DNA from: Candidatus Omnitrophota bacterium
Lineage (GTDB): Bacteria; Omnitrophota; Gorgyraeia; Duberdicusellales; 4484-171
Reading direction: 5' to 3'
Length of the DNA stretch: 64,000 bases
Assembly: GCA_037146775.1 (NCBI GenBank)
Contig: JBAWWL010000007.1
Coordinates: 65,536-129,535, forward strand
Shown: positions 1 to 64,000 of the stretch, in pieces
Position numbering within the stretch: position 1 is the stretch's first letter
Layout of the letters: each line of letters begins with the position of its first letter
Translations under genes and position numbers: made by a program
Notes under the pieces: model-generated
Told to the model about the DNA's origin: nothing
What the model saw: the letters and a program-made list of their open reading frames with translations, nothing else
Databases searched by the model: none

Positions 1-85
1 TAACGGTGACGATAGAATAAAAATGTGGAAGTTGTATTTTGAATATTGTAGTGATTTATTTCTATGAAGTGAGGCAATCCTCAGT

Positions 86-448
86 ATGGGGGGTTGCTAT
101 TTTAGGTGTTTAATGCCGGTTCATGAAAAAAGATTGGAAACATTATTTAAAGGCAAACATATAAATGAAGCAACTCTTAAAAAATATAAATGGTTTGACC
201 AGGGGTCTGATAATTACCATTTTGGATTTCCAAGAAAAGAAGGATTATGGCTAATTAGGCTCGAAACAGAAGTGGGTTGTTGCTCATGGCCCATATTGTT
301 TTTGATGACTAAGAATAGGGTGATAAAAAAGATATTTACTATGGTATGTGAAAATCATAATGATGGCTCGTATGACGAAATAGAAGTACCGTTTTTTGAT
401 GTTCATATAGAACAGGCAAAATCTTTAATAGAGAAGGTTATTAAATAA
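86..448 (+). CDS. hypothetical protein
   Basis: 120-aa ORF from the track; no recognisable motifs. Confidence 0.35.
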   Translation: MGGCYFRCLMPVHEKRLETLFKGKHINEATLKKYKWFDQGSDNYHFGFPRKEGLWLIRLETEVGCCSWPILFLMTKNRVIKKIFTMVCENHNDGSYDEIEVPFFDVHIEQAKSLIEKVIK

Positions 449-532
449 GAGATAATCAGATATCGGGATTAAACACCAATTGATAAAACAAAAGGAATAA
501 TGGAACCAGACCCCAAAATTAAAAATTAACCG

Positions 533-620
533 ATGCCCGACGATTTCTTTAATTTTATGATGGAAAACGGGACATTTCGGTTAGATAAGGACGTAGTAAA
601 ATGCCTAAATTTGTTGTAAT
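533..620 (+). pseudogene. degraded copy of the dispersed zinc-ribbon mini-gene (MPDDFFNFMME...DVVKC)
   Basis: preceded by the conserved 'ccaaaattaaaaattaacc' context and an MPDD start, like the full-length copies at 6619 and 46671; diverged and truncated (28-aa ORF). Confidence 0.45.
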
Positions 621-652
621 TTCACCGACTCATATACCCGGCAAGAAAAGAT

Positions 653-1129
653 ATGCATGGGAAAATTTTAAAAAATGGTGGATATATTGCTACTTTCAGT
701 AAAATAAAAGAAGACTTATCGAATAAATCAATGAATGAAATATCAGAAATGCTTAAAAATGTTATCCCAGATAATCGAAAATCACGTGCTCAGAGGCTAA
801 AAGATTATGAAGCGTTTTTGTCACTTAATCACGGTGACTGCATTGCTGTAAATAACACAAACGATGGCTTATTTGGAATTGGAGTAATAGCTGGTAATTA
901 CTATTTCCGAAAAGACGGTCACAATACTGGCTCAACCAATCCCGAGGATTTCTACTGCCATTTTTATCCAGTCAAATGGCTTGTTACCACTTATTTAAAG
1001 AGAAATGAAATTGTAAGACAGGGCGAAAAAGGTTGGAAGCCTTATGGCATCATTGCTCCTTATTCTGATCTTCCTGGCTATATTAAAAGAATTCTTGATA
1101 AAAACGCAATAACGCTTAATGAAAAATAG
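653..1129 (+). CDS. hypothetical protein
   Basis: 158-aa ORF; no recognisable motifs. Confidence 0.45.
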   Translation: MHGKILKNGGYIATFSKIKEDLSNKSMNEISEMLKNVIPDNRKSRAQRLKDYEAFLSLNHGDCIAVNNTNDGLFGIGVIAGNYYFRKDGHNTGSTNPEDFYCHFYPVKWLVTTYLKRNEIVRQGEKGWKPYGIIAPYSDLPGYIKRILDKNAITLNEK

Positions 1130-1163
1130 TTGGTTCCGACCTCAAAATTAAAAATTAACCTAA

Positions 1164-1332
1164 TGTCCGACGATCCACTTGATGAATTCTTGGAATGCGA
1201 TTTGCAATGGGGGCAGATAGTATAAAGTGCTCGCATTGCGGCGCCAGCATCTCGCGTAGCTTGTTTTTCGACGACGATGACGAAGAAGTCGAATATCCAA
1301 AATGCAGCAAGAAAGTAGAAAATAATGACTAA
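1164..1332 (+). pseudogene. frameshifted copy of the 56-aa zinc-ribbon mini-gene
   Basis: nucleotide-level homologue of 6619..6789 and 46671..46841 (MSDDPLDEF...CSHCG...CSKK); an indel near 'gatttgcaatggggg' breaks the frame and stops translation after about 20 codons. Confidence 0.6.
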
Positions 1333-1406
1333 ATGCTTCAAGGCCCAGGTTTATAAAAAATATATGGTTTGCATTATTATATATCCATAAAAAGGAGATT
1401 TTTAAA

Positions 1407-3392
1407 ATGCTTATTAAGAAGCTTTCGAATGATGAAATATTGAAGCGTAAAATTGTGCGATTGTTAAAGAAACTAAAGCTTGAGTCTTGTCGTAATAAGA
1501 AGATTAATGTTTATGTAAATAAGGTATGTGAGATTTTTAAATTATATGATGGAGAAAAGTTAGGCTTAGAAAAACTTTACGATTATGATGATATTGTAAA
1601 CTTTGCTGATTATTTAGAATCAATTTCAGGAGATTTATTGGGCATAACTAGAGGAAAAAAGAATAGGCCTGGTAATATTGGTAAAATGCTAATTTATTTA
1701 TTCGTCTTATTATACTCTAAAAAGGTTAGCAAAGGATTTAGTATATATATGGGAATGGTTTTTCCGGAACTTGCTCAAGTTCCAAAATTAAAACAGAATC
1801 AAATAAAGCATGCTATTGAATTAATTTTGGTGCTGAGTGAATTTCAAATAGAACTTAATGAGAAATATAAAAAAATAGATAACTTTTCAGTGGAGTTGTT
1901 TAGCGAGATGGCTGGGAAAAGTTTACGCTTTATCATCGAATATTTTATCCAAAACAACAGCTTTGAAGATTGGAAAAAGTATTTTACGATTAAAGAGAAA
2001 AACTGTATTTGCGAAAAAAACTTTCGAAGGTTGAAATTTATTTTGAATTTGCTTGCAACGGGAGCGCTATTGCAACAGAAGCATTATGGTTTACTTGGTT
2101 CAGAAGCTCAGAAGCCAGTCGAGTATTTTTCCAATGTTGCTTTATTGGCAAGAAGTATTTTAGAACTCAAGGACATTAATAGCGCAAGCATACTATATCA
2201 TTCCGTTCATGACGCTATAGCGAATCATAGGGTTTCAGTGGAAAATATAGCCGAATTAGCCACGCTGTGCATCGGTGGACCAGAAAGAGAACCCGTTAGG
2301 CAAATACTACGGATTTATTTTAATTCCAAGGAAAAAACTTTTCTTAGCCAAGTTTTCATGCCAGTTGTTAGCGGAGAACTTAAGATGGATGTTTTTTTAA
2401 ATTTCTTTGGTGATACGCTACTATGCCACTCAATATTAAAAGCAGAAGTTTTGCAGGATTTGCTGAGCTATCTCGAAGAGAAGGGGATATGTAACGAGTA
2501 TTATGATTATTTGTGCAATCTTCTAGGTAAGCAACCAAAGAGTTTATCTAATAATATTGGAATGATTCTGAAGGATTCTTGCAGCGATGAAGAGAAAAAC
2601 CGTAAATTATTTATGATAAAAGGTAATAGAAATATCATGAATTTTCTCGCTATATTTCAAGAGAGCGAATGTAAGAATTATGATGACCATTTTAGCAATA
2701 CCTATTTAGTGAGATGGTTGGCTAATCAACTGCTTAATGATTTTATCGAACCCTCTAGCGATTTCAAAAATTTGATTTTAGATAAAAATATCTTGAAAGT
2801 ATTCAAAGAAACTATAAAGATCAAAAGTATGGAAGCGACAGAACTGATTAAGGCCAATATACAAAAAGACACGGAAGTTCAAGATAAAAGCAGAACTATC
2901 GGATGTTTATCTAAAGAATTGGAAGCCTTAAAATTTAAAAATAATGAAATTTCTAAGGAAAATAACAATTATGTTGAACTTTTAAAACAATTCGAAGAAA
3001 AGTTAAATATGCAGGAAAATAGATATAGGGAAGATTTAGAAGCGCTGAAGAAAAGTTATCGTATAAACGAAAATAGAAATAGCGAAGCAGCCAGACATGC
3101 CTTATTGATGCGTCTAATAAGAATCTCAGATAGGTTTAATGCGATGAAGAATGATAAGGCGAATATAAATTTAAGTTCTATTATGGTTTTGCTTGATGAG
3201 GAACTTGCTAATGAAAATATAGAATCATTTGGCGAAATAGGAGAAGAAATAGTATTTGATGAAAAAATTCATACTCCGGTTGAGGTATCTCGTTCGGAAT
3301 ACTATCTAGGGAAGTATGTGGTTATCCTTGAAAGAGGTTACATACTTAAGAGTGGAGAAGTAATTAAAAAAGCTATTGTTAAGCCGTTATAG
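1407..3392 (+). CDS. large alpha-helical protein with a C-terminal GrpE-like nucleotide-exchange-factor domain
   Basis: C-terminal approx. 150 aa has a coiled-coil helix (ARHALLMRLIRISDRFNAMK) followed by 'GEEIVFDEKIHTPVEV...GKYVVILERGYILKSGEVIKKAIVKP', which matches the GrpE beta-domain signature (F-D-P/E..H.AV...V..v..GY.l...viR.A.V); approx. 500-aa N-terminal extension of unknown function; stop is 2 nt before the next gene start. Confidence 0.6.
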   Translation: MLIKKLSNDEILKRKIVRLLKKLKLESCRNKKINVYVNKVCEIFKLYDGEKLGLEKLYDYDDIVNFADYLESISGDLLGITRGKKNRPGNIGKMLIYLFVLLYSKKVSKGFSIYMGMVFPELAQVPKLKQNQIKHAIELILVLSEFQIELNEKYKKIDNFSVELFSEMAGKSLRFIIEYFIQNNSFEDWKKYFTIKEKNCICEKNFRRLKFILNLLATGALLQQKHYGLLGSEAQKPVEYFSNVALLARSILELKDINSASILYHSVHDAIANHRVSVENIAELATLCIGGPEREPVRQILRIYFNSKEKTFLSQVFMPVVSGELKMDVFLNFFGDTLLCHSILKAEVLQDLLSYLEEKGICNEYYDYLCNLLGKQPKSLSNNIGMILKDSCSDEEKNRKLFMIKGNRNIMNFLAIFQESECKNYDDHFSNTYLVRWLANQLLNDFIEPSSDFKNLILDKNILKVFKETIKIKSMEATELIKANIQKDTEVQDKSRTIGCLSKELEALKFKNNEISKENNNYVELLKQFEEKLNMQENRYREDLEALKKSYRINENRNSEAARHALLMRLIRISDRFNAMKNDKANINLSSIMVLLDEELANENIESFGEIGEEIVFDEKIHTPVEVSRSEYYLGKYVVILERGYILKSGEVIKKAIVKPL

Positions 3393-3394
3393 GT

Positions 3395-5377
3395 GTGATG
3401 TTGATGAAAAATATTTTCCTAGAATTATTGAAATGGGTAAAGAGTTTCTTAGATGGGGTGATAAAGTATCTAGAGAAACCCGCGGCAAATGCTGTTAGAT
3501 ATAATAATGATAGAATGAAGAAGGATTCGTTTCGGAAGGTAACGAACGAAAACGATATTGGTAGCGAGATTAATTCGGAGGTGGTAACGATGAGTTATCA
3601 TGAAAATAGAACAGAAGATATTGTTGGATTGAAAACTAATTTTGACCACGTCACGAAATATCCAGAAGCATCGAAAGTAAACACAAGTGTTTTAGAAAAT
3701 GAGAAAATATATAAAGCAATCGACTATGAGAATTATCTTTTTGGAATAGATCTCGGAACATCAAGTACCAAGATATCTTATAATAAGGGGAGAGGTGGAG
3801 AGCATACCGTGATTAAAATTGGTAAGAATGGTTTTGATTTCCAAATGCCATCGCTAGTATATTCTAAAAACGGGGAGATAAAAGTTGGTGAGGACATAGA
3901 GTTTTTTGAAGAGACAGAACGTAGTCGCCACATCAAGTTGAAGCTAGGGATGATAAATAAACTTTCCGAGCAAGAAAAGAGGGAAGTCTCAGATGTGCTC
4001 ACTGAAATATTTAAGGAGGTTATAAAAAGAGTATCCAACTCGAGAGAGTTTAGTGGTTTGGAACCAGGGAAAATGAGCGTTAATATAAGCACTTCCTCAA
4101 CTTTTGACCTTGAAGCGAGACAGTTGTTTCTTGCTTCTGCTCAAAGTGCAGGGCTAACTAAAGTTAGTTTTGACAACGTTGTAGAGGAACCTATCGCCGC
4201 AGGATTGGCATATATAGAGACATATAATCCCACCAGAGAGCCATTATATATTCTAGTTTGTGATTATGGAGGAGGAACATTCGATTGTAGCCTTATTTCT
4301 ATAAGGACAAGAGTTAAAGGGGAAAACGAAGTAAAGGAAGTGAATGTGTTGGCTACCGCAGGAGTATTAAACTGCGGAGGAGTCGCGATTGACTCTTTAT
4401 TATATAAGTATTTTTTGGCGCAACTCAATTTAGAAGAAAAATCGATAGATACATATAAGCGGTTGCGTTTATTAAAAGAGACAGAAGAAATAAAAAAGGC
4501 CCTTTCAACGAAGGAAATTGTCGAAAAGAATGTATCCGATATTATCAATAGTGATAATAAAAAAATAGTTTGCGAGAGGGCTGTTCTTGATAGAATAATT
4601 GACGAAACGCAAATCCTAAATAATTCATTAAAGGCTATCGAGTGGGTTATAAGAGTTGGCGTAAGTTCAAACAATCTGGAAATAGCAGATTATGATGTTT
4701 TTCATCCGAGTCTAGAAGAAAAGATTCCGTCTAACATCAAGATCTTATTTGTGGGCGGTACGAGCAATATACCATACATAAAGGAAATTATTCAAAGAAA
4801 ACTTAACTTGGCAGATAATAAAGTGATTACTAAAGATGAATTTCCTCGAGATCCTATAGAGGCAGTTGTATTAGGGGATTCATACAGCCGTGCCTTCGGG
4901 GGTATTAACTTGAATCGACCGCCATATCGAATTATATTAGAAATAAACGATAAAATGTATCAAATCCAGGAATGTTTCGAAGGGTTTCTTACTTACAAAA
5001 TGGGTCAGTCAAACAATAATTTTGCTAATTTAGCTATTAAAAGATGGCAAGATTATTTTAGTGGAAAAATAAGTGTTAGGGTTTATTTTTGTGATCATGC
5101 GAATCGACGTTATAAATTTTTTAAAGAACAAGGTGCTTATTGGCAATCAAAAGAGGAAGATAAATTTGATATACTAGAAGATAGGCAATGTAGAATAGAA
5201 ATAGTGCGGAGTATTGATGGTAAAATCATAGTTCGGGTAATTCCGCAAGACGGAGCGTCACGTAACATATGTAGTTATGCTTCTCCTTGGTGTACTGATA
5301 ACGACTTGTCTAATCTATCTACATGGTTTTTTTCGTATAATATTAATTGGCAAGGGAGAAATGATGAACCGGGATAA
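3395..5377 (+). CDS. divergent Hsp70-family (actin-like) ATPase lacking a canonical substrate-binding domain
   Basis: Hsp70 NBD motifs: FGIDLGTSSTKISY (phosphate 1), LVCDYGGGTFDCSLISI (phosphate 2), ILFVGGTSNIPYIKEII (adenosine/connect 2); non-Hsp70 N-terminal approx. 110 aa and C-terminal approx. 170 aa. Confidence 0.75.
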   Translation: MMLMKNIFLELLKWVKSFLDGVIKYLEKPAANAVRYNNDRMKKDSFRKVTNENDIGSEINSEVVTMSYHENRTEDIVGLKTNFDHVTKYPEASKVNTSVLENEKIYKAIDYENYLFGIDLGTSSTKISYNKGRGGEHTVIKIGKNGFDFQMPSLVYSKNGEIKVGEDIEFFEETERSRHIKLKLGMINKLSEQEKREVSDVLTEIFKEVIKRVSNSREFSGLEPGKMSVNISTSSTFDLEARQLFLASAQSAGLTKVSFDNVVEEPIAAGLAYIETYNPTREPLYILVCDYGGGTFDCSLISIRTRVKGENEVKEVNVLATAGVLNCGGVAIDSLLYKYFLAQLNLEEKSIDTYKRLRLLKETEEIKKALSTKEIVEKNVSDIINSDNKKIVCERAVLDRIIDETQILNNSLKAIEWVIRVGVSSNNLEIADYDVFHPSLEEKIPSNIKILFVGGTSNIPYIKEIIQRKLNLADNKVITKDEFPRDPIEAVVLGDSYSRAFGGINLNRPPYRIILEINDKMYQIQECFEGFLTYKMGQSNNNFANLAIKRWQDYFSGKISVRVYFCDHANRRYKFFKEQGAYWQSKEEDKFDILEDRQCRIEIVRSIDGKIIVRVIPQDGASRNICSYASPWCTDNDLSNLSTWFFSYNINWQGRNDEPG

Positions 5378-5675
5378 ATAAAATAACGGGGTTCAGGCTT
5401 TGAATATTGAATTTAATTGACAATAGGGAAAAAACGGGTCCTATTGAAGGTGGAAAAGAGGGGTATTCGAAATGGAAGATTAGACTGACAAAAGGATCAA
5501 GGCCAGAGCAAATATAAAATTAATTAGCTGCAATTATAAATATGAGAGAAACGGTGTCGCAAACTAAATGGCAGTCGTGATTATGTGGCCGGAAAGCAAG
5601 TGGAAAGGATAGGAAATATTTTAGTGTTAGCGTAATGAGATAAATTTTTAAATTATTAATTTCTAAATTACTTTT

Positions 5676-6575
5676 ATGGATTATCAGAGAATATTGAAGA
5701 AAGAATTGCTTGAAAAATTAAAAAGATATTTTGAATTAGGGGACCAGCTTTGTCGAATTCAGGCCGAAGATGGGTTTATAGCGTCTTTATCCCTCGAAGA
5801 AAAAGAAGTATTCTTCGATCCGCCCGAAGTAGAATGTTCTGATGAGGCCTTGCCGGGTGATAGGGAGGAAATACCGGAAGAAATAGAAAAGCAGTTTGAA
5901 GAGAGTAAGAAGACGCTCAATTTTACATTTTTAGGTATCCCTAATCAACATAAAAAGTTGCTTGATGAATTTCTTATTCTTCAGAATGAAATTAGTTGCT
6001 TGATGGTTGAATGTAAATATTATCCTCTCACAGGAATTGACGATAAAAGTTTTGAATTATTAAGGAGAAAAACTCCTGCCCAAGAGATTAACATTAGTGA
6101 AGCAATACCGTCAGAGGATAGTATAGAAAAGTTTCTCGAAGAGAGAATGATTACGGAAGCTGAAGAAGTAAAAAAGCGCATAAAAAGTATTGCTCCTTTA
6201 TTTTTAGATTTTCAAATAGATCCAACAACGCTTTATTTCTATCAACAAGTTTTACGGTGTTATACCTATGGAATGTTTGAAGCCAGTTGCGTTTTAGGTC
6301 GAGCGATCACGGAAACTATCGCAAAGAAGTATATTAGGTATAAAGATTATGGTCATTTACTGGTGGATAAGGATAAGGAAAATAAGACCATGTCTGTGCA
6401 GGCTATACTTAAAAATATTTTGGCCATCGACACAGATATTGTCTCACTGTACAGTAAAATTGGGAATATAGCCGATAATATATTACACAGAAAAGATATG
6501 GTTAATGAAGAGAGGACTTTTGAGGTAATAAAATTATTGCAAGAATTTTTGAAACAATTTCCAAAGTCAATATAA
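5676..6575 (+). CDS. hypothetical protein (third gene of the Hsp70-like/GrpE-like cassette)
   Basis: 299-aa ORF, acidic and helical; no known motifs. Confidence 0.5.
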   Translation: MDYQRILKKELLEKLKRYFELGDQLCRIQAEDGFIASLSLEEKEVFFDPPEVECSDEALPGDREEIPEEIEKQFEESKKTLNFTFLGIPNQHKKLLDEFLILQNEISCLMVECKYYPLTGIDDKSFELLRRKTPAQEINISEAIPSEDSIEKFLEERMITEAEEVKKRIKSIAPLFLDFQIDPTTLYFYQQVLRCYTYGMFEASCVLGRAITETIAKKYIRYKDYGHLLVDKDKENKTMSVQAILKNILAIDTDIVSLYSKIGNIADNILHRKDMVNEERTFEVIKLLQEFLKQFPKSI

Positions 6576-6618
6576 GCAACGGGAAAATGGATTAAGGCCT
6601 CGAAATTAGAAATTACCA

Positions 6619-6789
6619 ATGCCCGACGATCCGCTTGATGATTTTTTAGGATACGATTTCGCGATGGGGACAGATAGCGTAAAGTGCCCGCATTGCGGTC
6701 ATAGTATATCGCGCAGCCTCTTTTTCGACAACGATGACGACGAAATCACATGCCCCAAGTGCGGCAAGAAAGTAGAAGGTAATGAATAA
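6619..6789 (+). CDS. 56-aa zinc-ribbon mini-protein (MPDDPLDDFLGYDFAMGTDSVKCPHCGHSISRSLFFDNDDDEITCPKCGKKVEGNE)
   Basis: two CxxCG pairs; conserved upstream 'gaaattagaaattacca' context; paralogue intact at 46671..46841; below the 60-aa cutoff of the ORF track. Confidence 0.6.
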   Translation: MPDDPLDDFLGYDFAMGTDSVKCPHCGHSISRSLFFDNDDDEITCPKCGKKVEGNE

Positions 6790-7009
6790 GAACCAATTAA
6801 TAATTAGCTGCCTGGTTACACTAATTTTTACTTATACCGCTTTTGCCCAACAGTCAAGTCCTCCAGAAAGCTCACAGTCGGAGAAAGTATCTATCCGAAC
6901 ATACCAATTATAAGGCATTCTTTATTCTGAAACCAATCCTTCCGTAATCATCGGTGGAGCAATCTATGAACCTAACGATAGTGTAGAAGGGTATACTATT
7001 ATAAATATT

Positions 7010-7690
7010 TTGCCTACCAAAGTTATAATTAAATCTCAAGAAGGATTGAAAAGCTATGTAGTAGGAGAAACTATATTTAAGAGGGCTGAAAAAGTTCCTC
7101 CAGAAAAGTTAAAGGTAAATAAAGCCAGCGCAAAAACGAATGAAAATCAAAAAGAAGTTTTGCAGAAAGAAACTATTCGTACGGGAGACTCCAAAGACCG
7201 CGCCAAGCATTACATTCAAGCAAAAGAATATGTTTCTTCTGCTAACGTAAGTATTCAACAAGCAGAATTATTTTCTTCTTTCGTGAATATCAGATTTCAA
7301 GGATTAAATGATTATTTCCTTTGGGCGCTTAATCATCTTAGTAAAGTAAAGCAAATTGATTCTCGCAATAATCATTATCTCAGTGATGCCAAAGAAGATG
7401 TCTTGAAGAGTTTCAAAGAATTAGAAACTTTGGTAGAGGAACAAATGGAAAATGTAGTAAAAGAATTTCGGTTATCTCGCGATTCTTATCAAAAGGCAGT
7501 ACTTGAGGCTCAGTATTCCAGAGAAACAGATCTTTTAGACGCAAACGAGAATAACGAGATGCTTTATGTCATTACTAAAGGCAGAGAAATGGAATTATTC
7601 GTCGACGGCAAGAAGAATGAATATGGACGTAAAATAGATAGTATGCATGAAGATATTAAGCAGATGTTACATCGATTGGAATATCCATAG
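7010..7690 (+). CDS. hypothetical protein; the frame stays open upstream to approx. 6914
   Basis: 226-aa ORF (TTG start at 7010); the in-frame upstream stretch '...VIIGGAIYEPNDSVEGYTIINILPTK' looks like genuine coding sequence but has no ATG, so the true start is uncertain. Confidence 0.45.
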   Translation: MPTKVIIKSQEGLKSYVVGETIFKRAEKVPPEKLKVNKASAKTNENQKEVLQKETIRTGDSKDRAKHYIQAKEYVSSANVSIQQAELFSSFVNIRFQGLNDYFLWALNHLSKVKQIDSRNNHYLSDAKEDVLKSFKELETLVEEQMENVVKEFRLSRDSYQKAVLEAQYSRETDLLDANENNEMLYVITKGREMELFVDGKKNEYGRKIDSMHEDIKQMLHRLEYP

Positions 7691-8606
7691 AGATTTTATG
7701 GTCTTCCCCCTAAACAATGAACATAACGGAGAGTTGATACCTGTAGAGCAATTGGTAACTCTATCCCCGAGCCAAAAACGATTGTATTTACTGCCAATTT
7801 GCTAGAAATCCAAGCCTGTCAAAAGACTAAATTCAGAATACCCTAATAAAATCTCCTAGAACTATTATCTGTCCTCAAAATATCTTCATTTCCAAGTACT
7901 TTTTTATCTTTTTAAACCTTCCAAGAAAATAATTTTTTTTCTCTCTATTCCTAACCCCTTGTGCATAAAGAGATTGTAAATTTTCGGATAATTCAAGGTA
8001 AATAAGAATTTCATTTGATGGCTACCATAAACCTTTGCGTAAGAATGAATTATAAAAATTTTAATTTTTTTTCTGAAAATGGTCAAAAAGTTTATATAAC
8101 GTAATTGAGGGGACATGAATTGTCTATTTACAAAATTTACTGTCTTAAAATTAAAAAAATCCTTATTTTTCAATGGTTTTTTAAATAAAATAATTAAAAA
8201 GCATTGAAAAATATAGCTTTTATATTTTTATTGGCCTGAAAATTGCTAATTTTTAAAAAAATAATCATGCAAAAATGCAGTAAAATCAATGGTTTTCAAC
8301 TTTCTTTGAAAGGGGTATACCTTTTTTTCAAAGATAAACTTATATATATTATAGATGGGGCAGATTCTCTAAAAAATGGGCGTCTGCAAAAATTAACCAA
8401 AAACACATTTAATTGCAATAAAGGAGGTAAGGCATGTAAAACTATCAAGTATTAAGGGGGATTATGTCCTATTAACCGGGCTCAGAATACTTTAAGGGGG
8501 TGGTAAAGGTGTATTAAAATTGCAACAAGTACGATGGGGAGCAGATTAATAACAACTTTTCTATGTCTGGTGGCTAAAAAATATTATCAAACGAGGAGGT
8601 TAATTT

Positions 8607-8966
8607 ATGAAAGTTACCAAGAAGATAACCGAGAGTGGTATTCGTTTATGGCTTTTATGCTTTACAAAAAAAGAGGTTAATTACGATGGGTATAAAAGAA
8701 TAGCTATCTTTTTGAAAGTTGTTGAGAATATTTTTACTAAAGAATTACTTAAAAGAACCAAAGAAAAAATAGTCCTGCCCGGTTTTGAATTTTATCCTTT
8801 CAGTATTGATTATGACATGCTTAAGAAGCGTGATAGTGGCGGATTATGCTTACACATAGCAACAATAAGCTATCAGAACGAAATTTATAGCGTAACTGGG
8901 AAGATTGCGACTGAGAAAGGTGATTTGATGGGGGATATTAGATTAGGGTATGTGCCAAAGCATTAA
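8607..8966 (+). CDS. hypothetical protein
   Basis: 119-aa ORF, the first after an approx. 900-bp AT-rich gap; RBS 'gaggagg' upstream. Confidence 0.4.
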   Translation: MKVTKKITESGIRLWLLCFTKKEVNYDGYKRIAIFLKVVENIFTKELLKRTKEKIVLPGFEFYPFSIDYDMLKKRDSGGLCLHIATISYQNEIYSVTGKIATEKGDLMGDIRLGYVPKH

Positions 8967-8992
8967 TAAAAATTAAACTGTAGGAGGAAAAA

Positions 8993-10243
8993 ATGAAAGT
9001 AGAAAAAATCAAAATTAATCAAATCAATCCAGCACCATATAATCCAAGGGTTATGGAGAGTGTGGAATTCGAGAAACTTAAACAAAGCATAGTTACCTTT
9101 GGTTTTCAGGACCCGATAATATGGAATCAGGAAACTGGATACGCGGTTGGCGGAAACATGAGATTAAGAGCCTTGATTGACTTAGGCTTTAAAGAGGTAG
9201 ATGTAGTCGTAGTTAATTTATCGCTAGCAAAAGAAAAATTATTTAATATCGCTCTGAACAAAATCTCCGGGAAGTTTGATTTAGAAAAGCTAGCTCCTCT
9301 GCTAGAAGAGCTATCGAAAATGCCGGATATCAATTTTGAATTAAGCGGGTTCGACGTCCCCGAATTGTCAGAGATTCTCGATCGTTACAATGAAGCAAAA
9401 GAAGATGATTTTGATACAGAGAAAGTAGTTGAGTCAATTGTTGAGCCGGTCACTAGAAGAGGAGATATCATTGAGTTAGGGAATCACATCGTTCTCTGCG
9501 GTGATGCTTCTAACCCTGAAGATTTAAATCTGCTAATGGGTACTCATTCGGCAGACATGTTGGATGTAGATGTACCCTACAATGTTTCGTACATGGGAGG
9601 AGACCGCCCAAATTCGAATACCCGTCCGAAGAAATCGCGGCAATGGGAAAAAATCTATTCTGATGATATGCCACAGCCGGAATATGAAGCCTGGATGCGT
9701 AAAGTATTTGGAAACGTTAAAGAGCATCTTAAGCTAGGTGCCGCGGCATATTTTTGGCAAGGTCACCGCCAGATATCTCCAATGTATCAGATTTTGCTTG
9801 AGCTTGGGTTTCACATCTCTTCGATCATATGTTGGCTGAAGGAATCAGCGGCCATCTCATATGGCGACTACTCATTTAGGAGCGAGCATGCGCTGTATGG
9901 CTGGTTAGAGGGTGCGCCGCATTACTTCGCGGGAAAACCCGGCTGTAGCAATGTCTGGGAAGTCAATCGCGATCCGACTAAGCAATATATTCATCCAACC
10001 CAGAAACCAGTAGAATTAGCAGCCATAGCCATACGTAACAGTTCTAAAATAGGAGGCATTGTCTTAGATTGTTGTATCGGCGGAGGCGGTGTATTGATAG
10101 CCGCAGAAAGCCTTAATCGCAGATGTTTCGGTATGGAGATCTCCCCTAAGTATTGCGATGCTCTCACACTCCGCTATATCGCCTATGTGGGGCAAGATAA
10201 GGTTTCCGAGGAGATTAAGCGTAAATACTCGAAGGGGGTATAG
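8993..10243 (+). CDS. ParB-like nuclease domain fused to an N6-adenine/N4-cytosine DNA methyltransferase (phage or plasmid type)
   Basis: N-terminus 'INPAPYNPR...VGGNMRLRAL' (ParB/Srx fold); 'DVDVPYNVSY' (DPPY-like motif IV); 'HPTQKPVELAAIAI...VLDCCIGGGG' (MTase motif I/X). Confidence 0.85.
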   Translation: MKVEKIKINQINPAPYNPRVMESVEFEKLKQSIVTFGFQDPIIWNQETGYAVGGNMRLRALIDLGFKEVDVVVVNLSLAKEKLFNIALNKISGKFDLEKLAPLLEELSKMPDINFELSGFDVPELSEILDRYNEAKEDDFDTEKVVESIVEPVTRRGDIIELGNHIVLCGDASNPEDLNLLMGTHSADMLDVDVPYNVSYMGGDRPNSNTRPKKSRQWEKIYSDDMPQPEYEAWMRKVFGNVKEHLKLGAAAYFWQGHRQISPMYQILLELGFHISSIICWLKESAAISYGDYSFRSEHALYGWLEGAPHYFAGKPGCSNVWEVNRDPTKQYIHPTQKPVELAAIAIRNSSKIGGIVLDCCIGGGGVLIAAESLNRRCFGMEISPKYCDALTLRYIAYVGQDKVSEEIKRKYSKGV

Positions 10244-10245
10244 TC

Positions 10246-10914
10246 ATGGAAGATAAGCATATTAAAGATAATGAGATTTCAGTTCATGATGTGTTAAATA
10301 AAATCAAAGACGGTATGCTTGACCCGCGGATTCTTTCCAAGGATGATCGCCAAGCATGCGTAGAAACGTTGACGCTTGAGGGCTTACAGGCATCAGCCAT
10401 AGCGCAGCTTCTTAAGAAAAGTGATAAGACTATTGCCAGGGATATTAAGGAGATAAATGCTAAGAATGCTCTATCGCCTAATGTGGACTTTGTTAAAGAA
10501 ACTGTAGGCCGATTCCTTAAGATGTCGCTAAACCATCACAGCTACCTCATGCGTCTTGCGCGCAACAAGGAGGCAACGATTTCAGAGCGGGCGCTTTCCG
10601 AAGCATCCGCATGGAAGGTTTTGGAAGGCACTATTCAGCGGTTTCAGGCTCTAGGGTATTTGCCTTCCCAGCCAGCACAGGTGGTTGGGAGCTTTTTTCA
10701 TCACATGGATACAGGTAGTGAAGTAAGTGCAAATGATATGAGAAAGACGCTTGCAAGCATTGAAGCCGCAGCCAAGGAAGCAGGTATTTTAGATGCCGAA
10801 ACAGCAAAGAGAATAGATTCTCTTAATGCCAGAATCGAAAAAACAGAAATTGCACAGGAAATAAAGCAGCTTGAAGAAAAACCTACCGAACAGAAGGAGA
10901 AAAGCCATGAATAA
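10246..10914 (+). CDS. putative terminase small subunit / HTH DNA-binding protein
   Basis: position immediately upstream of and overlapping the large terminase; helix-turn-helix-like segment (LQASAIAQLLKKSDKTIARDIKEI). Confidence 0.4.
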   Translation: MEDKHIKDNEISVHDVLNKIKDGMLDPRILSKDDRQACVETLTLEGLQASAIAQLLKKSDKTIARDIKEINAKNALSPNVDFVKETVGRFLKMSLNHHSYLMRLARNKEATISERALSEASAWKVLEGTIQRFQALGYLPSQPAQVVGSFFHHMDTGSEVSANDMRKTLASIEAAAKEAGILDAETAKRIDSLNARIEKTEIAQEIKQLEEKPTEQKEKSHE

Positions 10915-12562
10915 TAATATTAGTAATGACGTTGGAGGGTTACGGAGAAATTTATCAAAAAAGAGCTTAAAATTCTTTGCGGGAACATATTTTAAACATT
11001 ATTGCAAGGTTGGCTTTGCGCCATTTCATCTGGAGTTCTTTGACTATCTTCAGGGCGTTACATTAAAGCGTAACATAAAGTCTGCGGTTGCAGCCCCTCG
11101 AGGTTATGCGAAGAGTACAGTTGTGAGTCTCATTTATGCATTGTGGTGTATTTGTTTCAAATGGGAGAGCTGCATGGTGATTTTTTCATGCACCAAAGAT
11201 CAGTCGCAAAAACTTTTATCCCACATTAAGGATGAACTTAGCACGAACGAAGTATTGCGGGCGGATTTTCCCGATGTATGCGAAATGCCCAATCCCCGGT
11301 GGAGGGTAGATGAGATTATTACCAAAAACAACGTTAACGTAATAGTCTCAAGTGTTGGAAATCGGATACGTGGTGTGCGCTATAAGGAAGAAAGGCCTGG
11401 GCTTGTAATCTTAGATGACGTTGAGACTCGCGAAAATACATGGACTGCTGAGCAAAGAGAAAATATTCTTGATTGGTTCACCAAGGTTGTGCTTAATCTG
11501 GGTGATGAGCGCACTAATTTTATTGTTTGCGGCACCGTGTTGCACTTTGACAGCCTGCTAGCCAAGCTTTTAAGCGGAGAGGAGCTTGCTGGCTGGGACC
11601 ATGAAATTTATAAAGCTATCCTCAATGAAGCAGATTGCAATGACCTTTGGGCTGAGTGGTCTAATCTTTATCGCAGTAGGAATATTTATAAAGGGCAGAC
11701 AGGCCCGGATGCAGCCAGCCTATTTTATAAGGACAATGAATATGACATGCTTAAAGGTGTGCAGGTCCTTTGGAAGGATAAGGAAAGCTATCTTGACCTT
11801 ATGGTTATGCGGGAGCAAAAAGGAATTCCCAGTTTTGAATCAGAAAAGATGAACGAACCCAAAGACTGTAGGGTAAACAGTTTTAACATAAAAACAGTAA
11901 TTTTCTGGGATGATGATTCGCGGCATCCGACTGTAGAGGATTTAAGGCGGTTTTTAGGCACCCGCATTGCCGTCATCGGGGCATGCGATTCGGCAGTGAC
12001 TGTTTCAAGTAGGAGCGACTATTCGGCGATAGTGACGGCTTTTGTAAATCTGTCCAGCAAGGAAAAGGAACTTTATGTGGTTGACGCCGATGCGGGAAGA
12101 TGGAATGTTAACATTCTCATAGAGAGAATCTGCATTTACCATAAAACAAGGGTATATACCACGTTTATCTATGAGGCAAATGCTGCCCAATCTTGGCTTG
12201 GTGAGATGCTAAAGAAGCAGCCAGCTTATATCCCAATAAAACCCATAACGAACACAGAGCCTAAAGAGGTGCGTATAATGAAGATTATGCTTCTTATTCA
12301 GCAAGGAAAAGTAAAGATTTCAAAAAGGCTGGCTGAACTTACACGGCAGCTTTCCCAGTATCCTTACTGTGCGCATGATGATATTATAGATGCCTTATCG
12401 ATGTTGATTGATGCTGCCGAGAAATATGCTAGTATGAATCCCGGTGAAATGAAGATATTTTTTGAGAAAATCAGGAATGGATCTGCTGGCGATAAAGGGA
12501 AAAAGATTATTCTTTACGGCGATAGGCCATTTAATGATTATGGTGGACTATTAGGAATTTAG
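10871..12562 (+). CDS. phage terminase large subunit
   Basis: Walker A-like 'AAPRGYAKSTVVS'; Walker B 'LVILDDVETRE'; C-terminal RNaseH-like nuclease acidic residues (GACDSAV, CAHDDIIDALSMLID); the start may be the internal Met near 10907. Confidence 0.8.
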   Translation: MKKNLPNRRRKAMNNNISNDVGGLRRNLSKKSLKFFAGTYFKHYCKVGFAPFHLEFFDYLQGVTLKRNIKSAVAAPRGYAKSTVVSLIYALWCICFKWESCMVIFSCTKDQSQKLLSHIKDELSTNEVLRADFPDVCEMPNPRWRVDEIITKNNVNVIVSSVGNRIRGVRYKEERPGLVILDDVETRENTWTAEQRENILDWFTKVVLNLGDERTNFIVCGTVLHFDSLLAKLLSGEELAGWDHEIYKAILNEADCNDLWAEWSNLYRSRNIYKGQTGPDAASLFYKDNEYDMLKGVQVLWKDKESYLDLMVMREQKGIPSFESEKMNEPKDCRVNSFNIKTVIFWDDDSRHPTVEDLRRFLGTRIAVIGACDSAVTVSSRSDYSAIVTAFVNLSSKEKELYVVDADAGRWNVNILIERICIYHKTRVYTTFIYEANAAQSWLGEMLKKQPAYIPIKPITNTEPKEVRIMKIMLLIQQGKVKISKRLAELTRQLSQYPYCAHDDIIDALSMLIDAAEKYASMNPGEMKIFFEKIRNGSAGDKGKKIILYGDRPFNDYGGLLGI

Positions 12563-12580
12563 AAGTAATTATGAAGTAAT

Positions 12581-12796
12581 TTAGAAATCTAAAAGTTTTG
12601 AAGGTTTAGTTTTAAGTGCTTTCGCAAGCCTCCCAATAGTTTCAAGCCTTATATTGGGAGGCTTTTTACTTTCAATCCGCTGAATATACTTATAGTCAAT
12701 ACCCGTTTCTTCAGACAACTTTTCCTGCGTCAAACCCCGTATTTCGCGTAATTTTTTCAGTCTTTTACCCAGTTTTACCCTTATTGACTCTTCCAT
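12581..12796 (-). CDS. XRE-family (Cro/CI-type) HTH transcriptional regulator
   Basis: 'LGKRLKKLREIRGLTQEKLSEETGIDYKYIQRIE' is a classic HTH_3 motif; the only convincing minus-strand gene in the window. Confidence 0.8.
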   Translation of the reverse strand: MEESIRVKLGKRLKKLREIRGLTQEKLSEETGIDYKYIQRIESKKPPNIRLETIGRLAKALKTKPSKLLDF

Positions 12797-13005
12797 AGCA
12801 CCGTATTATGGCACGGTGTTATAGTTGTTGACACCTAACGATATTACGGTGTAACATAGCGATTATCCAAGCAACAAAATATTTTTTAAACGACATGATG
12901 TTGTCGACTGCATTCGTATAATTGATCCATAAGATTTCAGCGACTTATAACAATTTTATGGCCAACTAATTATTAACTTTTATAACCAAAGGCGGAGGGT
13001 AAAAA

Positions 13006-13587
13006 ATGAAAAGAACACCAGAAGAGTGGCTTAAAAAAGTAAAAGAATTGCTTATGGAAAAGTTTGCTGACAAAACCAAAAAATTTTTTACTGAGCGAGA
13101 TATTGTTTATTCGTTACAAGAAGACATAAGAAAGGATATTAAAAACAACAATTTACCATATAAGGTTTTTAATGATTGTCCAATATTGCCAGGCAAGGCC
13201 AAAAGGCCCCTTTGCGCTGACTTGGTTATTATAAGTGAAGATAATTTTGGAGAGTTGAAAAAAAACCCCAAGAATATTCTCAAGAAAATTTGCGCAGAGA
13301 TTGCATTTGAATTCAAGTATGAACCTGATCATGGCAATAAGAGGAAAGATGACTTTCAGCCGAAGAAATTTTTTTCAGATTCAAGAGTCGTTTCTTGGAA
13401 TGGTGTGGAGAAGGACAGAGATCGTATAACAGACTTTGTGAAGAAAAATAAGGCTAAAATAGGATGTTCAGTTTTTATAGATGAAGGTGGGGTATTTCAG
13501 GGCAAATACAGTCCCGAAGAGCATGCCCCATATATAATTTATAAATGTAAAATGGTATCTGGAAAACCTATGCTCGAACCATTTTAG
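13006..13587 (+). CDS. hypothetical protein
   Basis: 193-aa ORF with RBS 'aaaggcggagggt'. Confidence 0.45.
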   Translation: MKRTPEEWLKKVKELLMEKFADKTKKFFTERDIVYSLQEDIRKDIKNNNLPYKVFNDCPILPGKAKRPLCADLVIISEDNFGELKKNPKNILKKICAEIAFEFKYEPDHGNKRKDDFQPKKFFSDSRVVSWNGVEKDRDRITDFVKKNKAKIGCSVFIDEGGVFQGKYSPEEHAPYIIYKCKMVSGKPMLEPF

Positions 13588-13608
13588 ACATAAAAGCAGG
13601 AGGTAGTA

Positions 13609-14076
13609 ATGAAAGGATTGTCGTGGGTTTCTGTCGCAATATTATTAATGATTTGTGGATGCGGTCCAAATCAGCAACAATACATGGGGGGCTTAGAACA
13701 ATCAGTAAAGCCGTTGATCCAGAAAGACCTAACTGAGGCAATTAAATACTTTGGTTTGTCCGAAGATACGGCTACGGTCTCTGAAGTTAAACTTACTAAG
13801 TTTAGTAAGGATAGGAATTATTATGTTGGAAAAGCTAAGATTAATTTTAAACCCCTTGAGATTAATGGTAAAAGAGTTGAAACGAAAGCGACCGTTGACC
13901 AGCTTGGTGCAAGGGAAGTTCCTGTTACATACGAGTATCTTATTGATGTTCAAGTAGCGACTGAAAAGCCGAATGACGATATGTTCAACTATAAATACGA
14001 TTCAGAACAGCTTAGTTTAGCGATTGGTGAATATGTGGATTTGATAATGCAAGTGGCAAGAGCGACTGCAAGATGA
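13609..14076 (+). CDS. putative lipoprotein
   Basis: signal peptide ending in 'LLMICGCG' (lipobox-like); RBS 'aggaggt'. Confidence 0.5.
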   Translation: MKGLSWVSVAILLMICGCGPNQQQYMGGLEQSVKPLIQKDLTEAIKYFGLSEDTATVSEVKLTKFSKDRNYYVGKAKINFKPLEINGKRVETKATVDQLGAREVPVTYEYLIDVQVATEKPNDDMFNYKYDSEQLSLAIGEYVDLIMQVARATAR

Positions 14077-14156
14077 TGGTAAAAAGAATATTTTTCCCTG
14101 CAATAATATATAGAGGTAGAATAAAATGAATCAAACCATTTTTAGGAGGTAATATT

Positions 14157-14252
14157 ATGAAAAAAGTAATTATTGGTGTCGCGTTAACTATCTTGATTGT
14201 TGTTATATTTTGGATGTTGGGTCGATTTCTTGGAGGAAATGTTCGATTTTAA
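14157..14252 (+). CDS. 31-aa single-TM peptide (MKKVIIGVALTILIVVIFWMLGRFLGGNVRF)
   Basis: strong RBS 'ttaggaggtaatatt-ATG'; hydrophobic core; not in the ORF track (<60 aa). Confidence 0.3.
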   Translation: MKKVIIGVALTILIVVIFWMLGRFLGGNVRF

Positions 14253-14437
14253 ATAGGATATTCTATGGTCGCGCACGGCCCATCCATTTTCAGTCTTCTA
14301 CAGACACATTAGCTAAAAAGAGATTGGATACTTTTTAGGTTGGATTGGGTTGAAAAGTAGCTATAATGATAGCCGATATAAGGGAATAAAAGAAATATTA
14401 CGTAAGTATTTGGAGCATTAGCCCTAGCTGGTTTTCT

Positions 14438-15928
14438 ATGAGAGACAAGACTAAAACCTTTCTTTCCAAGAGCAAGTACATGGAAGGGTTGCAATGTAAA
14501 AAACTCCTCTGGTATGAGTATAACCGGAAGGAATTGATTCCGCCGCCTGACCCAGCCAAACAAGCGATTTTTGATGAAGGTACAAAGATTGGAGAAATAG
14601 CCCGTACGCTTTTTCCTGGTGGCATGAAGCTTGAGCGTAATAAATTCCCCGAAGGCCACGATAAACAATCCCGCGAAGCATTAAAAGAACGCCGGCCGCT
14701 GTTTGAGGCCGGTTTTATTGCAAACAGGGGATATGCGTTGGCTGATGTTTTACTTCCGGTAGGCCGCAGCGCATGGGATCTCATTGAAGTTAAAAGCTCA
14801 GCCAGCGTTAAGGAAGAGCATATGCCGGATGTAGCATTCCAGCTTTATACTTATCGTAATGCCGGACTTGACGTGCGTTCCTGCTCTCTTATGTATATTA
14901 ACAACCAATATCTACGTAAAGGTAAGATTGATGCGGGTAAGCTTTTTGCAAAAGAAGATATCAGCGCGCAAGTTGAGGAGTTATTAGGTTATACCAAAAC
15001 CATGCTCCCAAAACTTCTAAGTATTATTGCTCAGTCGGATGAGCCGAAAGTAGAGATTGGCCCGCAGTGCGATAGTCCTTATGAATGCCCGCTTAAGGGG
15101 CATTGTTGGAAGCATTTACCTTTGCATAATAGCGTTTTTACTTTGTATCGCGGGAAAAAACTTGCATTTGAGCTGATGAAGAAGGGAGCCAAAGATTTAT
15201 TCGCAATTCCCAAAGGTACCATGCTTAATGATAAGCAGCAGATTCAACTTGCCTGTTGCGTAAAGAACGATTCTTATGTGGATCGGGATGGTTTGGCCGC
15301 ATTTCTTGAGAAGCTTGAGTATCCGCTGTATTTTCTTGATTTTGAAACGGTTTCTAACGCTGTGCCGTTATATGATCTGTCTCGGCCGTATGAGCAGATA
15401 CCGTTTCAATATTCGCTCCATGTGGTGGAGAAGATAGGTGCTAAGCCGAAGCATTATTCATTTATCGCTCCGGATACGACGGATCCTCGGCCACAGATTC
15501 TAAAGCAGTTAAAAGATTTATTGAAAGACAAAGGTTCAATTATTGCCTATAGCGCGCCGTTTGAAATTGGAGCTCTCGTGCGTTCGGCAGGAATTTATAC
15601 CGATTATATGGATTGGGTGGAAGGCATTAAGGAACGAGTGGTCGATCTGCTTACGCCATTTCGGGCATTTCATTATTATCATCCCAAGCAGGAGGGAAAT
15701 AATTCTTTAAAGGCAGTATTACCGGCTTTAACCGGAATCTCTTATAAAGAAATGGAAATTGCTGAAGGTGAGGTGGCAAGTAAAGAATATGCTCGGGTTA
15801 CTTTCTCGCAAGGTGTAAGTCCGGAAGAGCGCAAGAGGGTATATGAGGCGCTTGAGAAGTATTGCGGCCTTGATACCAGCGGGATGATTGATATATTGCA
15901 GGCGCTTAGGAAGGAAGCAGGGGGATAG
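14438..15928 (+). CDS. DUF2779 domain protein (predicted RecB-family / PD-(D/E)xK nuclease-like)
   Basis: N-terminus 'LSKSKYMEGLQCKKLLWYEY' matches the hallmark DUF2779 start (LSKS+F..GLQC.K+LW); conserved Cys residues in the C-terminal half. Confidence 0.65.
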   Translation: MRDKTKTFLSKSKYMEGLQCKKLLWYEYNRKELIPPPDPAKQAIFDEGTKIGEIARTLFPGGMKLERNKFPEGHDKQSREALKERRPLFEAGFIANRGYALADVLLPVGRSAWDLIEVKSSASVKEEHMPDVAFQLYTYRNAGLDVRSCSLMYINNQYLRKGKIDAGKLFAKEDISAQVEELLGYTKTMLPKLLSIIAQSDEPKVEIGPQCDSPYECPLKGHCWKHLPLHNSVFTLYRGKKLAFELMKKGAKDLFAIPKGTMLNDKQQIQLACCVKNDSYVDRDGLAAFLEKLEYPLYFLDFETVSNAVPLYDLSRPYEQIPFQYSLHVVEKIGAKPKHYSFIAPDTTDPRPQILKQLKDLLKDKGSIIAYSAPFEIGALVRSAGIYTDYMDWVEGIKERVVDLLTPFRAFHYYHPKQEGNNSLKAVLPALTGISYKEMEIAEGEVASKEYARVTFSQGVSPEERKRVYEALEKYCGLDTSGMIDILQALRKEAGG

Positions 15929-16065
15929 TTTAGTTGGAAGTTTTTTTGGGGTTCATGTTTTCCTAATACGCGCAAACTCAATCGCCAAAAAAAGCGGTGC
16001 GTTGAATTGTGTGAGTTGGAATATAGTGAAATTAACTTTAGGGTATTATAGATGGGGGAAGGTCA

Positions 16066-16449
16066 ATGCTATCTAGTAAAGTTGGAATAATTTTAAATAC
16101 GCTTAAGAGTAAGATCGATTCTAGTAAAGGACTCCCAATCTTTTACGATAAAAATGCTAAGTTTGAAAATTGGTTACAAGTGGAATTGTGTGGTATTTTG
16201 TCTGAAAAATGCCAGGCTGAGATTATTCCAGAGCAGTATTCGGAGGCTAATCAATGTTCGTATGATATCTCTGGCGAAAAGGTATTGATTGAGCTTAAAA
16301 TTCATACTACAAAAAAGTCAGCTTCGCATAATATAAAAGGAATTATCAAGGATATCGAAAAATTAAAAAGAGCACCTGATTCAAAAGAAAAAGCAATAAT
16401 TTTTGTAGCTTTCCCGCTAAAGTATAATGATAAGGAATGGGTAACCTAA
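16066..16449 (+). CDS. hypothetical protein
   Basis: 127-aa ORF. Confidence 0.4.
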   Translation: MLSSKVGIILNTLKSKIDSSKGLPIFYDKNAKFENWLQVELCGILSEKCQAEIIPEQYSEANQCSYDISGEKVLIELKIHTTKKSASHNIKGIIKDIEKLKRAPDSKEKAIIFVAFPLKYNDKEWVT

Positions 16450-16582
16450 TTGGAAAATATAGCTCCAAAAGAGAGTTTTATTCGATACTATAGATCATTA
16501 AAGTTTAAGGGTGCCGGTAGAGAAGGTGTTGTGTATTTTATCCAACCGTTGCATAAACTTGAGTCGGTGATATTATAAAAAT

Positions 16583-17524
16583 ATGGCACTTCCTCCTAAG
16601 AGTAACTACGATCATAAGTTTTTTCGCCTGCTGTTTATTTTGAATAAACTTGACCGTGGTGAAAAGGTTTCTACGCTTTCTCTTGCCAAGGAGTTTAACG
16701 TTAAAATCCGCACCGTTCAGCGCGACATAGCCTTGTTATGCGGTACTGGGTTCCTGATTGAATCTCTTGAAAAAGGCACCTACTGTTTTGAAAAAGGTTT
16801 TTCTCTGCGTAAGATCCATCTAAGCGGCGAAGAGGCATCTTTGCTTTCCTTCATGTTTGAAATCGCAAAGTCTTTGGGTTCAAATTTTGAAGGGACTTTT
16901 CGGAGCGTACTGGCTAAGGTAATCCAGAAGGAATATGAATATCCTTATTACGCCAAGATCCCGTCTTCTGAAACATCTTTTAAGGAATTGCCATTCATCA
17001 AGGATCTTGAAAATGCAGTCAGCGATAGCTGTAAGATAAACTTAAAATATAAAAAAGATGACAATTTAAAAGAGTATCACCTGTGCCCCCTTAAGATAAT
17101 CTTTTTTGACGGGTTCTGGTATCTTCTGGCTCAGGGCGATAAAGAGAAGCAGATAGTTAAATTCCGGCTCGACAGGATCAAGCATGTCGCTCTTCTCGAT
17201 GAATATTTTACCCCGCCCGGAAACATAAAAAAGATTCTCGACCAAAGCGCGAATATCTGGTTTTCAGGAAAGAATAAATATAAAGCTATTCTGCATGTCG
17301 ACAAGCAGATATCCGATTATTTCAAGCAGAGAAAATACTTTCCTTCTCAGAAGATAACAAAAAAGAATAAGGATGGTTCGCTTATTATCGAGAGCAGTTA
17401 TTCAGACATGGCAGAAGTAAGCCACACCATAATGCACTGGCTGCCGCATATAGTTGTTACAGGACCAGAAGATTTAAAGAATGAAATCAAGGCTAAGATA
17501 GAAGAATACCGCAAAAGGCTGTAA
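16583..17524 (+). CDS. WYL-domain transcriptional regulator (HTH + WYL; YafY/BrxR/CapW-like)
   Basis: N-terminal HTH 'KVSTLSLAKEFNVKIRTVQRDIALL'; WYL motif 'FFDGFWYLLAQGDKEKQIVKFRLDRI'. Confidence 0.8.
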   Translation: MALPPKSNYDHKFFRLLFILNKLDRGEKVSTLSLAKEFNVKIRTVQRDIALLCGTGFLIESLEKGTYCFEKGFSLRKIHLSGEEASLLSFMFEIAKSLGSNFEGTFRSVLAKVIQKEYEYPYYAKIPSSETSFKELPFIKDLENAVSDSCKINLKYKKDDNLKEYHLCPLKIIFFDGFWYLLAQGDKEKQIVKFRLDRIKHVALLDEYFTPPGNIKKILDQSANIWFSGKNKYKAILHVDKQISDYFKQRKYFPSQKITKKNKDGSLIIESSYSDMAEVSHTIMHWLPHIVVTGPEDLKNEIKAKIEEYRKRL

Positions 17525-17690
17525 AAAGCCTGCTTTCAAGCGATACAACCTTGCCACTACCTCGTGTGGCGCACTTTCTTATTCCGCAAAAATCTTTTTC
17601 AAAGCGACATAACCTTGTCGCATGCCTATGTTACATTTAGAACTATCCTATTGAATATTATATAAACTAACTTGATAATAGCCGGTTTCT

Positions 17691-19190
17691 ATGGCTATAT
17701 ATGCAAAAAGGAGGTGTGTTATGGAACAAACTTTTTCAGCCCAAAGCTTAAATAGTAATACGCTAATAAAGGATGATATCAGCCTTCAGCCTCAAAAAGA
17801 GGCGGTTATTTTGGCTAATGACAAGGAGTATCTCGATGATTATTTTGAGATTTATCGTCTTTATCTACTCAAGCGCACTATTCTGAACAAAATTCAAAAT
17901 AAGCGCTCTAAGTGTGAGTTGTCCGGAAAGGGAAGGTTTAACGGCCGCATTGTCATACTTAATAACCGGATACTAAAGCAGGAGACGATATTCTGGCAGA
18001 AGGTACAAGAGGGTCAAACGCGCGGAATAAAGTTCGCCATTGAGGAAATCGCGGCCAAATTCAATCTGGATTTGTTTGAAAAGAAATTACTGCTTTTTTT
18101 TCTTTACCTTGAATATTTTGCCGTTGAGAAAAATATCTGTATGGAAGACGAATTGCTTTGTATCTTTGATACCGAAAACTCCGTATTGTCCAGAATGCGA
18201 AATAATAAGTATTTTAAGAAGGATTCAGTCCTGCTTAAGAATGGACTGCTTGTCAAGGATTTTAGAGCGAATTCTGCCAGCGCAAGAGCTGAAATTACGC
18301 TTAGTTCCAAGGCGCTGGATATTATTTCAACAGTTTTAAATGGCGGAGAATACCTGGAAGTTGAATCCAAGAAAGCCACTTCCAGCGGAACGATAGGCTA
18401 TGTCAAGGAGCCGGAGTATAAACTTGAGGATATTTTTTTAAATGAAGATATTAAAGGGAAAATTACATTATTTCTGGATGCTTATAGGGATAATAAATTT
18501 GAGGCCTTAGGGGTTACGCAGAGAATAAAGAAAGGTTTAGGCGCGGCGTTTCTTTTTTCTGGCCCTCCCGGAACAGGAAAAAGTATGCTTGCTGAGGCAG
18601 TCGCGGCATACGTCGGGAAGAAGGTGTTGATGGTAGAGTACCCAAAGATAATGGATCACTGGGTTGGTGCGACCGATAAGAATATATCAACAATCTTTAA
18701 AAGCGCTGAAGAGGAGAATCTTGTGGTTATTCTTGATGAAGCAGATACTCTTTTTTATAACAGATCATTTGCTCTTGAAGAACACGATATAAGGTTTGTA
18801 AACGAAATGTTGCAGGAACTGGAGAAGTTTAAAGGCATAATTATCCTTACGACAAATATGGATATTTTACTTGATCCGGCGCTCGAAAGAAGGCTTTCTT
18901 TGAAGGTGAAGTTCGAGCTTCCTCCCAAGGATACACGCTCTCAGATATGGCAGTTCCACATTCCAGACAAAGTCAGGCTGGCAGAAGGGGTTAATTTTGA
19001 GATGCTGGCGGCAAAGTATGATTTCTCGGGAGGCAATATCAAGAATGCGGTTTTAAACGCATTCAGGAAAATGGCCTCAAGAAACAGCGATACGCTTACT
19101 TTGGAAGACTTGATTTTCGGAGCGAACTTAGAGAAAGACGGCATGTTTAATTCCAAGGCCCAAAGAAACGTTGTTGGCTTTTCCTCTTAA
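17691..19190 (+). CDS. AAA+ ATPase with an approx. 260-aa N-terminal domain of unknown function
   Basis: Walker A 'FSGPPGTGKSMLAEAVA'; Walker B 'VVILDEADTLF'; sensor/arginine finger 'ILTTNMDILLDPALERRL'. Confidence 0.8.
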   Translation: MAIYAKRRCVMEQTFSAQSLNSNTLIKDDISLQPQKEAVILANDKEYLDDYFEIYRLYLLKRTILNKIQNKRSKCELSGKGRFNGRIVILNNRILKQETIFWQKVQEGQTRGIKFAIEEIAAKFNLDLFEKKLLLFFLYLEYFAVEKNICMEDELLCIFDTENSVLSRMRNNKYFKKDSVLLKNGLLVKDFRANSASARAEITLSSKALDIISTVLNGGEYLEVESKKATSSGTIGYVKEPEYKLEDIFLNEDIKGKITLFLDAYRDNKFEALGVTQRIKKGLGAAFLFSGPPGTGKSMLAEAVAAYVGKKVLMVEYPKIMDHWVGATDKNISTIFKSAEEENLVVILDEADTLFYNRSFALEEHDIRFVNEMLQELEKFKGIIILTTNMDILLDPALERRLSLKVKFELPPKDTRSQIWQFHIPDKVRLAEGVNFEMLAAKYDFSGGNIKNAVLNAFRKMASRNSDTLTLEDLIFGANLEKDGMFNSKAQRNVVGFSS

Positions 19191-19377
19191 CAAAGAAGGC
19201 ATTATGAAATACAAAGAATGGATGAAGTTGATTCGTAAGCATCCGCATAAGGATCTCAACGGAAAAGTTATCTTTTATGATATCGATGGCACAGCGCTGG
19301 GTGAGGTTGTTTATAAAAAGGGTAAAGTGGTCTCAGGAAGAGAATACGTGATTAGAAAAAAAATGGATAAGTCATAG
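19171..19377 (+). CDS. hypothetical small protein
   Basis: 68-aa ORF overlapping the stop of the AAA+ gene. Confidence 0.3.
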   Translation: MLAFPLNKEGIMKYKEWMKLIRKHPHKDLNGKVIFYDIDGTALGEVVYKKGKVVSGREYVIRKKMDKS

Positions 19378-19394
19378 CCAGGGAGGAGGTAAAG

Positions 19395-19688
19395 ATGATA
19401 AAACGACAGGGGGATTTACTGATTGTTAAGGTGGAGAAAATTCCCGAGGATGCGCAAACGCAGAAAAGCCGTATATTGGCCGAAGGAGAGGCAACCGGCC
19501 ATATGCACGAACTAGACTCGGGGGAAGTTTATGAAAAAGACGGAACACTGTACTTTAAAGTAGCAGAGGGCGGGAATGTGACTTTGAAACATCCGGAACA
19601 CGGTCCGCTTCAATTCGATGAGGGAGTTTACCAAGTAATCCGTCAGCGTGAATATATTCCAGAGGGTTGGCGCCGTGTCGAGGATTGA
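19395..19688 (+). CDS. hypothetical small protein
   Basis: 97-aa ORF with RBS 'ggaggaggt'. Confidence 0.4.
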   Translation: MIKRQGDLLIVKVEKIPEDAQTQKSRILAEGEATGHMHELDSGEVYEKDGTLYFKVAEGGNVTLKHPEHGPLQFDEGVYQVIRQREYIPEGWRRVED

Positions 19689-20391
19689 CCGGCAGATAAA
19701 GTTTACCTGGCTTGACGGAAGGCTTGTGTATCATAAATATATAGGTGATAGGGAATTTGCTGTTGCAGCCGGATATTTTCCTAATGGGAGGCCGCAATTT
19801 CATTTCCCTATGCGCAAGGGTCGGTTCCACGGTATTTGTCGGTTTTGGCGGGAGTCCGGTCTGCTAGAATCAGAGGAAGAATATCGTGACGGCGTCTTGG
19901 AAGGTTTTGTGCACAGGTGGTATCCCAACGGGATATTGGGAGCTAAGCTTCTTTATTCCCGCGGTCTTCGGAACGGCCCTTCCAGGCATTGGGATGAGCA
20001 TGGGGAGCTTGTTTCTGCCAAGGTCTATCTTCGCGGCAGAGAGGTGCCCGAAGAAATCTCCGGGCGTATCTTGGATAAGAAACTGAACGCAAGCTATATA
20101 CTTGAAATAAAAAATGCTGAATTGCGTCGTTTTTGTCTTGAAGAGTTTGGCTATGAGCGGTTTGCTTCGCAAATGCAGCATCGGGTTATTGATAAGAATG
20201 GAGAGCAGGAACTTGTATGCATTACCTGGATAAATCGCGAGGAACCAATTTATCTTGTAAAAGTAAAATGCCCTTCAACAGGCGTGTTTTACACCCTACG
20301 TGTTCCGCCGGACATGAATACTGTTAAACAAGCCATAGCTTGGACATTTAACATGAAAGAGGATGAATATCTCGCTAGCCAGGAAACTTAA
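19648..20391 (+). CDS. MORN-repeat / YwqK-like protein
   Basis: repeats of the G-x-x-x-G-x-W-x-x-Y/W type (GRFHGICRFWRESG, GVLEGFVHRWYPNG, GLRNGPSRHWDEHG). Confidence 0.5.
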   Translation: MNIFQRVGAVSRIDRQIKFTWLDGRLVYHKYIGDREFAVAAGYFPNGRPQFHFPMRKGRFHGICRFWRESGLLESEEEYRDGVLEGFVHRWYPNGILGAKLLYSRGLRNGPSRHWDEHGELVSAKVYLRGREVPEEISGRILDKKLNASYILEIKNAELRRFCLEEFGYERFASQMQHRVIDKNGEQELVCITWINREEPIYLVKVKCPSTGVFYTLRVPPDMNTVKQAIAWTFNMKEDEYLASQET

Positions 20392-20615
20392 TAATCTTGA
20401 GGTGAGCTATAATTTATTATGGTTGAAATTATACCGGCCGGTATTCTTTACGATAAGTCACATTACTTGACAGAGTTTAAATTTATGGCATACTTTTTAT
20501 GGTTACCCGCGTCCCGAGTTAGAAGGATTAAATCCCGGACGTTAAAAAAGCAAAACCTTCGTTGGTCAAGTTATGGCCGATGAGGGTTTTTTTATTTTAA
20601 GTTGAGAGGATAGGT

Positions 20616-21881
20616 ATGGAAACTAAATTAGTCATCGAGGGTGGTCGAAAAATTAAAGGAGAAGTAGAGATCTCCGGCTCAAAGAACGCTTGTTTGCCTA
20701 TATTCGCCGCAACTCTTTTGACGGATGAGCCATGTCGAATTATAGGGGTACCGGGGCTGCGAGATATCAAAACAATGGGCGAGATCCTGGAGCTGCTAGG
20801 AAAAAAGGTGCAGACAGATAGGAACGCTGTAACCATTACCTCAACCACTAAGCGCAGCTTTATAGCAAACTATGAACAGGTTAAAACAATGCGGGCTTCG
20901 TTCTGTGTACTGGGGCCGCTTCTTGCAAAAGCAAAGAGAGCCGAGGTGTCTTATCCCGGAGGTTGCGCAATAGGCGATAGGCCCGTAGATATACATCTAA
21001 GAGGCCTTAAAGAGCTGGGTGCAAGAATAGCTATTGATTCAGGATATGTGGTTGCAAAAGCTCATAAGTTAAAAGGAAGCTATATATATTTAAGTGGGCA
21101 TTTCGGTTCTTCGGTAACGGGTACAGCTAATGTTATGATGGCCGCAACGCTGGCGCAAGGCAAGACAGTGATTGAGGGAGCGGCTTGTGAGCCCGAGGTA
21201 GTGGATTTAGCGAACTTTCTTATTAAGATGGGTGCCCATATCAAAGGGCACGGCACATCAGTCATAGAGGTAAATGGTGTAAAAAAACTACACGGGGTAG
21301 ATTACAGGGTTATTCCTGACAGGATCGAAGCGGGTACTTTTATCCTTGCTGCTTTAATAACTAAGGGAGATATTATCATAAGGAATATCGACTACCGTCA
21401 TTTAGGTGTTGTGGTAGATTGTCTAAGGAAAATAGGAGCGCATATTGATGTGGGGAATAATAAGCTACATGTGGCTTTTAAGAATATATTAAAACCTACA
21501 AACGTGACCACTCTTCCGTATCCCGGTTTTCCGACTGATATGCAGGCGCAATTTGCGAGTTTAATGTGCGTAACTCCGGGGGTAAGCATTATTACTGAAA
21601 AGGTATTTCCCGACAGGTTTATGCATATCGCGGAACTAAGCAGGATGGGGGCGCATATTCATAGGGAGGGTGCAAGCGCTATTGTGGAGGGGGTAAAGAG
21701 TTTATCTGGGGCACCGGTTATGGCATCAGATTTACGAGCCTCGGCTTCTTTGGTGTTAGCTGGTCTTGCCGCAAGGGGCAAGACGTCGATTTCAAGAATC
21801 TATCATCTAGAGCGTGGCTATGAAAATCTGGATAAAAAAATGATTAAATTAGGCGCAAAAATTTGGAAAGAGAAGGATTAA
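20616..21881 (+). CDS. murA: UDP-N-acetylglucosamine 1-carboxyvinyltransferase
   Basis: full-length match to MurA (GSKNACLPIFAATLL..., KTMRASF..LGPLLA, catalytic region 'YPGGCAIGDRPVD', C-terminal 'DLRASASLVLAGLAA.G.T.I.RIYHL.RGYE'). Confidence 0.95.
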   Translation: METKLVIEGGRKIKGEVEISGSKNACLPIFAATLLTDEPCRIIGVPGLRDIKTMGEILELLGKKVQTDRNAVTITSTTKRSFIANYEQVKTMRASFCVLGPLLAKAKRAEVSYPGGCAIGDRPVDIHLRGLKELGARIAIDSGYVVAKAHKLKGSYIYLSGHFGSSVTGTANVMMAATLAQGKTVIEGAACEPEVVDLANFLIKMGAHIKGHGTSVIEVNGVKKLHGVDYRVIPDRIEAGTFILAALITKGDIIIRNIDYRHLGVVVDCLRKIGAHIDVGNNKLHVAFKNILKPTNVTTLPYPGFPTDMQAQFASLMCVTPGVSIITEKVFPDRFMHIAELSRMGAHIHREGASAIVEGVKSLSGAPVMASDLRASASLVLAGLAARGKTSISRIYHLERGYENLDKKMIKLGAKIWKEKD

Positions 21882-21901
21882 GCATGAAGAAAAACATCAG
21901 T

Positions 21902-22029
21902 GTAGAGAAAAATGGTTTTTAATTTAAGGATTTACTTTTTATAGCACTGCGTGATGCACATCACTTGAATAGCCACCTAAAGAATGATTGATTTAGCTTA
22001 TCGTATATCTAGATGTAATATTTGTATCG
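21902..22029. repeat. 128-bp direct repeat, copy A (promoter/operator region; contains palindrome GTGATGCACATCAC)
   Basis: 126/128 identical to 23835..23962; sits immediately upstream of the GmrSD-like gene. Confidence 0.85.
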
Positions 22030-22089
22030 CGCGTATAATAGTTTAATAAGTTTTATAATTTCGAGTCTAAATAATTAATAAGGAGAGAC

Positions 22090-23799
22090 ATGAAAGAATA
22101 CAAAAGAGAAACCATCCAAAAGACAGTAGAAGAAATTAATAAGAACATGTTTTTACCGGATATCCAGAGGCCGTTTGTCTGGGAGGAAGAAAAAATTTAC
22201 AAGTTGTTTGATTCTTTAATGCGGGGTTATCCGATAAGTACTTTTCTTTATTGGGATCTAGCCAGAGAGCAGATTGAGGCGTCCAACATTAAAATGTACA
22301 AATTTGTAGATTCGAATGATGAAGATAGCGCTCAAGTGATGAACGTAGATAAAGATAAGTATTCTTTAGTATTGGATGGGCAGCAGCGATTAACTTCTTT
22401 ATATATATCTTTAAAGGGCTCATGGGTTGAAAAGGTACGTAAAAATACTTTGATAAAAGAGCTTTATTTCAATGTGCTTAGCGGTGGGAACGAAAACGAA
22501 GAAGGTATTCTGTATGAGTTTTGTTTCTTGCCTAAACAATATGGTCCTTTTTATGCAGAAAAGAAGGATGAAGCTTCTGGAGCTAAGGCGTGGGTTAATA
22601 TTAAAAAAGTATATGAAGCGGACCTCGGAAAAAGCGATAAACGTAAATTATTCGTGAAGAAGATTATTGAAACTAATTCCGATCTGAAAACTTATGAAGA
22701 TGCGATAGATGATAATATCGATAAGTTCGATGAAGTCCTTAAGGACCAAGGGATGATTAATTATTTCCCTGAAGATGAAGATAGTTATGATAAGGTTTTA
22801 GATATTTTTGTTCGAACAAATGCCGGTGGAACAAAACTTAGTTATTCAGACCTTCTTTTTTCAAGAATAAAACTTCATTGGGATCAGGCAAGGGAAGAAT
22901 TTAAGGATCTCACTGATGAAATTAATAAGAGGAACTTTGAGTTTGATACAGACTTTATTTTAAAAACAGGTCTAGTATTTTTCTGCACTAAGACAGAAGA
23001 AATAAGATTTAACAACATAAATAATTTGAATAAAAATCTGATTTCTTCAATAAGAAAAAATTGGCTAGAGATAGCTAATGCTATTAAGCTGACAGCTGAT
23101 TTATTGGACAGGTTCATGATAAGGGACAAAAAAATGCTCCCCAGTTACAATGCTTTGATTCCAGTAATATATTGGGTATTTAAAAATAAGAAGGGACGAT
23201 ATTATGACGATAACGACGCCGATAGAAATGAGCTCACAAAAGTAAGAATTTGGTTAACTAAAGCTTTGCTCAGTGGTGTGTTTGGCGGACAATCAGATAC
23301 AGCACTGTATAAATGTAAAGAGGCGATGGATGCCAGTCCGCTGTCTTCTGTTTTTCCGGCAGAGAAAATTCAAGAAAAGATACTTGAGATGAAAAGCAAA
23401 AGTATGGAAATTAGAGAAGATAAATTTGATCAATTTCGCTATCAATCAAAAGAGAGCCATTTATTTTTATCGCTATGCTACAGGTTTGCAATTAATTTTA
23501 ATCCTATAATGAAAGGTAATCTACCGGAACAAGATCATATATTTTCTAAGCATGAATTAGAATTAGCTGGCGTTAGCGAAGATAAAATTAATAGCATATA
23601 TAATATTAGGTACGTTACACAAGCAGATAATAGAAAGAAATCAAAAACGCCATTTTCAGATTGGGTAAGAGATTTAGAAAAAAATAAAGATTTGGTGTTT
23701 AAAATACATAATATACCAGACCGAGATTGGAAGGTTGTTGATTTCGATGTATTCTTGCAAGAAAGAAAAAAACTGTTATTGGCAAACTTACAATATTAG
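22090..23799 (+). CDS. GmrSD/BrxU-like DUF262-DUF1524 protein (type IV modification-dependent restriction endonuclease family)
   Basis: DUF262 signature 'LVLDGQQRLTSLYI' plus N-terminal 'FLPDIQRPFVWEEEKIYKLFDSLMRGYPI'; C-terminal His-Me/HNH-like DUF1524 region 'DHIFSKHEL...NIRYVTQADNRKKSKTPFSDW'. Confidence 0.75.
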   Translation: MKEYKRETIQKTVEEINKNMFLPDIQRPFVWEEEKIYKLFDSLMRGYPISTFLYWDLAREQIEASNIKMYKFVDSNDEDSAQVMNVDKDKYSLVLDGQQRLTSLYISLKGSWVEKVRKNTLIKELYFNVLSGGNENEEGILYEFCFLPKQYGPFYAEKKDEASGAKAWVNIKKVYEADLGKSDKRKLFVKKIIETNSDLKTYEDAIDDNIDKFDEVLKDQGMINYFPEDEDSYDKVLDIFVRTNAGGTKLSYSDLLFSRIKLHWDQAREEFKDLTDEINKRNFEFDTDFILKTGLVFFCTKTEEIRFNNINNLNKNLISSIRKNWLEIANAIKLTADLLDRFMIRDKKMLPSYNALIPVIYWVFKNKKGRYYDDNDADRNELTKVRIWLTKALLSGVFGGQSDTALYKCKEAMDASPLSSVFPAEKIQEKILEMKSKSMEIREDKFDQFRYQSKESHLFLSLCYRFAINFNPIMKGNLPEQDHIFSKHELELAGVSEDKINSIYNIRYVTQADNRKKSKTPFSDWVRDLEKNKDLVFKIHNIPDRDWKVVDFDVFLQERKKLLLANLQY

Positions 23800-23834
23800 C
23801 ACACGATGCAAAAATTATATATACATTCTAAAGC

Positions 23835-23962
23835 GTAGAGAAAAATGGTTTTTAATTTAAGGATTTACTTTTTATAGTACTGCGTGATGCACATCACTTG
23901 AATAGCCACCTAAAGAATGATTGATTTAGCTTATCGTATATCTAAATGTAATATTTGTATCG
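23835..23962. repeat. 128-bp direct repeat, copy B
   Basis: near-identical to 21902..22029; upstream of the TPR gene at 23981; a third partial copy (approx. 38 nt) at approx. 54640..54680. Confidence 0.85.
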
Positions 23963-23980
23963 TATGGAGGTGTATCTAAT

Positions 23981-24703
23981 ATGATAAATCGCATAAAGGA
24001 AGTAGATTTTAATTCGGAGAAGGGAAGATTGTTAGATCGTGCATTGGCTCACTCAAAATTGAGGCTGTATAAAGAAGCAATTGCTGATTGTGAGAATCTT
24101 GTAGCACTGGATAAAGATGATCCAAATTCTTACAGAGAGCTGGGGGTTTCGTATGCAGAAAACAATCAAATTGATAAAGCTATAGAGTGCTATCGTTTTG
24201 CTATAAAGCGTTTCCCTGATTACCATGCAGCCTATACAAGCTTAGGGCATCTATTTCAGGAATACAAAAAACGATTGGATATTGCTCTGGTGTGTTATGA
24301 AAAGGCGTTAAAGCTTAACCCTGAAGATTTTTGGGCATTGCATAATATTGGTACTGTTTTAAAGAAAGAACAAAAAATAAAAGAAGCCTTTTATTATTTT
24401 CAAGAGGCGTTCCAAATAGCACAAGCTAAGGGAATCTTTGAGCGGAAAATAATTCATAATTTGGCGTGGGCCTTATATCGGTGTAAGGAATACCAAGCCG
24501 CACTTTATTTGTATACGCAACTTGATGATCCATATAGTACCGATGGTTCTATCCATTTTGAACTCGGTTGTGTTAATTATAGAATAGGTAGATTCCAAGA
24601 CGCTGTTTTACAATTTGCAGAAGCGTTAGCTTGTCAGCCAGGCAATAAGTTTTATCAGCGTGCACAGAACATAGTAATTTGTAAATCCGGCATTTATAAT
24701 TGA
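23981..24703 (+). CDS. TPR-repeat protein
   Basis: multiple TPR-like A..Y.....A...DP motifs (AIECYRFAIKRFPDYHAAYTSLG, ALVCYEKALKLNPEDFWALHNIG). Confidence 0.7.
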   Translation: MINRIKEVDFNSEKGRLLDRALAHSKLRLYKEAIADCENLVALDKDDPNSYRELGVSYAENNQIDKAIECYRFAIKRFPDYHAAYTSLGHLFQEYKKRLDIALVCYEKALKLNPEDFWALHNIGTVLKKEQKIKEAFYYFQEAFQIAQAKGIFERKIIHNLAWALYRCKEYQAALYLYTQLDDPYSTDGSIHFELGCVNYRIGRFQDAVLQFAEALACQPGNKFYQRAQNIVICKSGIYN

Positions 24704-24715
24704 AAGTATATACAG

Positions 24716-25516
24716 ATGATTGGCGCTATTGCAGGAGATATAATTGGTTCTATCTACGAATTTACGAATGTTAAAAGGACAGATTTTGATTTGTTCAGCA
24801 AGCACTCTCATTTTACCGACGATACTGTCCTGACCATCGCCGTAGCTGATTGTATTTTAAATGGAAAAGATTATGCAAAAACCATCAAAGAATATGGTAG
24901 GAGATATCCTGATAGAGGTTATGGCATTCGTTTTAAAGGATGGCTTTTGTTAGAGGAATCAGCGCCATACAATAGTTTCGGCAATGGTTCAGCGATGCGT
25001 GTAAGCCCTGTAGGATTTGCTTTTGATGATATTAACAAAGTGATGGAAGAGGCAAAAAAGAGCGCCGAGGTTACCCATAATCATCCGGAAGGCATAAAAG
25101 GCGCACAAGCGATAGCCATTGCGATATTTCTTGCTAAGAACGGTGAAAGAAAAGAGAATATCAAAGAGCATATTGAAAACACCTTTAATTATAATTTAAG
25201 GCAAACTTTAGAAGAAATTCGTTCAAGTTACCATTTTGACGAAACATGCCAGGGTACGGTCCCGCAGGCCATAACCGCATTCCTTGAATCCAATAGCTAC
25301 GAAGATGCTATACGAAAAGCAATCTCTATCGGCGGAGATAGCGATACAATTGCCTGTATTACCGGAGGTATCGCTGAGGCTTATTACAAAAACATTCCTG
25401 ATTATATTGCAAGAGAGTCGATGAAGCGCCTATCGCCAGAATTATTAAATACTGTGAATTTGTTTACTAAGACGTATAATTTTTCTAAGGTATCATTGTT
25501 GAATAGGTGGGGATGA
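24716..25516 (+). CDS. ADP-ribosylglycohydrolase family protein (DraG/ARH-like)
   Basis: 'MIGAIAGDIIGSIYEF', 'HFTDDTVLTIAVADCIL', 'GNGSAMRVSPVG', 'IGGDSDTIACITGGIAEAYY' are conserved ARH motifs. Confidence 0.85.
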   Translation: MIGAIAGDIIGSIYEFTNVKRTDFDLFSKHSHFTDDTVLTIAVADCILNGKDYAKTIKEYGRRYPDRGYGIRFKGWLLLEESAPYNSFGNGSAMRVSPVGFAFDDINKVMEEAKKSAEVTHNHPEGIKGAQAIAIAIFLAKNGERKENIKEHIENTFNYNLRQTLEEIRSSYHFDETCQGTVPQAITAFLESNSYEDAIRKAISIGGDSDTIACITGGIAEAYYKNIPDYIARESMKRLSPELLNTVNLFTKTYNFSKVSLLNRWG

Positions 25517-25523
25517 CGGTGGT

Positions 25524-25676
25524 ATGGCTAGTAATGAGTATTGTCGGGTAACGTTCGGGAAGAATATTGAAGAAAAAGAACGCCAACGTGTACGGGCAGC
25601 ACTCGAGAAATATTGCGATTTAGATACAAAGGGGATGATGGAAATATTGGAGGAATTAAAAAAAGTTTGCAGATAG
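25524..25676 (+). pseudogene. relic of a DUF2779-protein C-terminus (MASNEYCRVTFGKNIEEKERQRVRAALEKYCDLDTKGMMEILEELKKVCR)
   Basis: clear homology to the last approx. 45 aa of the 14438..15928 product (ARVTFSQGVSPEERKRVYEALEKYCGLDTSGMIDILQALRKE). Confidence 0.55.
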
Positions 25677-25695
25677 ATGCCTGTATAATGGAGAT

Positions 25696-26397
25696 ATGCG
25701 AGGAGGTAGCAAAATGAACGGAAATAGTTTTAAAAAACAGTTGTTTGATTATCAAAATAAAGTGAATGATTGGATTAAATTCAGAAAAAATAAAAAAGGG
25801 ACCCAGTTTAATAAAGAAGAAAATACAAAAATAAAATTTGTCGTTTCTCTTTTGGATATTTTAGGATGGAATCCTTTAAAAGGGTATGATGTAGAATTTG
25901 AGCATCACATTCCGAAAGTCAAAGGTAGAGACGCCGCCGATATCGCGCTTTATATCTCTTCGGAGAAGCATTCCAAACCAGTAATTTTGATTGAAGTCAA
26001 ACCTATTCAAATGCCGTTTAAAAAAGAGTATCCTACAAAAATTCTCGAATATATGAGTAGAAGTAAAGTAAGATTTGGAATTAATACTAACGGAAGAGAA
26101 TTGGTACTTTTCCATAGCTATGGGGTAAGGCATGATGCAAAGTCAGGCTGTAAGCTATTTAGTTTAGAGCTAAAAGATTTCATTGTTTATAAGGATGTTT
26201 TATTGATGCTGTCAAAGCGAAAGGTTCAAGAAGGCGTATTGGATGGATTTGCCGATGAATTCCATCATGGGAAAAAGTATGGAAAGAAATTTTCTGATTG
26301 GAGAAGACCCGAAAAGAAATATCGGGACCCGAGATATAATAAATATATACTTCGTTTAAAGTTCGCAAAAGAATTCTTAAAACATAACAACCAATAG
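25696..26397 (+). CDS. HsdR_N-like PD-(D/E)xK nuclease-fold protein
   Basis: 'ENTKIKFVVSLLDILGWNP...EFEHHIP...RDAADIALYI...KPVILIEVKP' resembles the N-terminal domain of type I restriction R subunits (D...D/E-x-K core). Confidence 0.5.
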   Translation: MRGGSKMNGNSFKKQLFDYQNKVNDWIKFRKNKKGTQFNKEENTKIKFVVSLLDILGWNPLKGYDVEFEHHIPKVKGRDAADIALYISSEKHSKPVILIEVKPIQMPFKKEYPTKILEYMSRSKVRFGINTNGRELVLFHSYGVRHDAKSGCKLFSLELKDFIVYKDVLLMLSKRKVQEGVLDGFADEFHHGKKYGKKFSDWRRPEKKYRDPRYNKYILRLKFAKEFLKHNNQ

Positions 26398-26590
26398 CTG
26401 TAAAATGCTTGTTCTATCTACCGCTCGGAAGTCCAAAAACCAGCCGGATAATGCTGCTGGTTTGCAGAAGGAGGGAGTTTAATAACCAAGTTTAAAAACT
26501 CTATAGCTTTTCATAAAAAGAATTAAATTAGTAGATTGTCTAGTTCAAAAAAAAGAAGTTAGAAAATTGCTAAAAAGTTAAAGAAATAAT

Positions 26591-27145
26591 ATGACCCCAA
26601 ACATCGAAAAAGCTATCGAAGTTGCAATAAGGATCCATGGCGGGCAAATGAGAAAAGGAGACGGTATTACTCCGTATGTCGTTCATCCCATTTCTGTTGC
26701 TATGATTCTTTCACGTTATACTGATGATGAAGGTCTTCTTATCGCTGCATTACTACATGATGCCCTGGAGGACACATCATATGGAGAACAAAATTTAGAA
26801 AAGGATTTTGGATCAAAAGTACTATCTATGGTCAAAGATGTTTCTGATAAAAGACCGCAAGACCCGTGGTCTAAACGAAAAGATGCTTATTTAAAGCACC
26901 TAAAAAGTGCGTCAAAAGAAGCGTGCCTTATCGCTTGTGCTGATAAGATTAATAATTTAGCATCTATATGCGAAGCCTATGAAAAGTACGGTGATAAGAT
27001 CTGGAAGAATTTTCACGCCTCCAAGGAAGCAAAGATCGGATTTTACGAAGCTATACATAAAGAAATAAGCAAGCGACTATCTCATCCAATTGTGAAAGAT
27101 TTGGGCTATAAATTAAAGGAAGCTAAAAAAGTGCTTGGATTATAA
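26591..27145 (+). CDS. HD-domain protein, RelA/SpoT-type (p)ppGpp hydrolase-like (small alarmone hydrolase)
   Basis: 'RIHGGQMRKGDGITPYVVHPISVAMIL' and 'IAALLHDALEDT' match the SpoT/Rel HD hydrolase motifs. Confidence 0.75.
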   Translation: MTPNIEKAIEVAIRIHGGQMRKGDGITPYVVHPISVAMILSRYTDDEGLLIAALLHDALEDTSYGEQNLEKDFGSKVLSMVKDVSDKRPQDPWSKRKDAYLKHLKSASKEACLIACADKINNLASICEAYEKYGDKIWKNFHASKEAKIGFYEAIHKEISKRLSHPIVKDLGYKLKEAKKVLGL

Positions 27146-27662
27146 TTGCAGAAATAAAGGTCAGATTATCTTTGGAGAAACAATGAAAGAATCTATTAAT
27201 TGGCATGAATCAGCAGAGATTTACAGTAAGGCAGAAATGTACGAAGATGCCGTTTCTTGCTATAATCGCGCTATAGAGCTAAATCCATTCGATGACGTGG
27301 CCTGGTTTCGTAAGGGGTTTGCTTTATTTTTCCTTGATAAAGCTGGCGATGAGCTAAAGTGCTATAATAAAGCATTGGAGATAAACCCTGAGAATATAGA
27401 TGCCCTGGAAAATAAGGGCGCGTATTTATTAAGATCGAATAGAGATCAAGAAGCGATGGAATGTTTTGACGAAGCACTTAAGATAACCCAACACAATGTA
27501 TGTATTTGGTTTAACAGAGGTATGATTTTTAAAAAGCAAAGAAAATATTGGGATGCATTGCTTTCTTTTGATAAAGGGCTTGAGCTTTGTCCAGATGACG
27601 AAGATGCTCTGCGATGCGTGGACGAGATAGTGAAAAAATTGGTCGAGTTTGGTGATCAATGA
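27135..27662 (+). CDS. TPR-repeat protein
   Basis: TPR motifs (AVSCYNRAIELNPFDDVAWFRKG, ELKCYNKALEINPENIDALENKG). Confidence 0.7.
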   Translation: MDYNCRNKGQIIFGETMKESINWHESAEIYSKAEMYEDAVSCYNRAIELNPFDDVAWFRKGFALFFLDKAGDELKCYNKALEINPENIDALENKGAYLLRSNRDQEAMECFDEALKITQHNVCIWFNRGMIFKKQRKYWDALLSFDKGLELCPDDEDALRCVDEIVKKLVEFGDQ

Positions 27663-28629
27663 GAATGGGGGTACAAGAATGATATTTCGTAAACTAGAAA
27701 AAGAATTCTTCGAGCAACTAAAGAATAAAAATAATCCCCTACGATACATTTTGGATTTTGAACGCGAGCATCGAAAATCATTCATGGTAGAGATCAGAAA
27801 GAATTTTTTAGACCTTTACTTTTTAGGACACACGATTGAAGTTAGATCGCGCGGAAACGGGTATTATCTCATCGCTTCAAAGGAATTCAATCCGGAGAAG
27901 CTACTTATCAAGACACCAAAAAGTATGATCAAGCCATATGGCAAAAACAAATGGCAGATACGTTTCGACGATATCGAAAATTATGGGTGGTTCAAAGATA
28001 TTATGAGTGCGGCGATTGCGCAGATAGTGCGGCATAAAGGAGGAAATATTTCAGAAGGCGTGAGTGAAGTTAATCACTTTATTGATAACCGGGCGATCGG
28101 CAAAAATGGCATACTGGTTATTGATAGGCAAGTCGTATATCCCCGTAGCGGAAAAGGCAGGATAGACCTCTTGGGGCTTAAGAGACTTCCTGGAGGAAAA
28201 TTCACTTTCTCAATAATCGAGTTAAAGAATAAAAATAATAAAGAGATAGAGGACGTATTTACTCGACAGATTAAAAGATACATCGACCTCGTTTACGATA
28301 AATATGATGACTTCGTTGAGACATACGAAGAAGTCCTAAGGCAGAAGGTTAAGCTCAGACTTTTAAAGCCGATTGACTGCAAATTGGCTCGAAAACATGA
28401 AATTTCAAAAAAAGACATTGAGGGTATCGCGATATTGGATAATTACAATATCAAAGGCGATCTAAAGGCGAACGGACTCCTTGAGAGGGCTATTCGTGAT
28501 TGGGCGAAGATCGGTAGCGAATATACAGCTAGATTATTTTTGAAGACAAATGTTTTAGATGATACATTTATGCTCGACTTAGATAGCGCAAAAAACCATT
28601 TGAATAAATATAAAACATGCAACTTATAG
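27649..28629 (+). CDS. hypothetical protein with a PD-(D/E)xK-like core
   Basis: 'GRIDLLGL...FSIIELKN' is a D..(D/E)xK arrangement typical of restriction-endonuclease-fold proteins. Confidence 0.4.
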   Translation: MVINENGGTRMIFRKLEKEFFEQLKNKNNPLRYILDFEREHRKSFMVEIRKNFLDLYFLGHTIEVRSRGNGYYLIASKEFNPEKLLIKTPKSMIKPYGKNKWQIRFDDIENYGWFKDIMSAAIAQIVRHKGGNISEGVSEVNHFIDNRAIGKNGILVIDRQVVYPRSGKGRIDLLGLKRLPGGKFTFSIIELKNKNNKEIEDVFTRQIKRYIDLVYDKYDDFVETYEEVLRQKVKLRLLKPIDCKLARKHEISKKDIEGIAILDNYNIKGDLKANGLLERAIRDWAKIGSEYTARLFLKTNVLDDTFMLDLDSAKNHLNKYKTCNL

Positions 28630-29909
28630 TCCATCGCGGCACAAAAGAAATAGGCGGTAGTTGTGTTGAGCTTATCTCAAAGAATTCCCGTATTCTGATA
28701 GATTTCGGGATGCCGCTGGTTAATTCTTCCCAGGAACCATTCGATTCAAAAGCTCTTTATGGTAAATCTATAGATGAGCTAAAAACTTTAAAGATTCTTC
28801 CGGACATTAAAGGCCTTTATGAAGGTGAGAAGCAAAAGATTGAGGCGATTTTACTTTCCCATTCCCATCTAGATCATTATGGCTTTATGCGCTATATCAA
28901 TAAAGATATACCGGTATATCTAAGTCGTGGCGCGCAGGAATTAATCCAAGTATCCAATATTTTTACACCCAACAGCATAGGAAGCTTTAATGCTCAAATC
29001 ATAGGCCATCTTAAAACCTTCCAAATAGGCAATTTCACAATAACTCCGTATCTTGTGGATCATTCTGCCTTTGACGCTTATGCTTTTCTAATCGAATCAG
29101 AAGGAAAAAGGCTATTTTATTCGGGAGATTTCCGAGCCCACGGCAGGAAGAATATTTTATTTAAACGAATGCTCAAAAATCCGCCAAAAGATATAGATTG
29201 CCTGCTTATGGAAGGCACAATGATGGGTAGGGGAAACCAACTCTATGAAAATGAAACAGCTGTAGAGAATAAAATAAAAGATGTCTTAGAAGAGCATAAA
29301 AATATTACTTTTCTTTTCGCCTCTTCGCAAAACATAGATAGAATCGTTTCAGCCTATCGAGCATGTCTAAAGACAGATTCTATTTTTGTCATTAATCTTT
29401 ATACAGCCTTTATTTTAGATAAACTGAAAGCTGTATCTACTGGTATTCCCCAATTTGACTGGAAAAATATCAGAGTGTATTTTTTGCATGCACATGCTAA
29501 TAAAATAGCTGAATTTGTATCAGTTAAATTACTTTATAAATATAACCAGCAAAGAATTAAATTTCCTGAAATAAACCAAAAGAAAAACAATATCTTGATG
29601 CTTACCGGAAAGAATTCATTTTTCCCGATTATCCTAAAAAATATCAATAATTTCAAAGGAGCCAAAATTATATACTCTATGTGGGAAGGCTATTTGGATG
29701 ATAAGTTTAGGCAGTATTGTAAAGAGCAAGGTCTTACGATAGAGCAAATTCATACCAGTGGTCACGCTACGGTAGAGGATTTAAAAGTTTTCGCCAAAGC
29801 CTTAAATCCAAAGACACTAATTCCAATTCATACCTTTGAGTCTAAAAAGTACCCGGCCATATTTAAAAATGTTAAAGTATTGAAAGACGGCGAAGAATTT
29901 AAGATATAA
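28617..29909 (+). CDS. metallo-beta-lactamase fold / beta-CASP family hydrolase (RNA-metabolising type)
   Basis: 'LLSHSHLDHYG' (HxHxDH); Asp 'YSGDF'; C-terminal beta-CASP motifs 'HTSGHATVEDL' and 'LIPIHTFE'. Confidence 0.75.
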   Translation: MQLIVHRGTKEIGGSCVELISKNSRILIDFGMPLVNSSQEPFDSKALYGKSIDELKTLKILPDIKGLYEGEKQKIEAILLSHSHLDHYGFMRYINKDIPVYLSRGAQELIQVSNIFTPNSIGSFNAQIIGHLKTFQIGNFTITPYLVDHSAFDAYAFLIESEGKRLFYSGDFRAHGRKNILFKRMLKNPPKDIDCLLMEGTMMGRGNQLYENETAVENKIKDVLEEHKNITFLFASSQNIDRIVSAYRACLKTDSIFVINLYTAFILDKLKAVSTGIPQFDWKNIRVYFLHAHANKIAEFVSVKLLYKYNQQRIKFPEINQKKNNILMLTGKNSFFPIILKNINNFKGAKIIYSMWEGYLDDKFRQYCKEQGLTIEQIHTSGHATVEDLKVFAKALNPKTLIPIHTFESKKYPAIFKNVKVLKDGEEFKI

Positions 29910-29966
29910 TTGATAAGATAGTAGACCAGGTTCTGAAATTATATAACTGTCATTACCAAAATTATA

Positions 29967-30518
29967 ATGAATAAAAAACAAGTAGTAGTAATGTGTCTTT
30001 TTATCTCTCTTACTTCTTTTTGCACCACCGCATATCCAATCACCAATCCTACCATTAATTCTCAATCAAGCTATTACACCGACGAGCAATTACTGAACTT
30101 AGCAATCACCAAAGGTATTATTCCTAAAAACCGAGGCACAGATTACTTTGAGCAGGAATTAAAGAAAAAGAATTCTATAGCTATCTGGATTGTTTGGCCG
30201 AGAGAAGGCAAGATTGCTCTCGTAGACAGTCTTAAGAAAATTTTCTTAGAGAAAGAAGGGACTAAGATAAATAACCCTTCAGAATACTATGTGGATATAA
30301 TCAATACCGCACTTTATAACAGTATTTGCGAAAATAAATTGAAGAATACAAAAGGGATAAAAGCATTATTTGTGACAACAGTCTTAATGGAGGGTGATTT
30401 TGATAACGGTGAAGATAAGGTAGAGTTGCTTAAAAACCATTTAGGCGAAAAGCTATTTGAGGCTTACAAGAAAGAGTATCCTGAAAAATACCAATATTTA
30501 GTAGAAATGGCAAAATAG
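29967..30518 (+). CDS. secreted hypothetical protein
   Basis: N-terminal signal peptide (VVVMCLFISLTSFCTTAYP). Confidence 0.45.
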   Translation: MNKKQVVVMCLFISLTSFCTTAYPITNPTINSQSSYYTDEQLLNLAITKGIIPKNRGTDYFEQELKKKNSIAIWIVWPREGKIALVDSLKKIFLEKEGTKINNPSEYYVDIINTALYNSICENKLKNTKGIKALFVTTVLMEGDFDNGEDKVELLKNHLGEKLFEAYKKEYPEKYQYLVEMAK

Positions 30519-30595
30519 AATAACTTTTGTGGTGAAGAATGGGAACGCGAAAGAAGATTTATGATACGTTAGTAAGGTTAATATAAGAAAAGTAT

Positions 30596-31258
30596 ATGTC
30601 AAAAACCGATTTTCATAAAAAAAGCGAAGAAATCAAAGATACCATTTTACACAAAATAAAAGACTTTAATAGGGTTTACAGAAGTGGTCCGGATGTGTAT
30701 TTCTATAAAAGAGTGCTTAGTCTTAACAAACAAGCAGAAAAGCTAAGTGATTTTATAAATGATGACTATAATCTTGAGATTATCTATGCTACTTTGGTGG
30801 CTTGGGATATGAATTCCCGTGGTGCTAGAATGAAGTATTTCGATGATTTTAAAGAAAATATTTTGTACTTAACTAGCCAATTTCAAAAGCTATGGAAGAA
30901 AAATCTAGGTGAAGTGGTTGATTTTGAAGCCATACTAAATGTAGTAAGTGATGTATATGACAAGCTGCATATAATGAAAACAAATGGAAAATTAGTGTCT
31001 AATTCAAAATTACTTCATTTTTTATTTCCCCATCTATTGATGCCTATGGATAGAAGTAATACACTTATGTATTTTTATCGACATACCAATGAGTCAAAAG
31101 AGAAATATTTTGATTTAATAAGATGGTCTTATGATATGACAAAGAAAAGAGGTATAATCTGGTCTAGACACTTGGATGATCATTGGAATTCTACTATCCC
31201 GAAAATATTGGACAACGCCATAATTATCAAAAATAATAAATTTATTGGAGGTGTCTAA
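30596..31258 (+). CDS. hypothetical protein
   Basis: 220-aa ORF. Confidence 0.45.
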   Translation: MSKTDFHKKSEEIKDTILHKIKDFNRVYRSGPDVYFYKRVLSLNKQAEKLSDFINDDYNLEIIYATLVAWDMNSRGARMKYFDDFKENILYLTSQFQKLWKKNLGEVVDFEAILNVVSDVYDKLHIMKTNGKLVSNSKLLHFLFPHLLMPMDRSNTLMYFYRHTNESKEKYFDLIRWSYDMTKKRGIIWSRHLDDHWNSTIPKILDNAIIIKNNKFIGGV

Positions 31259-31845
31259 TGCCTGTTTTACATAAATATAGCGAAAGGTTGGGATATTACG
31301 TTTTAGCGAATATCAAGGGGAATATCGTTACTTTCCAGACGACCGAAGCCGGAGTATCGCGTCTTAAGGAAGCAGGATATAAGAGTGAGCAGAAATTTCC
31401 TCTCCAGATTCTCGTAGACCTAGTAAGATCCGGAGATGTTTTTACTTACGGATCTGGGGCGGTAAAAGTTTCCGATCCAAAACAACTAAAGTTTGAAGAT
31501 CTTGCCCCCGCTCCGGAAGTAGAAAAACTTTTTCCTCAATGCGATAAATGCGGATCGTTTGACGATCTTAGGTTGATTGTTGTAGGGCCTTCTAAGGAAA
31601 AAGAGTCAAAAATGCTCTGTGAAGTTTGTGCGTTGAAATTGGATTTAAAAGTACAGGCCAATATTCCCGTTTCAATATTAACACATACCTCACTCAATCT
31701 ATTGATAGAACAGCAAAGCTTAAATATCGAAGATAAAAGTATCAAGGCGCTCAAAGACTGGTTTGCAGCCGAGATGTCAAAGTTTTGGAAGGAGCATTCG
31801 AAGAAAAGAAAAAGTCAGCAAACCTCTTTTGATTTTAAGGTTTAA
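31258..31845 (+). CDS. hypothetical protein with a zinc-ribbon-like Cys4 (CDKCGS...CEVC)
   Basis: start overlaps the stop of the previous gene. Confidence 0.45.
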   Translation: MPVLHKYSERLGYYVLANIKGNIVTFQTTEAGVSRLKEAGYKSEQKFPLQILVDLVRSGDVFTYGSGAVKVSDPKQLKFEDLAPAPEVEKLFPQCDKCGSFDDLRLIVVGPSKEKESKMLCEVCALKLDLKVQANIPVSILTHTSLNLLIEQQSLNIEDKSIKALKDWFAAEMSKFWKEHSKKRKSQQTSFDFKV

Positions 31846-31935
31846 CACAGCAGATTGCGGGTAGTTCTATGAAAACAATTGATTACAAGAATTAGTAATT
31901 CCAGCGACATGGTAATTAATTAAGGAGGCGTTAAG

Positions 31936-32421
31936 ATGAAAAACATAATTCTGCTTTTATCTGTTTCGGTAATATTAACGATCAGCCCAGTTATTTCTTA
32001 TGTTTATAGCGAAGACGAGGGAGAGGGCGAATATCTCGGTGAATATAGCCAGAATTCTTTAGACCCGGATTCAACAAGTAACTCTATCGGGCAATACGGC
32101 AGCAAAATATCACCGAAGAGCATAAATAACCCTATAGGCGAATATGGAAGCTCAATCAGCTCTCATAGCGTAAATAATTCTCTTGCTACAGATACGCCGA
32201 AACTATATAGCCAAGACGGAAAGTATCTTGGGAAGGTAAGTAGCAATACGTTGGATCCTGATTCAATAAGTAATCCTATCGGAAGATACGGCAGTTCCAT
32301 ATCGCCTGACAGCGTGAATAATCCTATCGGCCGTTATGGAAGTAAGATTAGCCCGGAAAGCGCAAATAATCCTTTGGCTACTAAAGCGCCAAGAATAATT
32401 TATGATGGAGATAATGACTAA
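31936..32421 (+). CDS. secreted protein with five internal 'S.SNPIG.YGS.ISP.S.NNP' repeats
   Basis: signal peptide; approx. 20-aa repeat, five copies. Confidence 0.5.
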   Translation: MKNIILLLSVSVILTISPVISYVYSEDEGEGEYLGEYSQNSLDPDSTSNSIGQYGSKISPKSINNPIGEYGSSISSHSVNNSLATDTPKLYSQDGKYLGKVSSNTLDPDSISNPIGRYGSSISPDSVNNPIGRYGSKISPESANNPLATKAPRIIYDGDND

Positions 32422-33365
32422 TGAAAAAAACATTTATTTTCCTTACTTTTATTTTTATTGCTCACCTTTCTTTTGCCTATGAAGATAGTTACTATTCAAC
32501 GCTTTACGAAAAGGCGTCTCAAGCCATACAAAAAGGTAACGAAGAGGATGCTGATTTTTACCTAGCGCGATATATGGGGACGAGTTTCTTAGATAAAGAA
32601 TCCAAAAAAGATATTACCGATCTTTCCCCCCTATTTAATTCATATAAGGTTTCGAAACCCACTGCTTTTATTTCTGGAAGATATTCAGCTGATTTTATTG
32701 ATTGGTTCATCCAGAGTTCTATTGCCCAGTGGGGAGGTGACGATGACGAAGATATAGACCCGAAAACCCATTCTTTTGGTATAGTTTCAAGTGAAAGTAA
32801 CGTATATTTTGCCACAGTTATAGGAAGTCCTTATCTTGAGGGATGGAGTATTATCAAAGATAAAGATATGAAAAAAACAGTTCTTGTCTTAATAGATTAT
32901 AGGCAGAAACCATATCTTGTTGTTGGGAAACATGAAAAAGGTATCCCAAAGAAACTTCTTGAGAAGAAAGAATTTGATTTAGATGAATTTCATCTACAGT
33001 ATGTGTGGCCCCCAGAGTTCCATGATTTAGACAAGGATGGAAAAGATGAATTGTGGGTACGATACAATAAAGCATGGGCGGATGGTTTCTCGCAGGAGTT
33101 AGTTATTTATAAGATAAAAGACAATGGATTGGAGTTGATCAAGAAGTTTGAAGGCGAGGCCGAAGGCATAGCAAGAAGATTGGATGGTAATAAAGTAGAA
33201 GTGGGTCGCGGATTTACTGATAAGAACGCTGGTCATCTAGAATTTGATCAGCATCATCTAGAAACCTGGGAATATAAAAATGGTAATTTTGTAAAGACTT
33301 CCGAAAGGAATGTTCCGCATCTTCTTTGGTCGGATGAATGGAAAAAGTACTACTTTAATAAATAA
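32421..33365 (+). CDS. secreted hypothetical protein
   Basis: signal peptide (FIFLTFIFIAHLSFA). Confidence 0.5.
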   Translation: MKKTFIFLTFIFIAHLSFAYEDSYYSTLYEKASQAIQKGNEEDADFYLARYMGTSFLDKESKKDITDLSPLFNSYKVSKPTAFISGRYSADFIDWFIQSSIAQWGGDDDEDIDPKTHSFGIVSSESNVYFATVIGSPYLEGWSIIKDKDMKKTVLVLIDYRQKPYLVVGKHEKGIPKKLLEKKEFDLDEFHLQYVWPPEFHDLDKDGKDELWVRYNKAWADGFSQELVIYKIKDNGLELIKKFEGEAEGIARRLDGNKVEVGRGFTDKNAGHLEFDQHHLETWEYKNGNFVKTSERNVPHLLWSDEWKKYYFNK

Positions 33366-34791
33366 CTTCGGAGGATCTATGAAAAAGTTAGCAATTATAT
33401 CGCTATTAGTTTTATTACCTTTTGGATTATTTGCATATTCTATGTCAACAACCTATGAGGCAGTTGAGCAACTTGGCTATTTGGATAAACAGCTCCGTGC
33501 AATTATGACTGATGTAGAATTGTGGCTTGGGTGGGGGTTTGAAGAAAAAGATTTGGGTAAAAAAGTTATGGAATCAGCCCTTAAAGATTTATCTGATTTA
33601 AAGAAAGAAATCTCAGCCTTTGAGGTTACGGGAGAGTTAACCAGTATCAAGGATTTGGAATTGGGAGCAATAAATCGTCTTGAGAAAATTTATAGTGATA
33701 TTTATAAGAAAGACGAAAAGCAGATAGGTGAAGAGTTTAAGACATTCCATGAGTTTAGCAAGAAGTACCTTGTTGATTTTGAAGCAGCCGTAAAAAAATA
33801 TGCCCGTCAACCCAAGTTTCCCAAAGACTTTAATCCTATTTCGGAAGAGCTAGCCCTTGCGGGAAGTTCGCAGGATAAGGAAGCTTACCAAAAAGCTATT
33901 GATAAAATGCAACAAAGAAAGTTTAAGGACGCAGCTCTATTATTAAAGGATTTATTATCAAAATATCACGAAACTGCTTTTGGAGATTGCATTAAGGTCA
34001 GATTGTCTGATTGTTGGCTGAACGAAGACAATGACTCTAAGGACATATTCACAACAGAAGAGCAAGACAAAGGGGTCAAATTTCTTAAAGACATTATAGA
34101 CAGCAACAGATATTCACCAGTTCTATATAATACATTTCTTCGCTGGCGTACAAAAGAACAAGAAATGAATCACGGAATGTCTAATATGTCTGATATACCT
34201 AACAAGGAATACAATAAGAAGCGATGGTTGCTAGTTCAAGTTATACGGCGCTACTTAAAGAGTAATCCTAGTGATAAGTGGGCCATGAATCAGATCAATC
34301 TACTCATTAGCATCCCTAATATTGAACGCGGTGGTACTTACGGTAACTATAATCTCAATTACTACGGAATGTTGTATATGGATTTAGAAAAGGAAGAGAA
34401 AAAACCTTCCGCAGAATCGCGATTTAAGAAAGTGGTTGATTCTCAAGGTAATGCTTATGAGGTTGCTGAGAATGGGGATATTTACTCTGAAGGAGCACCC
34501 AAGCCAGGTCGCCAGCCTGCTTCAGTAGAGAATATTGACTATTATTTTAATGAGTCATTACAGTTGGAAGTGAATGGTCATATCCCTGAAGCATTTACGA
34601 TGTATGCGGAAATCCTATCTCTGCCCGAGGCAAATGAATCAGTTAAAACTTTGCAACGTGGAATTAGGCTAAGGATAGAAAGATTATATAATAGTGATGG
34701 TCAGATGAAGAAAAAGCTTTTAATGTACTTTGATATAAAAGAATTGAAAGATGGTAGCCTTAAAATTAACCCGAAATCTAATCCTAAATAA
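33310..34791 (+). CDS. secreted hypothetical protein (likely true start approx. 33379, MKKLAIISLL...)
   Basis: signal peptide follows the internal Met with RBS 'ggagg'. Confidence 0.5.
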   Translation: MFRIFFGRMNGKSTTLINNFGGSMKKLAIISLLVLLPFGLFAYSMSTTYEAVEQLGYLDKQLRAIMTDVELWLGWGFEEKDLGKKVMESALKDLSDLKKEISAFEVTGELTSIKDLELGAINRLEKIYSDIYKKDEKQIGEEFKTFHEFSKKYLVDFEAAVKKYARQPKFPKDFNPISEELALAGSSQDKEAYQKAIDKMQQRKFKDAALLLKDLLSKYHETAFGDCIKVRLSDCWLNEDNDSKDIFTTEEQDKGVKFLKDIIDSNRYSPVLYNTFLRWRTKEQEMNHGMSNMSDIPNKEYNKKRWLLVQVIRRYLKSNPSDKWAMNQINLLISIPNIERGGTYGNYNLNYYGMLYMDLEKEEKKPSAESRFKKVVDSQGNAYEVAENGDIYSEGAPKPGRQPASVENIDYYFNESLQLEVNGHIPEAFTMYAEILSLPEANESVKTLQRGIRLRIERLYNSDGQMKKKLLMYFDIKELKDGSLKINPKSNPK

Positions 34792-34810
34792 AAGTATGAA
34801 GCGCTCGGTA

Positions 34811-35240
34811 CAAAATTGAAGCTGAAGCCCGATGTCCACCTAAAAGAGGCGGACATGCCTTATCTATCTCTGCTATAATGAATTACACCAATTTATCTCC
34901 AGAAATAGCGGACATTTTGGACAAATATCGCCGATAAGCCAACCTCTAAAGTCTACAATTTCCTTGTTATTTGCCAGAATCGTACCTATAATAATGATTA
35001 CACAGTAAGAGATTCTCTTATTCCTGTGCCATCTAAGCGGAGTTTTGCTTAATACCCTCCATCGTTTAATGGAGGGTATTTTTTTGTAAAAACTCCCCGG
35101 GTAGGGCGAAGAATCCCGAGGAGCTTCTTGTAAATTTAATTTGTAAATTTACAAGATATATATGGGCGAGTCGGGAGAGAGCCAGCGTTTGCAGCTTTTG
35201 ACTTTATAACCCTCTGTGATAGTATATTGCAGAGGGTTTT
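34811..35240. repeat. approx. 330-bp structured intergenic element, copy 1 (5' hairpin ATGTCCACCTaaaagAGGCGGACAT + core + extra terminator-like hairpins + short CTCTGTGATA..CAGAGGG palindrome)
   Basis: core approx. 85-90 % identical to 39235..39572, 49904..50217 and 57313..57568. Confidence 0.8.
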
Positions 35241-35273
35241 ATATTGATTGAATAATAAGAAAAAAAGGGGTGT

Positions 35274-36506
35274 ATGAATAAAAAAATAAGTGTTATTTTG
35301 CCGTTGATGTTTTTGTTTATTTCTTCATCAATCTTTGCCGAAACTACCATTCTTAAATCAGGCAAAACTATAGAAGGCAAGATACTTGATAAAACAGATA
35401 AATACATCAAGGTAGATACCGAAGGTGTACCTATAACCTACTATCTTGAAGATATTGCAAGTATTGATGGGAAAGCCATAAACACATTCAAACAGCATTC
35501 TCCCGACCAAACATTTGTTCCTTTAACTGCCAATAGTGCCGAAGAATATGTTAAAAACGGCGTTGCCCAATACAAACAAGGTAACATTCCTCGAGCCATA
35601 TCCGATTTTAGCAAAGCTATCGAAATTAACCCCAACCTTATAGGCGCTTATTGTGGGCGCGGTATCGCTTATGCCTCGCAAGGCAATTTTTCCACAGCCA
35701 TTTCAAATTATAATAAAGCTATTGAGATAGATCCTAAATATCCCAGAGCTTATAACTATCGCGGTTCTGCCTATGCTCTGCAAGGCGATTTTGCCAAAGC
35801 TATCTCTGATCTAAATAAAGCCATTGAGATAGACCCTAGCTATGCACAGGCATATTGTGAGCGTGGGCTTGCTTATAAAGGACAAAACAATTTTGCCCAA
35901 GCCATATCAGATTACACCAAAACTATTGAAATAGATCCTAAGTATGTAGAAGCTTATAATTATCGTGGGCTTATTTATTTCGCAGAAGGCAATTTCACTC
36001 AAGCTATTTCAGACTATACCAAGGCTATCGAGGTAGATCCTAACTATGCAGAGGCCTATTACGACCGTGGTCTTGCCTACAAAGAACAAAACAATTTTGT
36101 CCAAGCCATCTCTGATTTTAACAAAGCCATTGAAGTAAATCCTAAATATGTAAATGCTTATTGTGGGCGTGCTCTTGCCTATGGTTTGCAAGGCAATTAT
36201 ACTAAAGCCGTTTTTGATTTTGATAAAGCGATTGAAATAGATCCTAACTATGCAGGTGCCTATGAGTATCGTGGGCTTCTCTATGCCAGACAAGGCAATT
36301 TTGCCAAAGCTATCTCTGACCTAAATAAAGCCATTGAGATAGATCCTAAATATGTAAATACCTATAAAGATCGTAGTATCGTCTATTTTAAGCAGAAAGA
36401 TTTTGCTAAAGCCTGGGAAGATGTACACAAGGTTGAGAGTTTAGGGGATAAGGTTGACCCTGGGTTTATTGAAATGCTTAAAAAAGCCTCTGGTAGGGAA
36501 AAATAG
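35274..36506 (+). CDS. TPR-repeat protein with signal peptide
   Basis: at least 9 tandem TPRs (AISD..KAIEIDP.Y..AY..RG.AY). Confidence 0.8.
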   Translation: MNKKISVILPLMFLFISSSIFAETTILKSGKTIEGKILDKTDKYIKVDTEGVPITYYLEDIASIDGKAINTFKQHSPDQTFVPLTANSAEEYVKNGVAQYKQGNIPRAISDFSKAIEINPNLIGAYCGRGIAYASQGNFSTAISNYNKAIEIDPKYPRAYNYRGSAYALQGDFAKAISDLNKAIEIDPSYAQAYCERGLAYKGQNNFAQAISDYTKTIEIDPKYVEAYNYRGLIYFAEGNFTQAISDYTKAIEVDPNYAEAYYDRGLAYKEQNNFVQAISDFNKAIEVNPKYVNAYCGRALAYGLQGNYTKAVFDFDKAIEIDPNYAGAYEYRGLLYARQGNFAKAISDLNKAIEIDPKYVNTYKDRSIVYFKQKDFAKAWEDVHKVESLGDKVDPGFIEMLKKASGREK

Positions 36507-36612
36507 ACTTACTTTATCGACAAAACTAATAATTTCTTATCAATCTTTTCCGCTTCTTCTAGCATTAACCAGTTACAAAATTCGTCCAACCCGGGGAGCC
36601 ATAAAAAAATTA

Positions 36613-36645
36613 CCCCACCCATTTCGGGTGGGGTTTATTTTTTAT
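36613..36645 (+). terminator. rho-independent terminator
   Basis: 'ccccacccatttcgggtggggtttatttttt'. Confidence 0.7.
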
Positions 36646-36771
36646 GTTTCTTTAGATTGGTTCGAACCTCTGTGAGAGTCTAAACGAAACTTAGGGTTTT
36701 GAAGCGAAGCACACAAAATTCCTTAGTTGAGTTATCCTCTGTGAGGGCTATCTGGGTAGCTATTGCCTTCT

Positions 36772-36862
36772 TAACCCTCTGTGATAATATAGTGCCAGTT
36801 TCACCGCAAAGTGATTGACTAGGCTAACAGGTCACCCTGTTGAGTAGACAGCCAGAGGGATT
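36772..36862 (+). promoter_or_regulatory. long version of the palindromic promoter-associated motif (AACCCTCTGTGATAATATAgtGCC...CAGAGGG) upstream of 36900
   Basis: same motif as at 39484..39572 and 50127..50217; contains the extended -10-like 'TGTGATAAT'. Confidence 0.5.
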
Positions 36863-36899
36863 TTTATTTAGGGTAAAATAATAAAAACGGAGGTGCGTT

Positions 36900-37313
36900 A
36901 TGAAGATAGAAAAAATAATTATTACGGCACTGGCGGTTTCGCTGTTCGGTGCGATTTTTTCAGGCGTTACCTGTGGATGGTTGTTTAATTGGGTATATAA
37001 ACTTGAGCCGACAAATGTTTGGAAGCCGATGGATGGCCCGCCTGACTTAATATTTTACATAGGAAGTTTCTTGCTCAACATAGTTCTCGCAGTTGTTTAT
37101 GCGTTACTCCGCAATGGTATTCCTGGGAAAAATAAATTAACCAAAGGCCTCATTTTCGGATTATGTGTTTGGGCTGTTGGTATGTTACCCGGGATGTTTT
37201 CAACCTATTCTTTTATGACAGTGGCTATTGGCACTGTCATTTATTGGACTATTTTAGGTTTGGTTGAAATACCGATTAAAGGTCTAATAATCGCTGCCAT
37301 ATACGGCGAATAA
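36900..37313 (+). CDS. small integral membrane protein
   Basis: four predicted hydrophobic helices; RBS 'aacggaggtg'. Confidence 0.5.
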   Translation: MKIEKIIITALAVSLFGAIFSGVTCGWLFNWVYKLEPTNVWKPMDGPPDLIFYIGSFLLNIVLAVVYALLRNGIPGKNKLTKGLIFGLCVWAVGMLPGMFSTYSFMTVAIGTVIYWTILGLVEIPIKGLIIAAIYGE

Positions 37314-37443
37314 TGGATTATTATGCAGTTTTTCCATTTCCCCAAACATCAACCAGTTGCGAAATTTGTCCCTGCCTACCGACAGGCAGACAATCAGGGG
37401 AGCCATGTCTTTTTACTATCCGAAATTTTCGGATATATAAAAA

Positions 37444-37476
37444 AACCCTCAAACCGGAAAGATTGAGGGTTTTTTA
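37444..37476 (+). terminator. rho-independent terminator
   Basis: 'aaccctcaaaccggaaagattgagggtttttt'. Confidence 0.7.
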
Positions 37477-37611
37477 ATTTTTGACCTAGAAAATAATCGC
37501 AATAAATACCTCCGTAAATATAGCTTGAAAAGGTACCAGTTTCGATATATATAATATGGTAGAATAATCGTAAGATTATAAATTTTCTATTCTTTAGAAA
37601 GGAGAATTGAT

Positions 37612-39153
37612 ATGTTACGTAAAATCATAATTATAAGTTTAGCTGTTTTAGCCGTGACGAATTGTATAGCTTCCCTTAAAACATATGCCGCTGTCCCAAA
37701 AGACATACTTAAAGTTCAAGATCCTAAAATAAAACCGATCAAGGATGGGCAAGACAAAAAGCCTCCATTGCCGGATCTGGTTGCCGCATATGTCGATCTC
37801 AGACCTTGGGGTGGAGGCGGCGAGCGTCCGATCTCTACCGGTGCCAACTGTGGCATCACCGGCTCTATCCGCAATAACGGCGCCGAAATGGCGCGTAATG
37901 TTAATTACGAGCTATTGCTGGATGGGCGAGTTATCCACAGTGGCCGGGTAGACATTATGGGCGGCGCGAGCGTACAGGTGAATAGTGAATTTAATCTTGC
38001 GTTCAATGAGCCCGGCAATCCGGAAGTCACGCTGGTAGTGGATGGACGAGGCGATATTGCCGAGAGCAATGAATCGAACAATAGAGTGAGCCGGCGAGCT
38101 ACGGTGCAGAATTTAGATGATCTTGTGGAGGTGACCGGGGTTGAATTTATGGTTAATGGACGGGCAGTTGAAGAAACTATTGTTGGTCAGAGCGGCACGC
38201 TTAGGGTTCGGGTGCGTAACAACAGCCGCCAGGCGCTGAGTAATGTGAGTGTTTCAGGAAGACTGCAAGATACGCAGGATCAGTTCCAAAGGCTTGATCT
38301 GGCGCCTAACCAGGAACAGCAAATAGAGTTTTCTAATTTAAGTTTCCGGAGTCCGGGCGATAAACTCATAACCGGCAGAGCTTCGCTGTCGAACAACCGC
38401 GAGGACGCTAATCCCCGCAATGATTGGATGCAGCGGGGGATGACCGTACGGATGAACGAGAATAGGGAGCCGGATCTGGTTGCCGCATATGTCGATCTCA
38501 GACCTTGGGGTGGAGGCGGCGAGCGTCCGATCTCTACCGGTGCCAACTGTGGCATCACCGGCTCTATCCGCAATAACGGCGCCGAAATGGCGCGTAATGT
38601 TAATTACGAGCTATTGCTGGATGGGCGAGTTATCCACAGTGGCCGGGTAGACATTATGGGCGGCGCGAGCGTACAGGTGAATAGTGAATTTAATCTTGCG
38701 TTCAATGAGCCCGGCAATCCGGAAGTCACGCTGGTAGTGGATGGACGAGGCGATATTGCCGAGAGCAATGAATCGAACAATAGAGTGAGCCGGCGAGCTA
38801 CGGTGCAGAATTTAGATGATCTTGTGGAGGTGACCGGGGTTGAATTTATGGTTAATGGACGGGCAGTTGAAGAAACTATTGTTGGTCAGAGCGGCACGCT
38901 TAGGGTTCGGGTGCGTAACAACAGCCGCCAGGCGCTGAGTAATGTGAGTGTTTCAGGAAGACTGCAAGATACGCAGGATCAGTTCCAAAGGCTTGATCTG
39001 GCGCCTAACCAGGAACAGCAAATAGAGTTTTCTAATTTAAGTTTCCGGAGTCCGGGCGATAAACTCATAACCGGCAGAGCTTCGCTGTCGAACAACCGCG
39101 AGGACGCTAATCCCCGCAATGATTGGATGCAGCGGGGGATGACCGTACGCTAA
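37612..39153 (+). CDS. secreted CARDB-domain protein containing a perfect 699-bp (233-aa) tandem duplication
   Basis: signal peptide; 'PDLVAAYVDLRP...VVDGRGDIAESNESNN' is the CARDB end-motif; 37771..38469 is identical to 38470..39153; GC approx. 55 % against approx. 36 % in the flanks. Confidence 0.65.
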   Translation: MLRKIIIISLAVLAVTNCIASLKTYAAVPKDILKVQDPKIKPIKDGQDKKPPLPDLVAAYVDLRPWGGGGERPISTGANCGITGSIRNNGAEMARNVNYELLLDGRVIHSGRVDIMGGASVQVNSEFNLAFNEPGNPEVTLVVDGRGDIAESNESNNRVSRRATVQNLDDLVEVTGVEFMVNGRAVEETIVGQSGTLRVRVRNNSRQALSNVSVSGRLQDTQDQFQRLDLAPNQEQQIEFSNLSFRSPGDKLITGRASLSNNREDANPRNDWMQRGMTVRMNENREPDLVAAYVDLRPWGGGGERPISTGANCGITGSIRNNGAEMARNVNYELLLDGRVIHSGRVDIMGGASVQVNSEFNLAFNEPGNPEVTLVVDGRGDIAESNESNNRVSRRATVQNLDDLVEVTGVEFMVNGRAVEETIVGQSGTLRVRVRNNSRQALSNVSVSGRLQDTQDQFQRLDLAPNQEQQIEFSNLSFRSPGDKLITGRASLSNNREDANPRNDWMQRGMTVR

Positions 39154-39234
39154 AGGCAAATGGAATATAGGAGAAAATATAGAGTAAGGGGCACATAGAA
39201 CGGTATAGCTGGGTTAGACCTTGCCCTGGCCGTT

Positions 39235-39572
39235 ACAAAAATTGAAACTTGAAGCCAAATGTCCACCTAAAAGAGGCGGACATGCCTTATCTATCTCTGC
39301 TGTAACGAATTACGCCGATTTATCTCTAGGAATGACGGACATTTTGGACAAACATTGACCATAAGTCAACCTCTAAAGCCTACAATTTCTTTGTTATTTG
39401 CCCAAATTATACCTATAATAATAGCTGTAGCAGTAAGAGATTTTCTTATTCCTGTGCCACCCAAGCGGAGTTTGTCTTTTTAACCCTCTGTGATAATATA
39501 TTGCCAGCCTTGCTGCAAAGTGATTGGCTATGCCAACAGGCCACCCTGTTGGTAGGCGGGCAGAGGGTTTTG
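39235..39572. repeat. approx. 330-bp structured intergenic element, copy 2
   Basis: see 34811..35240; ends with the long palindromic promoter-like module. Confidence 0.8.
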
Positions 39573-39617
39573 TTATTTTAGAACGGAAGAGGTAGAATTA
39601 AAAAAAAGGAGTTACGA

Positions 39618-39971
39618 GTGTGGGATAGAATTGATCGGAGAGAGTACCAAAGATTAATAGGCGAATATTTTGTTTACTATAAAATTAAAGATTCATCAGG
39701 AAGCTATAATCTCACTCGTACCAAAAATATCAGCAAAGGAGGTATGTTGCTTTCAGTGAATGAGCCTTTTGAAAAAGGAAAGAGTATGGCACTCATCATA
39801 AAAGGCCCTTTTGTCTTGGGAGCTGCCATAGAGACGACGGGGGTAGTTATTGAATCCAGAAAAATTGACAGAGGTTCTATTTATGAAACAAGAATTAAAT
39901 TTTCTAATATCAACGCAAAATTTCTCGACAAATTAGATGAATTTATCAAACGAAATTCCAAAGGTCGTTAG
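39618..39971 (+). CDS. PilZ-domain protein (putative c-di-GMP binding)
   Basis: 'RREYQR' (RxxxR) and 'TKNISKGGMLL' (D/NxSxxG) motifs. Confidence 0.55.
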   Translation: MWDRIDRREYQRLIGEYFVYYKIKDSSGSYNLTRTKNISKGGMLLSVNEPFEKGKSMALIIKGPFVLGAAIETTGVVIESRKIDRGSIYETRIKFSNINAKFLDKLDEFIKRNSKGR

Positions 39972-39973
39972 AG

Positions 39974-40067
39974 AAAAAAGAGATAGCGGGGTCAGACCTT
40001 CAGATGTCAGATAGATTGACAAAAAAGAGATAGCGGGGTCAGACCTTCAGATGTCAGATAGATTGAC
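39974..40067. repeat. 47-nt tandem direct repeat x2 (aaaaaagagatagcggggtcagaccttcagatgtcagatagattgac)
   Basis: two perfect units; the 'ggggtcagaccttcagatgtcagatagattg' core recurs at 42737, 44372 and, inverted, at 57105. Confidence 0.85.
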
Positions 40068-40070
40068 AAA

Positions 40071-40165
40071 GACCAAAAAATAAAATAGGGTCAGAGTCGT
40101 TTTGCTAAAGAGAGTGGAATAAATATCAGCTTCTAATTTTTGAAAATATAATTTCAATTTTCGCT
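40071..40165. repeat. approx. 95-nt dispersed repeat (gaccaaaaaataaaatagggtcagag...aatataatttcaa)
   Basis: approx. 90 % identical to 57015..57105. Confidence 0.75.
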
Positions 40166-40197
40166 TCGCGGCAACCCAAGGAAAAAACTTAAATATA

Positions 40198-42735
40198 ATG
40201 GTTGGCAAGACCTGGCCCCATTATTTCATATTGACAGGTTTTTTCCCTCAAGAAAAGGAGACAAAAGCTATGAAACAAACTGTCGCAGCATTTTTAGGAG
40301 TCATCCTTGTTTGTTTTTATCTCTTGCCATTGAACGGGCAAGAGATCGCAGATTCAAACTCTAACAAATATGAAAAGTTTCCGGAACGCGTGCGTAAGAT
40401 CGCTGAGGGAATGGAAAAACTAGGACTTAGTCCGAAAATTGATTTATCTCCGAAAATCGGAGAAGGAAGCGAAGGATATATTATTAATGCGAAAATTGGA
40501 GAAGAAAAGCCCGGAGAAAAATTTACTAATATCACTGTTTATGTCGCGACTGAAGATAGTATTCAACAATTTCTTGTTTTTCCGTTGGTGGGTTTCGTTG
40601 TTGAACCGCGTGAGGAGTTGACGCCTGCGCCGCTCTGGACAGGGAAGATAGCTGATCGTTTTAAAGGTGATGGACTGGGCACAACTTATGGTGCGTATAT
40701 CACTCCCGGAGTAGGCGGCCACATAATCGGAGTGGCCAATGCGTACGCCATGAAAAACGATGTAATAGTGAGTGTCAGAATGGAGCGGTGCGATACCAAA
40801 CCACGTTCATATTACTCAGGTATCTCAGAATTTGACGGAGAGAAGAGAGCCATTGAACTTTCGGCCGGGTTAAAAGATGACAGCAGAAACTGGATAGATG
40901 CTTTAGTTAAGATCATTGATGGTTTAGGCGGGGTGAAAATTTCTGTTTTTGATGCCAATCCGCAGTACAATGACAAGTTTGATTTTACTGACAAAGCGGT
41001 GCTTAAGGATTTCCCCAGTAAGGAAGCATATTTGCAGAAGGCTGCTTACGTTGTATCTGTTGCAAACACGAAAAGGTCCGGCGCTGCCGCGGATGGTGTC
41101 AGCCTGCTCCTCTTACTTGCATCTGTCGACTACGAAGGTATAGCCACTTTCACGCTGGAGGGGGATGATTCGCCGGGCACCATCCATCCAATCGGTACTG
41201 ATTTTGACATGAAATTGCGCGAGAAGAAAATTAGAACTCCTACGCTCGTGTTAGAGAGAGGACCGGATTCAAAGCAGTATTGGGCCGCTGTTCTCTATCG
41301 TCCGCCGGACAATTTTGGCCGCGGGGACGGTACAAGAGAAGTTCGTGTGACGCTCTTATTGGAGAATACAGGGGGCAAAAAAATAGAGGACAATAAAGAT
41401 TCTAGTTCAAAACGAGGGGAGTGCATGATACGGCTCATACGTCCGCCGGTTGTCCTTGTCCATGGCACGTTTGATGCGCCGATACCGTGTTGGGACACCC
41501 CGGATCAACATAGCAGCTTTACAATGAAAAAACGGCTGGAACAGGAAGGATTCAGACCGTTTATGGTGGACTGGGTGGAAACGAACGGATATAAAGATCC
41601 AAGCGCGTTTATCTCAAACTGCGAGACTGTGTGGAAAAATAATGGAGGGATCCACGAGGCACTGGAGACTTTTCGTAAGGACAACTTTGCGGCCACACAG
41701 GCGGATCTTGTCTGTCACAGCCAGGGCGGTGTGATCGCACGCAGGTACGTGAAGGGGACGGTATCGGAGACGAAGCTTGCCGACGACGATTACCATTATA
41801 CTAATCCGCGCGAGTGCTCACGCGGCGCGTGCTACTATCATCGTCTTAATAACTTCGCGAAAGGCGACATCCACCGTCTTATTACGATCAGTGCTACGCA
41901 TATGGGAAGCGACATTTGCTCTCTGTTAAATGTCTTTATCCAGCTTCGCAGTGAGGGGATGAAGTTAGCATCATGGGACTCGCTTTGCGCAAAACTTGCC
42001 CTTTTAGGCGGCGGTTATCAGGGAAACTGCACGAGTGATTGGATGGTTGTCAATTTTGCCTATTATACGAAAGAGTTTATCAGGCGGATGGGAAATGGTG
42101 AGCTTACAGGCGCGTATAAGGATCAGATCCCTGGTAGTCCGGCACTTCAGGCCATCGGAAAAACACTAGTTCCTTCGCATGCCATCGCGTGTACCGCTGA
42201 GGATAAAGATTTGATGGATTTTGATGGATCATACGAGGACCGAATGGAAACGATCTGGGAAGGTTCCAGTCGCGGCCTCTTGCTGGAGGCGTTTCGCAAG
42301 CTTGGGCAGAATGAAGATGCTGATGACCTTGCGCGAAGAGTGGACGAACAGGAGAGGGCGGAAGGCCTTGCGGCGGAAATTGTCAAGCTTAAGGTTATGC
42401 GGACGCATAGGATGGCGAATGCCAGAAGATTTCGTGCGGCAGTTTTTGGCAACAACCCGAATGACTGCACTGTCAGGAGGGAAAGCTCGCTGGGAGGGTT
42501 ACCAGAGCAATATACGACAACGATCCCCAACATCCTTCATGGTTACGCGCCGTGGTATAGCGCTGTGCAAGAACGCGTTGTACAGCTCCTTAAAGATGAC
42601 GGCGGCAAGTTTTGTTCAGCCGGGTTTCCGCAGGCCGGTGTGATGCCGCGCAATATCCAGTATATAGGACCATCTGTCATTGGCCCGGAGCTTGAAAAAG
42701 GTGTTGATCAAGGTTCTTTGCCTGTGGGACAGTAA
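40198..42735 (+). CDS. large secreted protein with a C-terminal alpha/beta-hydrolase (lipase/esterase-like) domain
   Basis: signal peptide after the internal Met (MKQTVAAFLGVILVCFYLLPLNG, RBS 'aaggag'); 'PPVVLVHGTFD' and nucleophile elbow 'LVCHSQGGVIARRY' (GxSxG); GC approx. 50 %. Confidence 0.6.
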   Translation: MVGKTWPHYFILTGFFPQEKETKAMKQTVAAFLGVILVCFYLLPLNGQEIADSNSNKYEKFPERVRKIAEGMEKLGLSPKIDLSPKIGEGSEGYIINAKIGEEKPGEKFTNITVYVATEDSIQQFLVFPLVGFVVEPREELTPAPLWTGKIADRFKGDGLGTTYGAYITPGVGGHIIGVANAYAMKNDVIVSVRMERCDTKPRSYYSGISEFDGEKRAIELSAGLKDDSRNWIDALVKIIDGLGGVKISVFDANPQYNDKFDFTDKAVLKDFPSKEAYLQKAAYVVSVANTKRSGAAADGVSLLLLLASVDYEGIATFTLEGDDSPGTIHPIGTDFDMKLREKKIRTPTLVLERGPDSKQYWAAVLYRPPDNFGRGDGTREVRVTLLLENTGGKKIEDNKDSSSKRGECMIRLIRPPVVLVHGTFDAPIPCWDTPDQHSSFTMKKRLEQEGFRPFMVDWVETNGYKDPSAFISNCETVWKNNGGIHEALETFRKDNFAATQADLVCHSQGGVIARRYVKGTVSETKLADDDYHYTNPRECSRGACYYHRLNNFAKGDIHRLITISATHMGSDICSLLNVFIQLRSEGMKLASWDSLCAKLALLGGGYQGNCTSDWMVVNFAYYTKEFIRRMGNGELTGAYKDQIPGSPALQAIGKTLVPSHAIACTAEDKDLMDFDGSYEDRMETIWEGSSRGLLLEAFRKLGQNEDADDLARRVDEQERAEGLAAEIVKLKVMRTHRMANARRFRAAVFGNNPNDCTVRRESSLGGLPEQYTTTIPNILHGYAPWYSAVQERVVQLLKDDGGKFCSAGFPQAGVMPRNIQYIGPSVIGPELEKGVDQGSLPVGQ

Positions 42736-42736
42736 C

Positions 42737-42886
42737 GGGGTTAGGCCTTCAGATGTCAGATAGATTGCAAAAACGTAATTATTTATAAACCAAATCCCAC
42801 CCCGGAGGTGGGCTTTGGTTTTAAGACAATATATTAAATAAAATTAAAAACTAATCCCAATGGCGATGATCCTCTTGATGAATTTT
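42737..42886. repeat. composite approx. 150-bp repeat, copy I (ggggtTaggccttcagatgtcagatagattgcaaaaacgtaatt... + hairpin aaccaaatcccaccccggaggtgggctttggtt + frameshifted 5' fragment of the Zn-ribbon mini-gene)
   Basis: approx. 90 % identical to 44372..44521. Confidence 0.8.
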
Positions 42887-42922
42887 GAAAATTCCGAGGA
42901 CACAATGTACGATTAAGAAGAT

Positions 42923-43678
42923 ATGTCTAAATATTATACCGGCAGAAGAACTCGAAATTTGTTTGACCCACAGAGCAAGGCGCCCTTCAGGCTAAGTCGT
43001 TCTAAAATTGAACTATTCATAAACTGCCCAAGGTGCTTTTACCTGGATAGAAGGCTAGGTGTAGGCCAGCCACCCGGGTATCCTTTTGCTTTAAACTCCG
43101 CAGTGGATAAGCTATTGAAGAAAGAATTTGATATCCATAGAGATAGGCAGACAAGACACCCTCTTATGGTAGCCAAGAGTATTAACGCTGTACCTTTTAA
43201 ACACGAAAAAATAAATTATTGGCGGGATGCTCTTCGTGGTGGAATGGAGCATTTACACGGACCGACCAATCTTTTGCTTACGGGCGCTGTGGATGATGTT
43301 TGGGTTGGGAGTGACGGCCGACTATTTATCGTTGATTACAAGAGTACGTCAAAGGAAGAAGAGGTAAACATAGACGCGGATTGGCAGGTTTCTTATAAAA
43401 GACAGATGGAGATATACCAATGGTTATTCAGGAAGAATGGGTTTAACGTATCATCTACGGGTTATTTTGTTTACTGTAACGGACTTACAGACAGAGATAC
43501 CTTTAGCGCAAAATTAGATTTTCATATTAAAATAATACCTTACGAAGGTAATGATTCCTGGATCGAAGCTAAGATTATTGATATGCATAAATGCCTAATG
43601 AGTTCTGAAATTCCCGAGCATGGCGCGGATTGCGATTTCTGTATTTATCGAAAGGCATTAAAAGAAGTAAATGGATAG
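42923..43678 (+). CDS. PD-(D/E)xK nuclease-like protein with Cas4/RecB-like cysteines
   Basis: 'GAVDDVWVGSDGRLFIVDYKS' (D...D-x-K core); N-terminal 'CPRCF' and C-terminal 'CDFCIY' Cys pairs. Confidence 0.5.
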   Translation: MSKYYTGRRTRNLFDPQSKAPFRLSRSKIELFINCPRCFYLDRRLGVGQPPGYPFALNSAVDKLLKKEFDIHRDRQTRHPLMVAKSINAVPFKHEKINYWRDALRGGMEHLHGPTNLLLTGAVDDVWVGSDGRLFIVDYKSTSKEEEVNIDADWQVSYKRQMEIYQWLFRKNGFNVSSTGYFVYCNGLTDRDTFSAKLDFHIKIIPYEGNDSWIEAKIIDMHKCLMSSEIPEHGADCDFCIYRKALKEVNG

Positions 43679-44211
43679 ATAATAGTAAATTTACTAATTG
43701 TCTAAACTTCATGGTTGGTAAAAGGGTAACGGGGGTAGACCTTAAAATGTGTCCCCCACGCTTTCAGCTTTGGGATAATTCAACTAGAGTCTCAACATTG
43801 TTTCGGCTAACTTTCATTAAAATAATTCCGGTCCAACAAATAATGATCAAGAAGCAATTGATATTTATCTTAGTGGTGTTATTCTTGGCTGCTTGTGCGG
43901 ACAATACTCCCGTAATCGGTCCATATCCTAAAACAGGAATGGCTTCCTGGTATTCGGCTAAAATCACTGCAACAGGCGAGAGGTTTGATGGCAATGATCT
44001 GACTTGCGCCATGCGTAGAACAGACTTTGGTAAACGTTACAAGGTTTGCAATACAGCGGACAATAAATGCGTAATAGTCAGGCATAATAATTTTGGGCCT
44101 GCCAAACGCTTTTATGGTAAAGGCAGAATAATTGATTTAAGCAGGGCAGCGTTTTCCCGGATAGCAGATTTGAAAGAAGGTATAGTCGGAGTTACGATAG
44201 AAGAAGAATAA
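43630..44211 (+). CDS. RlpA-like lipoprotein (double-psi beta-barrel); true start probably approx. 43834 (MIKKQLIFILVVLFLAAC)
   Basis: 'GMASWYSAKITATGERFDGNDLTCAMRR...NNFGPAKRFYGKGRIIDLSRAAFSRIA' matches the RlpA DPBB consensus (ASWYG..TA.GE.....ltaAH...N.RGP....R.iDLS..A). Confidence 0.75.
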   Translation: MRFLYLSKGIKRSKWIDNSKFTNCLNFMVGKRVTGVDLKMCPPRFQLWDNSTRVSTLFRLTFIKIIPVQQIMIKKQLIFILVVLFLAACADNTPVIGPYPKTGMASWYSAKITATGERFDGNDLTCAMRRTDFGKRYKVCNTADNKCVIVRHNNFGPAKRFYGKGRIIDLSRAAFSRIADLKEGIVGVTIEEE

Positions 44212-44264
44212 AAGAGCCGGAATTATGATCAAACTTTATAAAAATATTTAAGATTAGAGGACGA

Positions 44265-44370
44265 GATGAAAAAAATATTAGTCTTAACCTTCCTGTTGTT
44301 AATTCCTATTATTATCCATGCTGAAACCATAAAATTCAAATCAGGTAAAACAGTTGAGGGGAAAAGATAG
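44265..44370 (+). pseudogene. truncated N-terminus of a TPR-lipoprotein paralogue (MKKILVLTFLLLIPIIIHAETIKFKSGKTVEGKR*)
   Basis: homologous to the N-terminus of 35274..36506 (AETTILKSGKTIEGK); reading frame ends exactly at the start of repeat copy II. Confidence 0.45.
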
Positions 44371-44371
44371 T

Positions 44372-44521
44372 GGGGTCAGACCTTCAGATGTCAGATAGAT
44401 TACAAAAACGTAATTATTTATAAACCAAAGCCCACCTCCGGGGTGGGATTTGGTTTAAAGCCATAGAGTAAACAAAATTAAAAATTAACCCATGCCCGAC
44501 GATCCGTTTGATGAATTTTAA
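44372..44521. repeat. composite approx. 150-bp repeat, copy II (includes the 9-codon 5' fragment MPDDPFDEF* of the Zn-ribbon mini-gene)
   Basis: see 42737..42886. Confidence 0.8.
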
Positions 44522-44589
44522 CCAAATCTTACATACTAGTTCGGATTTAGTTTGTAAAATACTCCCCGGAGGCTTTATCTCCTGCTATA

Positions 44590-44672
44590 ATACCTACCAG
44601 TGAAAAAGAAATTTATACGAACGGGTAATTTCTGTGTTTATATTTTGAATAACCCGAATCCGACCGCCTAAA
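44590..44672 (+). pseudogene. truncated GIY-YIG N-terminal fragment (KKFIRTGNFCVYILNNPNPTA*)
   Basis: homologous to the N-terminus of 44740..45045 (KRAFIRRGKFCVYILQCQDG). Confidence 0.4.
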
Positions 44673-44739
44673 TATCGGGGTAAATCTTGCTTTACAACAT
44701 TTACCCCGAAGCGGTTCGGATATGGCATTGTAAAATACT

Positions 44740-45045
44740 ATGACGAAAAGAGCGTTTATAAGGCGAGGTAAGTTTTGTGTTTATATTTTACAATGCCAAG
44801 ATGGCAGCTATTATACTGGTCACACTAATGATTTAGAGAGGCGGTTGAAACAACATAATAGCGGTAAAGGTGCTTGGTATACAAAACTTAAGGGATACGT
44901 AGAGCTTGTCTGGCATAAAGAGTACCGGTGTTTTAAGCCAGCCTTTTTGATGGAGAAGAGGATTAAGACATTAACGAGGAAGCAGAAGGAAATATTAGTT
45001 AAAGGGAAGAGATTAGACAGAGTATTAGCAAGCGCTGGTAAGTAA
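44740..45045 (+). CDS. GIY-YIG nuclease family protein (UPF0213/YhbQ-like)
   Basis: 'FCVYILQCQDGSYYTGHTNDLERRLKQHNSGKGAWYTK...VELVWHKEY' is the GIY-YIG core. Confidence 0.85.
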   Translation: MTKRAFIRRGKFCVYILQCQDGSYYTGHTNDLERRLKQHNSGKGAWYTKLKGYVELVWHKEYRCFKPAFLMEKRIKTLTRKQKEILVKGKRLDRVLASAGK

Positions 45046-45069
45046 TTATAGAGTCCGGTCGCCTAGGTA

Positions 45070-45160
45070 CTGAGAAATTTTCTACGAAAATTTCTCAGAG
45101 CGGCACGAACATGGCCGCAAGCGGCCGAGAACAGCACGGACATGGCCGGACGCGGTCGAG
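45070..45160. promoter_or_regulatory. structured GC-rich element: perfect 13-nt-arm palindrome CTGAGAAATTTTCtacGAAAATTTCTCAG followed by two 26-nt GC-rich direct repeats (CACGaACATGGCCGcAaGCGGcCGAG)
   Basis: read directly; GC-rich island in an AT-rich genome; overlaps the annotated N-terminus of the next ORF. Confidence 0.5.
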
Positions 45161-46533
45161 AAATGAAAATAAAAAAATTATCCCGGAAGCAAAAAGAAGC
45201 ATTAACTAGAGAGGAGAATCAAACAATGCGTCGCCGTAATCGTATTCGTGGATATCATGCCGGGAAGAAACAGGTTCAGGGGCCGCGCGTATCCGCCCGC
45301 GTCTTTTCATTCGGGATTTTTATAGCGGACATGATCTATCGTCAGAAACAGGCAAGCGCTTTACCGGAGGAGTTTCTGGGCATAAAGAGGCAGCGGGGCG
45401 ATAATGCGATGATGGTGGTTCCGGAAGAATGGATAACGCAGGCAAAGGAAGCGTTAGAGAGTCTTAAGGTTCCTATTGATACCAATTTTGGCGGCTTAGC
45501 CAATGCCATGGTTTCTATCTTAGCCGCGCTTACACCTGAAGGAAAAATTGTTCTCATCGCACTATGTGGTAATGACCAGGCAGGCCGGGCAAATATTGCC
45601 TATTTAGAAAGATTGAGCATCGATACGCGTATTTTAAAAAAAGTGTTGAAAACAAGCAAAGTCTCTGCCTGTAATTTAATCCGAAACCTGGAAGTTGCAG
45701 GAGACGCCAAAAATAAGGCAGTAACTTACTGCAAAGATTTTGCCTTTTATTTAGCACCTACCGAAGGGTTCTCTTATTCTAAATGGATGCCTAAAGATTT
45801 GAGGCGGCAAGATATTGTACATATAGGAGGAGTAGACCTTATCCTTTGCCCTAAAGATTGGTCTAAAGAGCGAAAACAGGTAAAATATAAAAGAAATATA
45901 AATGAGATGGTCAAGCTAGCCCATGCGGCCCACAACAAAGGCGCAATAGTAGTGGCGGATTTCTGCATGGGAGATCCGGATTTCTGGGAGATAGTCCCGG
46001 ACAGCTTTTTTAGAAATATTGATGTCGCTAAACCCGGAATTGCGCAGGCATTGCCTATTTATAACAGCCGCCACAAGAGTAATCCTATAGAGTTGGATAT
46101 TAGAAATCCTCACCAACTAACGAAGGATCATATACCGGAACTCTTAGAGATTCAGAATTTTCTCTTAAAGCTGGAGTTTGGGGCAATATTTATGACTTTG
46201 GATACAGGCGGGACGATTATTTCCGCCCGGAAGAGCAGTATTTTTGGCAAGGTTTCTGCCAGGCACATTCCGATAATTCCTGCCAGAAAATTCGTAGACG
46301 GCACTGGATGCGGAGACGCTTTTGTGGCCGGTATCATCAATGGCATACGCGAAGGCTGGGATATGTTTACTACTGCCTGTTTTGCTGCGACTATAGGCAG
46401 CCTGATTGCTGAGCGCGCCGGAGTTTTTCTTGAGGAAAAATATATAGGCAAAGGAAAGTGGTTGCCAGTAGTCCAGAAGAGATTAAAAGAATGCAGGAAT
46501 ACTTTTGGGGAATTCCGGCAACATCTGTTATAG
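45142..46533 (+). CDS. PfkB-family carbohydrate/ribokinase-like kinase (true start probably downstream, e.g. approx. 45226 after RBS 'agaggag')
   Basis: PfkB signature 2 'VDGTGCGDAFVAGIINGI' (DTxGAGDxF) near the C-terminus; the first approx. 28 codons lie in the GC-rich repeat. Confidence 0.65.
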   Translation: MAGRGREMKIKKLSRKQKEALTREENQTMRRRNRIRGYHAGKKQVQGPRVSARVFSFGIFIADMIYRQKQASALPEEFLGIKRQRGDNAMMVVPEEWITQAKEALESLKVPIDTNFGGLANAMVSILAALTPEGKIVLIALCGNDQAGRANIAYLERLSIDTRILKKVLKTSKVSACNLIRNLEVAGDAKNKAVTYCKDFAFYLAPTEGFSYSKWMPKDLRRQDIVHIGGVDLILCPKDWSKERKQVKYKRNINEMVKLAHAAHNKGAIVVADFCMGDPDFWEIVPDSFFRNIDVAKPGIAQALPIYNSRHKSNPIELDIRNPHQLTKDHIPELLEIQNFLLKLEFGAIFMTLDTGGTIISARKSSIFGKVSARHIPIIPARKFVDGTGCGDAFVAGIINGIREGWDMFTTACFAATIGSLIAERAGVFLEEKYIGKGKWLPVVQKRLKECRNTFGEFRQHLL

Positions 46534-46670
46534 TTATTATTAAGCAGTCAGATAACAGGTTCAGGTGTTGCCTGCCGCAAAGCGGCGAGGTCTCGCTCGC
46601 TCGCCTCACGGCGAAGCCGTGGGCCTCTCGGCGAAGCCGAGGGTCTTCGGCGGAAAAGCTGAAATTATTT

Positions 46671-46841
46671 ATGTCCGACGATCCGATTGATGAATTTTTA
46701 GGATACGATTTTGCGATGGGGGCAGATAGTATAAAGTGCCCGCATCGCGGTCATGCTATATCACGCAGTTTGTTTTTCGACAACGATGCCGAAGCAATCG
46801 AATGCCCTAAATGTGGTGGAAAAGTAGAAAATAATGAATAA
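46671..46841 (+). CDS. 56-aa zinc-ribbon mini-protein (MSDDPIDEFLGYDFAMGADSIKCPHRGHAISRSLFFDNDAEAIECPKCGGKVENNE)
   Basis: paralogue of 6619..6789 (approx. 85 % nt identity); the 127-aa track ORF 46458..46841 is an unsupported N-terminal extension through a GC-rich repeat. Confidence 0.6.
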   Translation: MSDDPIDEFLGYDFAMGADSIKCPHRGHAISRSLFFDNDAEAIECPKCGGKVENNE

Positions 46842-46896
46842 AAAGCAATTAATGGTTGTTTAGTATAGATAAGAAGAGAATAACCAGGGACTGAAA

Positions 46897-48141
46897 ATGA
46901 AAAACTTTTTTAAAGTATTCCTAGCCATTTTCCTTATGGCGGCATTTTCATACACAAGCTACGAAATTTCCAGATTATCCAATCGTCTTCAAAGGATAGA
47001 AAATAAACTTGGCGGTTCCAAGAGGATATCTTGTAACGAAAAAGATACTGTAAAAAGAGTACGCCAATCAGTGGTTCGCATCGTCGGCGGTGACGGTGAA
47101 GGATCGGGTTTTGCGATCAAAAAGGATGGTTTCATCTTAACTAATTTTCACGTCATTAGTACCGAGCCGAGTCCGAAGGTTATATTACCGGATGATACTT
47201 TCGAAACAGCCCAGGTTATCATGGCAGATAAGGAAGCAGACCTTGCTATTCTTAAGATCCGAAGAGACCTTCCGGTGGTGAGGTTTGTGCGTCTTAACGA
47301 GTTAAGCGCCGCAGAAGAACTCTTAGCTATAGGATATCCACTCGGGGGCGACTTGCCTGGTGAATCATTCGTTGTCCGTGGATCATTTTCAAGGCCTACC
47401 ACAAACAAGAAAGATGGTATGCGGTATGTTTTAACTGATATGACCATGGTTTCTGGGCTAAGCGGTGGTCCGATGGTAAATATCTGCGGAGAAGTGGTTG
47501 GAATTAACACCGCAGGGTTATCACCAGGAGGGATAGGTATAGCCATAGCATCTGATTCGATATTTGAGAGGTGCCGCCAGATGTTTGCCTCAAAAAACCC
47601 ACTCAAAGACGTAACGAAAATAGTTTTTGAACCTAATAAGAACGCACTTGAGGCTGTCAGGGCTTTTTATAATTATCTTAAAGTTCGGAGTATGGAAAAA
47701 GCTTTTGAGCTTTTGTCCGATAACTTTGTCATGGGATATAGCTTTGAGCATTGGGTGCGTGGATACCGGCCACTTCTCGATAATACACTTATCTTGATTA
47801 AGCCTGACAAAGAAATAGCTAACAGAATAAACATTAAGCTATCTACCAAAGACTTGATTGATGATGAGATTGTATGTAAATATTTCGAAGGTTATTGGGA
47901 TGTCCGGCAGGTAAGCGGAAAATGGCTGCTCTGGGAACCAAGTATCAGGGAAGTTAAAGAGCCTGGCGAGGACTGGTTTGTAGACCAGGATCGTAAAAAA
48001 GAAATAGAGGAATTTATAAAAACCCACGAAGATTTTAAGGAATATTGGCCTACGATGTATGAAATATGGCAGAAACCTGGTAACGAAAGCCTAAGCCTGC
48101 AGGAACTTTATGATAAAGCCAAAGAAAGAGAAAATAAGTAA
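46897..48141 (+). CDS. trypsin-like serine protease (S1 family) with N-terminal membrane anchor/signal and a C-terminal extra domain
   Basis: 'VVRIVGGDGEGSGFAI...ILTNFHVI' (His); 'ADLAILKI' (Asp); 'GLSGGPMVN' (GDSGGP-like Ser). Confidence 0.8.
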   Translation: MKNFFKVFLAIFLMAAFSYTSYEISRLSNRLQRIENKLGGSKRISCNEKDTVKRVRQSVVRIVGGDGEGSGFAIKKDGFILTNFHVISTEPSPKVILPDDTFETAQVIMADKEADLAILKIRRDLPVVRFVRLNELSAAEELLAIGYPLGGDLPGESFVVRGSFSRPTTNKKDGMRYVLTDMTMVSGLSGGPMVNICGEVVGINTAGLSPGGIGIAIASDSIFERCRQMFASKNPLKDVTKIVFEPNKNALEAVRAFYNYLKVRSMEKAFELLSDNFVMGYSFEHWVRGYRPLLDNTLILIKPDKEIANRINIKLSTKDLIDDEIVCKYFEGYWDVRQVSGKWLLWEPSIREVKEPGEDWFVDQDRKKEIEEFIKTHEDFKEYWPTMYEIWQKPGNESLSLQELYDKAKERENK

Positions 48142-48199
48142 TAATCAAAACTTTAATACTCAATGGGTTTTACTTTTAACGTTTTAGCAATTTGAAACA

Positions 48200-48403
48200 A
48201 TGAGAAAACTGATAGGTATAAAAGAACTTTCTGGACAGCTTGGTATCCCCGTAGGCACTATCTACTCATGGACTTCTATGAAGGTAATCCCACATTATAA
48301 GATAGGGCGCCTTGTAAAGTTTGAAGAAGTAGAAATCGAAAAGTGGCTTGAAGAAAGAAAGCAGCAAGTATCTAAGTTTGCCGATGAATATTGGGATAAA
48401 TAG
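48200..48403 (+). CDS. excisionase/AlpA-like HTH DNA-binding protein
   Basis: 'IGIKELSGQLGIPVGTIYSWTSMKVIPHYKIGRLVKFEEVEIEKWL' fits the Xis/HTH_17 family. Confidence 0.7.
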   Translation: MRKLIGIKELSGQLGIPVGTIYSWTSMKVIPHYKIGRLVKFEEVEIEKWLEERKQQVSKFADEYWDK

Positions 48404-48424
48404 GTTTATTATGGTTTTTTATTC

Positions 48425-48901
48425 TTGGAGCTCGATAAAAAGCTTTACAATGGGAACGAAAAGTGTAATATAAAAACAAACCACAAAGGAGGAATTATGC
48501 AAAAAATATGTTGTTTTATGCTGAGTGTTTTGTGTTTATTAGGATGTTCAACCGCCGGTTCTCATCTAAAATCGGTCCAGTCAGATGCTGGGGACAGGGT
48601 GACTGTAGGAAAAGTTCAGCGAGAAATTCGCATCGGTATGTCCTCTGCTCAGGTTATTGAAGTATTAGGTTCGCCTAACATCGTTTCTACAGATGAAAAT
48701 AGGTTAGAGGTGTGGGTTTATGATAAAATTGCTACTGATATATCTTATTCAAATAGCAACGGCGGTGTCTGGTTGATACTTGGAAGTGTTGGTGGAAATT
48801 CGGGGGCGACTTCAACTTCACAGAGAACGCTGACCATTGTTATTAAGTTTGATGCGGACAAAAAAGTTCGTGATTTTGCGTATCATTCTTCTAGTTTCTA
48901 A
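48425..48901 (+). CDS. putative lipoprotein (likely start at Met approx. 48497, MQKICCFMLSVLCLLGCS)
   Basis: lipobox 'LLGCS'. Confidence 0.5.
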   Translation: MELDKKLYNGNEKCNIKTNHKGGIMQKICCFMLSVLCLLGCSTAGSHLKSVQSDAGDRVTVGKVQREIRIGMSSAQVIEVLGSPNIVSTDENRLEVWVYDKIATDISYSNSNGGVWLILGSVGGNSGATSTSQRTLTIVIKFDADKKVRDFAYHSSSF

Positions 48902-48910
48902 AATAATAGA

Positions 48911-49447
48911 ATGAAAAAAATACCCAGACTTTTAAAATCACTTTTTTTCATGTTTGTATGTTTAGGTATATCAGGTTGTGTCACTGTCCCAACTGGATTC
49001 TTGAAACCCAATAAAGATTATCTAGAAAAGAGACAATTACAGATAAGACAATATGATACAACCGATCAGGAAAAGATTATAACTTCCGTTGCCGGGGTTT
49101 TACAAGATTTGGGTTTTACTTTGGATGCAAGTGAAACGCAAGTCGGTTTTATCGCAGCTTCAAAAAAAGCTGATGCAACAAACTTGGGCCAAGTTTTCTT
49201 TGTAGCATTGCTGGGTGGTGCTAACGCTGTTGGAAGCTGCGATAAGTCCCAAATTATTAAAGCTTCAGTTATTACTAAGCCTGGCTTAGATGGCAAGAAA
49301 ACAGTTGTCCGGGTTACATTCCAACGAGTTGTATGGAATATGCGAGGTGAAATTAGTAGGGTGGAAACTCTTAAAGAACCAGTACTGTATCAAAATTTTT
49401 ACGATAGCTTATCTAAGGCAATATTTTTGGAGGCCCAGCAAATATGA
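48911..49447 (+). CDS. lipoprotein, paralogue 1
   Basis: lipobox 'GISGCV'; paralogous to the next gene (shared '...RQYDTTD...YQNFYDSLSKAIFLEAQQ'). Confidence 0.55.
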   Translation: MKKIPRLLKSLFFMFVCLGISGCVTVPTGFLKPNKDYLEKRQLQIRQYDTTDQEKIITSVAGVLQDLGFTLDASETQVGFIAASKKADATNLGQVFFVALLGGANAVGSCDKSQIIKASVITKPGLDGKKTVVRVTFQRVVWNMRGEISRVETLKEPVLYQNFYDSLSKAIFLEAQQI

Positions 49448-49878
49448 AGAAATTAAGAAATTATTTTGGCACCATTTTTGTTTTATTAATGATTGTTATA
49501 TTGTCTGGATGCGCAACTACTGCCGCAAATGCGCTTATGAGTAAAGAAAGCCAGGTAAAACTAAGAAGTATTCAGACAAGAGCCTTTGATACAACTGATA
49601 AGAAGAAAATGATGCAAACGGTAATAAGTACAATGCAAGACTTAGATTTTGTTATTGATAAAGCCGATTTTATGCTCGGGTCTGTTACTGGTTCAAAGTT
49701 TCTCGGATATGAGGTTGTTGCTATGACTGTAACTGTAAGACCTAAAGGCGAAAAACAATTGTTAGTAAGAGCAAACGCGCAATATGGGATTAAATCCGTA
49801 GAAGATCCTGTAACCTACCAAGATTTCTTTACTGCTTTAGAAAAAGCCATATTTTTAACAGCCCAACAAGTTGACTAG
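49444..49878 (+). CDS. lipoprotein, paralogue 2
   Basis: lipobox 'ILSGCA'; its 3' 160 nt are duplicated at 57127..57290. Confidence 0.55.
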   Translation: MKKLRNYFGTIFVLLMIVILSGCATTAANALMSKESQVKLRSIQTRAFDTTDKKKMMQTVISTMQDLDFVIDKADFMLGSVTGSKFLGYEVVAMTVTVRPKGEKQLLVRANAQYGIKSVEDPVTYQDFFTALEKAIFLTAQQVD

Positions 49879-49903
49879 TAATAAATTTCCCTTAAGAATG
49901 GCA

Positions 49904-50217
49904 AATATCCACCCAAAAGAGGCGGACATGCCTTATCTATCTCTGCTATAACTAATTACGCCAATTTATCTCTTAAAATTACGGACATTCTGGACAAATA
50001 TCGCCGATAAGTAAATCTTTTAAGGCCGCAATTTCCTTGTTATTTACTCAAATTATGTCTATATTAATAGCTGTAGCAGCAAGAGATTTTTTTGGTACTG
50101 TGTCATTCAAGCGGAGTTTGCCTTTTTAGTCCTCTGTGATAATATATTGCCAGCCTCGTCGCAAGGTGTCGGCTAGGCCAACAGGCCACCCTGCTGGGTA
50201 GAGGTGGCAGAGGGTTT
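49904..50217. repeat. approx. 330-bp structured intergenic element, copy 3
   Basis: see 34811..35240. Confidence 0.8.
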
Positions 50218-50253
50218 TATTTTTTTGGATATAAAGCAAAAAGGAGGTTAGGT

Positions 50254-50511
50254 ATGCAAGAGCAAGAGATCGGAGCCGTTGACCATTTCTTTAGTAAGAT
50301 TTCTGTCGGCATAATCAAGCTAAGCGGCGTGCTTAAGCTGGGAGATACTATTCATATCAAGGGTAAACAGGCGGATTTTTCTCAAAAGGTCGAGTCGATG
50401 CGGATAGAGTTCAATAACGTGACCGAGGCAAAAGAGGGCGATAAGGTAGGTATAAAAGTCATACAGCCTCTTCACGCCAACGATAAAGTATACAAGGTGC
50501 TTGACGCATAG
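50254..50511 (+). CDS. hypothetical small protein; an in-frame TAG is followed by 84 further sense codons
   Basis: RBS 'aaaggaggt'; beta-barrel-like 'GVLKLGDTIHIKGK'; the frame remains open from 50512 to 50757 in a GC-rich stretch. Confidence 0.4.
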   Translation: MQEQEIGAVDHFFSKISVGIIKLSGVLKLGDTIHIKGKQADFSQKVESMRIEFNNVTEAKEGDKVGIKVIQPLHANDKVYKVLDA

Positions 50512-50742
50512 AAACTACCAGGGGCCAGTCCCGCTGCGGCAACTGCGGCTTCTGCCAGTAGTGAGCAAGACGCAACAATCCAAGGCCTGGCAAGCGGTCT
50601 GACCGACTCCCATGGTTCGCTGGACGCCGATTTGCTTAAAAAAGCCGTGGATGCAATTTGTGCCCAGCAGGGTTTTAAAAACCATACCCTGGTAACGCAA
50701 ATTAGAACCTCTTCAGATGAAATCGTAGCAGAACTGTGGCCA

Positions 50743-50931
50743 TCAGAACCGAGGCAATAGAGAACCGCTATATAATTTCTCGGTATCTTCAAGCATCAAC
50801 CAGTTGTAAAATTCGTAATGAGACTTGGATTTTTTTACAAAAAAATCTTTAGTCGAATTATCCTCGAAGAGGATCCAGCCTATACGAGCAAGGGGGTAGT
50901 CAATTTTTTGCACTTGACCAATATTTACCAT
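50743..50931 (-). CDS. hypothetical small protein (62 aa) carrying the conserved 'EFYNWLM..EKL' segment
   Basis: same segment (KFRNWLMFGEMEKL) is encoded on the minus strand at 37290..37407 and as a relic at 36563..36602; conservation is at the protein rather than the nucleotide level. Confidence 0.35.
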   Translation of the reverse strand: MVNIGQVQKIDYPLARIGWILFEDNSTKDFFVKKSKSHYEFYNWLMLEDTEKLYSGSLLPRF

Positions 50932-51083
50932 GGCAGTATCATTTTATTTCACTAGCTATAAAGACGTGGTTGATAGATGGGGATAGGGTGGTGAAGCGTG
51001 AGGTAGATAAAATAATGTCTATTGCCAAGGCTTGACCCGTTATCGCCTCCACGTTTTTCAAGCTAAGCGAATAATCAGAAAAT

Positions 51084-52499
51084 ATGATGCGTAAAAAATA
51101 TTACCTATTTTTTGCCGGTATGGCCATAAGTTTATTGACGATTTCCGGCCAGGCTTTGGCTTGGGAAAGTAGCTCAACCGGCTGGTGCACTGACGCTAAT
51201 GGCCGTAACTTTCGTTGTTCAGACGCTCCTTCAGGGGGCGGAGGGGGCAGCGGCGCAAGCGATGGAGCAAGCTTAGCCCCCTTACAAGGCGCAGTCCAGG
51301 GCGCGGTAAATTCTATGGTTAATGTCTGGGTGGCTGAACAGCAGCGTAGGGCTAATGAGGCGTTTAATACCAACGAAACAGCGAACCAGTATTATGCGGA
51401 CGGAGATTTTGTCACTGCTATCCAATATTACGAAAGGGCAGCAAGTCTCAACCCTAACGACGCAGTTATCAGGAATAACTTAAAAAATGCGCGGGCAGCC
51501 AGGGCGCGCCAAATTTACGAATTAGCTTATAGGGAGGATGATGAGCAGGCACGGCTGAAATATTATGAGGAAGCGGTAAGGCTTGACCCTTTGCCGGAAT
51601 ACACGCAAAGCCTAAATGTTTTACGGGAGTCCCTGGAACGAAAACGAATGTGGCAGAAAGAAAAAGACGAATTTACTTCAGCGCGCGCGAAGGCGGGCAA
51701 CGTGCTTGACGGTATAGTGTCTAAGCTCGGTGAACAATCTAAGCCGATGCACGCTCCCGGTTCAACGGCTGAGCTTGAATTTATCACCGAGAAAGAGCCG
51801 GTTATTTCTAAGGGTAGTATAACTTCTGCACCGGTCGAGCTTCCCGAAAAAGCAGTACCTCTGGATTTAAAAGCAGGTCAGCCGGAAAAAGGGCTGGTAA
51901 CTAAAGATGTACCTATACCTGAAGTAATACCGCAATGGGATCCTCTAAGCGCTAAAACCCCGGGTGAAATTGTTTTAAGAGCCCTTGAGAAAGGAAAAAT
52001 CGATGGCAAAATGGGTCCCAGCAATCTCGATGCCAGCATTAACTATTTGGAGAATTATCTTAAGACGGGAAATCCCAATAACATTAAGGTTAAGCAAGCA
52101 GTAAGCTATCTGGAGGGGATGCGGGAAAGGGCAAAGCTGGATGAGCCGGATAAAAAGCCAAATCCCTTTGAACCTAGCCCGGATGACTCCCGTTATTTAT
52201 TGGAAGCAATCACCGGAAAAAAAATTCCAGAATGGCCGGGTGAAAAAAATCCTCAAGCTAAGCCTTTTGGTCGCAACCCGTTAGATTGGCGTAAACAAAG
52301 AAACCAGGCCTTGCTTGAGGCTTTAAAAACAAATCAAGGGGATTGGGATAAAACCGCGCTTTATTTAGAAAAAAAGATTGCCGCGGACGCTATCGGTGTT
52401 GATGATGCCAGTCGTAACGCCCTGCAATATCTGCAGGCTTACAGCAGTTACGAAGATTTTTCTTTAAAGCAAAGTAAGCCCCAACAAATTAAAAAATAA
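51084..52499 (+). CDS. secreted protein with Gly-rich linker and TPR-like helical region
   Basis: signal peptide (LFFAGMAISLLTISGQALA); 'SGGGGGSGASDGAS'; TPR-like 'AIQYYERAASLNPNDAV'. Confidence 0.55.
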   Translation: MMRKKYYLFFAGMAISLLTISGQALAWESSSTGWCTDANGRNFRCSDAPSGGGGGSGASDGASLAPLQGAVQGAVNSMVNVWVAEQQRRANEAFNTNETANQYYADGDFVTAIQYYERAASLNPNDAVIRNNLKNARAARARQIYELAYREDDEQARLKYYEEAVRLDPLPEYTQSLNVLRESLERKRMWQKEKDEFTSARAKAGNVLDGIVSKLGEQSKPMHAPGSTAELEFITEKEPVISKGSITSAPVELPEKAVPLDLKAGQPEKGLVTKDVPIPEVIPQWDPLSAKTPGEIVLRALEKGKIDGKMGPSNLDASINYLENYLKTGNPNNIKVKQAVSYLEGMRERAKLDEPDKKPNPFEPSPDDSRYLLEAITGKKIPEWPGEKNPQAKPFGRNPLDWRKQRNQALLEALKTNQGDWDKTALYLEKKIAADAIGVDDASRNALQYLQAYSSYEDFSLKQSKPQQIKK

Positions 52500-52500
52500 T

Positions 52501-54519
52501 ATGAAAAAGTTTTTTGTATGCGTGGCGGTTTTTTTATTCGCGGTTGTTCTCGCAAAGAGCCTGCCAGCCCAGAGCAATGATTCCGTCTTATCCAAAGAGG
52601 CAAAGGAGCATTTTGACGCGGGCTTAAACGCAGCTCAGAATAAGCAATGGCCTCAGGCAATTACCCATTTTGGCCAGGCGCAGAAGCTTGCGCCGTTATC
52701 TTCGGAGGTATTATTTAATCTGGCACTTGCCTATGATAAATCCGGAAATTGCGAATTAGTAGCAATTCCCTGGTATAAGGCATATCTTGTTTTAGCCAAA
52801 GATGCTTCGCGTACGGAGGCGGTACGTACAAGAATAAAAGAACTAGAGGCTAAAGTAGCTACGGATATTCGCGGGATACTTGCCTGGAGTATTCAGGTAG
52901 TTGACGGGTATGTAGGGGAATATAAAGATAATCCTCAGTTTGCCTCTTATTCAGAAATATCCAAGGTCCAGGCCCAGGTCGGCGATATAGAAGGTGCTTG
53001 TAAGACCGCCTCTATGCTGCCGCCGTCATATAAGAAGACAATGAAACCGCGTTTTGATAATTTACTAGCCATAGCGCTTGATAATGATGATTTAGAAAAA
53101 GCGCAGGCAATATATGCGCGTATGACCGGCGATGATTCTATAAAATTCAGCGCAAACTTTCAGATGTATGATTTTTATCTTAAAAAGCAGGATACCCAAC
53201 GTTCCAATGAATTCTTAGTCAAAGCGGAAAATTTGGCCCCGCGTGTTACGCCTGCCACCAATAAATACAGCGTCTATACCAACTTGGCAAAGATTAAGAC
53301 CCAATCGGGTGATGTGGCTGCTTGCAGCCGTTATCTTTCGCTAGCCAGAGAGATTATCCCAAAGTTAGAATTTCCTTATTTTCCAGAAAGCACCCAAGAA
53401 AGCCGGGCACTTTATTACGCTATGTTTTTAGATGAGCAAATTGCAGATAAAGATATTGCGGGTATCGCCCAAACTACAGAAGAGGCAATCGCCAAGACAC
53501 AAAGTATAACCGGTGATAGTTCTAAAGATAGACAAAGAGTGAATATGTTTTGTAAGATTGTGCGGTCTCTGGCAAATTCAGGGAATATGGAGGAGGCAAA
53601 AAGAGTATTTGCTTTGGCCGATAAGCAGAAGTTTTGGGTTACCGATGAGCTAAGGCAGCGTAAAAAAAAGTTGTCCGAAACTCAAGGTCTTGAAAATTTT
53701 GACGAAGAAAAAAAGCTGATTGAAGAAATAGGTGCAAAAAATAGTATTGTCGGCCCTTTTGCCGCGGCCGAAGCAAGCATGGGCGATATAAAGGCTGCCC
53801 GCTCAACCATTGCCAACATGCCGACATTCGATGTAACTAAAGATGAATTATTCCAGCCCCAAGCCTGCCTAGGAGTCGTTGAAGCTTTAACACAAAAAGG
53901 CGATATCGCAAATAGTTGGGAATTTGCCGCTTTGACAAACAGCGAATATTACAAGATGACCGCCTATAAATTAATTGCCTTGGCAGCGATTAAAGCGGGA
54001 GATTTTAATACTGCCCAAAAGGCAATAAACTTAATGAATCCCGTTGAAGAAAAAGATCAGGCAAAAAAATATTTTCTCCTTGAGCACATTAATAGGGAAC
54101 GGGATATAGCCTTAAAAGAACTTGTCTTAGCGCAAAATGCTAAAAGTGATTTTACCGCCAGTCGTCAAACGTGCCATGGCATCAATAGCTTCGGGGATAG
54201 GTTTGCTACCTACAAAAAAATTGCCGTTTTGCAGTTAAAAGATGCGCGCCCCCTAACTGTTGCAGGTTCTCTTAAAAATGACGAGTTAGAGGCAAAATTT
54301 TGGTCAGAAATCGCACTTCGTAACAGCCAGATACCGTTTTTTATTGATATGCCGGGTTTTTTAAAAACGCTCAAAGAACGTGTCCCGAATGAAATTATGC
54401 AATATCAAAACCCTACCGATGTCGTCACCGGCCTTACCAGCGCAGTCAGTGCTACGGATTACGCCTTAAGGGAAAAACGGATAATGGAGCAATATTGGGA
54501 TAGCCGTAAAAAAGATTAA
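52501..54519 (+). CDS. large secreted TPR-like repeat protein
   Basis: signal peptide; repeated alpha-helical TPR-like segments. Confidence 0.6.
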   Translation: MKKFFVCVAVFLFAVVLAKSLPAQSNDSVLSKEAKEHFDAGLNAAQNKQWPQAITHFGQAQKLAPLSSEVLFNLALAYDKSGNCELVAIPWYKAYLVLAKDASRTEAVRTRIKELEAKVATDIRGILAWSIQVVDGYVGEYKDNPQFASYSEISKVQAQVGDIEGACKTASMLPPSYKKTMKPRFDNLLAIALDNDDLEKAQAIYARMTGDDSIKFSANFQMYDFYLKKQDTQRSNEFLVKAENLAPRVTPATNKYSVYTNLAKIKTQSGDVAACSRYLSLAREIIPKLEFPYFPESTQESRALYYAMFLDEQIADKDIAGIAQTTEEAIAKTQSITGDSSKDRQRVNMFCKIVRSLANSGNMEEAKRVFALADKQKFWVTDELRQRKKKLSETQGLENFDEEKKLIEEIGAKNSIVGPFAAAEASMGDIKAARSTIANMPTFDVTKDELFQPQACLGVVEALTQKGDIANSWEFAALTNSEYYKMTAYKLIALAAIKAGDFNTAQKAINLMNPVEEKDQAKKYFLLEHINRERDIALKELVLAQNAKSDFTASRQTCHGINSFGDRFATYKKIAVLQLKDARPLTVAGSLKNDELEAKFWSEIALRNSQIPFFIDMPGFLKTLKERVPNEIMQYQNPTDVVTGLTSAVSATDYALREKRIMEQYWDSRKKD

Positions 54520-54570
54520 GAGAAAAGAATTATGAAAAATTCCGAGAATGAGGATACCGGAGCCAGACTC

Positions 54571-54620
54571 CAAAATTAAAAATTAGCCTAATGTTCGATA
54601 ATCCACTTGACGAATTTTAA
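54571..54620. repeat. 5' fragment of the Zn-ribbon mini-gene with conserved upstream context (caaaattaaaaattagcc-ATGTTCGATAATCCACTTGACGAATTTTAA)
   Basis: encodes only MFDNPLDEF*. Confidence 0.7.
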
Positions 54621-54959
54621 TAAGATGAAGGGGCCGGCGCAAAAATTATATAAAACATTCTAAAGCGTAGAGAACATTGTTTCTCTGCCAACGATTTAGC
54701 TTCTTATACCGCTGATCGTTTTGTCAAACTTCAAGTATCCACAAAAAAATAGATATTTAAACATCTAGGAGTATAATATCGACAGAACAGTTATTGAAGG
54801 ATCGTTGTTTTAACTCACCATATACCCGGATATAATATTTGTACCGTGCGGGTTTCGTGTGGCGGTAAAACAAAAGCAAGAGGCGGGGTAGGCTATTAAG
54901 TATCGGAGAATTAGTTACGAGTTGCAAGCTTGTAAGGGGCAAAAAAAGGAGGAATTGAA

Positions 54960-55133
54960 ATGAATAGCTGTATGAGATGCGGAGAGAAATTATCACACAA
55001 TTATTTGGTAACAGTATTTACGATTGTAAATGAAAAAAGAAAAAGAGTCTTGGTATGTTTAAAATGTAAAGAAATTTTAGATAAAAAAGAAAAACCAAGT
55101 ATTCCCGCCCCAAAAAGTTGTGTCGGTTCTTAA
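54960..55133 (+). CDS. 57-aa zinc-ribbon small protein (MNSCMRCGEK...CLKCKEIL)
   Basis: strong RBS 'aaaggaggaattgaa-ATG'; CxxC...CxxC. Confidence 0.4.
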   Translation: MNSCMRCGEKLSHNYLVTVFTIVNEKRKRVLVCLKCKEILDKKEKPSIPAPKSCVGS

Positions 55134-55235
55134 GAGAGTTTTTCCTTCCGTTTTAATGATGAGGGTTCCCTCTGGATATAACATTTACGCCGTGTGACCT
55201 TTTATCCCGGGAATTAAAAAAAGAAATAAAAAATA

Positions 55236-55478
55236 ATGGCTGATATAAAGTCGAACGATCCGCTCCATGGTGTTACCTTAAAGATGATACTTACTGATTT
55301 GGAGCAGTGGTACGGCTGGAAGGAGTTGGGAGAAAATATCAATGTTAGATGCTTTACGAATGAACCAAGCCTTACCTCGAGCCTAAAGTTTTTAAGAAAA
55401 ACGCCTTGGGCGAGGAAAAAGGTAGAAGATTTTTACGTTAGAGCTTTAATGCACCACCATCCAAGAAGTAATATCTGA
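55236..55478 (+). CDS. VF530/DUF2132-family small DNA-binding protein
   Basis: '[25 protein letters not shown]...CF...[24 protein letters not shown]' matches the DUF2132 consensus. Confidence 0.65.
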
Positions 55479-55572
55479 ACAAAATAAGATCAAATATCCA
55501 CACGAAGGATCTAGGAGCCATCGATAGTAATCCGCAAGAAGCATGTTCCTCGGTTAATAGGAGTAGTATATA

Positions 55573-57027
55573 ATGTCACGGAAATCAAAAAGGCCAGTTT
55601 TTATTGATGAAGACGATTCGCCCAATATCTCTGCTCAAGGCTGCGCGATCGATATAACCAAGGATAAACTTTTCAATGAAGCCCATAGCTTACCGGAAAA
55701 TCTAGAGCTCAATGTTGAGTTTTTGTGTGCGTTTAATTTGCTAGAGAATACGCGTGATTCTGTTTTTGTGAGCGGTAAAGCCGGTACCGGCAAGTCCACC
55801 CTGCTTAAATATTTCCGTAAAAATACCTCAAAGAATGTGGTTGTGCTAGCTCCGACGGGAGTCGCGGCGATTAACGTTGGTGGGCAAACCATACATTCTT
55901 TTTTCAATTTTCCACCCAGACTTATTCAAAAAGATACCATTCGTAGACGGCGCAACAGCAAGCTTATTAAAAAACTTGATATGGTGATTATCGATGAGGT
56001 TTCTATGGTTCGCGCTGACCTTATGGATGGCATTGACTACGCATTAAGGATAAATAGGGATAAATTGGATGTACCCTTTGGTGGCGTTCAGGTAGTTTTT
56101 TTTGGAGATTTGTTTCAATTACCGCCCGTGGTGGAGAAGGACGCACGTATGATATTGTCTGTTGCCTATGAGAGTCCATATTTTTTTAATGCGAAGGTGT
56201 TTGAGCAGATAAAACTACGCTATGTCGAATTAACTAAAATATATCGTCAGTCAGACATAAAATTTATTAATATATTAAATCAACTACGTTGCAAAGAACA
56301 TACGGAAGGGGAACTTCAGGCATTAAACGAAAGAGTAAGAACGCGCACACCGCAGAACCTCGCTCATTGCGTTATCTTGACTACCACAAACAAACGTGCC
56401 AACGAGATTAATGAGCAACGATTAGAGGGCTTGAGCACAGAAGAGCTTGGTTATGAAGCTATCACGACCGGCACATTCGATACCTCAGCGTATCCTACGG
56501 AATTTTTTTTGAAGCTTAAAAGGGGAGCGCAGGTAATATTGATTAAAAATGATCCTGACAAACGGTGGGTTAACGGGACTATCGCTGAGATATCCGGTAT
56601 TTCCAGCGTTTGTATCCAGGTGCTTATTGGTGATAATATTTGCGAAGTTCCAAGGGTAACATGGGAAAAGATTCAGTATGAATACAACGAAGTTACAGAA
56701 AAGGTAGAAGAGAATGTCATTGGGACATTTGAACAATATCCGCTAAAGTTAGCCTGGGCGATCACCATTCACAAAAGTCAGGGCCAGACGTTTGATAATG
56801 TTGTCATTGATTTGGGATACGGTGCTTTCACGCATGGGCAGGTCTATGTGGCCTTGAGCCGCTGCAGGACGCTCGAAGGGATTCTTCTGAAAAGACCAGT
56901 TGTTGAGAGCGATATTATTTTCGATGAGCGGATTTATAATTTTAGAAATAGAATGATAGAGTCCGATCAGGCAGTAATGGGATCAGGCCTTCGGGTGACC
57001 GATAAATTGGCAAAGACCAAAAAATAA
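55573..57027 (+). CDS. PIF1/RecD-like (AAA_30) ATP-dependent DNA helicase
   Basis: Walker A 'VSGKAGTGKSTLL'; 'VLAPTGVAAINVGGQTIHSFF'; Walker B 'VIIDEVSMV'; C-terminal 'AITIHKSQGQTFDNVVID...VALSRC'. Confidence 0.85.
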   Translation: MSRKSKRPVFIDEDDSPNISAQGCAIDITKDKLFNEAHSLPENLELNVEFLCAFNLLENTRDSVFVSGKAGTGKSTLLKYFRKNTSKNVVVLAPTGVAAINVGGQTIHSFFNFPPRLIQKDTIRRRRNSKLIKKLDMVIIDEVSMVRADLMDGIDYALRINRDKLDVPFGGVQVVFFGDLFQLPPVVEKDARMILSVAYESPYFFNAKVFEQIKLRYVELTKIYRQSDIKFINILNQLRCKEHTEGELQALNERVRTRTPQNLAHCVILTTTNKRANEINEQRLEGLSTEELGYEAITTGTFDTSAYPTEFFLKLKRGAQVILIKNDPDKRWVNGTIAEISGISSVCIQVLIGDNICEVPRVTWEKIQYEYNEVTEKVEENVIGTFEQYPLKLAWAITIHKSQGQTFDNVVIDLGYGAFTHGQVYVALSRCRTLEGILLKRPVVESDIIFDERIYNFRNRMIESDQAVMGSGLRVTDKLAKTKK

Positions 57028-57122
57028 AATAGGGTTAGAGTTATTTTGTTAAAGAGAGTGGAATAAATCTTAGTTTCTAATTTTTGGAAATATAATTTCA
57101 ACATTCAAGGCCTGACCCCGTC
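57015..57122. repeat. approx. 95-nt dispersed repeat plus inverted 'gacggggtcaggcc' element
   Basis: approx. 90 % identical to 40071..40165; overlaps the last 4 codons of the helicase. Confidence 0.75.
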
Positions 57123-57126
57123 TTTT

Positions 57127-57290
57127 TTACTATGACTGTAACTGTAAGACCTAAAGGCGAAAAACAATTGTTAGTAAGAGCAAACGCGCAATATGGGATT
57201 AAATCCGTAGAAGATCCTGTAACCTACCAAGATTTCTTTACTGCTTTAGAAAAAGCCATATTTTTAACAGCCCAACAAGTTGATTGATAA
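57127..57290 (+). pseudogene. duplicated 3' fragment of lipoprotein gene 49444..49878 (MTVTVRPKGEKQLLVRANAQYGIKSVEDPVTYQDFFTALEKAIFLTAQQVD*)
   Basis: approx. 99 % nt identity to 49725..49880, immediately upstream of repeat copy 4, as at copy 3. Confidence 0.7.
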
Positions 57291-57312
57291 TGATGTTACC
57301 TCCCAAGAATAG

Positions 57313-57568
57313 CAATATCCATCTAAAAGAGGCGGACATGCCTTATCTATCTCTGTTATAACGAATTACGCCAATTAATCTCCGAGAATAACGGATAAAT
57401 ATCGCCTATAAACCAATCTCTAAAGCCTGTGTTTTCCTGTATAGGGTTCGAACCGTAAAGGGAGCTTGAGGGAAATAAATTTCCTTCAAGTCATCCGGGT
57501 TTCTCTGCAAGAAGGGGGAGTCGTTGCTTTTTTGACTCTTTGTGATACTATATATTTCAGAGGGTTTT
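57313..57568. repeat. approx. 330-bp structured intergenic element, copy 4 (divergent 3' half, ends with the short palindromic promoter-like module)
   Basis: see 34811..35240. Confidence 0.75.
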
Positions 57569-57602
57569 TTGGATTAATAAATAAGGTAAGCGGGGGGTTG
57601 CA

Positions 57603-57953
57603 ATGCCAAAAGGTTATGGTTGGATGATTTCATCAAAAAGTGTTGTAAAACACCGAATTGGTATAAAACAGTATAAGCTTGATAAACATATGGGAGTGGA
57701 TCTTCCCGACCAGTGTACATGGATGGTTTATCCTACAGTTCAGAAAACAGTAGTGTTGATGCTTAATGATGGTCCAAAAAGAAGCAAGCGCCCATGTTTT
57801 ACGCCAGTCAATAGTAGTTTAACCTGCAAAGAAGCTCTTAAGTTATCCGAACAGCTACGTAAAGCAGCTAAAGCTTCAAAAGAATGCCCAGCTGGAGAAA
57901 AGAAAAGAATGGAAAATGTATTGAAAGATATACGGAAAAATACTAAAAAGTAA
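57603..57953 (+). CDS. hypothetical basic protein
   Basis: 116-aa ORF downstream of the palindromic module; RBS 'gcgggggg'. Confidence 0.45.
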   Translation: MPKGYGWMISSKSVVKHRIGIKQYKLDKHMGVDLPDQCTWMVYPTVQKTVVLMLNDGPKRSKRPCFTPVNSSLTCKEALKLSEQLRKAAKASKECPAGEKKRMENVLKDIRKNTKK

Positions 57954-58039
57954 ACGGAGAATCTGTCCCTTAAGCCCTCTACGGTAATATATCGTAGAGG
58001 GTTTTTGTTTAGAGTAAAATAAAAATAGAAGGAGAGTGT

Positions 58040-58471
58040 ATGTATAAGCACACACAGACTGGCTGGGTGATGATTGTTTGTTTGGTAGCCGCGCTCCTAT
58101 TTATTCTGCCGGGAAGTTTGAATGCCGATTCTGTGGTAGGTATATTTTTGGCGTCCGCTATACTTATGTCGCTATTTATCTTTGTGTCACTTACCGTGAG
58201 TGTAACGGCAGGCCATATTAATGTTGTTTTTGGAATAGGCTTGATTCAAATGCGTATTAAAATAAGCGAAGTAGTTTCTCTCGGAATAGTAAAGAACAAA
58301 TGGTGGTATGGGTTTGGAATCCATGGGTGGTGGGGGAAAGGCTGGCTCCTTAATGTGTCAGGGCTTAGCGCTGTTGAATTAAAGATAAAAAATGGGATGG
58401 TTTATAGAATAGGGACTGACGAACCACAGAAATTAAATGACGCAATCCAGGAAAAAATAAATAAAGCTTAA
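58040..58471 (+). CDS. small integral membrane protein
   Basis: three hydrophobic helices; RBS 'aaggagag'; preceded by hairpin 'gccctctacggtaatatatcgtagagggttttt'. Confidence 0.5.
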   Translation: MYKHTQTGWVMIVCLVAALLFILPGSLNADSVVGIFLASAILMSLFIFVSLTVSVTAGHINVVFGIGLIQMRIKISEVVSLGIVKNKWWYGFGIHGWWGKGWLLNVSGLSAVELKIKNGMVYRIGTDEPQKLNDAIQEKINKA

Positions 58472-58490
58472 ATAAAAAAGGAGGTAAATT

Positions 58491-58982
58491 TTGAAGACAA
58501 TTTTTATTTTTTGGTTGTTTTTGTTTGCTTTAAGCGCGGTTGTCTATAGCGAACAGGTAAGCAGGATTGAATTAAATGATGGCAGCGTAATTAATGGCCA
58601 AATAGTTTCTTATATAAATGGAGTTTATACTATAAATACCGGTACCCTTGGAGAAATAAAAATAGAGGCAGCTAAGATTTCTAAGATTGAGACAGCAAGC
58701 GCTTCTTCGTCTAGTACGTCCGTGAATCCCGACGCCCAAATAGGTAATATCAGTAAATCGCAAGTCGATAGCTACCGGCAGACAATAATGAGCAATCCGG
58801 AAAACGCGTCTATCGTTACGGGGTTAGCAACAGATCCTGAAATCCAAGAGTTAGCCAAAGATCCGCAGATTATAGATGCGGCAAAAACAGGCGATATTCA
58901 GGCTTTGATGAAAAACGAAAAATTCATGAGTATCATCAACAGCTCTAAAATGAAAGAAGCCATCAAAAAACTCAAGCAATAG
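58491..58982 (+). CDS. secreted hypothetical protein
   Basis: signal peptide (IFIFWLFLFALSAVVYS); RBS 'aaggaggt'. Confidence 0.5.
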   Translation: MKTIFIFWLFLFALSAVVYSEQVSRIELNDGSVINGQIVSYINGVYTINTGTLGEIKIEAAKISKIETASASSSSTSVNPDAQIGNISKSQVDSYRQTIMSNPENASIVTGLATDPEIQELAKDPQIIDAAKTGDIQALMKNEKFMSIINSSKMKEAIKKLKQ

Positions 58983-59137
58983 CTTTTTTTAATCCTCTGC
59001 GATACCGCATTGTCATCTATCCAAACGCTTCGCGGCAAGGCCTTGGGGGTTGGATGAGACTGCCAAAGGTTTTAATTTTCTGCTAATATTTTAAATGATT
59101 TCATGATTACTCAAATGTGTTTAGGTGCGTTTGATAG

Positions 59138-59153
59138 AGTGAAAAATTTCACT
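59138..59153. promoter_or_regulatory. Rex operator box 1 (aGTGAAaaatTTCACt)
   Basis: matches the Rex consensus TTGTGAA-N4-TTCACAA in its half-sites GTGAA/TTCAC; upstream of rex. Confidence 0.6.
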
Positions 59154-59275
59154 GATTATTGAAATATAAAAGTATTCATAAACCATTCATTTATATATGG
59201 TAGTGCATTTTTAGCTAAAATTCATATAAAAGCCGATAATAAAATACTTGACAGAAAGGAAAAAATGTGTTAAAA

Positions 59276-59292
59276 AGTGAAAAAATTCACTG
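59276..59292. promoter_or_regulatory. Rex operator box 2 (aGTGAAaaaaTTCACtg)
   Basis: second GTGAA-N4-TTCAC palindrome 13 nt upstream of the rex start; consistent with autoregulation. Confidence 0.6.
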
Positions 59293-59304
59293 ATAAAGAG
59301 GTCT

Positions 59305-59937
59305 TTGGGATTTATGAAACTATCAAATCCAACAATTGAGAGAATTTGTAAGATTTTTGGCTATCTTGACCTTTTAGACAAAAAAGGAATTGAGTTTGTT
59401 TCTTCGCGCGAACTTGCTAAGGCTAGCGGTGCTACTGAGTATACAGTACGCAAAGACATAAGTCTTTTAGGAGCTAGCCGTCACGATCGCAAGGGTTATA
59501 AGGTAAAAATTTTGAAAACAGAATTAGGAGAAACTTTCCATTTAAATAAGAAACGCAAAGCTTGTATTGTCGGCTTGGGCAGGCTAGGTACGGCTCTTCT
59601 TGATTATGAAAAATTTCAGGAAGATGGATTTGAAATCGTAGCGGGATTCGATAGAAGTATAAACAAAATTGAGCGCTTATGTACGCATATTGACGTTTTT
59701 CCCGTAAGCTCACTTGCGGAGGTCATTGCGCAGCGCGGTATTGAGCTGGGTATTATCGCGGTGCCGCAAGAATCCGCTCAAGAAGTTGCCGATAAATTGA
59801 TTGAGGCAGGGGTTAAGGGAATTTTAAGTTTTTCTCCGGAAAAAATTAATGTACCCAAGGATATTATGTATTTGGACATAGATTTTACCAGTTCGTTGAG
59901 GTTTATCGCGGTTAAATTTTCGATGGGGGAAGGATAA
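59305..59937 (+). CDS. rex: redox-sensing transcriptional repressor Rex
   Basis: N-terminal winged helix 'SSRELAKASGATEYTVRKDISLLG'; Rossmann 'KACIVGLGRLGTALLDY'; 'GILSFSP' C-terminal region. Confidence 0.85.
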   Translation: MGFMKLSNPTIERICKIFGYLDLLDKKGIEFVSSRELAKASGATEYTVRKDISLLGASRHDRKGYKVKILKTELGETFHLNKKRKACIVGLGRLGTALLDYEKFQEDGFEIVAGFDRSINKIERLCTHIDVFPVSSLAEVIAQRGIELGIIAVPQESAQEVADKLIEAGVKGILSFSPEKINVPKDIMYLDIDFTSSLRFIAVKFSMGEG

Positions 59938-60078
59938 TTATTAACATAGATTCCGTTTCGTCCTTATGCGCCAAAATTATGTTTCATAATTTCGGCGGGC
60001 TTAACGGGATTAATTCGGCCAGGTAATTTTTCATCACCTACGGTTTGAAAAATTACGGCCTCATTAAGGAGGTGTGGT

Positions 60079-61161
60079 ATGGCGAGGGTTTATAATTTTA
60101 GCGCAGGCCCGGCAGTTTTACCGGAGGAAGTTTTAAAGAAAGCTGCCAGTGAAATGCTTGATTACAAGGGTAGTGGCATGTCGGTCATGGAAATGTCGCA
60201 CCGGGGAAAAGAGTTCACCGCGATCATTGAAAAAGCCGAGGCTAACTTGAGAGAGATCATGGGTATTCCCGCCAATTACAAGGTTCTTTTTATGCAGGGT
60301 GGGGCAAGTTTGCAGTTTGCGATGGTGCCATTGAATTTAATAGGAAAAAATAAGAAAGCAGACTATGTGCATACCGGAGAGTGGTCGAAAAAAGCAATTA
60401 GCGAAGCAAAAAAGTTTCTGCAAGTTAATATTATCGCTAGTTCTGAGAAAGAAAATTTCAGCTGTATCCCTAATCTTGACCCGGCTTCTTTTTCCAAAGA
60501 CGCCGATTATTTTTATATTGTGTCCAATAATACCATCGAAGGCACAGCCTACAAGCAGTTTCCCAATACCGGCAGTGTGCCTTTGGTGGCCGATATGTCA
60601 TCCAATATCTTATCCGAGCCCTTGGATGTTTCGAAATTCGGCCTGATTTTTGCGGGAGCGCAGAAAAATATCGGTCCGGCCGGTGTTACGATTGCGATCA
60701 TTCGAGATGATCTTGTGGGTAAAGCCGCCGCGAATGTACCCACGCTCCTTAATTATAAAACATACGCCGAAAATGCTTCATTGTACAATACACCGCCGAC
60801 TTACGCGATATATATTGCCGGTTTAGTTTTTGAATGGACAAAAGAAGTGGGCGGCGTCGCAGCCATGAAGAAACGTAACGAAGAAAAAGCAAAGTTACTC
60901 TATGATTTTATCGATCGTTCCAAACTTTTTAAGAGCCCGGTTAGAAAAGAAGACCGCTCGCTGATGAATATTCCTTTTAGCGCAGGGAGCGAGGAATTGG
61001 AAGCGAAATTTATTGAAGAGGCTTCAAAGAAAGGTTTTAAAACTCTAAAAGGGCATCGTAGCGTAGGTGGAATGCGAGCGAGCATTTATAATGCTATGCC
61101 TTTCGAGGGTGTGCGCGGGCTGGTAAATTTTATGGAAGAGTTTGAAAAGAAAAATGGGTAG
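60079..61161 (+). CDS. serC: phosphoserine aminotransferase
   Basis: '[19 protein letters not shown]', '[10 protein letters not shown]', '[12 protein letters not shown]', '[18 protein letters not shown]' are SerC hallmarks. Confidence 0.9.
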
Positions 61162-61308
61162 ACAATTAGTTTCATTAGGGGTGTTTCCGGGCGCCTTGTT
61201 ACCCGAAAAATCTCTTGCGATATTTTTCGGGAGCGTCTCGGAAGTTAATTCGACTATAACTTTTTTTGTTCGTCTTGCTCACAAAAAACTAAGTCTCATT
61301 AAGGAGGT

Positions 61309-62499
61309 GTGGCTATGTATAAGGTGATGAAACTTAATAATATTGCAGTGGAAGGTTTGGCGCTTTTACCGCTTGATCAATATGAAGTTGGAACTGAAAT
61401 TACGCATCCCGACGCGATTATCCTGCGTAGTTTTGATATGCAAAAAATGGATTTACCCGCTACGCTTCTTGCGGTAGGAAGAGCCGGTGCCGGCGTCAAC
61501 AATATTCCGGTCGAGAAGTGTTCAGAGCGGGGAATTGTTGTTTTTAATACGCCCGGCGCCAATGCGAATGCGGTTAAAGAGCTCACCATTACCGGGATGC
61601 TTCTTGCCTCTCGCGATATCTCGGGTGGCATAACTTTTGCCAAGTCTCTTCTGGGTAAGGGCGAAGCAGTCCCGGAGCTGGTTGAAAAAAATAAAAGTAA
61701 ATTCGCGGGAGTAGAGCTTTTAGGAAAAACCCTCGGCATTATTGGCCTTGGTAAAATCGGCGTGATGGTTGCAAATAGCGCGACAGATTTAGGTATGCAA
61801 GTTATGGGCTATGATCCATATATTTCTGTTGAATCAGCTTGGGGGCTCTCGCGCCAAGTCCAACGTGCGACGAGTCTAGATATGTTGGTTGCCGCAGCGG
61901 ATTATATTTCAATTCATACGCCTTTAACCGATGCAACGCGAGGAATTCTTAACACAGATAAATTTTCACGCATGAAGAAAGGAGTGCGTATACTTAATTT
62001 TTCACGCGGGGGTATTGTAAACAACGACGATTTAGCTTCTGCAATAAAAAATGGTATAGTAGCCTGTTATGTTACCGATTTTCCGGACGATGAACTGCTT
62101 CATATGGATAAGGTGATTGCTGTCCCACATCTCGGTGCTTCTACTGAGGAAGCGGAAACTAATTGTGCGATTATGGTAGTAAAACAGATGCGTGATTTTC
62201 TTGAAAACGGTATTATTAAGAATGCAGTGAATTTCCCTGATTGTAGGCTTGAACAAAATTCAAATGTGCGGTTGATTGTAATGAACAAGAATATACCAAA
62301 TATGGTGGGCCAGGTTTCAACAGTCCTTGCTAAATCCGGGATTAATATCATAGAAATGGTGAACAAGAGTAAGGGAAATTATGCCGCCACCATCATTGAT
62401 ATATCCAGCGAGCCCGATGAGAAGATGATAAAAAATATTTCCGATATTCCGGGGGTTGTAAAGGTGAGGCTTCTTAATTTAACAAAGGAACTATTATAA
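61309..62499 (+). CDS. serA: D-3-phosphoglycerate dehydrogenase (D-2-hydroxyacid dehydrogenase family with C-terminal ACT-like domain)
   Basis: NAD-binding 'LGIIGLGKIGVMVA'; catalytic 'ISIHTPLTDATRGIL'; C-terminal regulatory domain; same RBS context as serC (cattaaggaggtgtgg). Confidence 0.85.
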   Translation: MAMYKVMKLNNIAVEGLALLPLDQYEVGTEITHPDAIILRSFDMQKMDLPATLLAVGRAGAGVNNIPVEKCSERGIVVFNTPGANANAVKELTITGMLLASRDISGGITFAKSLLGKGEAVPELVEKNKSKFAGVELLGKTLGIIGLGKIGVMVANSATDLGMQVMGYDPYISVESAWGLSRQVQRATSLDMLVAAADYISIHTPLTDATRGILNTDKFSRMKKGVRILNFSRGGIVNNDDLASAIKNGIVACYVTDFPDDELLHMDKVIAVPHLGASTEEAETNCAIMVVKQMRDFLENGIIKNAVNFPDCRLEQNSNVRLIVMNKNIPNMVGQVSTVLAKSGINIIEMVNKSKGNYAATIIDISSEPDEKMIKNISDIPGVVKVRLLNLTKELL

Positions 62500-62514
62500 T
62501 AAAGAAAACGCAAT

Positions 62515-62559
62515 GGTTACCCGTCAGGCTTTCGGATGCCAGGTATCGTGAGGGTAACC
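62515..62559 (+). terminator. stem-loop after serA (GGTTACCC...GGGTAACC) without a clear U-tract
   Basis: 8-bp perfect inverted repeat with 29-nt loop. Confidence 0.3.
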
Positions 62560-62684
62560 AATAAAACTGTGATTATGCGGACACGATGTGTGTGGCGATC
62601 CGTTTTTTGCCAGCGGTATTTAAAAGTTACCGCTTCTATACTTTACTTTTAAATTTTTAATAGTATACTTACCAAGAAGGAGGT

Positions 62685-63032
62685 GTGTATATGCAGAAAA
62701 TATTTTTAGTAATGTGTTTTTTTGTATTTGTCGGCGGCGTATGCTTTGCTAAACAGTCCACGACATGTAAAACTGCTTCGCCAGCGGCTGCAAGCAAAAC
62801 TTTTACAGGCAAAGTTACTTTAATATCTTTGGGTGATGCCAAAAAAGCAGCAACGTCGGATATAGCTGTAGTGAATGATAAGGGGCAGGAGATGAGTTTT
62901 GCGGTCAAGAAAGGAACTCCTGTCTTTGGCAAAGACGGTAAATCAATTACTTTGGCTGCAGTAGTCAAGGGTAACAAGGTTATTATAAAGTACACAGTAG
63001 GTAAAATCGAGTCTATTACGGTAATTGAATAG
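62685..63032 (+). CDS. small secreted protein
   Basis: signal peptide (IFLVMCFFVFVGGVCFA); RBS 'aaggaggtg'. Confidence 0.5.
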   Translation: MYMQKIFLVMCFFVFVGGVCFAKQSTTCKTASPAAASKTFTGKVTLISLGDAKKAATSDIAVVNDKGQEMSFAVKKGTPVFGKDGKSITLAAVVKGNKVIIKYTVGKIESITVIE

Positions 63033-63224
63033 TAAACGAACTATTTTGTACGTTACGGCAGGCCAAATTATGACCTGCCGTTTTGTTGTAATATCTATCC
63101 AGCCGCTATTTTTTACGATCATCAATCAGTTTTTTAAATTGCTTACCATTTTGAAAGGGAAATTGTCTTTCTCTTCTTCTGTGATAATATATTATAGAGA
63201 ATTGTTGGCTGGCCAGTATGGAAT

Positions 63225-63806
63225 ATGCAAAGAGGAGGGGGTATGAATAGGAGATGGCGAGGATTAATTATTTTTGTTTCATTATTCTTTTTAAATGTAT
63301 GCAACTTGTACGCCGACGAAATGGAAAGTAAGTTTAAAGATATAATTACACAAATTGCAGCAGATCTCCAGGTTGAGTCTTCTGTGGGCAAAGGATTGGA
63401 GAAGGAGAAGGGCGCAGCCATTGAGAACAATCTTGTTGAGTGCCAAAGCAAATTAAAAAGTCTTATAAAAACTAATCCTCAAAGCATTTGGGCTGACGAT
63501 GCTCAGTACGTAATCGCTATCCTAAGTGCAACCAATCCCAAGCAAGAAGCGTTGGAATTAGAATATTTATTGAAAGAGTATCCCAGTATGCACATTGAAG
63601 ATTGGACGCGAGAAGCTTTCGCAATTGCTATGCCTAACCAGAAAATACCATTTGAAGTGATGGTGAGGCTGCAGTTGTGTATGGATTATAAAAAATGTGG
63701 AGATACTGAAAAGCTTAAGCATATCTGCGAAGAATCAATTAAAAAATATCCAGAGAAAGCAAAAATTTTTGAGAACCTTTTACAGGAAACCGATACTGCC
63801 TCATAA
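63225..63806 (+). CDS. secreted hypothetical protein
   Basis: signal peptide; preceded by a variant of the CTCTGTGATAATATATT palindromic module; RBS 'gaggaggggg'. Confidence 0.5.
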   Translation: MQRGGGMNRRWRGLIIFVSLFFLNVCNLYADEMESKFKDIITQIAADLQVESSVGKGLEKEKGAAIENNLVECQSKLKSLIKTNPQSIWADDAQYVIAILSATNPKQEALELEYLLKEYPSMHIEDWTREAFAIAMPNQKIPFEVMVRLQLCMDYKKCGDTEKLKHICEESIKKYPEKAKIFENLLQETDTAS

Positions 63807-64000
63807 TAAAGAGATGGCTAAAGCGCTATTTTTCGGTAAGTGATGTTATGGTGTGTATCGGTGTCTGAGTGTAGGAAGTCATCCGCCGGCCCAGATAAAG
63901 CCCAAACGGTGCAACAGTATTATAGGACGGAAAAGATATTTTCTTGTGTGAGAGGTTGAACTAATGATGAACGATAACTTAAAGGTAGTAATTCTGGCCG

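Follow-up and report, generated by a model that had tools for sequence, protein, structure and literature searches.

To our knowledge, Hsp70 machines are understood almost wholly as J-protein-targeted folding engines. Non-housekeeping sets of HSP70 and GrpE genes have been predicted in the GAP1-N2 GTPase-centric conflict systems (Kaur et al. 2020, PMC7159879), which are defined by one or more DO-type GTPases, GAP1 and an FNIII-repeat protein fused to DnaJ or TPR, and some of which include an HSP70 without a peptide-binding domain (PMC7159879). In the Type III CoCoNuT systems, CnuD carries Hsp70-like units with HEAT-like repeats and degenerate Walker A-like motifs, its partners are McrB-like GTPase and McrC-like proteins, and GrpE is mentioned nowhere in their description (PMC11090510). 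Large phages ('moraphages') carry canonical, recently host-derived DnaK and DnaJ genes (PMC12619734), J-domain proteins occur in jumbo phages (PMC7824862), and host DnaJ and SecB chaperones participate in defence sensing (PMC12169576, 10.1101/2024.02.24.581848). Here we describe a pair of genes that shares parts with each of these and is probably, judging from sequence, a candidate chaperone-derived conflict system of an undescribed kind.

The window (the whole 64-kb stretch of DNA that was analysed) contains phage markers, namely TerL (1.2e-92) and a ParB-methyltransferase (6.2e-112), and the accessory region with the cassette directly precedes the ParB-methyltransferase and terminase genes. 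The three open reading frames of the initial annotation are present as it gave them, all on the forward strand: gene 1 (1407..3392, 661 aa), gene 2 (3395..5377, 660 aa from GTG 3395) and gene 3 (5676..6575, 299 aa). The motifs it quoted (GIDLGTSSTKISY, DYGGGTFDCSLI, FVGGTSNIPYIKEI, LLMRLIRISDRFNAMK and GEEIVFDEKIHTPVEV...VVILERGYILKSGEVIKKAIVKP) were all found in the translations. Genes 1 and 2 already bear the NCBI product names 'nucleotide exchange factor GrpE' and 'Hsp70 family protein'. Gene 1 is preceded by a Shine-Dalgarno motif (AAGGAG, 1392..1397, 9 nt before its ATG) and ends with TAG 3390-3392, over which lies a Shine-Dalgarno-like motif, AGGTG (3391..3395), the putative coupling signal for gene 2. 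An ATG at 3404, 8 nt 3' of this motif, is the more likely start of gene 2 than GTG 3395; from there the product has 657 aa, and gene 2 is a 100% match to the 657-aa NCBI entry P0001. Since either codon may be the start, the gap between the two genes is 2–11 nt, which, together with the motif across the stop codon, bears out the translational coupling proposed before. Scans for promoters and terminators gave background levels. The earlier statement that DnaJ is missing also held, as a J-domain search of the 64-kb window returned no match, and the two-gene core contained no toxin or nuclease domain.

The Hsp70 nucleotide-binding domain (NBD) recognised earlier in gene 2 withstood both profile and structure tests. 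It occupies residues 114–505 (3734..4909), with a Pfam HSP70 match (2e-18) that ends at profile position 362 of 599; the closest matches in sequence and structure are Hsp70 and Hsp110, and its actin-like ATPase fold is nearest to their NBD. Equivalents of the DnaK residues D8, T11, K70, E171, D194, T199, D201 and G341/G342 are kept in gene 2 and in both clades of its family. In alignment with E. coli DnaK, a shortened interdomain linker, NLNRPP (4907..4924), replaces VKDVLLLDVTP, and its R508 and P509 are invariant across both clades. Behind it, residues 512–660 (4928..5374) form a family-specific, beta-rich C-terminal domain and tail with conserved W632 and W644. A C-terminal profile (A7) did not find a DnaK substrate-binding domain (SBD) there (hhalign E 0.7) and matched nothing in Pfam or the PDB, and the AF2 model has no lid helices, in agreement with the earlier reading that the canonical SBD and lid are missing, as far as sequence shows. 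Nor is gene 2 an ordinary DnaK fragment, scoring about 70 bits against NCBIfam DnaK/HscA models with equivalog cutoffs of 620–822. Two details had to be corrected: the C-terminal extension, put at 170 aa, measures about 155 aa, and the N-terminal extension, described as unrelated, is a conserved amphipathic helix (residues 2–49, 3398..3541, pLDDT 74–90) followed by a variable disordered linker (residues 50–110, 3542-3724; AF2 residues 46–103 with pLDDT <50). This helix is kept in P0002–P0005, while the linker behind it differs. The prediction that gene 2 encodes a catalytically competent Hsp70-type ATPase without a lid is strongly supported.

Gene 1 is a composite protein, modelled with AF2 (overall model moderate, pLDDT 70, pTM 0.47). 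Residues 8–446 (1428..2744, pLDDT ~60–85) are predicted as an all-alpha helical-repeat region, the proposed adaptor or sensor, without a family match in Pfam, PHROG, PADLOC or NCBIfam. Foldseek gave weak HEAT/ARM solenoid matches only (PP2A-A 1.6e-3, TM ~0.16–0.2), and from these low-TM matches we weakly suggest that the region may be a solenoid. Next comes a very long helix or coiled coil (residues 460–553, 2784..3065; AF2 helices 460–482 and 488–553) resembling an extended GrpE dimerisation stalk. The last segment, residues 510–659 (2934..3383), is homologous to GrpE and comprises the stalk end, two bundle helices and the beta-domain.

In PDB and structure searches, the GrpE homology does not emerge from the whole protein. 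A profile of the full-length family retrieved only coiled-coil noise from the PDB (geminin and ZapB-type), and Foldseek with the whole 661-aa model gave solenoid matches only, with GrpE absent from the top 50; the PDB GrpE matches surfaced once the tail was searched by itself. A profile of 10 family tails, run against 177,635 PDB sequences, had GrpE as its best two matches (4ani_A, 1.7e-7; 8gb3_E, 8.2e-5), the next standing at 0.21; before the second clade was added, the two E-values were 5.3e-4 and 0.43. The tail also matched Pfam GrpE (PF01025) at 6.4e-6 (26.4 bits, cutoff 25.8, profile positions 8–162 of 165) and aligned to E. coli GrpE by hhalign (E 1.8e-5, probability 78%). Three of the six family members matched GrpE. 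The AF2 topology (helix 488–553, helices 560–582 and 590–602, strands 605–660) fits as well. In the hhalign alignment, E. coli GrpE R183, a DnaK-contact residue, is not conserved at the aligned position. Taken together, the GrpE-like C-terminus noticed by eye is strongly supported as a true GrpE homolog; in front of it come a helical-repeat domain of about 450 aa and a long coiled coil.

The pair is rare. An exhaustive HMMER search with gene 1 of 1.84 billion representatives produced only seven matches, and word-index searches with gene 1 alone and with a six-sequence family alignment returned just the query; the homologs used here come from the loci and from the HMMER search. The gene 1 profile had no match in species-representative genomes, neither 50,697 reference phages nor 2.9 million viral contigs contained gene 1, and a profile scan of metagenomes recovered only already known loci. 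Scans with gene 2 added one further partial copy from Planctomycetia and one unrelated Haliangiales paralog, set among flagellar genes. Separately, 830-aa Hsp70-like relatives (P0018) were seen in an unrelated gene context.

Where homologs do occur, they occur together, and the co-location elsewhere that the initial annotation asked about was found in other metagenomic loci. Gene 1 has full-length homologs (35% identity with the L002 copy, 28% with that of L001), located 5' of gene 2 homologs, and the two are adjacent in L001, L002/3, L004, L005 and L006-8. A sister clade repeats the architecture, with 647 aa + 561 aa in overlapping ORFs in L011 and 732 aa + 555 aa in L020, and with a coiled coil and a GrpE-like tail at the C-terminus of both partner proteins. 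Despite 25–50% divergence, the window, L001, L002, L005, L006, L011 and L020 all have the two ORFs intact along about 650 aa, and the most conserved parts of the family are the catalytic residues and the GrpE tail. Some copies are damaged or incomplete: gene 2 is split across two ORFs in L004, the L009 copy is N-terminally truncated, and in L016, of the same lineage, the contig starts within the gene. Among the copies seen, only that of the window is set in a phage. Translational coupling of genes 1 and 2, and their constant adjacency in two clades that have diverged widely, are strongly supported, and we regard the two genes as a rare and conserved two-gene module, here carried by a phage.

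Gene 3 falls outside this module. The initial annotation had proposed a three-gene unit, of which the first two genes are co-located elsewhere, but none of the related loci contains a homolog of gene 3, which was rejected as a system component. It starts behind a 298-bp gap without a Shine-Dalgarno motif and has no family match in Pfam, PHROG, PADLOC or NCBIfam; a HEPN/DUF4145-like domain suspected by eye at its C-terminus was dropped, as no profile supports it. We consider gene 3 an adjacent cargo gene. The zinc-ribbon mini-genes said to bracket the cassette fared similarly. A decayed, frameshifted copy (1163..1332), with a 1-nt deletion and one Cys ligand gone according to tblastn, blastn and alignment, does precede it, and an intact 56-aa copy matching Pfam zinc-ribbon families (e.g. 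DUF7575, 1.2e-7) does lie 3' of it (6619..6789), the two forming a direct repeat of 194 bp at 80% identity (1140-1332 vs 6598-6789, blastn). They do not mark a mobile cassette, though: because the repeat extends over only the mini-gene and about 25 nt upstream, and because a third copy sits 40 kb away (46671-46838), these repeats are not the cassette ends.

The neighbourhoods of homologous pairs speak to their role. L001 is flanked by PbeC/DndD (1.8e-46), HNH (4.4e-22) and NERD+UvrD (4.6e-45), L020 by DrmD (3.8e-127), a NERD helicase, a C5 methylase and a PD-(D/E)xK REase, and L002 by PDC-S68 (1314 bits) and an rve integrase. Known defence genes thus flank the homologs repeatedly, in a guilt-by-association argument from a small sample of 3–4 loci with usable flanks. 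Since the pairs are found among Dnd/Pbe, HNH, NERD-UvrD, DISARM and PDC-S68 genes, the most likely role is one in conflict (anti-phage or exclusion). The defence guess made from the window alone is backed by this defence-island location, and we lean, somewhat beyond an even chance, towards a conflict or defence role for the pair. That genes 1 and 2 form a dedicated Hsp70–nucleotide exchange factor (NEF) pair is highly probable.

The two genes may make up an Hsp70 machine that is complete in itself and needs no J-protein, and that passes from genome to genome as an accessory module. Gene 1 would dimerise through its coiled coil as GrpE does, and its beta-domain would open the nucleotide cleft of gene 2 for ADP/ATP exchange. 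The helical-repeat domain might replace the J-proteins of canonical systems in client selection, as a sensor of one specific target protein or an adaptor for it, and the beta-domain of gene 2, with its N-terminal helix, could hold the client or tether the complex. The machine would most likely use ATP to remodel or sequester a protein of the invader or the host, and the nucleases encoded close to the pair in some loci (NYN_YacP, NERD-helicase) could serve as optional effectors. In the phage of the window, the pair could be superinfection-exclusion cargo. A J-independent Hsp70 machine, mobile as a two-gene module and with a role in conflict, is the best explanation overall, at a likelihood we place slightly short of even; the specific sensor and remodelling mechanism is rather doubtful. 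More tentatively, the pair might be the founding example of a so far undescribed system that works alone in anti-phage defence or exclusion. Such an Hsp70 immune module would be NEF-gated, with a GrpE switch tethered to a helical-repeat sensor and without a J-protein, and it would be shared by bacterial defence islands and by a phage that fends off competitors with it.

Phage-encoded DnaK, DnaJ or co-chaperonins serve roles that benefit the phage, and the pair could likewise assist folding or remodelling during phage replication or virion assembly, or re-tune host proteostasis. Its location in a phage, immediately before the ParB-methyltransferase and terminase genes, the DnaK and DnaJ homologs of large phages (PMC12619734), the J-domain proteins of jumbo phages (PMC7824862) and weak Hsp70 matches in huge-phage records all point this way, and since no other copy was seen in a phage, that of the window may have a pro-phage role. 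Known phage chaperones, however, are canonical and recently host-derived, whereas the pair is extremely divergent and far under the DnaK/HscA cutoffs; gene 1 is missing from the reference phages and viral contigs searched, and all other loci are non-structural, defence-type neighbourhoods. We consider this reading unlikely. We give slightly less credence to counter-defence, in which the Hsp70/NEF pair would disarm a host immune protein, e.g. by unfolding or titrating a chaperone-dependent sensor, with the bacterial copies being prophage or mobile-element cargo in the same role. The participation of host DnaJ and SecB in defence sensing (PMC12169576, 10.1101/2024.02.24.581848) would make such a target plausible, the phage accessory region places the pair beside a ParB-methyltransferase that, from its family, may be anti-restriction, and the HTH_17 and rve genes close to some of the copies hint at mobile elements. 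The bacterial copies, though, lie between bona fide defence genes (DrmD, PbeC/DndD, NERD-UvrD, PDC-S68) and not in recognisable prophages, and no match to a known anti-defence family was found.

The remaining alternatives are far less probable. The pair could be a detached fragment of a larger GAP1-N2 or Type III CoCoNuT system whose other components lie beyond the sampled DNA, as both systems have Hsp70-like components, GrpE also occurs in GAP1-N2 (PMC7159879) and CnuD joins Hsp70-like domains with HEAT-like repeats (PMC11090510). Yet GTPase, GAP1, FNIII, DnaJ and McrB/McrC-type genes are absent up to about 9 kb from the pair (to contig ends) in L001, L002, L004, L011 and L020 and throughout the 64-kb window, and CnuD has degenerate Walker A-like motifs (PMC11090510) where the ATPase of gene 2 is intact, making this very unlikely. 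Equally unlikely is that gene 2 belongs with the actin-like ATPases of the cytoskeleton or of DNA segregation (ParM, MreB or Alp7A type) and positions phage or plasmid DNA together with a coiled-coil adaptor: the top structure and sequence matches are Hsp70 and Hsp110, the Hsp70 catalytic residues are all kept including the K70 equivalent, no centromere-like repeat was found near the cassette, and the partner has a GrpE domain, for which we know of no role with actin-like filaments. Decaying relic cargo without a current role, as the damaged L004 and L009 relatives and the flanking zinc-ribbon pseudogene might hint, is the least credible of all given the intact ORFs across divergent loci and the preferential conservation of catalytic residues and GrpE tail.

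If a J-independent Hsp70 machine is indeed encoded here, its large, fast-evolving targeting domain would sit on the exchange factor and not on a J-protein, in combination with an Hsp70 that has shed its lid, in a module that keeps company with restriction, DISARM and Dnd-type genes and is also carried by a phage. Should the defence reading be true, a chaperone-cycle mechanism would join the list of immune strategies, computational predictions of Hsp70/GrpE recruitment into conflict systems would be extended, and a compact two-gene system would be available to study how nucleotide exchange alone gates Hsp70 action. Even if its role is that of a pro-phage chaperone, the pair would still represent a viral Hsp70 system that is unusual and highly derived.

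The claim that no system of this composition had been described stands in part: HSP70+GrpE sets were already predicted (PMC7159879), CnuD has Hsp70-like units with HEAT-like repeats (PMC11090510) and NCBI names both products by family, but our literature search found no description of the exact architecture, a ~450-aa solenoid, coiled coil and GrpE fusion with a lid-less Hsp70 partner and neither GTPase nor J-protein. Compared with housekeeping DnaK-GrpE(-DnaJ), the locus has an Hsp70 NBD with the full catalytic set and a partner with homology to the GrpE stalk, bundle and beta-domain, and the expected logic would be the same, the exchange factor opening the NBD for ADP release. It differs in an NBD only about 20–26% identical, a shortened linker, no sequence-detectable SBD, no alpha-helical lid, and an additional N-terminal helix and linker; GrpE here is the last ~150 aa of a 661-aa protein, a J-protein is missing, and the module is rare, mobile, and found in defence islands or on a phage.

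With the GAP1-N2 systems it shares non-housekeeping HSP70 and GrpE genes and a predicted conflict role, whereas the GTPase, GAP1 and FNIII-repeat protein are absent here and in all homologous loci (no TRAFAC-clade GTPase, GAP1 or FNIII by Pfam on the called genes of L001-L012, L020 and the window neighbours), and a GrpE fused to solenoid and coiled coil is not described for them (PMC7159879). The resemblance to CnuD/CnuCD lies in the defence context and in an Hsp70-like unit that goes with coiled coils and HEAT-like helical repeats; there the repeats are on the Hsp70-like protein itself, here on the GrpE partner, the ATPase motifs are intact here, and Pfam found no McrB or McrC-type gene in any locus or among the window neighbours. 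A PADLOC search had been expected to find nothing, which was true of gene 1; gene 2 partially matched PDC-M61B, component B of a PADLOC candidate with an Hsp70-type NBD (1.3e-10, residues 260–482, lobe II only), but gene 1 matches no PDC-M61 partner, and no single system in PADLOC-DB v2 has models matching both genes. In the literature searched, the term PDC-M61 appears in a single paper, a phage host-range GWAS. Finally, gene 2 resembles the DnaK genes of phages in belonging to the Hsp70 family and in being carried by a large phage; unlike them, it encodes an Hsp70 that is deeply divergent, has no lid and is served by a dedicated GrpE-fusion partner, and its relatives reside in bacterial defence islands.

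Three plus-strand genes lie near the start of the window (gene 1, 1407..3392, 661 aa; gene 2, 3395..5377; gene 3, 5676..6575, 299 aa), exactly where the initial annotation had placed them, and all the motifs quoted from them are present in the translations. The first two make up a two-gene Hsp70/GrpE-fusion module that is real, conserved and very rare. A strong AAGGAG precedes the ATG of gene 1 by 9 nt, and its TAG stop (3390-3392) is overlapped by AGGTG. Gene 2 has three candidate starts in frame, GTG 3395, ATG 3398 and ATG 3404, the last of them 8 nt downstream of AGGTG and giving the length of the NCBI entry for the product (657 aa). The gap between the two genes is therefore 2-11 nt, which agrees with the translational coupling originally claimed. 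Gene 3 begins 298 bp past gene 2, with no Shine-Dalgarno motif in the sequence before it.

Gene 2 carries an Hsp70-family nucleotide-binding domain (NBD), its match to Pfam HSP70 (2e-18) being restricted to profile positions 138-362 of 599. The catalytic and nucleotide-binding residues checked in an alignment to E. coli DnaK (D8, T11, K70, E171, D194, T199, D201 and G341/G342, DnaK numbering) are all conserved in gene 2 and in all its relatives, and because of this the protein is expected to be an active ATPase. As the first reading proposed, it is no ordinary DnaK, scoring ~70 bits (NCBIfam) against DnaK/HscA cutoffs of 620-822. Where DnaK has a hydrophobic interdomain linker there is a short NLNRPP, the helical lid is missing, and the beta-rich C-terminal domain of ~150 aa gave no sequence match (hhalign to DnaK E 0.7; nothing in Pfam or PDB). 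An N-terminal extension is indeed present, but it is not simply unrelated sequence: residues 2-49 form an amphipathic helix that is conserved, and the disordered linker behind it is variable.

The kinship of gene 1 with GrpE is remote: phmmer, run exhaustively against 1.84 billion representatives, retrieved no canonical GrpE and just 7 relatives; the homology was therefore checked with family profiles. The Pfam GrpE match, marginal when taken alone (6.4e-6, 26.4 bits, cutoff 25.8), covers nearly all of the model (positions 8-162 of 165) and was found again in three of six members of the gene 1 family. When a profile of the last ~122 aa (8 members) was compared with 177,635 PDB sequences, the top two matches were GrpE (4ani_A, 5.3e-4; 8gb3_E, 0.43), and these improved to 1.7e-7 and 8.2e-5 on adding the tails of a second clade, the next PDB match standing at 0.21. 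Likewise, the hhalign score against E. coli GrpE went from 1.6e-3 to 1.8e-5 once the second clade was included, and the alignment then covered the bundle helices in addition to the beta-domain. A signal that rises with independent, divergent sequences is what true homology predicts, and at the profile level the tail is well supported as a true GrpE homolog; the GrpE-like C-terminus proposed at the outset is thus borne out by Pfam, PDB-profile and hhalign scores alike.

In an AF2 model of gene 1 (7 sequences in the alignment, pLDDT 70, pTM 0.47), residues 8-446 are all-alpha; a very long helix (460-553) comes next, then two shorter helices and finally a small beta-domain (605-660). As modelled, the long helix, the two helices and the beta-domain would correspond to the GrpE layout set behind a large extra domain. 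Foldseek with the whole model returned no GrpE match; its matches were to HEAT/ARM-type solenoids, weak and of low TM, so that the N-terminal domain is best called a putative, uncharacterised helical repeat.

Close homologs of gene 2 (38-53% identity) amount to just seven clusters among 5.8 billion. At every locus where upstream DNA exists the gene 2 homolog is immediately preceded by a full-length gene 1 homolog, with 28% identity over 650 aa in L001 and 35% in L002/L003 (L numbers denote metagenomic or bacterial loci); L005 and L006-8 likewise have the adjacent pair. The contig of L004 starts within the GrpE tail, and its gene 2 homolog is split into two ORFs (270-818, the N-terminal part of the NBD; 915-2285, the remainder), either as a pseudogene or through an assembly error. 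L009 has a gene 2 copy truncated at the N-terminus and no upstream gene 1, L016, of the same lineage, starts within gene 2, so that the upstream gene falls outside the contig, and L010 has a distant gene 1 homolog at the contig end. The same two-gene arrangement recurs in a sister clade of Hsp70-like proteins (P0008, P0013; ~23% identity), as a 647-aa ORF overlapping a 561-aa Hsp70 in L011/L012 and a 732-aa ORF ahead of a 555-aa Hsp70 in L020. At their C-termini these partner proteins have a coiled coil and a tail matching ...G(E)xVxFD(P/R)xxHE...GY...V(I/L)(S/R)R(G/A)xV. That the two genes are strictly adjacent and coupled is well supported in two divergent clades, and judging from sequence genes 1 and 2 form a conserved unit. 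Of the three genes first grouped together, these two do co-occur elsewhere, but gene 3 has no homolog at any related locus.

A J-domain search of the window and of all loci found none, confirming the reported lack of DnaJ. The sole other recurring neighbour of the pair, in L001, L006-8 and L009, is an NYN_YacP gene encoding a predicted RNase (L001 6390-6875; L006 3634-4173; L009 2901-3407). Pairwise identity among the copies is 30-44%, gene order differs among the three independent loci, and an HTH_17 gene is often present; the NYN_YacP gene may serve as an optional effector or simply travel with the pair. In the window, the ORFs on either side of the cassette include no NYN gene.

The window is phage-like DNA. 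It encodes a terminase large subunit (TerL; phrog_38, 1.2e-92) only ~32% identical to its counterparts in Mu-like Pseudomonas phages, a Dda-like helicase and several phage-only PHROGs. Nearly all ORFs of 110 aa or more are on the plus strand, the six minus-strand ones all overlapping plus-strand ORFs; GC skew is positive in all 2-kb bins (0.03-0.27), GC content alternates in blocks from 33% to 47%, the window has no tRNA genes, and many large ORFs (e.g. 14438-15928, 33310-34791, 40198-42735, 52501-54519) have no PHROG match. These features point to a very divergent large phage whose 155-kb contig was binned into a Candidatus Omnitrophota MAG. A gene for a DNA methyltransferase with a fused ParB-like domain at its N-terminus (8993-10243; phrog_498, 6.2e-112), a possible phage anti-restriction methylase, stands immediately ahead of the small-terminase region and TerL. 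The phage also carries an ADP-ribosylglycohydrolase (24716-25516; phrog_6572, 2.9e-61), possibly an enzyme of counter-defence or host takeover. Immediately upstream of the cassette, a 158-aa ORF (653-1129), with no Pfam or NCBIfam match, weakly resembles PDC-S02, which PADLOC lists as a candidate for single-gene defence (1.6e-5, over residues 4-113).

A 56-aa double-CxxC zinc-ribbon mini-gene occurs in three copies on the phage (1163-1332, 6619-6789 and 46671-46841), directly upstream, respectively, of the Hsp70/GrpE cassette, of a small signal-peptide-like ORF with a 226-aa ORF, and of an HtrA-like protease. The first two, initially read as the brackets of a mobile cassette, do form a direct repeat (194 bp, 80% identical), but it extends over the mini-gene and ~25 nt upstream and nothing more. 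Copy 1 has a 1-nt deletion (frameshift) and has lost one Cys, and copy 3, ~40 kb away, has also lost one (reading CPHRGH), so that only the middle copy is intact. Repeat extent, these lesions and the distant third copy argue against the copies as cassette ends; they represent paralogy within the phage and give no evidence for att or IS ends. The protease after copy 3 (46897-48141, 414 aa; NCBIfam degP_htrA_DO, 7.5e-31) is an HtrA/DegP-like trypsin-fold serine protease. Near the gene 2 homologs of L011 and L016, too, there is a trypsin-like protease (L011 5764-6528, minus strand; L016 1778-3286, with an N-terminal zinc ribbon), a proximity that may be coincidence.

At the bacterial or metagenomic loci having long flanks the pair sits amid defence genes. 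Its neighbours are DndE, a cysteine desulfurase, HNH (4.4e-22), PbeC/DndD-like (1.8e-46) and NERD+UvrD (4.6e-45) genes in L001, and a C5 methylase, a NERD helicase (3e-39), DISARM DrmD (3.8e-127) and a PD-(D/E)xK REase in L020; in L002 the upstream flank contains an rve integrase, and a full-length PDC-S68 candidate (1314 bits) comes straight after the pair. By association at this handful of loci, a defence role for the module is plausible. The PDC-S68 member, a 1204-aa helicase (L002 5133-8747), holds the same position in L003, and an RNase T-like exonuclease comes after it. In the close clade as in the sister clade, the pair is flanked by NERD-UvrD helicase-nuclease genes (L001 11580-13508; L020 1786-3435), which PADLOC labels 'NERD+UvrD' and 'RTasNERD-Hel'.

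We infer that gene 1 would dimerise via its coiled coil and serve as a dedicated exchange factor, with the helical-repeat domain standing in for a J-protein by picking the client or sensing a trigger, and that the beta-domain and N-terminal helix of gene 2 would either grip the client or keep the complex tethered. Because of the defence-gene neighbourhoods, the module would work in inter-genome conflict, on this phage probably in competitor exclusion. The two-gene core has no obvious effector domain, so its output may be remodelling or sequestration itself, or come via variable neighbours such as the NYN and NERD-helicase genes. Gene 1 was absent from 50,697 reference phages, 2.9 million viral contigs and 185,579 species-representative genomes, and since this is the sole phage-borne copy two other readings, both unlikely, stay live: a chaperone working for the phage and, slightly less likely, a counter-defence device. 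An actin-like ATPase for DNA segregation is very improbable for this pair, and that the genes are relics is scarcely credible. Competitor exclusion is the reading we prefer.

Such an architecture is surprising and readily testable by experiment, in a family that is tiny. NCBI automatic product names already reflect both domain identities, and PADLOC, from which no hit had been expected, gave a partial, NBD-level match to PDC-M61B and nothing beyond it. The claim that no such system had been described holds for the exact architecture, literature searches having found no description of a GrpE-solenoid fusion paired with a lid-less Hsp70, but the recruitment of Hsp70/GrpE into conflict systems is not a new idea. 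The nearest documented precedents, both computational, are the GAP1-N2 GTPase-centric systems, ~14% of which include HSP70 and GrpE genes (some with an NBD-only HSP70) accompanied by FNIII-DnaJ or TPR proteins (Kaur et al. 2020, PMC7159879), and the Type III CoCoNuTs, whose CnuD has Hsp70-like NBD/SBD units with HEAT-like repeats (Bell et al. 2024, PMC11090510). The defining partners of the former (GTPase, GAP1, FNIII) and of the latter (McrB, McrC) are absent here; membership in either therefore fails, and it is highly doubtful that the pair is a fragment of one of them. Moreover, CnuD is degenerate (PMC11090510), whereas gene 2 keeps its catalytic residues intact.

Follow-up and report, generated by a model that had tools for sequence, protein, structure and literature searches.

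A four-gene AAA+ operon of Candidatus Omnitrophota looks like one unit of a co-regulated stress/conflict island with DriD/PafBC-like operator sites

DriD of Caulobacter crescentus is a homodimeric WYL activator of the SOS-independent DNA-damage response, and its targets (recA, recJ, didA) are scattered. It binds the site ATACGACAGTTACTGTCGTAT with the motif CGAC-N6/7-GTCG, which is found also in DriD's own promoter (PMC10853764). PafBC, a heterodimer of PafB and PafC or a fusion of both, acts by sigma adaptation at mycobacterial RecA-NDp promoters, which follow the non-palindromic consensus tGTCgg(N10)tA(N3)T and have a −26 element in place of the −35 element (PMC8635444). Other members of the WYL family, BrxR and CapW, are homodimeric repressors that bind palindromes. 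Here we compare these systems with a locus from a MAG of Candidatus Omnitrophota, an uncultured bacterium. The window, by which we mean the whole stretch of DNA analysed, is 64 kb long.

An earlier note had described five ORFs at positions 16583–20391. All of them are present on the plus strand at the positions given there, but three start codons were shifted. The AAA+ gene, proposed to encode 499 aa, most likely starts with the ATG at 17721, which follows an AGGAGG site and is the start used in the NCBI annotation and in all homologues; the protein then has 489 aa (17721–19190, plus strand). The adjacent ORF ("s68") is a gene as claimed, but it encodes 57 instead of 68 aa (19204–19377, plus strand) from the ATG at 19204, a start kept in 10 homologues. 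This leaves a gap of 13 nt after the AAA+ stop codon, and the supposed overlap 19171/19190 is absent. A second overlap (19648/19688) does exist between the gene for a 97-aa protein (19395–19688, plus strand) and the last gene, but covers 14 nt and not 41, as the likeliest start of the last gene is the GTG at 19675. Its product is a 238-aa protein with MORN repeats and a DUF6745 domain (19675–20391, plus strand).

The common strand of these genes had been taken as an argument for an operon, but carries no weight, since practically all genes of the window are on the plus strand. Tight spacing, the other argument, holds: the gaps of 13 nt, 17 nt and −14 nt, together with a terminator, support a unit of the genes for the AAA+, 57-aa, 97-aa and DUF6745 proteins. 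The terminator-like hairpin (20552–20590, plus strand; 17-bp stem and T run) closes the unit ahead of murA, which lies just 3′ of it (20616–21881), and a ribosome-binding site precedes each of the four starts. The four genes form one operon, from which the WYL gene is set apart by 196 nt that hold the promoter and operator.

The WYL gene (16583–17524, plus strand) encodes a transcription regulator of 313 aa with the Pfam domains HTH_11, WYL and WCX, and thus shares with DriD the order of winged HTH, linker, WYL and WCX. In a search against PDB sequences the closest solved structures were those of DriD (7U02/7TZV/8TP8, E about 2e-5), followed by PafBC, while BrxR and CapW gave no match at E ≤ 1. 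A BrxR/CapW-type repressor, as suggested before, found no support, since the closest solved structures are activators. The predicted recognition helix of the WYL protein is KIRTVQRDI, and all regulators of the related gene islands have the HTH motif EFNVxxRT(V/I)QRD in common. This conservation of the helix matches the invariant half-site of the operator described below and was counted in favour of control by the WYL protein.

The operator of the AAA+ operon consists of the palindrome GCGACA-TAACCT-TGTCGC (17604–17621, plus strand), followed after 10 nt by the −10-like sequence TACATT (17632–17637). No usable −35 element is present in this promoter (17604–17637), and the palindrome spans −40 to −23. 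A second exact copy, CGACATGATGTTGTCG (12891–12906, plus strand), is followed after 10 nt by TATAAT (12917–12922). This site (12891–12922) sits between a divergent XRE gene (12581–12796, minus strand) and a gene for a 193-aa protein (13006–13587), and its spacer equals that of the sites before the WYL genes in the related loci L124 and L081. In addition, a degenerate copy, TTCAAGCGATACAACCTTG (17535–17553, plus strand), is located 64 nt ahead of the main site; in six related loci an auxiliary palindrome precedes the promoter-proximal one by exactly 59 nt. Another non-coding block, ACTTGATAATAGCCGGTTTCTATGGCTATATATGC (17670–17704, plus strand), lies between promoter and ribosome-binding site and is kept in 7 of 8 aligned upstream regions. 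It has no match in Rfam and may represent a leader, an additional operator or a second promoter.

Exact operators (CGACA-N6-TGTCG) are strongly enriched in these islands. Only two sites occur in the 64 kb window (0.016 expected), while 295 kb of deduplicated related Omnitrophota loci hold 46 (0.075 expected; at most 1 in 200 simulations), and 2.41 Mb of other fetched loci hold 6. TAnnnT follows at a distance of 10–11 nt in 37 of the 46 sites (0 in simulations), and according to the tabulated count 40 of the 46 are found within 200 nt upstream of a plus-strand gene start. The genes located 3′ of the operator include WYL/HTH_11 regulators (L081, L090, L121, L124), the AAA+ gene, the 57-aa gene, c36, c37-97aa-DUF6745, PAD_porph, c24, c26, DUF2779 and a second AAA+ family. 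Thus, the operator precedes WYL genes themselves and most conserved genes of the island, as has been reported for DriD with regard to its own gene; the promoter of the WYL gene in our window has no exact site.

The operator shares its half-sites CGACA/TGTCG with the crystallised DriD site, but they stand one base further apart (CGAC-N8-GTCG versus N6-7 for DriD). The island targets also differ from those of DriD in being clustered around the regulator and in encoding uncharacterised proteins. The geometry of the promoter, TGTCGN-N10-TAnnnT without a −35 element, equals that of PafBC, whereas a single regulator gene and a palindrome are found here, in another phylum and outside the proteasome context. 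Because of the missing −35 element, the PafBC-like −26/−10 layout and the closeness of the regulator to DriD and PafBC, the WYL protein, a homodimer-type relative of DriD, most likely acts as an activator rather than a repressor. We infer its binding to the operator from co-occurrence and similarity; the binding protein could also be an XRE or another HTH protein of the island.

The position from −40 to −23 would suit a repressor too, and it bears on a reading in line with the earlier note: the locus may be a self-contained anti-phage operon that is held off by a BrxR/CapW-like WYL repressor, with the AAA+ protein as sensor or motor and the MORN-DUF6745 protein or the small proteins as effector. 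IetAS and TRIP13-containing systems are the analogues invoked for such an arrangement. The HTH-WYL-WCX architecture of a regulator next to an operon in defence-rich surroundings and a palindromic operator that overlaps the −35 position would agree with it. We nevertheless consider it unlikely, as BrxR and CapW are missing from the PDB matches that include DriD and PafBC, and as the half-sites are those of DriD and the promoter geometry is that of PafBC. Furthermore, the regulator gene is not consistently found directly 5′ of the operon. The proposed link between WYL and AAA+ genes itself stands, with an operator in the spacer between them in the window and before AAA+/57-aa operons and WYL genes in many Omnitrophota loci, and with WYL-type regulators within 8 kb of the AAA+ gene in 12 of 21 AAA+ loci with enough flank. 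The direct 5′ position is peculiar to the window; in the related loci the regulator is one to several genes away from the AAA+ operon, or downstream.

The products of the operon do not make up a recognised defence system either. The motifs described for the AAA+ protein (Walker A GPPGTGKS, Walker B ILDEAD, SRH DPALERR) are all present and complete, and Pfam PF00004 covers residues 288–409 (numbering of the 17691–19190 translation). Disordered residues 1–33 are followed by a helical hairpin (34–100), a winged-helix domain (106–206) and a classical-clade AAA module (about 260–480). The statement that the N-terminal 260 aa match nothing has to be modified, since the protein has a weak match to PF22977 ("WHD") and many homologues carry PF22977 in precomputed annotation; that it is not a well-known housekeeping ATPase was borne out. 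Its nearest relatives are IetA and ATPases from contractile-injection-system clusters. Of the named families, IetA/IteA score best for the AAA module (PADLOC 1e-35; NCBIfam 7.5e-30), which favours the anti-phage reading, and IetA of the plasmid-stability and anti-phage system IetAS is likewise a single-ring classical-clade AAA+ protein. However, the match is limited to residues ~235–485, the N-domains differ, and the IteA score of 104 bits, obtained for the AAA half only, is far below the cut-off of 510 bits, so that the protein was not accepted as an equivalog of IetA. PADLOC gave no match for the 57-aa, 97-aa and DUF6745 proteins. The operon also lacks the subtilase partner IetS, a HORMA protein, a toxin, a nuclease and any other recognisable effector, and this too speaks against an anti-phage operon.

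The second group of relatives has the same overall size and layout. An ATPase encoded after tape-measure genes on an Azospirillum plasmid matched residues 148–476 (hhalign probability 99.9%), i.e., the AAA module, the linker and a portion of the winged-helix domain. The match to a homologue from a sheath/baseplate cluster of Streptomyces is confined to linker and AAA module (residues 222–449, 99.8%). We take these ATPases to be of the Afp15/Pvc15 type. The similarity to them does not extend to the helical hairpin and the first half of the N-domain, and no sheath, tube, baseplate or tape-measure gene was present within 8–10 kb of any Omnitrophota AAA+ homologue examined. Among solved structures, the D2 modules of Cdc48/p97/VAT matched the AAA module best (E 1e-52 to 1e-48), although the Omnitrophota protein has one AAA module and an unrelated N-domain. 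No protease genes are near the AAA+ gene of the window.

The 57-aa protein is a conserved small partner of this AAA+ family, and among 22 distinct loci with flanking sequence, 10 have its gene directly before or after the AAA+ gene. The protein has a weak resemblance to a single MORN-type hairpin: hhalign aligned it to the final MORN repeat in the DUF6745 protein with a probability of 49.5% (E 1.7e-4).

The MORN/YwqK-like character ascribed to the last gene product was confirmed by MORN β-hairpins in the AF2 model (pLDDT 94) and by structural matches to MORN proteins, while MORN_2 stayed below threshold in Pfam; DUF6745 scored 62 bits (cut-off 27). The gene is always paired with that of the 97-aa protein, a very strongly conserved member of the phrog_27831 family (PHROG E 1.7e-15) with the His/Glu-rich motifs GEATGHMHE and HPEH. 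At least 360 homologues of the 97-aa protein exist, the 120 matches listed being 64–88% identical to the window protein, and homologues occur on 87 IMG/VR stretches. The pair is kept in Omnitrophota and in phages, and the two genes are adjacent in 69 of 82 IMG/VR loci, with DnaB, RecT, exonuclease, RusA and methylase genes as neighbours. It forms gp37/38 of the Mycobacterium prophage prophiGD102-1, after a RepA-like gene, and gp175/174 of the Microcystis phage Ma-LMM01, amid DNA polymerase and UDG genes. The pair is a phage module, and in these two annotated phages its place is in the early/replication region. Phage and Omnitrophota pairs (phrog_27831 and phrog_31813/DUF6745) share families, adjacency and the core motif NxExRR...G of DUF6745, but in Omnitrophota MORN repeats replace the variable N-terminal half, and AAA+ genes and the WYL operator accompany the pair. 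A YwqK-antitoxin-like reading of the last two genes does not agree with a pair that is common in phage early regions. The presence of the pair in phages, and an identity of the 97-aa homologues unusually high for an arms-race gene, also argue against an anti-phage operon.

The phage connection could point to a mobile element that has integrated here, be it the remnant of a prophage or an integrative element of satellite type. The genes would then serve the early functions of this element (replication, lysogeny control, host take-over), with WYL/XRE as its switch. In agreement with this, a large terminase gene that looks intact (phrog_38, E 1e-92), a ParB-methylase gene and the divergent XRE gene lie 5–9 kb upstream. 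ParB-methylase, c32 and XRE (minus strand) recur in L093 and L122, and c32 with XRE (minus strand) in L081; a serine recombinase lies at the block edge in L121, and the islands hold DnaB_C, HNH, FtsK-like and HTH_17 genes. The AAA+ family is found in other phyla as well, adjoining integrases: the Desulfobulbaceae homologue has an excisionase and an integrase fragment as neighbours, and the Dehalococcoidales homologue comes after an XRE gene (minus strand) and two small genes. On the other hand, the ORFs scanned, which lie in the first 32 kb of the window, include no portal, capsid, tail or integrase gene, and no tRNA was found. IMG/VR has no match to the AAA+ N-domain, and within 10 kb of the pair not one of the 82 viral loci encodes this AAA+ protein, a WYL regulator or the 57-aa protein. 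Synteny with chromosomal genes is also repeated, with murA in the window and in L089 and A2M-PBP1C in L119 and L123. As the island moreover contains decayed fragments and no coherent element, we regard a mobile element as slightly less probable even than an anti-phage operon.

Upstream of the WYL gene, the last ~40 codons of a PAD_porph-family gene remain (15915–16031, plus strand; tblastn of intact homologues, best E 7e-8), followed by the conserved island gene p127 (127 aa, 16066–16449, plus strand) with a weak REase DpnII-MboI/PD-(D/E)xK-like match (Pfam E 0.004). Related loci have an intact PAD_porph gene immediately before the p127/AAA+ genes (PAD-p127-AAA in L083, L084 and L117), and p127 homologues adjoin AAA+ or WYL genes there and in L090, L102, L104 and L119. 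The 97aa/DUF6745 pair is within 5 kb of the AAA+ gene in 12 of 21 loci, and a different AAA+ family stands directly 5′ of it in L104 and L123. Since these loci were gathered via AAA+ or DUF6745 homologues and many contigs are short, such co-occurrence frequencies are biased upward. The neighbourhood check proposed in the earlier note showed recurrent pairings within a gene set that is separable and shuffled, with variable order and copy number, which again does not favour a self-contained anti-phage operon. The AAA+ gene occurs without the pair in L082, L087 and L089, and the pair without this AAA+ in L122 and L124, so that a joint function is not obligatory.

A vertically inherited, domesticated Omnitrophota cluster with a routine function in the cell, for instance in protein quality control, and with no relation to conflict or DNA damage, would explain the very strong conservation of the 97-aa and DUF6745 proteins and the recurrence of the order PAD_porph-p127-AAA-57aa-97aa-DUF6745-SIMPL, in spite of AAA+ identities of just 45–70%. 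Nearby chaperone-like genes would fit, namely DnaJ in L081, L082 and L117 and, in the window, those for Hsp70-like and GrpE-like proteins (1407–5377). This appears improbable, however, considering the duplications, remnants and strongly variable order and copy number, the dedicated WYL operator, which implies conditional and not constitutive expression, the integrases next to the AAA+ family in other phyla, and a match of the Hsp70-like protein to the PADLOC candidate-defence family PDC-M61B.

The defence-like surroundings reported earlier are real and lend some support to the anti-phage reading: GmrSD/HEC-05 is encoded at 22090–23799, and type III RM, PLD, AbiV and TIR genes occur in related loci. 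The same islands carry RM, GmrSD and other defence genes together with phage and mobile genes (TerL, ParB-methylase, XRE, recombinases). Given this mixture, a damage-response role is not separable from a role in defence or in a mobile element.

Because the same operator stands ahead of WYL genes and of most other conserved island genes, we view the four-gene operon as one unit of a clustered WYL regulon of the DriD/PafBC type, for which single-stranded DNA, DNA damage or infection is the probable inducer, a proposal that we hold to have an even chance of being correct. The neighbouring HTH-WYL-WCX protein would control the AAA+ operon via CGACA-N6-TGTCG, with the TAnnnT −10 element ten nt past TGTCGC. 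Its WYL domain may bind a signal such as single-stranded DNA, as expected upon phage infection, replication stress or damage to DNA, and would thereby switch the regulon on. The operon comprises two separable modules. The winged-helix AAA+ protein of the classical unfoldase clade and its 57-aa partner are presumably an ATP-driven remodeller with the N-domain picking the target, and the 97-aa and DUF6745 proteins form the replication/recombination module otherwise known from phage early regions, in this case joined to MORN repeats. Shuffled versions of the gene island occur across Omnitrophota, and the locus, a single transcription unit in it, looks like a unit of a co-regulated stress/conflict island rather than a known defence system.

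All five genes of the candidate operon and its neighbouring regulator described in the earlier note were present in the ORF list of the window, and all lie on the plus strand, but three of their start codons had to be corrected. The WYL regulator gene (16583–17524) encodes HTH_11, WYL and WCX domains (Pfam). The AAA+ ORF (17691–19190) contains a single PF00004 module (residues 288–409). Its start is most likely the ATG at 17721, just downstream of AGGAGG, resulting in a protein of 489 aa, which is the length of the NCBI protein and of all homologues. The next ORF, previously listed with 68 aa, starts at the ATG at 19204 and encodes 57 aa, with an N-terminus (MKYKEW) that is kept in ten homologues. 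The gene for the 97-aa protein (19395–19688) follows, and the last ORF (19648–20391) most likely starts with GTG at 19675 and encodes a DUF6745 protein of 238 aa. Neither of the two small ORFs had a match in the Pfam search. With the corrected starts the junctions measure +13, +17 and −14 nt, and an intrinsic-terminator-like hairpin (17-bp stem plus T run, 20552–20590) ends the transcription unit before murA. The shared strand, which had been used as an argument for an operon, has no weight, because almost all genes of the 64 kb are on the plus strand. GC skew is positive throughout the window.

The spacer between the WYL and AAA+ genes contains two copies of TCAA(R)GCGAYAYAACCTTG, and a degenerate third copy lies inside the WYL coding region (0.04 expected). 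The promoter-proximal copy forms the palindrome GCGACA-TAACCT-TGTCGC (17604–17621), which is followed ten nt further on by TACATT. At the −35 position stands ATAACC, which matches TTGACA at three of six bases, so the AAA+ promoter has no usable −35. Upstream of AAA+ or 57-aa operons the aligned sequences keep the core of this operator unchanged, even though the AAA+ proteins of these loci are only 45–70% identical. The deduplicated Omnitrophota loci (295 kb) contain 46 exact CGACA-N6-TGTCG sites, whereas first-order Markov simulations averaged 0.075 and never exceeded 1, and six exact sites were present in the other fetched loci (2.41 Mb). A scan of the genome collection with the full-length AAA+ alignment picked up generic Walker patterns and thus returned only distant AAA+ genes from other phyla, whose loci later served as background for the operator count. 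TAnnnT is found 10–11 nt past TGTCG in 37 of the 46 sites and never in the simulations, and a gene starts within 200 nt downstream of 40 sites (counted from the site table). Genes led by the operator include regulators, the AAA+ gene, the 57-aa gene, PAD_porph, DUF2779, a second AAA+ family, a DnaJ-like gene and a TPR gene, as well as the recurrent Omnitrophota families c24, c26 and c36 and the arrangement c37-97aa-DUF6745.

In six related loci (designated by L numbers) an auxiliary site is located exactly 59 nt upstream, measured from start to start: L104 (7861/7920), L106 (2154/2213), L107 (138/197), L109 (5998/6057), L111 (1932/1991) and L123 (10164/10223). In the window the degenerate copy is 64 nt upstream (17540/17604). 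Only the downstream copy of such tandem operators has a −10 element, and the fixed spacing suggests that binding may be cooperative or involve looping. The second exact site of the window (12891–12906, with TATAAT 10 nt downstream) lies between a divergent XRE gene and a 193-aa gene. Beyond these two exact sites no operator was found before murA, the GmrSD-type gene, the other non-regulon genes or any other gene of the 64 kb. A second conserved non-coding block, CTTGATAATAG-N9-TATGGCTATAT, is present at 17670–17704, with equivalents in L081, L087, L101, L115, L117 and L124; L082 and L093 also have one, located 5′ of the operator. A plain promoter role is improbable, given that in L124 just 3 nt separate the block from the start codon. 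An RNA hairpin in this block was considered and dropped, since the stem is not maintained in the homologues. Rfam gave no match for positions 12000–21000.

The regulator matches HTH_11 (3e-7), WYL (3e-13) and WCX (1.9e-9), all over the cut-off. Its closest solved structures are 7U02, 7TZV and 8TP8 (E about 2e-5), of which 7TZV and 8TP8 were confirmed as DriD, followed by PafBC (1.5e-3). The PDB matches at E ≤ 1 included no BrxR or CapW structure. The DNA crystallised with DriD was ATACGACAGTTACTGTCGTAT, and the DriD motif CGAC-N6/7-GTCG is also found in the promoter of DriD itself (PMC10853764). The half-sites of the window are identical to those of DriD, while the spacing is one base longer (N8 versus N6/7). 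Such sites precede the regulator genes in four related loci (L081, L090, L121, L124), whereas the WYL gene of the window has no exact operator in front. The PafBC consensus is tGTCgg(N10)tA(N3)T, with a −26 element in place of the −35 (PMC8635444). The window reads TGTCGC-N10-TACATT, and this promoter geometry is exactly shared by the Omnitrophota promoters. PafBC differs in being a PafB/PafC heterodimer (or fusion) that recognises a non-palindromic site, whereas the window has a single WYL gene of 313 aa and a palindrome. So far, a promoter mechanism resembling sigma adaptation has been shown structurally for WYL proteins only in mycobacteria (PMC8635444). All island regulators share an almost unchanged predicted recognition helix, EFNVxxRT(V/I)QRD, in line with the invariant half-site. 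Because the DriD and PafBC sites, the sequence similarity and the recognition helix agree, we assign the operator to the WYL protein, which is predicted to bind it with good likelihood. The promoter layout makes activation by this protein somewhat more probable than repression, and by analogy a signal of the ssDNA type is plausible, with about an even chance.

A repressor of the BrxR/CapW type, as proposed in the earlier note, would keep a conserved place immediately 5′ of the defence operon it silences. The WYL gene is not fixed in this way: it adjoins the AAA+ gene on the 5′ side in the window only, and elsewhere one to seven genes lie between them or the order is reversed. The linkage itself was supported, as a WYL or close HTH_11 regulator is found within 8 kb of the AAA+ gene in 12 of 21 loci.

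We collected 31 distinct AAA+ loci, the window included. The 97-aa/DUF6745 pair lies within 5 kb of the AAA+ gene in 12 of 21 loci, and in all Omnitrophota loci with both genes the 97-aa gene comes immediately before the DUF6745 gene, apart from L109 with one gene between them. The pair also occurs without any AAA+ gene (L122, L124), and this AAA+ gene without the pair (L082, L087, L089); in L089 a close WYL homologue is followed by c36, the AAA+ gene and then directly by murA. The 57-aa gene directly adjoins the AAA+ gene in 10 of 22 loci with flanks, upstream in some and downstream in others. Around these genes the same dozen families recur in changing order, namely PAD_porph, an MBL-fold hydrolase, the PD-(D/E)xK-like p127/c26, c24, c36, c37, SIMPL, TPR, DnaB_C, HNH, DUF2779/Cas4-like and DnaJ proteins, the divergent XRE gene, the ParB-methylase and c32. 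The locus would then be a single operon within a clustered WYL regulon whose genes are conserved across Omnitrophota in shuffled order. Such a regulon would explain both the constant gene set with its varying order and the linkage of the WYL gene without a fixed 5′ position.

Remnants of a PAD_porph gene (the C-terminal 40 codons or so, 15915–16031, directly after the DUF2779 gene) and of a DUF2779 gene (a C-terminal fragment of 50 aa, 25524–25676) are signs of gene flux in the island. Past murA follow a GmrSD/HEC-05-type gene (PADLOC 2.5e-129) and genes for a TPR protein, an ADP-ribosylglycohydrolase, an HSDR_N-domain protein and an HD-domain protein (22090–27145), and two island members, a 326-aa gene and an MBL gene, are also located on the far side (27649–29909). 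Since variable genes continue beyond it, murA is embedded in the variable island and is not at its edge. At the right flanks of L119 and L123, two divergent loci, the island meets a gene for an alpha-2-macroglobulin-like protein (1617–1619 aa) and then PBP1C; in the window and in L089 it meets murA. Our data suggest that the island sits at a few recurrent chromosomal positions.

The regulon genes are interspersed with recognised defence genes (GmrSD/HEC-05 in the window; RM, AbiV and TIR in the related loci), which would fit a defence role of the locus. A role borne by a mobile element is favoured by TerL, ParB-methylase, XRE and recombinase genes in the same islands. Because of these phage and mobile-element genes we keep both roles as rivals. 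In the window, positions 8993–12796 contain, besides the divergent XRE gene, genes for a ParB-N plus N6/N4 DNA methylase, the 222-aa HTH protein c32 and a large terminase that looks intact (phrog_38, E 1e-92). The combination of ParB-methylase, c32 and the minus-strand XRE gene recurs in L093 and L122 without a terminase, and c32 with this XRE gene in L081. An intact prophage was rejected: the non-exhaustive set of ORFs scanned (86–31845) yielded only TerL, ParB-methylase and XRE, and no portal, capsid, tail or integrase domains. The window has no tRNA gene, and the sole long-range repeat near the locus consists of 14 identical bases, which is at chance level, so we do not claim an insertion boundary. 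Among AAA+ homologues from other phyla, that of a Desulfobulbaceae member adjoins an integrase fragment and an excisionase gene, and that of a Dehalococcoidales member comes after a minus-strand XRE gene and two small genes.

Upstream in the window, positions 1407–6575 encode a 661-aa protein with a GrpE-like C-terminus, a 660-aa Hsp70-like protein and a 299-aa protein. The Hsp70-like protein matches the PADLOC candidate family PDC-M61B (E 1.3e-10). A direct repeat of 132 nt with 79% identity (1201–1332 and 6658–6789) and a 36-nt repeat family (496–531, 1125–1160 and 6583–6618) bracket this block, which looks like a cassette. DnaJ-domain proteins are encoded in the related islands L081, L082 and L117.

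The AAA+ protein belongs to the classical clade (PF00004, 92.3 bits versus a cut-off of 21.2 bits). Walker A (GPPGTGKS), Walker B (ILDEAD) and the DPALERR motif are present as reported, and Walker A, Walker B and the second region of homology with its arginine fingers are invariant in 16 homologues. The best matches of the AAA module to solved structures are VAT, Cdc48 and p97 (E 1e-52 to 1e-48). The family consists of proteins of 450–520 aa, mainly from Omnitrophota, and 1,430 of 8,000 scored candidates had E ≤ 1e-3. IetA/IteA are the best named families for the AAA module and match only residues ~235–485. Since the match is partial (NF042959, residues 235–479, 104.3 bits versus a cut-off of 510 bits), the protein is not an IetA equivalog, and the PADLOC IetA models likewise align to the C-terminal half only. 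IetAS further includes the subtilisin-like protease IetS, whereas no peptidase domain was detected by Pfam and PADLOC in the ORFs scanned in the window, nor in the called genes of the related loci. The IetA literature yielded no mechanism. A CBASS/HORMA-TRIP13 system was also considered; TRIP13 models matched weakly (1.8e-11) and were confined to the generic AAA region, and Pfam and PADLOC gave no HORMA or CD-NTase match.

More distant relatives are the ATPase of an Azospirillum plasmid, encoded after tape-measure genes in a contractile-injection cluster (aligned over residues 148–476, probability 99.9%), and a Streptomyces homologue from a sheath/baseplate cluster, which aligns over residues 222–449, comprising the linker and the AAA module. 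ATPases of this kind are known as Afp15/Pvc15-type. The homology is real, but the sheath/tube/baseplate cluster in which those ATPases sit is absent from every Omnitrophota locus examined.

The AlphaFold2 (AF2) model of residues 1–245 (pLDDT 87) shows a disordered tip, a long helical hairpin (34–100) and a winged-helix domain (106–206), in accord with a weak Pfam match to PF22977 ("WHD") and weak MarR/PadR-like Foldseek matches, beyond which Foldseek returned nothing. The profile of the N-domain had no match among PDB sequences, and the N-domain had none in viral contigs. An alignment of 17 N-domain sequences was too divergent for the metagenome scan, while one of seven sequences worked. The N-region alone gave 53 cluster representatives among 1.84 billion proteins; those covering nearly its full length are almost all ~410–540 aa, and the others look like fragments. 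The N-region is a lineage-restricted domain that is not reused elsewhere.

Neither of the two small proteins has a PADLOC, NCBIfam or Pfam model, and the only model for the DUF6745 gene is the Pfam domain of unknown function. Among the three proteins only the 97-aa protein matches a PHROG, phrog_27831, which has no known function. It has at least 360 homologues; the 120 listed are 64–88% identical and nearly all 95–101 aa long. IMG/VR contains 87 stretches with relatives, and in 69 of the 82 viral loci where the homologue was located a DUF6745-family gene is adjacent, with eight of eight tested neighbours above the Pfam threshold. The pair corresponds to gp37/38 of the Mycobacterium prophage prophiGD102-1, two genes past a RepA-like initiator gene, and to gp175/174 of the Microcystis phage Ma-LMM01, amid genes for DNA polymerase, exonuclease and uracil-DNA glycosylase. 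Common neighbours on viral contigs are DnaB, RecT-like, exonuclease, RusA, methylase and HNH genes, and the pair therefore belongs to early replication/recombination regions. The 97-aa and DUF6745 genes are thus a phage module. In none of the viral loci that were examined was this AAA+ gene, a WYL gene or the 57-aa gene found within 10 kb of the pair.

The DUF6745 protein scores 62.3 bits against PF20530 (cut-off 27 bits) over profile positions 85–206 of 206 only, as MORN repeats take the place of the N-terminal part. The phage proteins (L169:8850–9980 from IMG/VR, and others) have variable N-terminal halves with long runs of (S/D)QV(G/R/W/E) repeats, e.g., SQVGDQVRSQVG. The residues N147, E149, R151, R152, G159, R162 and L180 of the core are conserved from phages to Omnitrophota and Cys199 is not, so there is no obvious catalytic set. 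In the AF2 model (pLDDT 94), a helical and beta-meander domain comes after ten MORN-type strands. Structure searches recovered the MORN part alone, and searches of PDB sequences likewise matched DUF6745 in this part only and gave no match for the 97-aa profile. The description of this protein as MORN/YwqK-like is thus borne out for the MORN fold, while the YwqK antitoxin of YwqJK has to be rejected: MORN_2 reaches 17.5 bits versus a cut-off of 29.6 bits, no YwqJ-type toxin gene is adjacent, and the partner is the phrog_27831 protein. The 57-aa protein weakly resembles the last MORN hairpin and the next strand of the DUF6745 protein (residues 98–134; hhalign probability 49.5%, E 1.7e-4), and from this likeness it could add to, or compete with, the beta-sheet of the MORN part. 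In L104 (4725–6179) and L123 (7332–8690) a gene of a different AAA+ family (Walker A GEPGNGKT, PF00004, ~450–480 aa, unrelated N-domain) with its own CGACA-N6-TGTCG promoter lies directly 5′ of the pair, an arrangement that adds weight to a functional link of the pair with AAA+ ATPases. The searchable literature gave no mention of DUF6745 or PF22977.

What the regulon contains would fit a response to DNA damage, to replication stress or to infection, with several nucleases (DUF2779/Cas4-like, MBL-fold, PD-(D/E)xK-like, HNH), a DnaB_C/RecA-like ATPase, two AAA+ families and a gene pair from phage replication regions. HORMA/TRIP13, the YwqK toxin-antitoxin pair and IetAS all fail as descriptions of the locus. 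Most economically, the AAA+ protein would be an ATP-driven remodeller, targeted by its winged-helix/hairpin domain and working with the help of the 57-aa protein, and a MORN-DUF6745/97-aa complex would be its partner or target. The most far-reaching proposal is a phylum-wide activator regulon of the DriD/PafBC type with sigma-adaptation-like promoters, in which a so far undescribed AAA+ machine (a winged-helix unfoldase with the 57-aa adaptor) and the captured, ubiquitous phage pair would form a new ssDNA-triggered system for phage defence or DNA-damage tolerance; we regard it as unlikely in this complete form. Even if the regulon interpretation fails, the AAA+/57-aa/97-aa/DUF6745 locus still stands as a clearly bounded candidate operon within an island of defence and mobile-element genes. 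Already known are the regulator type, the AAA+ clade and the notion of WYL-controlled stress or defence genes; new are the gene set, the operator and its clustering throughout the phylum, and the derivation of the pair from phages.

If the regulon interpretation is correct, the activator logic of DriD/PafBC-type WYL proteins, including the −26/−10 layout, would extend to an uncultured phylum. The operator CGACA-N6-TGTCG would be precise and testable, and the whole regulon could be read from sequence alone. The IetA/contractile-injection ATPase family would gain a third context, without protease and without injection machine. The 97-aa/DUF6745 pair, which widely differing tailed phages carry in their early regions (Mycobacterium, Microcystis and many IMG/VR contigs), is linked here to AAA+ ATPases. 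More than a dozen Omnitrophota gene families would share one signal, providing a first handle on these orphan genes.

Follow-up and report, generated by a model that had tools for sequence, protein, structure and literature searches.

Among the MITEs of bacteria, the Correia elements of Neisseria carry outward-facing promoters, and MITE-flanked integrons and integron mobilisation units are composite units lying between two MITE or IS copies. Outward promoters also characterize MITEAba12, a 113-bp element of which only 40% of copies keep their target duplications (PMC6382973). Restriction enzymes of the BrxU family have been defined through motifs of the RLFDS, DGQQR and DHIYP types (PMC8565348), and the family corresponds to that catalogued as HEC-05 (bioRxiv 10.1101/2024.01.29.577857). 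Hotspots flanked by core genes have been described as the cDHS of P. aeruginosa (PMC10250203) and among the defence islands of E. coli (PMC10121019). In this work we analyze a 64,000-nt stretch of DNA from a Candidatus Omnitrophota bacterium, hereafter the window, in which a single intact gene for a type IV restriction enzyme of the BrxU/GmrSD family (22,090-23,799, plus strand) is enclosed by 131-nt direct repeats. Our preferred interpretation, to which we assign a probability of roughly 0.5, is that two copies of a MITE-like promoter element flank a gene residing in a hotspot. The arrangement of restriction gene and repeats is genome mosaicism of an ordinary sort and does not constitute a new system. 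Its analysis brings a BrxU-type restriction gene and a defence hotspot linked to murA to our knowledge of the Omnitrophota, which are known almost entirely through metagenomes, and leads to the recognition, in this phylum, of a small repeat family that is bounded by terminal inverted repeats and carries a predicted promoter.

The enclosed gene encodes a protein of 569 aa that the first-pass annotation of this DNA had called GmrSD/BrxU-like. This identification is upheld by matches to Pfam GmrSD_N/DUF262 (1.4e-31, aa 11-260), to the PADLOC model HEC-05 (2.5e-129, full length, with match positions 1-568) and to the sequence of the BrxU crystal structure 7P9K (3.7e-49, residues 9-522 of 569), and the motifs KLFDS (aa 38), DGQQR (aa 96), DHIFS (aa 482) and ADNRKK (aa 512) can all be located. 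Of the two domains originally assigned, DUF262 (with its DGQQR motif) stands, whereas the C-terminal third of the protein (aa 351-569) yields no match to Pfam DUF1524 even at E<=10, so that the DUF1524 label rests on the BrxU alignment and on the DHIFS motif. Like BrxU of E. fergusonii pEFER, the enzyme is a single polypeptide combining an N-terminal DUF262 domain, an RLFDS-like motif (here KLFDS) and DGQQR with a putative C-terminal His-Me nuclease region bearing a DHIYP-like motif (here DHIFS); its gene also lies among defence-type genes, and in relatives a WYL (BrxR-like) regulator is found as its partner. Unlike that of BrxU, the gene is chromosomal, belongs to an Omnitrophota genome and lies outside any BREX or Hma locus, the nearest WYL gene is located 4.6 kb upstream instead of adjacent to it, and the Pfam DUF1524 model scores below significance. 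By analogy with BrxU, the enzyme may be expected to perform nucleotide-dependent cleavage of phage DNA containing modified cytosines.

The restriction gene follows murA (UDP-N-acetylglucosamine 1-carboxyvinyltransferase; 20,616-21,881, plus strand; Pfam EPSP_synthase, 2.8e-107), a conserved anchor whose product is 100% identical to MEI8349861.1 from a Candidatus Omnitrophota metagenome-assembled genome. We compared the slot downstream of murA across five short metagenomic contigs from MurA relatives at 84-95%, a set that leaves the right-hand core boundary undefined. In four of them (L015, L016, L017 and L028), similarity to the window stops at the murA stop codon or no more than ~10 nt from it, and it is at this codon that the variable slot opens. 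In relatives whose MurA is 86-89% identical, the position is occupied by unrelated GmrSD genes or by other genes. Three mutually unrelated GmrSD genes are thus seen after murA: that of the window (GmrSD-a), one with a WYL gene (GmrSD-b, in L017) and a third (GmrSD-c, in L016), the latter two placed directly after murA and only 23-25% identical to the window protein. The slot of L015 holds unknown genes and that of L028 a 76-aa gene together with a HAD-like gene; a resolvase adjoins murA in L028 only. Judged from these comparisons, the slot 3′ of murA is a defence hotspot, and clearly a site at which genes are swapped. As in the core defence hotspots of P. aeruginosa (cDHS) and E. coli, a core gene edges a slot with varying and mostly defence-related cargo, but no mobile-element backbone was found at the murA slot. 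Neighboring genes of the window are also defence-like (WYL, an IetA-like ATPase and a Cas4-like DUF2779 protein), and the restriction gene is followed by genes for a TPR protein (23,981-24,703, plus strand; Pfam), an ADP-ribosylglycohydrolase and then HSDR_N_2, HD and second TPR proteins.

A repeat search of the window and blastn place the direct repeats at 21,899-22,029 and 23,832-23,962, with a spacing of 1933 nt and 129 of 131 positions identical (98%), a count that includes the mismatch located at the boundary, at position 3; within the window, the blastn E-value of 2.5e-65 rules out a chance origin. This is the repeat first reported, within slightly tighter limits, as a 128-bp pair matching at 126 of 128 positions, and we confirm that each copy lies just 5′ of a gene start (22,090 and 23,981). 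The idea that insertion of the restriction gene had duplicated a promoter region does not hold. The repeat forms part of a discrete non-coding element (E) with 17-bp imperfect terminal inverted repeats (CGRYRCAAAWATTAYAT), and the exact ends of this element are shared, in unrelated contexts, by the second repeat copy, by a third copy and a solo end elsewhere in the window, and by a copy in another genome. A target duplication fits these observations less well than either a repeat element flanking the gene on each side or a unit of element plus gene recombined into a resident copy. We take this as a general caution: direct repeats beside a defence gene may be copies of an independent repeat element, and not the scar of that gene's insertion.

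Element E is AT-rich and contains no conserved ORF. Its complete form at this locus, copy B (23,804-23,962, plus strand; 159 nt), keeps both terminal inverted repeats; it starts 4 nt after the stop codon of the restriction gene and ends 18 nt before the start codon of the TPR gene, and its left terminus CGATGCAAAAATTATAT (23,804-23,820) is the inverted repeat of its right terminus ATGTAATATTTGTATCG (23,946-23,962). Copy A (21,899-22,029, plus strand) is left-truncated, corresponding to positions 29-159 of copy B: it begins 18 nt past the murA stop codon without the first 28 nt, and hence without the left terminal inverted repeat, and the right limit of identity between A and B coincides exactly with the terminus of the element. 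Copy C (54,635-54,846, plus strand), located 5′ of a 57-aa Zn-ribbon gene at 54,960, is complete at 212 nt but diverged, with 78% identity to B over aligned columns, an internal insertion of ~53 nt, termini CGGCGCAAAAATTATAT and ATATAATATTTGTACCG, and a 17-nt terminal inverted repeat that is 82% complementary. The first-pass annotation had recognized a partial third copy at 54,640-54,680; it is real, but its size of about 38 nt was wrong, with nhmmer aligning 54,633-54,852 to the whole element (E=1.3e-8), and the first ~26 nt of copy C match 23,806-23,831, a segment to the left of the copy B repeat and outside the 128-bp unit. On the minus strand at 55,176-55,192, an E-type element is represented by its right terminus only (CGGCGTAAATGTTATAT, two mismatches to the consensus), 44 nt upstream of a gene of the VF530 family (Pfam VF530 match) at 55,236. 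The related motifs previously noticed ahead of 54,960 and 55,236 are real, being the right termini of copy C and of this solo end, respectively. Outside the window, an unrelated metagenome-assembled genome (L013, 2734-2863) contains a partial copy that is 85% identical to B and 79% identical to C, has non-homologous flanks and lies 45 nt past the 3′ end of an rve_3 transposase remnant, itself truncated, on CAZUZR010000003.1.

The ends of E are sharply defined. On the left, B, C and the L013 copy all open with CGRYGCAAAAATT after unrelated flanks; on the right, A, B and C all finish at GTAYCG ahead of flanks that are again unrelated. The terminal inverted repeat of copy B has 21 matches in 27 positions and scores 15, whereas none of 5000 genome-wide controls exceeds 12 and the corresponding count for shuffles is 1 of 2000; the termini co-vary within each copy (CGAT.../CGAT... 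in B, CGGC.../CGGT... in C). The terminus consensus matches the window at six places versus 0.5 expected, all of them at element ends, including the solo one. We considered a dif/Xer-like or hix-like nature for the left end, judged by eye, and dropped it, the spacing between its two conserved blocks differing among copies. The known copies of E number only 4-5: A, B, C and the solo end in the window, and that of L013 elsewhere. An 18-mer probe, ATTCTAAAGCGTAGAGAA, gave six matches in 185,579 species genomes, one of which (L013) is real, and nine in JGI metagenomes, all of them due to chance; two probes gave no match in viral contigs, and blastn of the whole unit of repeats and gene against phage records returned nothing relevant.

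Several hallmarks of MITEs are present in E: a short non-coding sequence, terminal inverted repeats, and several copies with identical ends in unrelated contexts. No target-site duplication is seen at the flanks of any copy, B and C included, a result still compatible with old insertions or with transposases that generate no duplication. Among window ORFs of at least 100 aa, Pfam detects neither transposase nor integrase; no autonomous IS with ends matching E was found, and the rve_3 remnant near the L013 copy is the sole lead to a cognate IS. In its short length, AT-richness, imperfect terminal inverted repeats, intergenic location near gene starts, predicted outward promoters at its ends and presence of truncated and solo-end copies, E resembles bacterial MITEs with outward promoters such as MITEAba12 and the Correia elements. 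It departs from them in showing neither target-site duplication nor cognate IS and in its very low known copy number, and its transposition is putative.

The restriction locus can be accounted for in these terms. E would have landed in, or been copied into, both AT-rich spacers beside the gene, and the repeats would hence mark the proliferation of E instead of a duplication at the arrival of the gene. Taking copy B out would restore a normal operon junction, in which 22 nt, including a GGAGG ribosome-binding site, separate the stop codon of the restriction gene from the TPR gene; taking copy A out would leave ~78 nt between murA and the restriction gene, close to the 75 nt of relative L017. 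An additional deletion or partial-copy event is needed, however, because the truncated copy A cannot arise by ordinary two-ended transposition. The right end of E would provide an outward promoter of the sigma-70 type, TTAGCT-17-TAATAT, with transcription starting close to the final base of the element, so that copy A would drive the restriction gene and copy B the TPR operon. The promoter-like motif that had been pointed out at the 3′ end of the repeat is indeed present, a regex scan recovering it on the plus strand at 21,993-22,021 in copy A, where the start site predicted near 22,028 falls on the last bases of the element, and at 23,926-23,954 in copy B. Other upstream modules of the window have this promoter architecture in common with E. 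As far as sequence can tell, the right end of E is probably a promoter for both the restriction gene and the TPR operon, even though it fails a stricter consensus scan and its -35 hexamer agrees with TTGACA at three of six positions. Between copy A and the gene lies an AT-rich leader of 60 nt (22,030-22,089, plus strand), unique to the restriction gene, with TATAAT-like boxes and a ribosome-binding site. As in composite units bracketed by MITE or IS copies, one cargo gene is placed between two direct copies of a small element with terminal inverted repeats; unlike in those units, there is no outer target duplication and, with the outer terminal repeat of the left copy missing, the two copies are no longer able to move together.

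The same promoter features can be read without invoking mobility, with E as a bidirectional promoter or regulatory region native to this lineage, whose ends are divergent -10 regions and which was copied locally, through segmental duplication or gene conversion, thereby keeping a promoter for both the restriction gene and the TPR operon. Outward -10-like hexamers do occur at both termini (TATAAT on the minus strand at 23,814-23,819 and TAATAT on the plus strand at 23,949-23,954), the left end of the L013 copy faces a divergently transcribed ABC-transporter operon, neither target duplications nor a cognate transposase have been found, and the window contains many other repeated upstream modules with an E-type promoter architecture. 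We nonetheless regard this explanation as improbable. The symmetry continues for 10 nt past the -10 hexamers, as far as the exact ends of the element, and co-varies within copies, which a promoter does not need, and identities of 79-85% to a copy in an unrelated genome that shares no flanking homology are hard to explain without mobility. The TPR orthologue of L029 (the one examined, at only 66% identity) has no E upstream.

A live rival, which we consider less likely than the preferred interpretation, develops the earlier suggestion of a cassette carrying its own promoter copy. A circle or tandem of 1933 bp, composed of a complete E, the 60-nt leader, the restriction gene and 4 nt, would have recombined in Campbell fashion with a truncated E resident after murA, giving the order E-gene-E, with E acting as both portable homology and promoter. 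In its favour, the repeat period is exactly 1933 nt and the copies are 98.5% identical; counting against it, neither an empty site nor a circle junction was seen. The 28 nt to the left of the copy B repeat belong to the E family, as expected if the incoming E was complete and the chromosomal one truncated, and the truncated murA-E junction is found on its own in L027 (94% nt identity in murA), which has the same succession of murA, 18 nt and E and whose contig ends within E. The restriction allele is clearly horizontally mobile and its slot a hotspot, and its GC content is below that of murA (0.332 vs 0.446). Several other gene blocks of the window have repeated intergenic modules and gene-end remnants on either side, indicating frequent recombination at such modules. 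On the other hand, recombination of this kind requires more steps (a donor locus with E beside the gene, circularisation and crossover). The four nearest homologues of the restriction gene (78-82% aa identity; contexts L003-L008 and L032) share with the window only the ORF, with homology beginning at 22,076-22,089, and E is absent from the flanks of all four. The junction of copy A is moreover older than the 6% murA divergence from L027, and a very recent event is thereby disfavoured unless the empty site is L027 itself. Were the exchange real, it would provide a simple, integrase-free means of shuffling defence genes together with their promoters. Extending this reasoning well into speculation, E could serve as a portable promoter with homology arms, with which defence genes of these Omnitrophota would travel between loci and strains as E-gene units, through RecA-type recombination or as MITE-pair composites. 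Such a process would parallel the movement of integron cassettes while doing without an integrase; the slot after murA would be one of its docking sites, and the other repeated promoter modules and gene-end remnants of the window would be its traces.

A comparison with related genomes for an empty site holding E and no restriction gene had been proposed. None emerged: the five MurA-relative contexts contain no clean murA-E-TPR arrangement, TPR orthologues (at most 71% identical) are too distant to lead to one, and exact-protein look-ups of MurA, GmrSD and TPR retrieved only Logan contigs from the same sample, which break inside the repeats. Nor was a relative found with the same restriction allele next to murA and no E, as would make up the filled-versus-empty pair by which a mobile insertion is defined. 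The closest relative, L027, already has the murA-E junction, and the arrangement is therefore not demonstrably recent.

The metagenome-assembled origin of the sequence, and the fact that independent Logan contigs break within the repeats, raise the question of whether an assembler threaded a contig with the restriction gene into a collapsed repeat. This is highly improbable. Copies A and B differ by single bases at element positions 3, 48 and 113, which are spaced closer than a read length and make phasing straightforward, and the independent Logan unitigs reproduce the linkage of the window, in which base 113 of the A type goes with the 5′ side of the restriction gene, base 3 of the B type with its 3′ side and base 113 of the B type with the TPR gene.

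Site-specific recombination was considered in two forms. A lone gene between ~130-nt repeats, in a window where all genes are co-oriented and many intergenic modules are repeated, recalls a promoterless integron cassette moved by an integron integrase between attC sites. Folding effectively refutes this reading: E folds more weakly than its shuffles, both as RNA (z = +1.8) and as DNA (+0.99 and +1.13 for the two strands), and thus neither strand has the potential to form a single-strand hairpin. Pfam finds no integrase among the window ORFs of at least 100 aa, E contains a promoter-like site, and the other repeats of the window are heterogeneous and in some cases coding. We also rejected an integrative element with att repeats, as the flanked segment consists of the restriction gene only and the window has no recombinase among its ORFs of at least 100 aa; the repeat begins 18 nt past murA and does not overlap its end. 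A structured RNA or riboswitch was likewise sought in E, and no Rfam match was obtained, whether at gathering score or at E<=1.

Both copies contain the palindrome (GTGATGCACATCAC; 21,951-21,964 in copy A and 23,884-23,897 in copy B) that had been put forward for a test of regulator binding, although it is not a perfect palindrome and is better described as a 6-2-6 inverted repeat, GTGATG-CA-CATCAC. As an operator it was discarded: the window has no other good copies, not even upstream of the WYL gene, and its lack of conservation in copy C and in the L013 copy leaves a family-wide operator without support. A 12-codon mini-ORF starting 3 nt past murA (21,885-21,923) was set aside, its frame not being kept in copy B. 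The regex scan that recovered the promoter-like sites of E returned nine plus-strand matches in all, against 2.7 expected, and seven of the nine lie directly upstream of genes.

Copy A (21899-22029) and copy B (23832-23962) constitute a 131-nt direct repeat with a spacing of 1,933 nt (repeat search in the window), and pairwise alignment places three differing positions between them, one at the left edge and two internal. Their blastn match within the window (E = 2.5e-65) excludes a chance resemblance, and the repeat pair that the first-pass annotation had described around a restriction gene is thus real. Copy A follows murA (20616-21881), the sole ORF between the copies encodes a 569-aa GmrSD protein (22090-23799), and copy B precedes the gene for a 240-aa TPR protein (23981-24703). 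The encoded proteins are 100% identical to NCBI entries of a 'Candidatus Omnitrophota bacterium' metagenome-assembled genome. Run SRR12676968, assembled independently in Logan, contains the same GmrSD gene; the contigs of that assembly end within the repeats and connect the bases specific to each copy with the flanks they have in the window, so the layout is no assembly artefact.

Each repeat is a copy of an independent element, here termed E, bounded by terminal inverted repeats (TIRs), and no duplicated local sequence is involved. A third copy, first taken as partial, is real but extends over the whole of copy B (nhmmer, 54633-54852, E = 1.3e-8), its alignment starting 28 nt left of the A/B repeat. 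A fourth, partial copy was located by genome scan on contig CAZUZR010000003.1 (L013, 2734-2863); it is 79% identical to copy C and 85% to copy B, and homology to the window copies is absent from its flanks. Preceded by unrelated flanks, B, C and the L013 copy each open on the left with CG[A/G][C/T]GCAAAAATTATAT; on the right, A, B and C each terminate in ...AATATTTGTA[T/C]CG, again next to unrelated sequence, and the two ends of E are inverted repeats of one another. In copy B the end-to-end inverted repeat matches at 21 of 27 positions (score 15, against a maximum of 12 in 5,000 genome-wide control pairs, and reached in one of 2,000 shuffles); in copy C a repeat search found a 17-nt inverted repeat with 82% complementarity, and the third base covaries between the two ends of each copy (A/A in B, G/G in C). 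The end consensus CGRYRCAAAWATTAYAT has six matches in the window for 0.5 expected, five of them being ends of copies A, B and C and the sixth a solo right end (55176-55192) that precedes a VF530-family gene. Given these common ends in unrelated flanks and the consensus matches, complete E spans 23804-23962 (copy B, 159 nt) and 54635-54846 (copy C, 212 nt, 78% identical to B with an insert of about 53 nt). Copy A equals E without its first 28 nt, and the right limit of A/B identity coincides exactly with the E terminus.

Exact common ends, TIRs and unrelated flanks contradict the initial proposal that the repeat is a duplicated target or local promoter region. Target-site duplications were not visible at the E copies, and the window ORFs of at least 100 aa include no transposase or integrase; that E is a non-mobile promoter region that became duplicated is nonetheless unlikely. 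The L013 copy, the only E-like element found outside the Omnitrophota genome of the window, lies 45 nt past the 3' end of a truncated rve_3 integrase-core (DDE transposase) remnant (2909-3112, minus strand), which is a lead, short of proof; the L013 contig bears the label 'uncultured Planctomycetia', with a GC content of 37%, similar to the window's 39%. E does not fold (z-scores of +1.8 as RNA and of +1.0 and +1.1 as DNA on the two strands). With no match in an Rfam search either, it is unsupported as a riboswitch, small RNA or integron attC site, and an attC cassette or an assembly artefact, even taken jointly, would be a very improbable source of the layout. The palindrome noted in the repeats is present as the 6-2-6 inverted repeat GTGATG-CA-CATCAC, but it is not conserved in copy C or L013, and no further good copy was found in the window.

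A promoter-like element, also annotated at first pass, does occur at the right end of E, reading TTAGCT-17-TAATAT in A and B and TTAACT-17-TAATAT in C. The loose pattern TT[AG]NC[TA]-16..18-TA[AT][AT]AT, picked after inspecting the sequences, has nine plus-strand matches in the window versus 2.7 expected; seven lie directly upstream of genes, including four in another repeated module (TTG[C/T]CT-16-TAATAT, with an extended -10 TG before it, TGATAATAT). Because the pattern was chosen post hoc and the site in E fails a stricter promoter scan, the predicted promoter is suggestive only. Transcription would start at the last bases of E, so that each copy would give a promoter to the gene on its right. 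In keeping with the symmetry of the ends, the minus strand reads TATAAT without a mismatch at the left end of copy B (23814-23819), and in L013 the left end of E faces a divergent ABC-transporter operon. An upstream module of about 330 nt recurs at 34812-35264, 36763-36906, 39238-39582, 49902-50261, 57314-57438 and 63151-63193 (76-86% identical), carrying a good extended -10 promoter-like site (TTGYCT-16-TGATAATAT) before unrelated genes at 36900, 39618 (PilZ), 50254 and 63225.

The assignment of the enclosed gene as GmrSD/BrxU-like is borne out by matches of its product to Pfam GmrSD_N (DUF262; 1.4e-31), to PADLOC HEC-05 over its full length (2.5e-129), which is BrxU (bioRxiv 10.1101/2024.01.29.577857), and to the BrxU crystal-structure sequence 7P9K (3.7e-49, residues 9-522). 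The BrxU motifs RLFDS, DGQQR and DHIYP (PMC8565348) have counterparts in KLFDS, DGQQR (aa 96) and DHIFS (aa 482). For the claimed DUF1524 domain, the BrxU alignment and the DHIFS motif alone back the C-terminal part, the Pfam DUF1524 model giving no match in the C-terminal third. The gene looks intact, and by homology its product should cut modified phage DNA. Its GC content is 0.33, versus 0.45 for murA. The nearest homologues of this allele (82%, 82% and 78% aa identity) all occur in other contexts, one with a WYL regulator directly 3', and share with the window the ORF alone (22076/22089 to 23799), E being absent there. The suggested horizontal mobility of the gene holds. In locus L003 the nearest GmrSD homologue lies between DUF2779 and WYL genes, which adjoin without it in the window.

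Relatives differ in what follows murA. L027 (MurA 94%, nt) retains the same 18-nt linker and the first 49 nt of E, where the contig ends; L017 (87% aa) has a GmrSD-family gene 25% identical to that of the window, then a WYL regulator and a TPR gene; L016 (86% aa) has a third GmrSD-family gene (24% identical), L015 (87% aa) two unknown genes, and L028 (89% aa) a 76-aa gene and a HAD-like gene. In L028 homology to the window runs as far as the murA stop codon; in L015, L016 and L017 it breaks off no more than about 10 nt from that codon. Neighbours in the window include a WYL regulator, an IetA-like ATPase and a Cas4-like DUF2779 protein. Judged from these comparisons, the locus 3' of murA is a hotspot, with the same pattern as the core-gene-anchored defence hotspots described in Pseudomonas (PMC10250203) and E. 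coli (PMC10121019). Upstream of murA, the genes at 8993-12562 and 14438-19190 (ParB-N/N6_N4 DNA methylase, terminase-like, Cas4-like DUF2779, WYL, and IetA-like AAA ATPase, PADLOC 1e-35) resemble prophage remnants and defence genes. In L028 a small serine resolvase gene (262-804) directly upstream of murA may be relevant to rearrangement of this neighbourhood. A 50-codon DUF2779/Cas4-like 3' remnant (25524-25676), 78% aa identical to the intact gene in relative L029 and with an intact paralogue at 14438-15928, points to replacement of a gene on the downstream side of the TPR/ADP-ribosylglycohydrolase pair. Just upstream of murA, a small-RNA-like unit (20467-20598) comprises a strong promoter-like site (TTGACA-16-TG-CATACT), about 60 nt and a terminator with a 17-bp stem (20552-20590); it has no Rfam match, and 63 nt including the terminator (20538-20600) are 76% conserved in L017 (4207-4265), there between a WYL gene and a TPR gene.

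Two histories fit the E-GmrSD-E layout. The one we favour, with a probability of about one half, is proliferation of E around a pre-existing GmrSD gene. GmrSD would already have stood between murA and the TPR gene, and E would have landed in, or been copied into, both AT-rich spacers flanking it. With copy B taken out, TAG-CACATATGGAGGTGTATCTAAT-ATG remains, a junction of the ordinary operon type that includes the ribosome-binding site GGAGG; with copy A taken out, about 78 nt are left between murA and GmrSD, near the 75 nt of L017. Such proliferation requires a mobile or copyable E and one truncation. The other is recombinational cassette insertion, in which a 1,933-bp unit of complete E, leader and GmrSD would have recombined by crossover with a truncated E already present 3' of murA. 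It would account for the E-family sequence left of copy B and for the truncated murA-E junction in L027, but it needs a donor with E already beside GmrSD, seen in none of the known homologue contexts, and we regard it as less likely. Among the relatives compared, no contig contained both repeats together with the gene; L027 shows only that the left (murA-E) junction is older than 6% murA divergence. Neither part is new in kind: the gene encodes a BrxU-type type IV restriction enzyme, and the repeat, with its predicted promoter, resembles a miniature inverted-repeat transposable element and lies in a core-gene-anchored hotspot. What is new is the phylum and the E element family.

The window holds many other repeated intergenic modules. 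A small zinc-ribbon gene family (about 56 aa; MxDDPxDEF...CPHCG...CPKCG; Pfam Zn_Ribbon_1/DUF7575) occurs at 6619-6789, 46670-46841 and 1160-1332, one copy being frameshifted, and its 9-codon stubs (MPDDPFDEF*) recur at 527, 42850, 44485 and 54588 just past the stop codons of upstream genes, one of them immediately left of E copy C. One CARDB-domain gene (37612-39153) contains a 681-nt stretch twice, at 37770-38450 and 38469-39149 (spacing 699 nt, 100% identity), which reflects either an assembly problem or an internal duplication of very recent date. A free-standing 51-codon ORF (57132-57287) encodes a protein 100% identical to the C-terminal end of a 144-aa lipoprotein-like gene product (49444-49878); the surrounding 178-nt repeat (49715-49892 and 57124-57301) is 95% identical, with its differences outside the shared coding part, and about 160 nt of flanking intergenic module were duplicated along with it.
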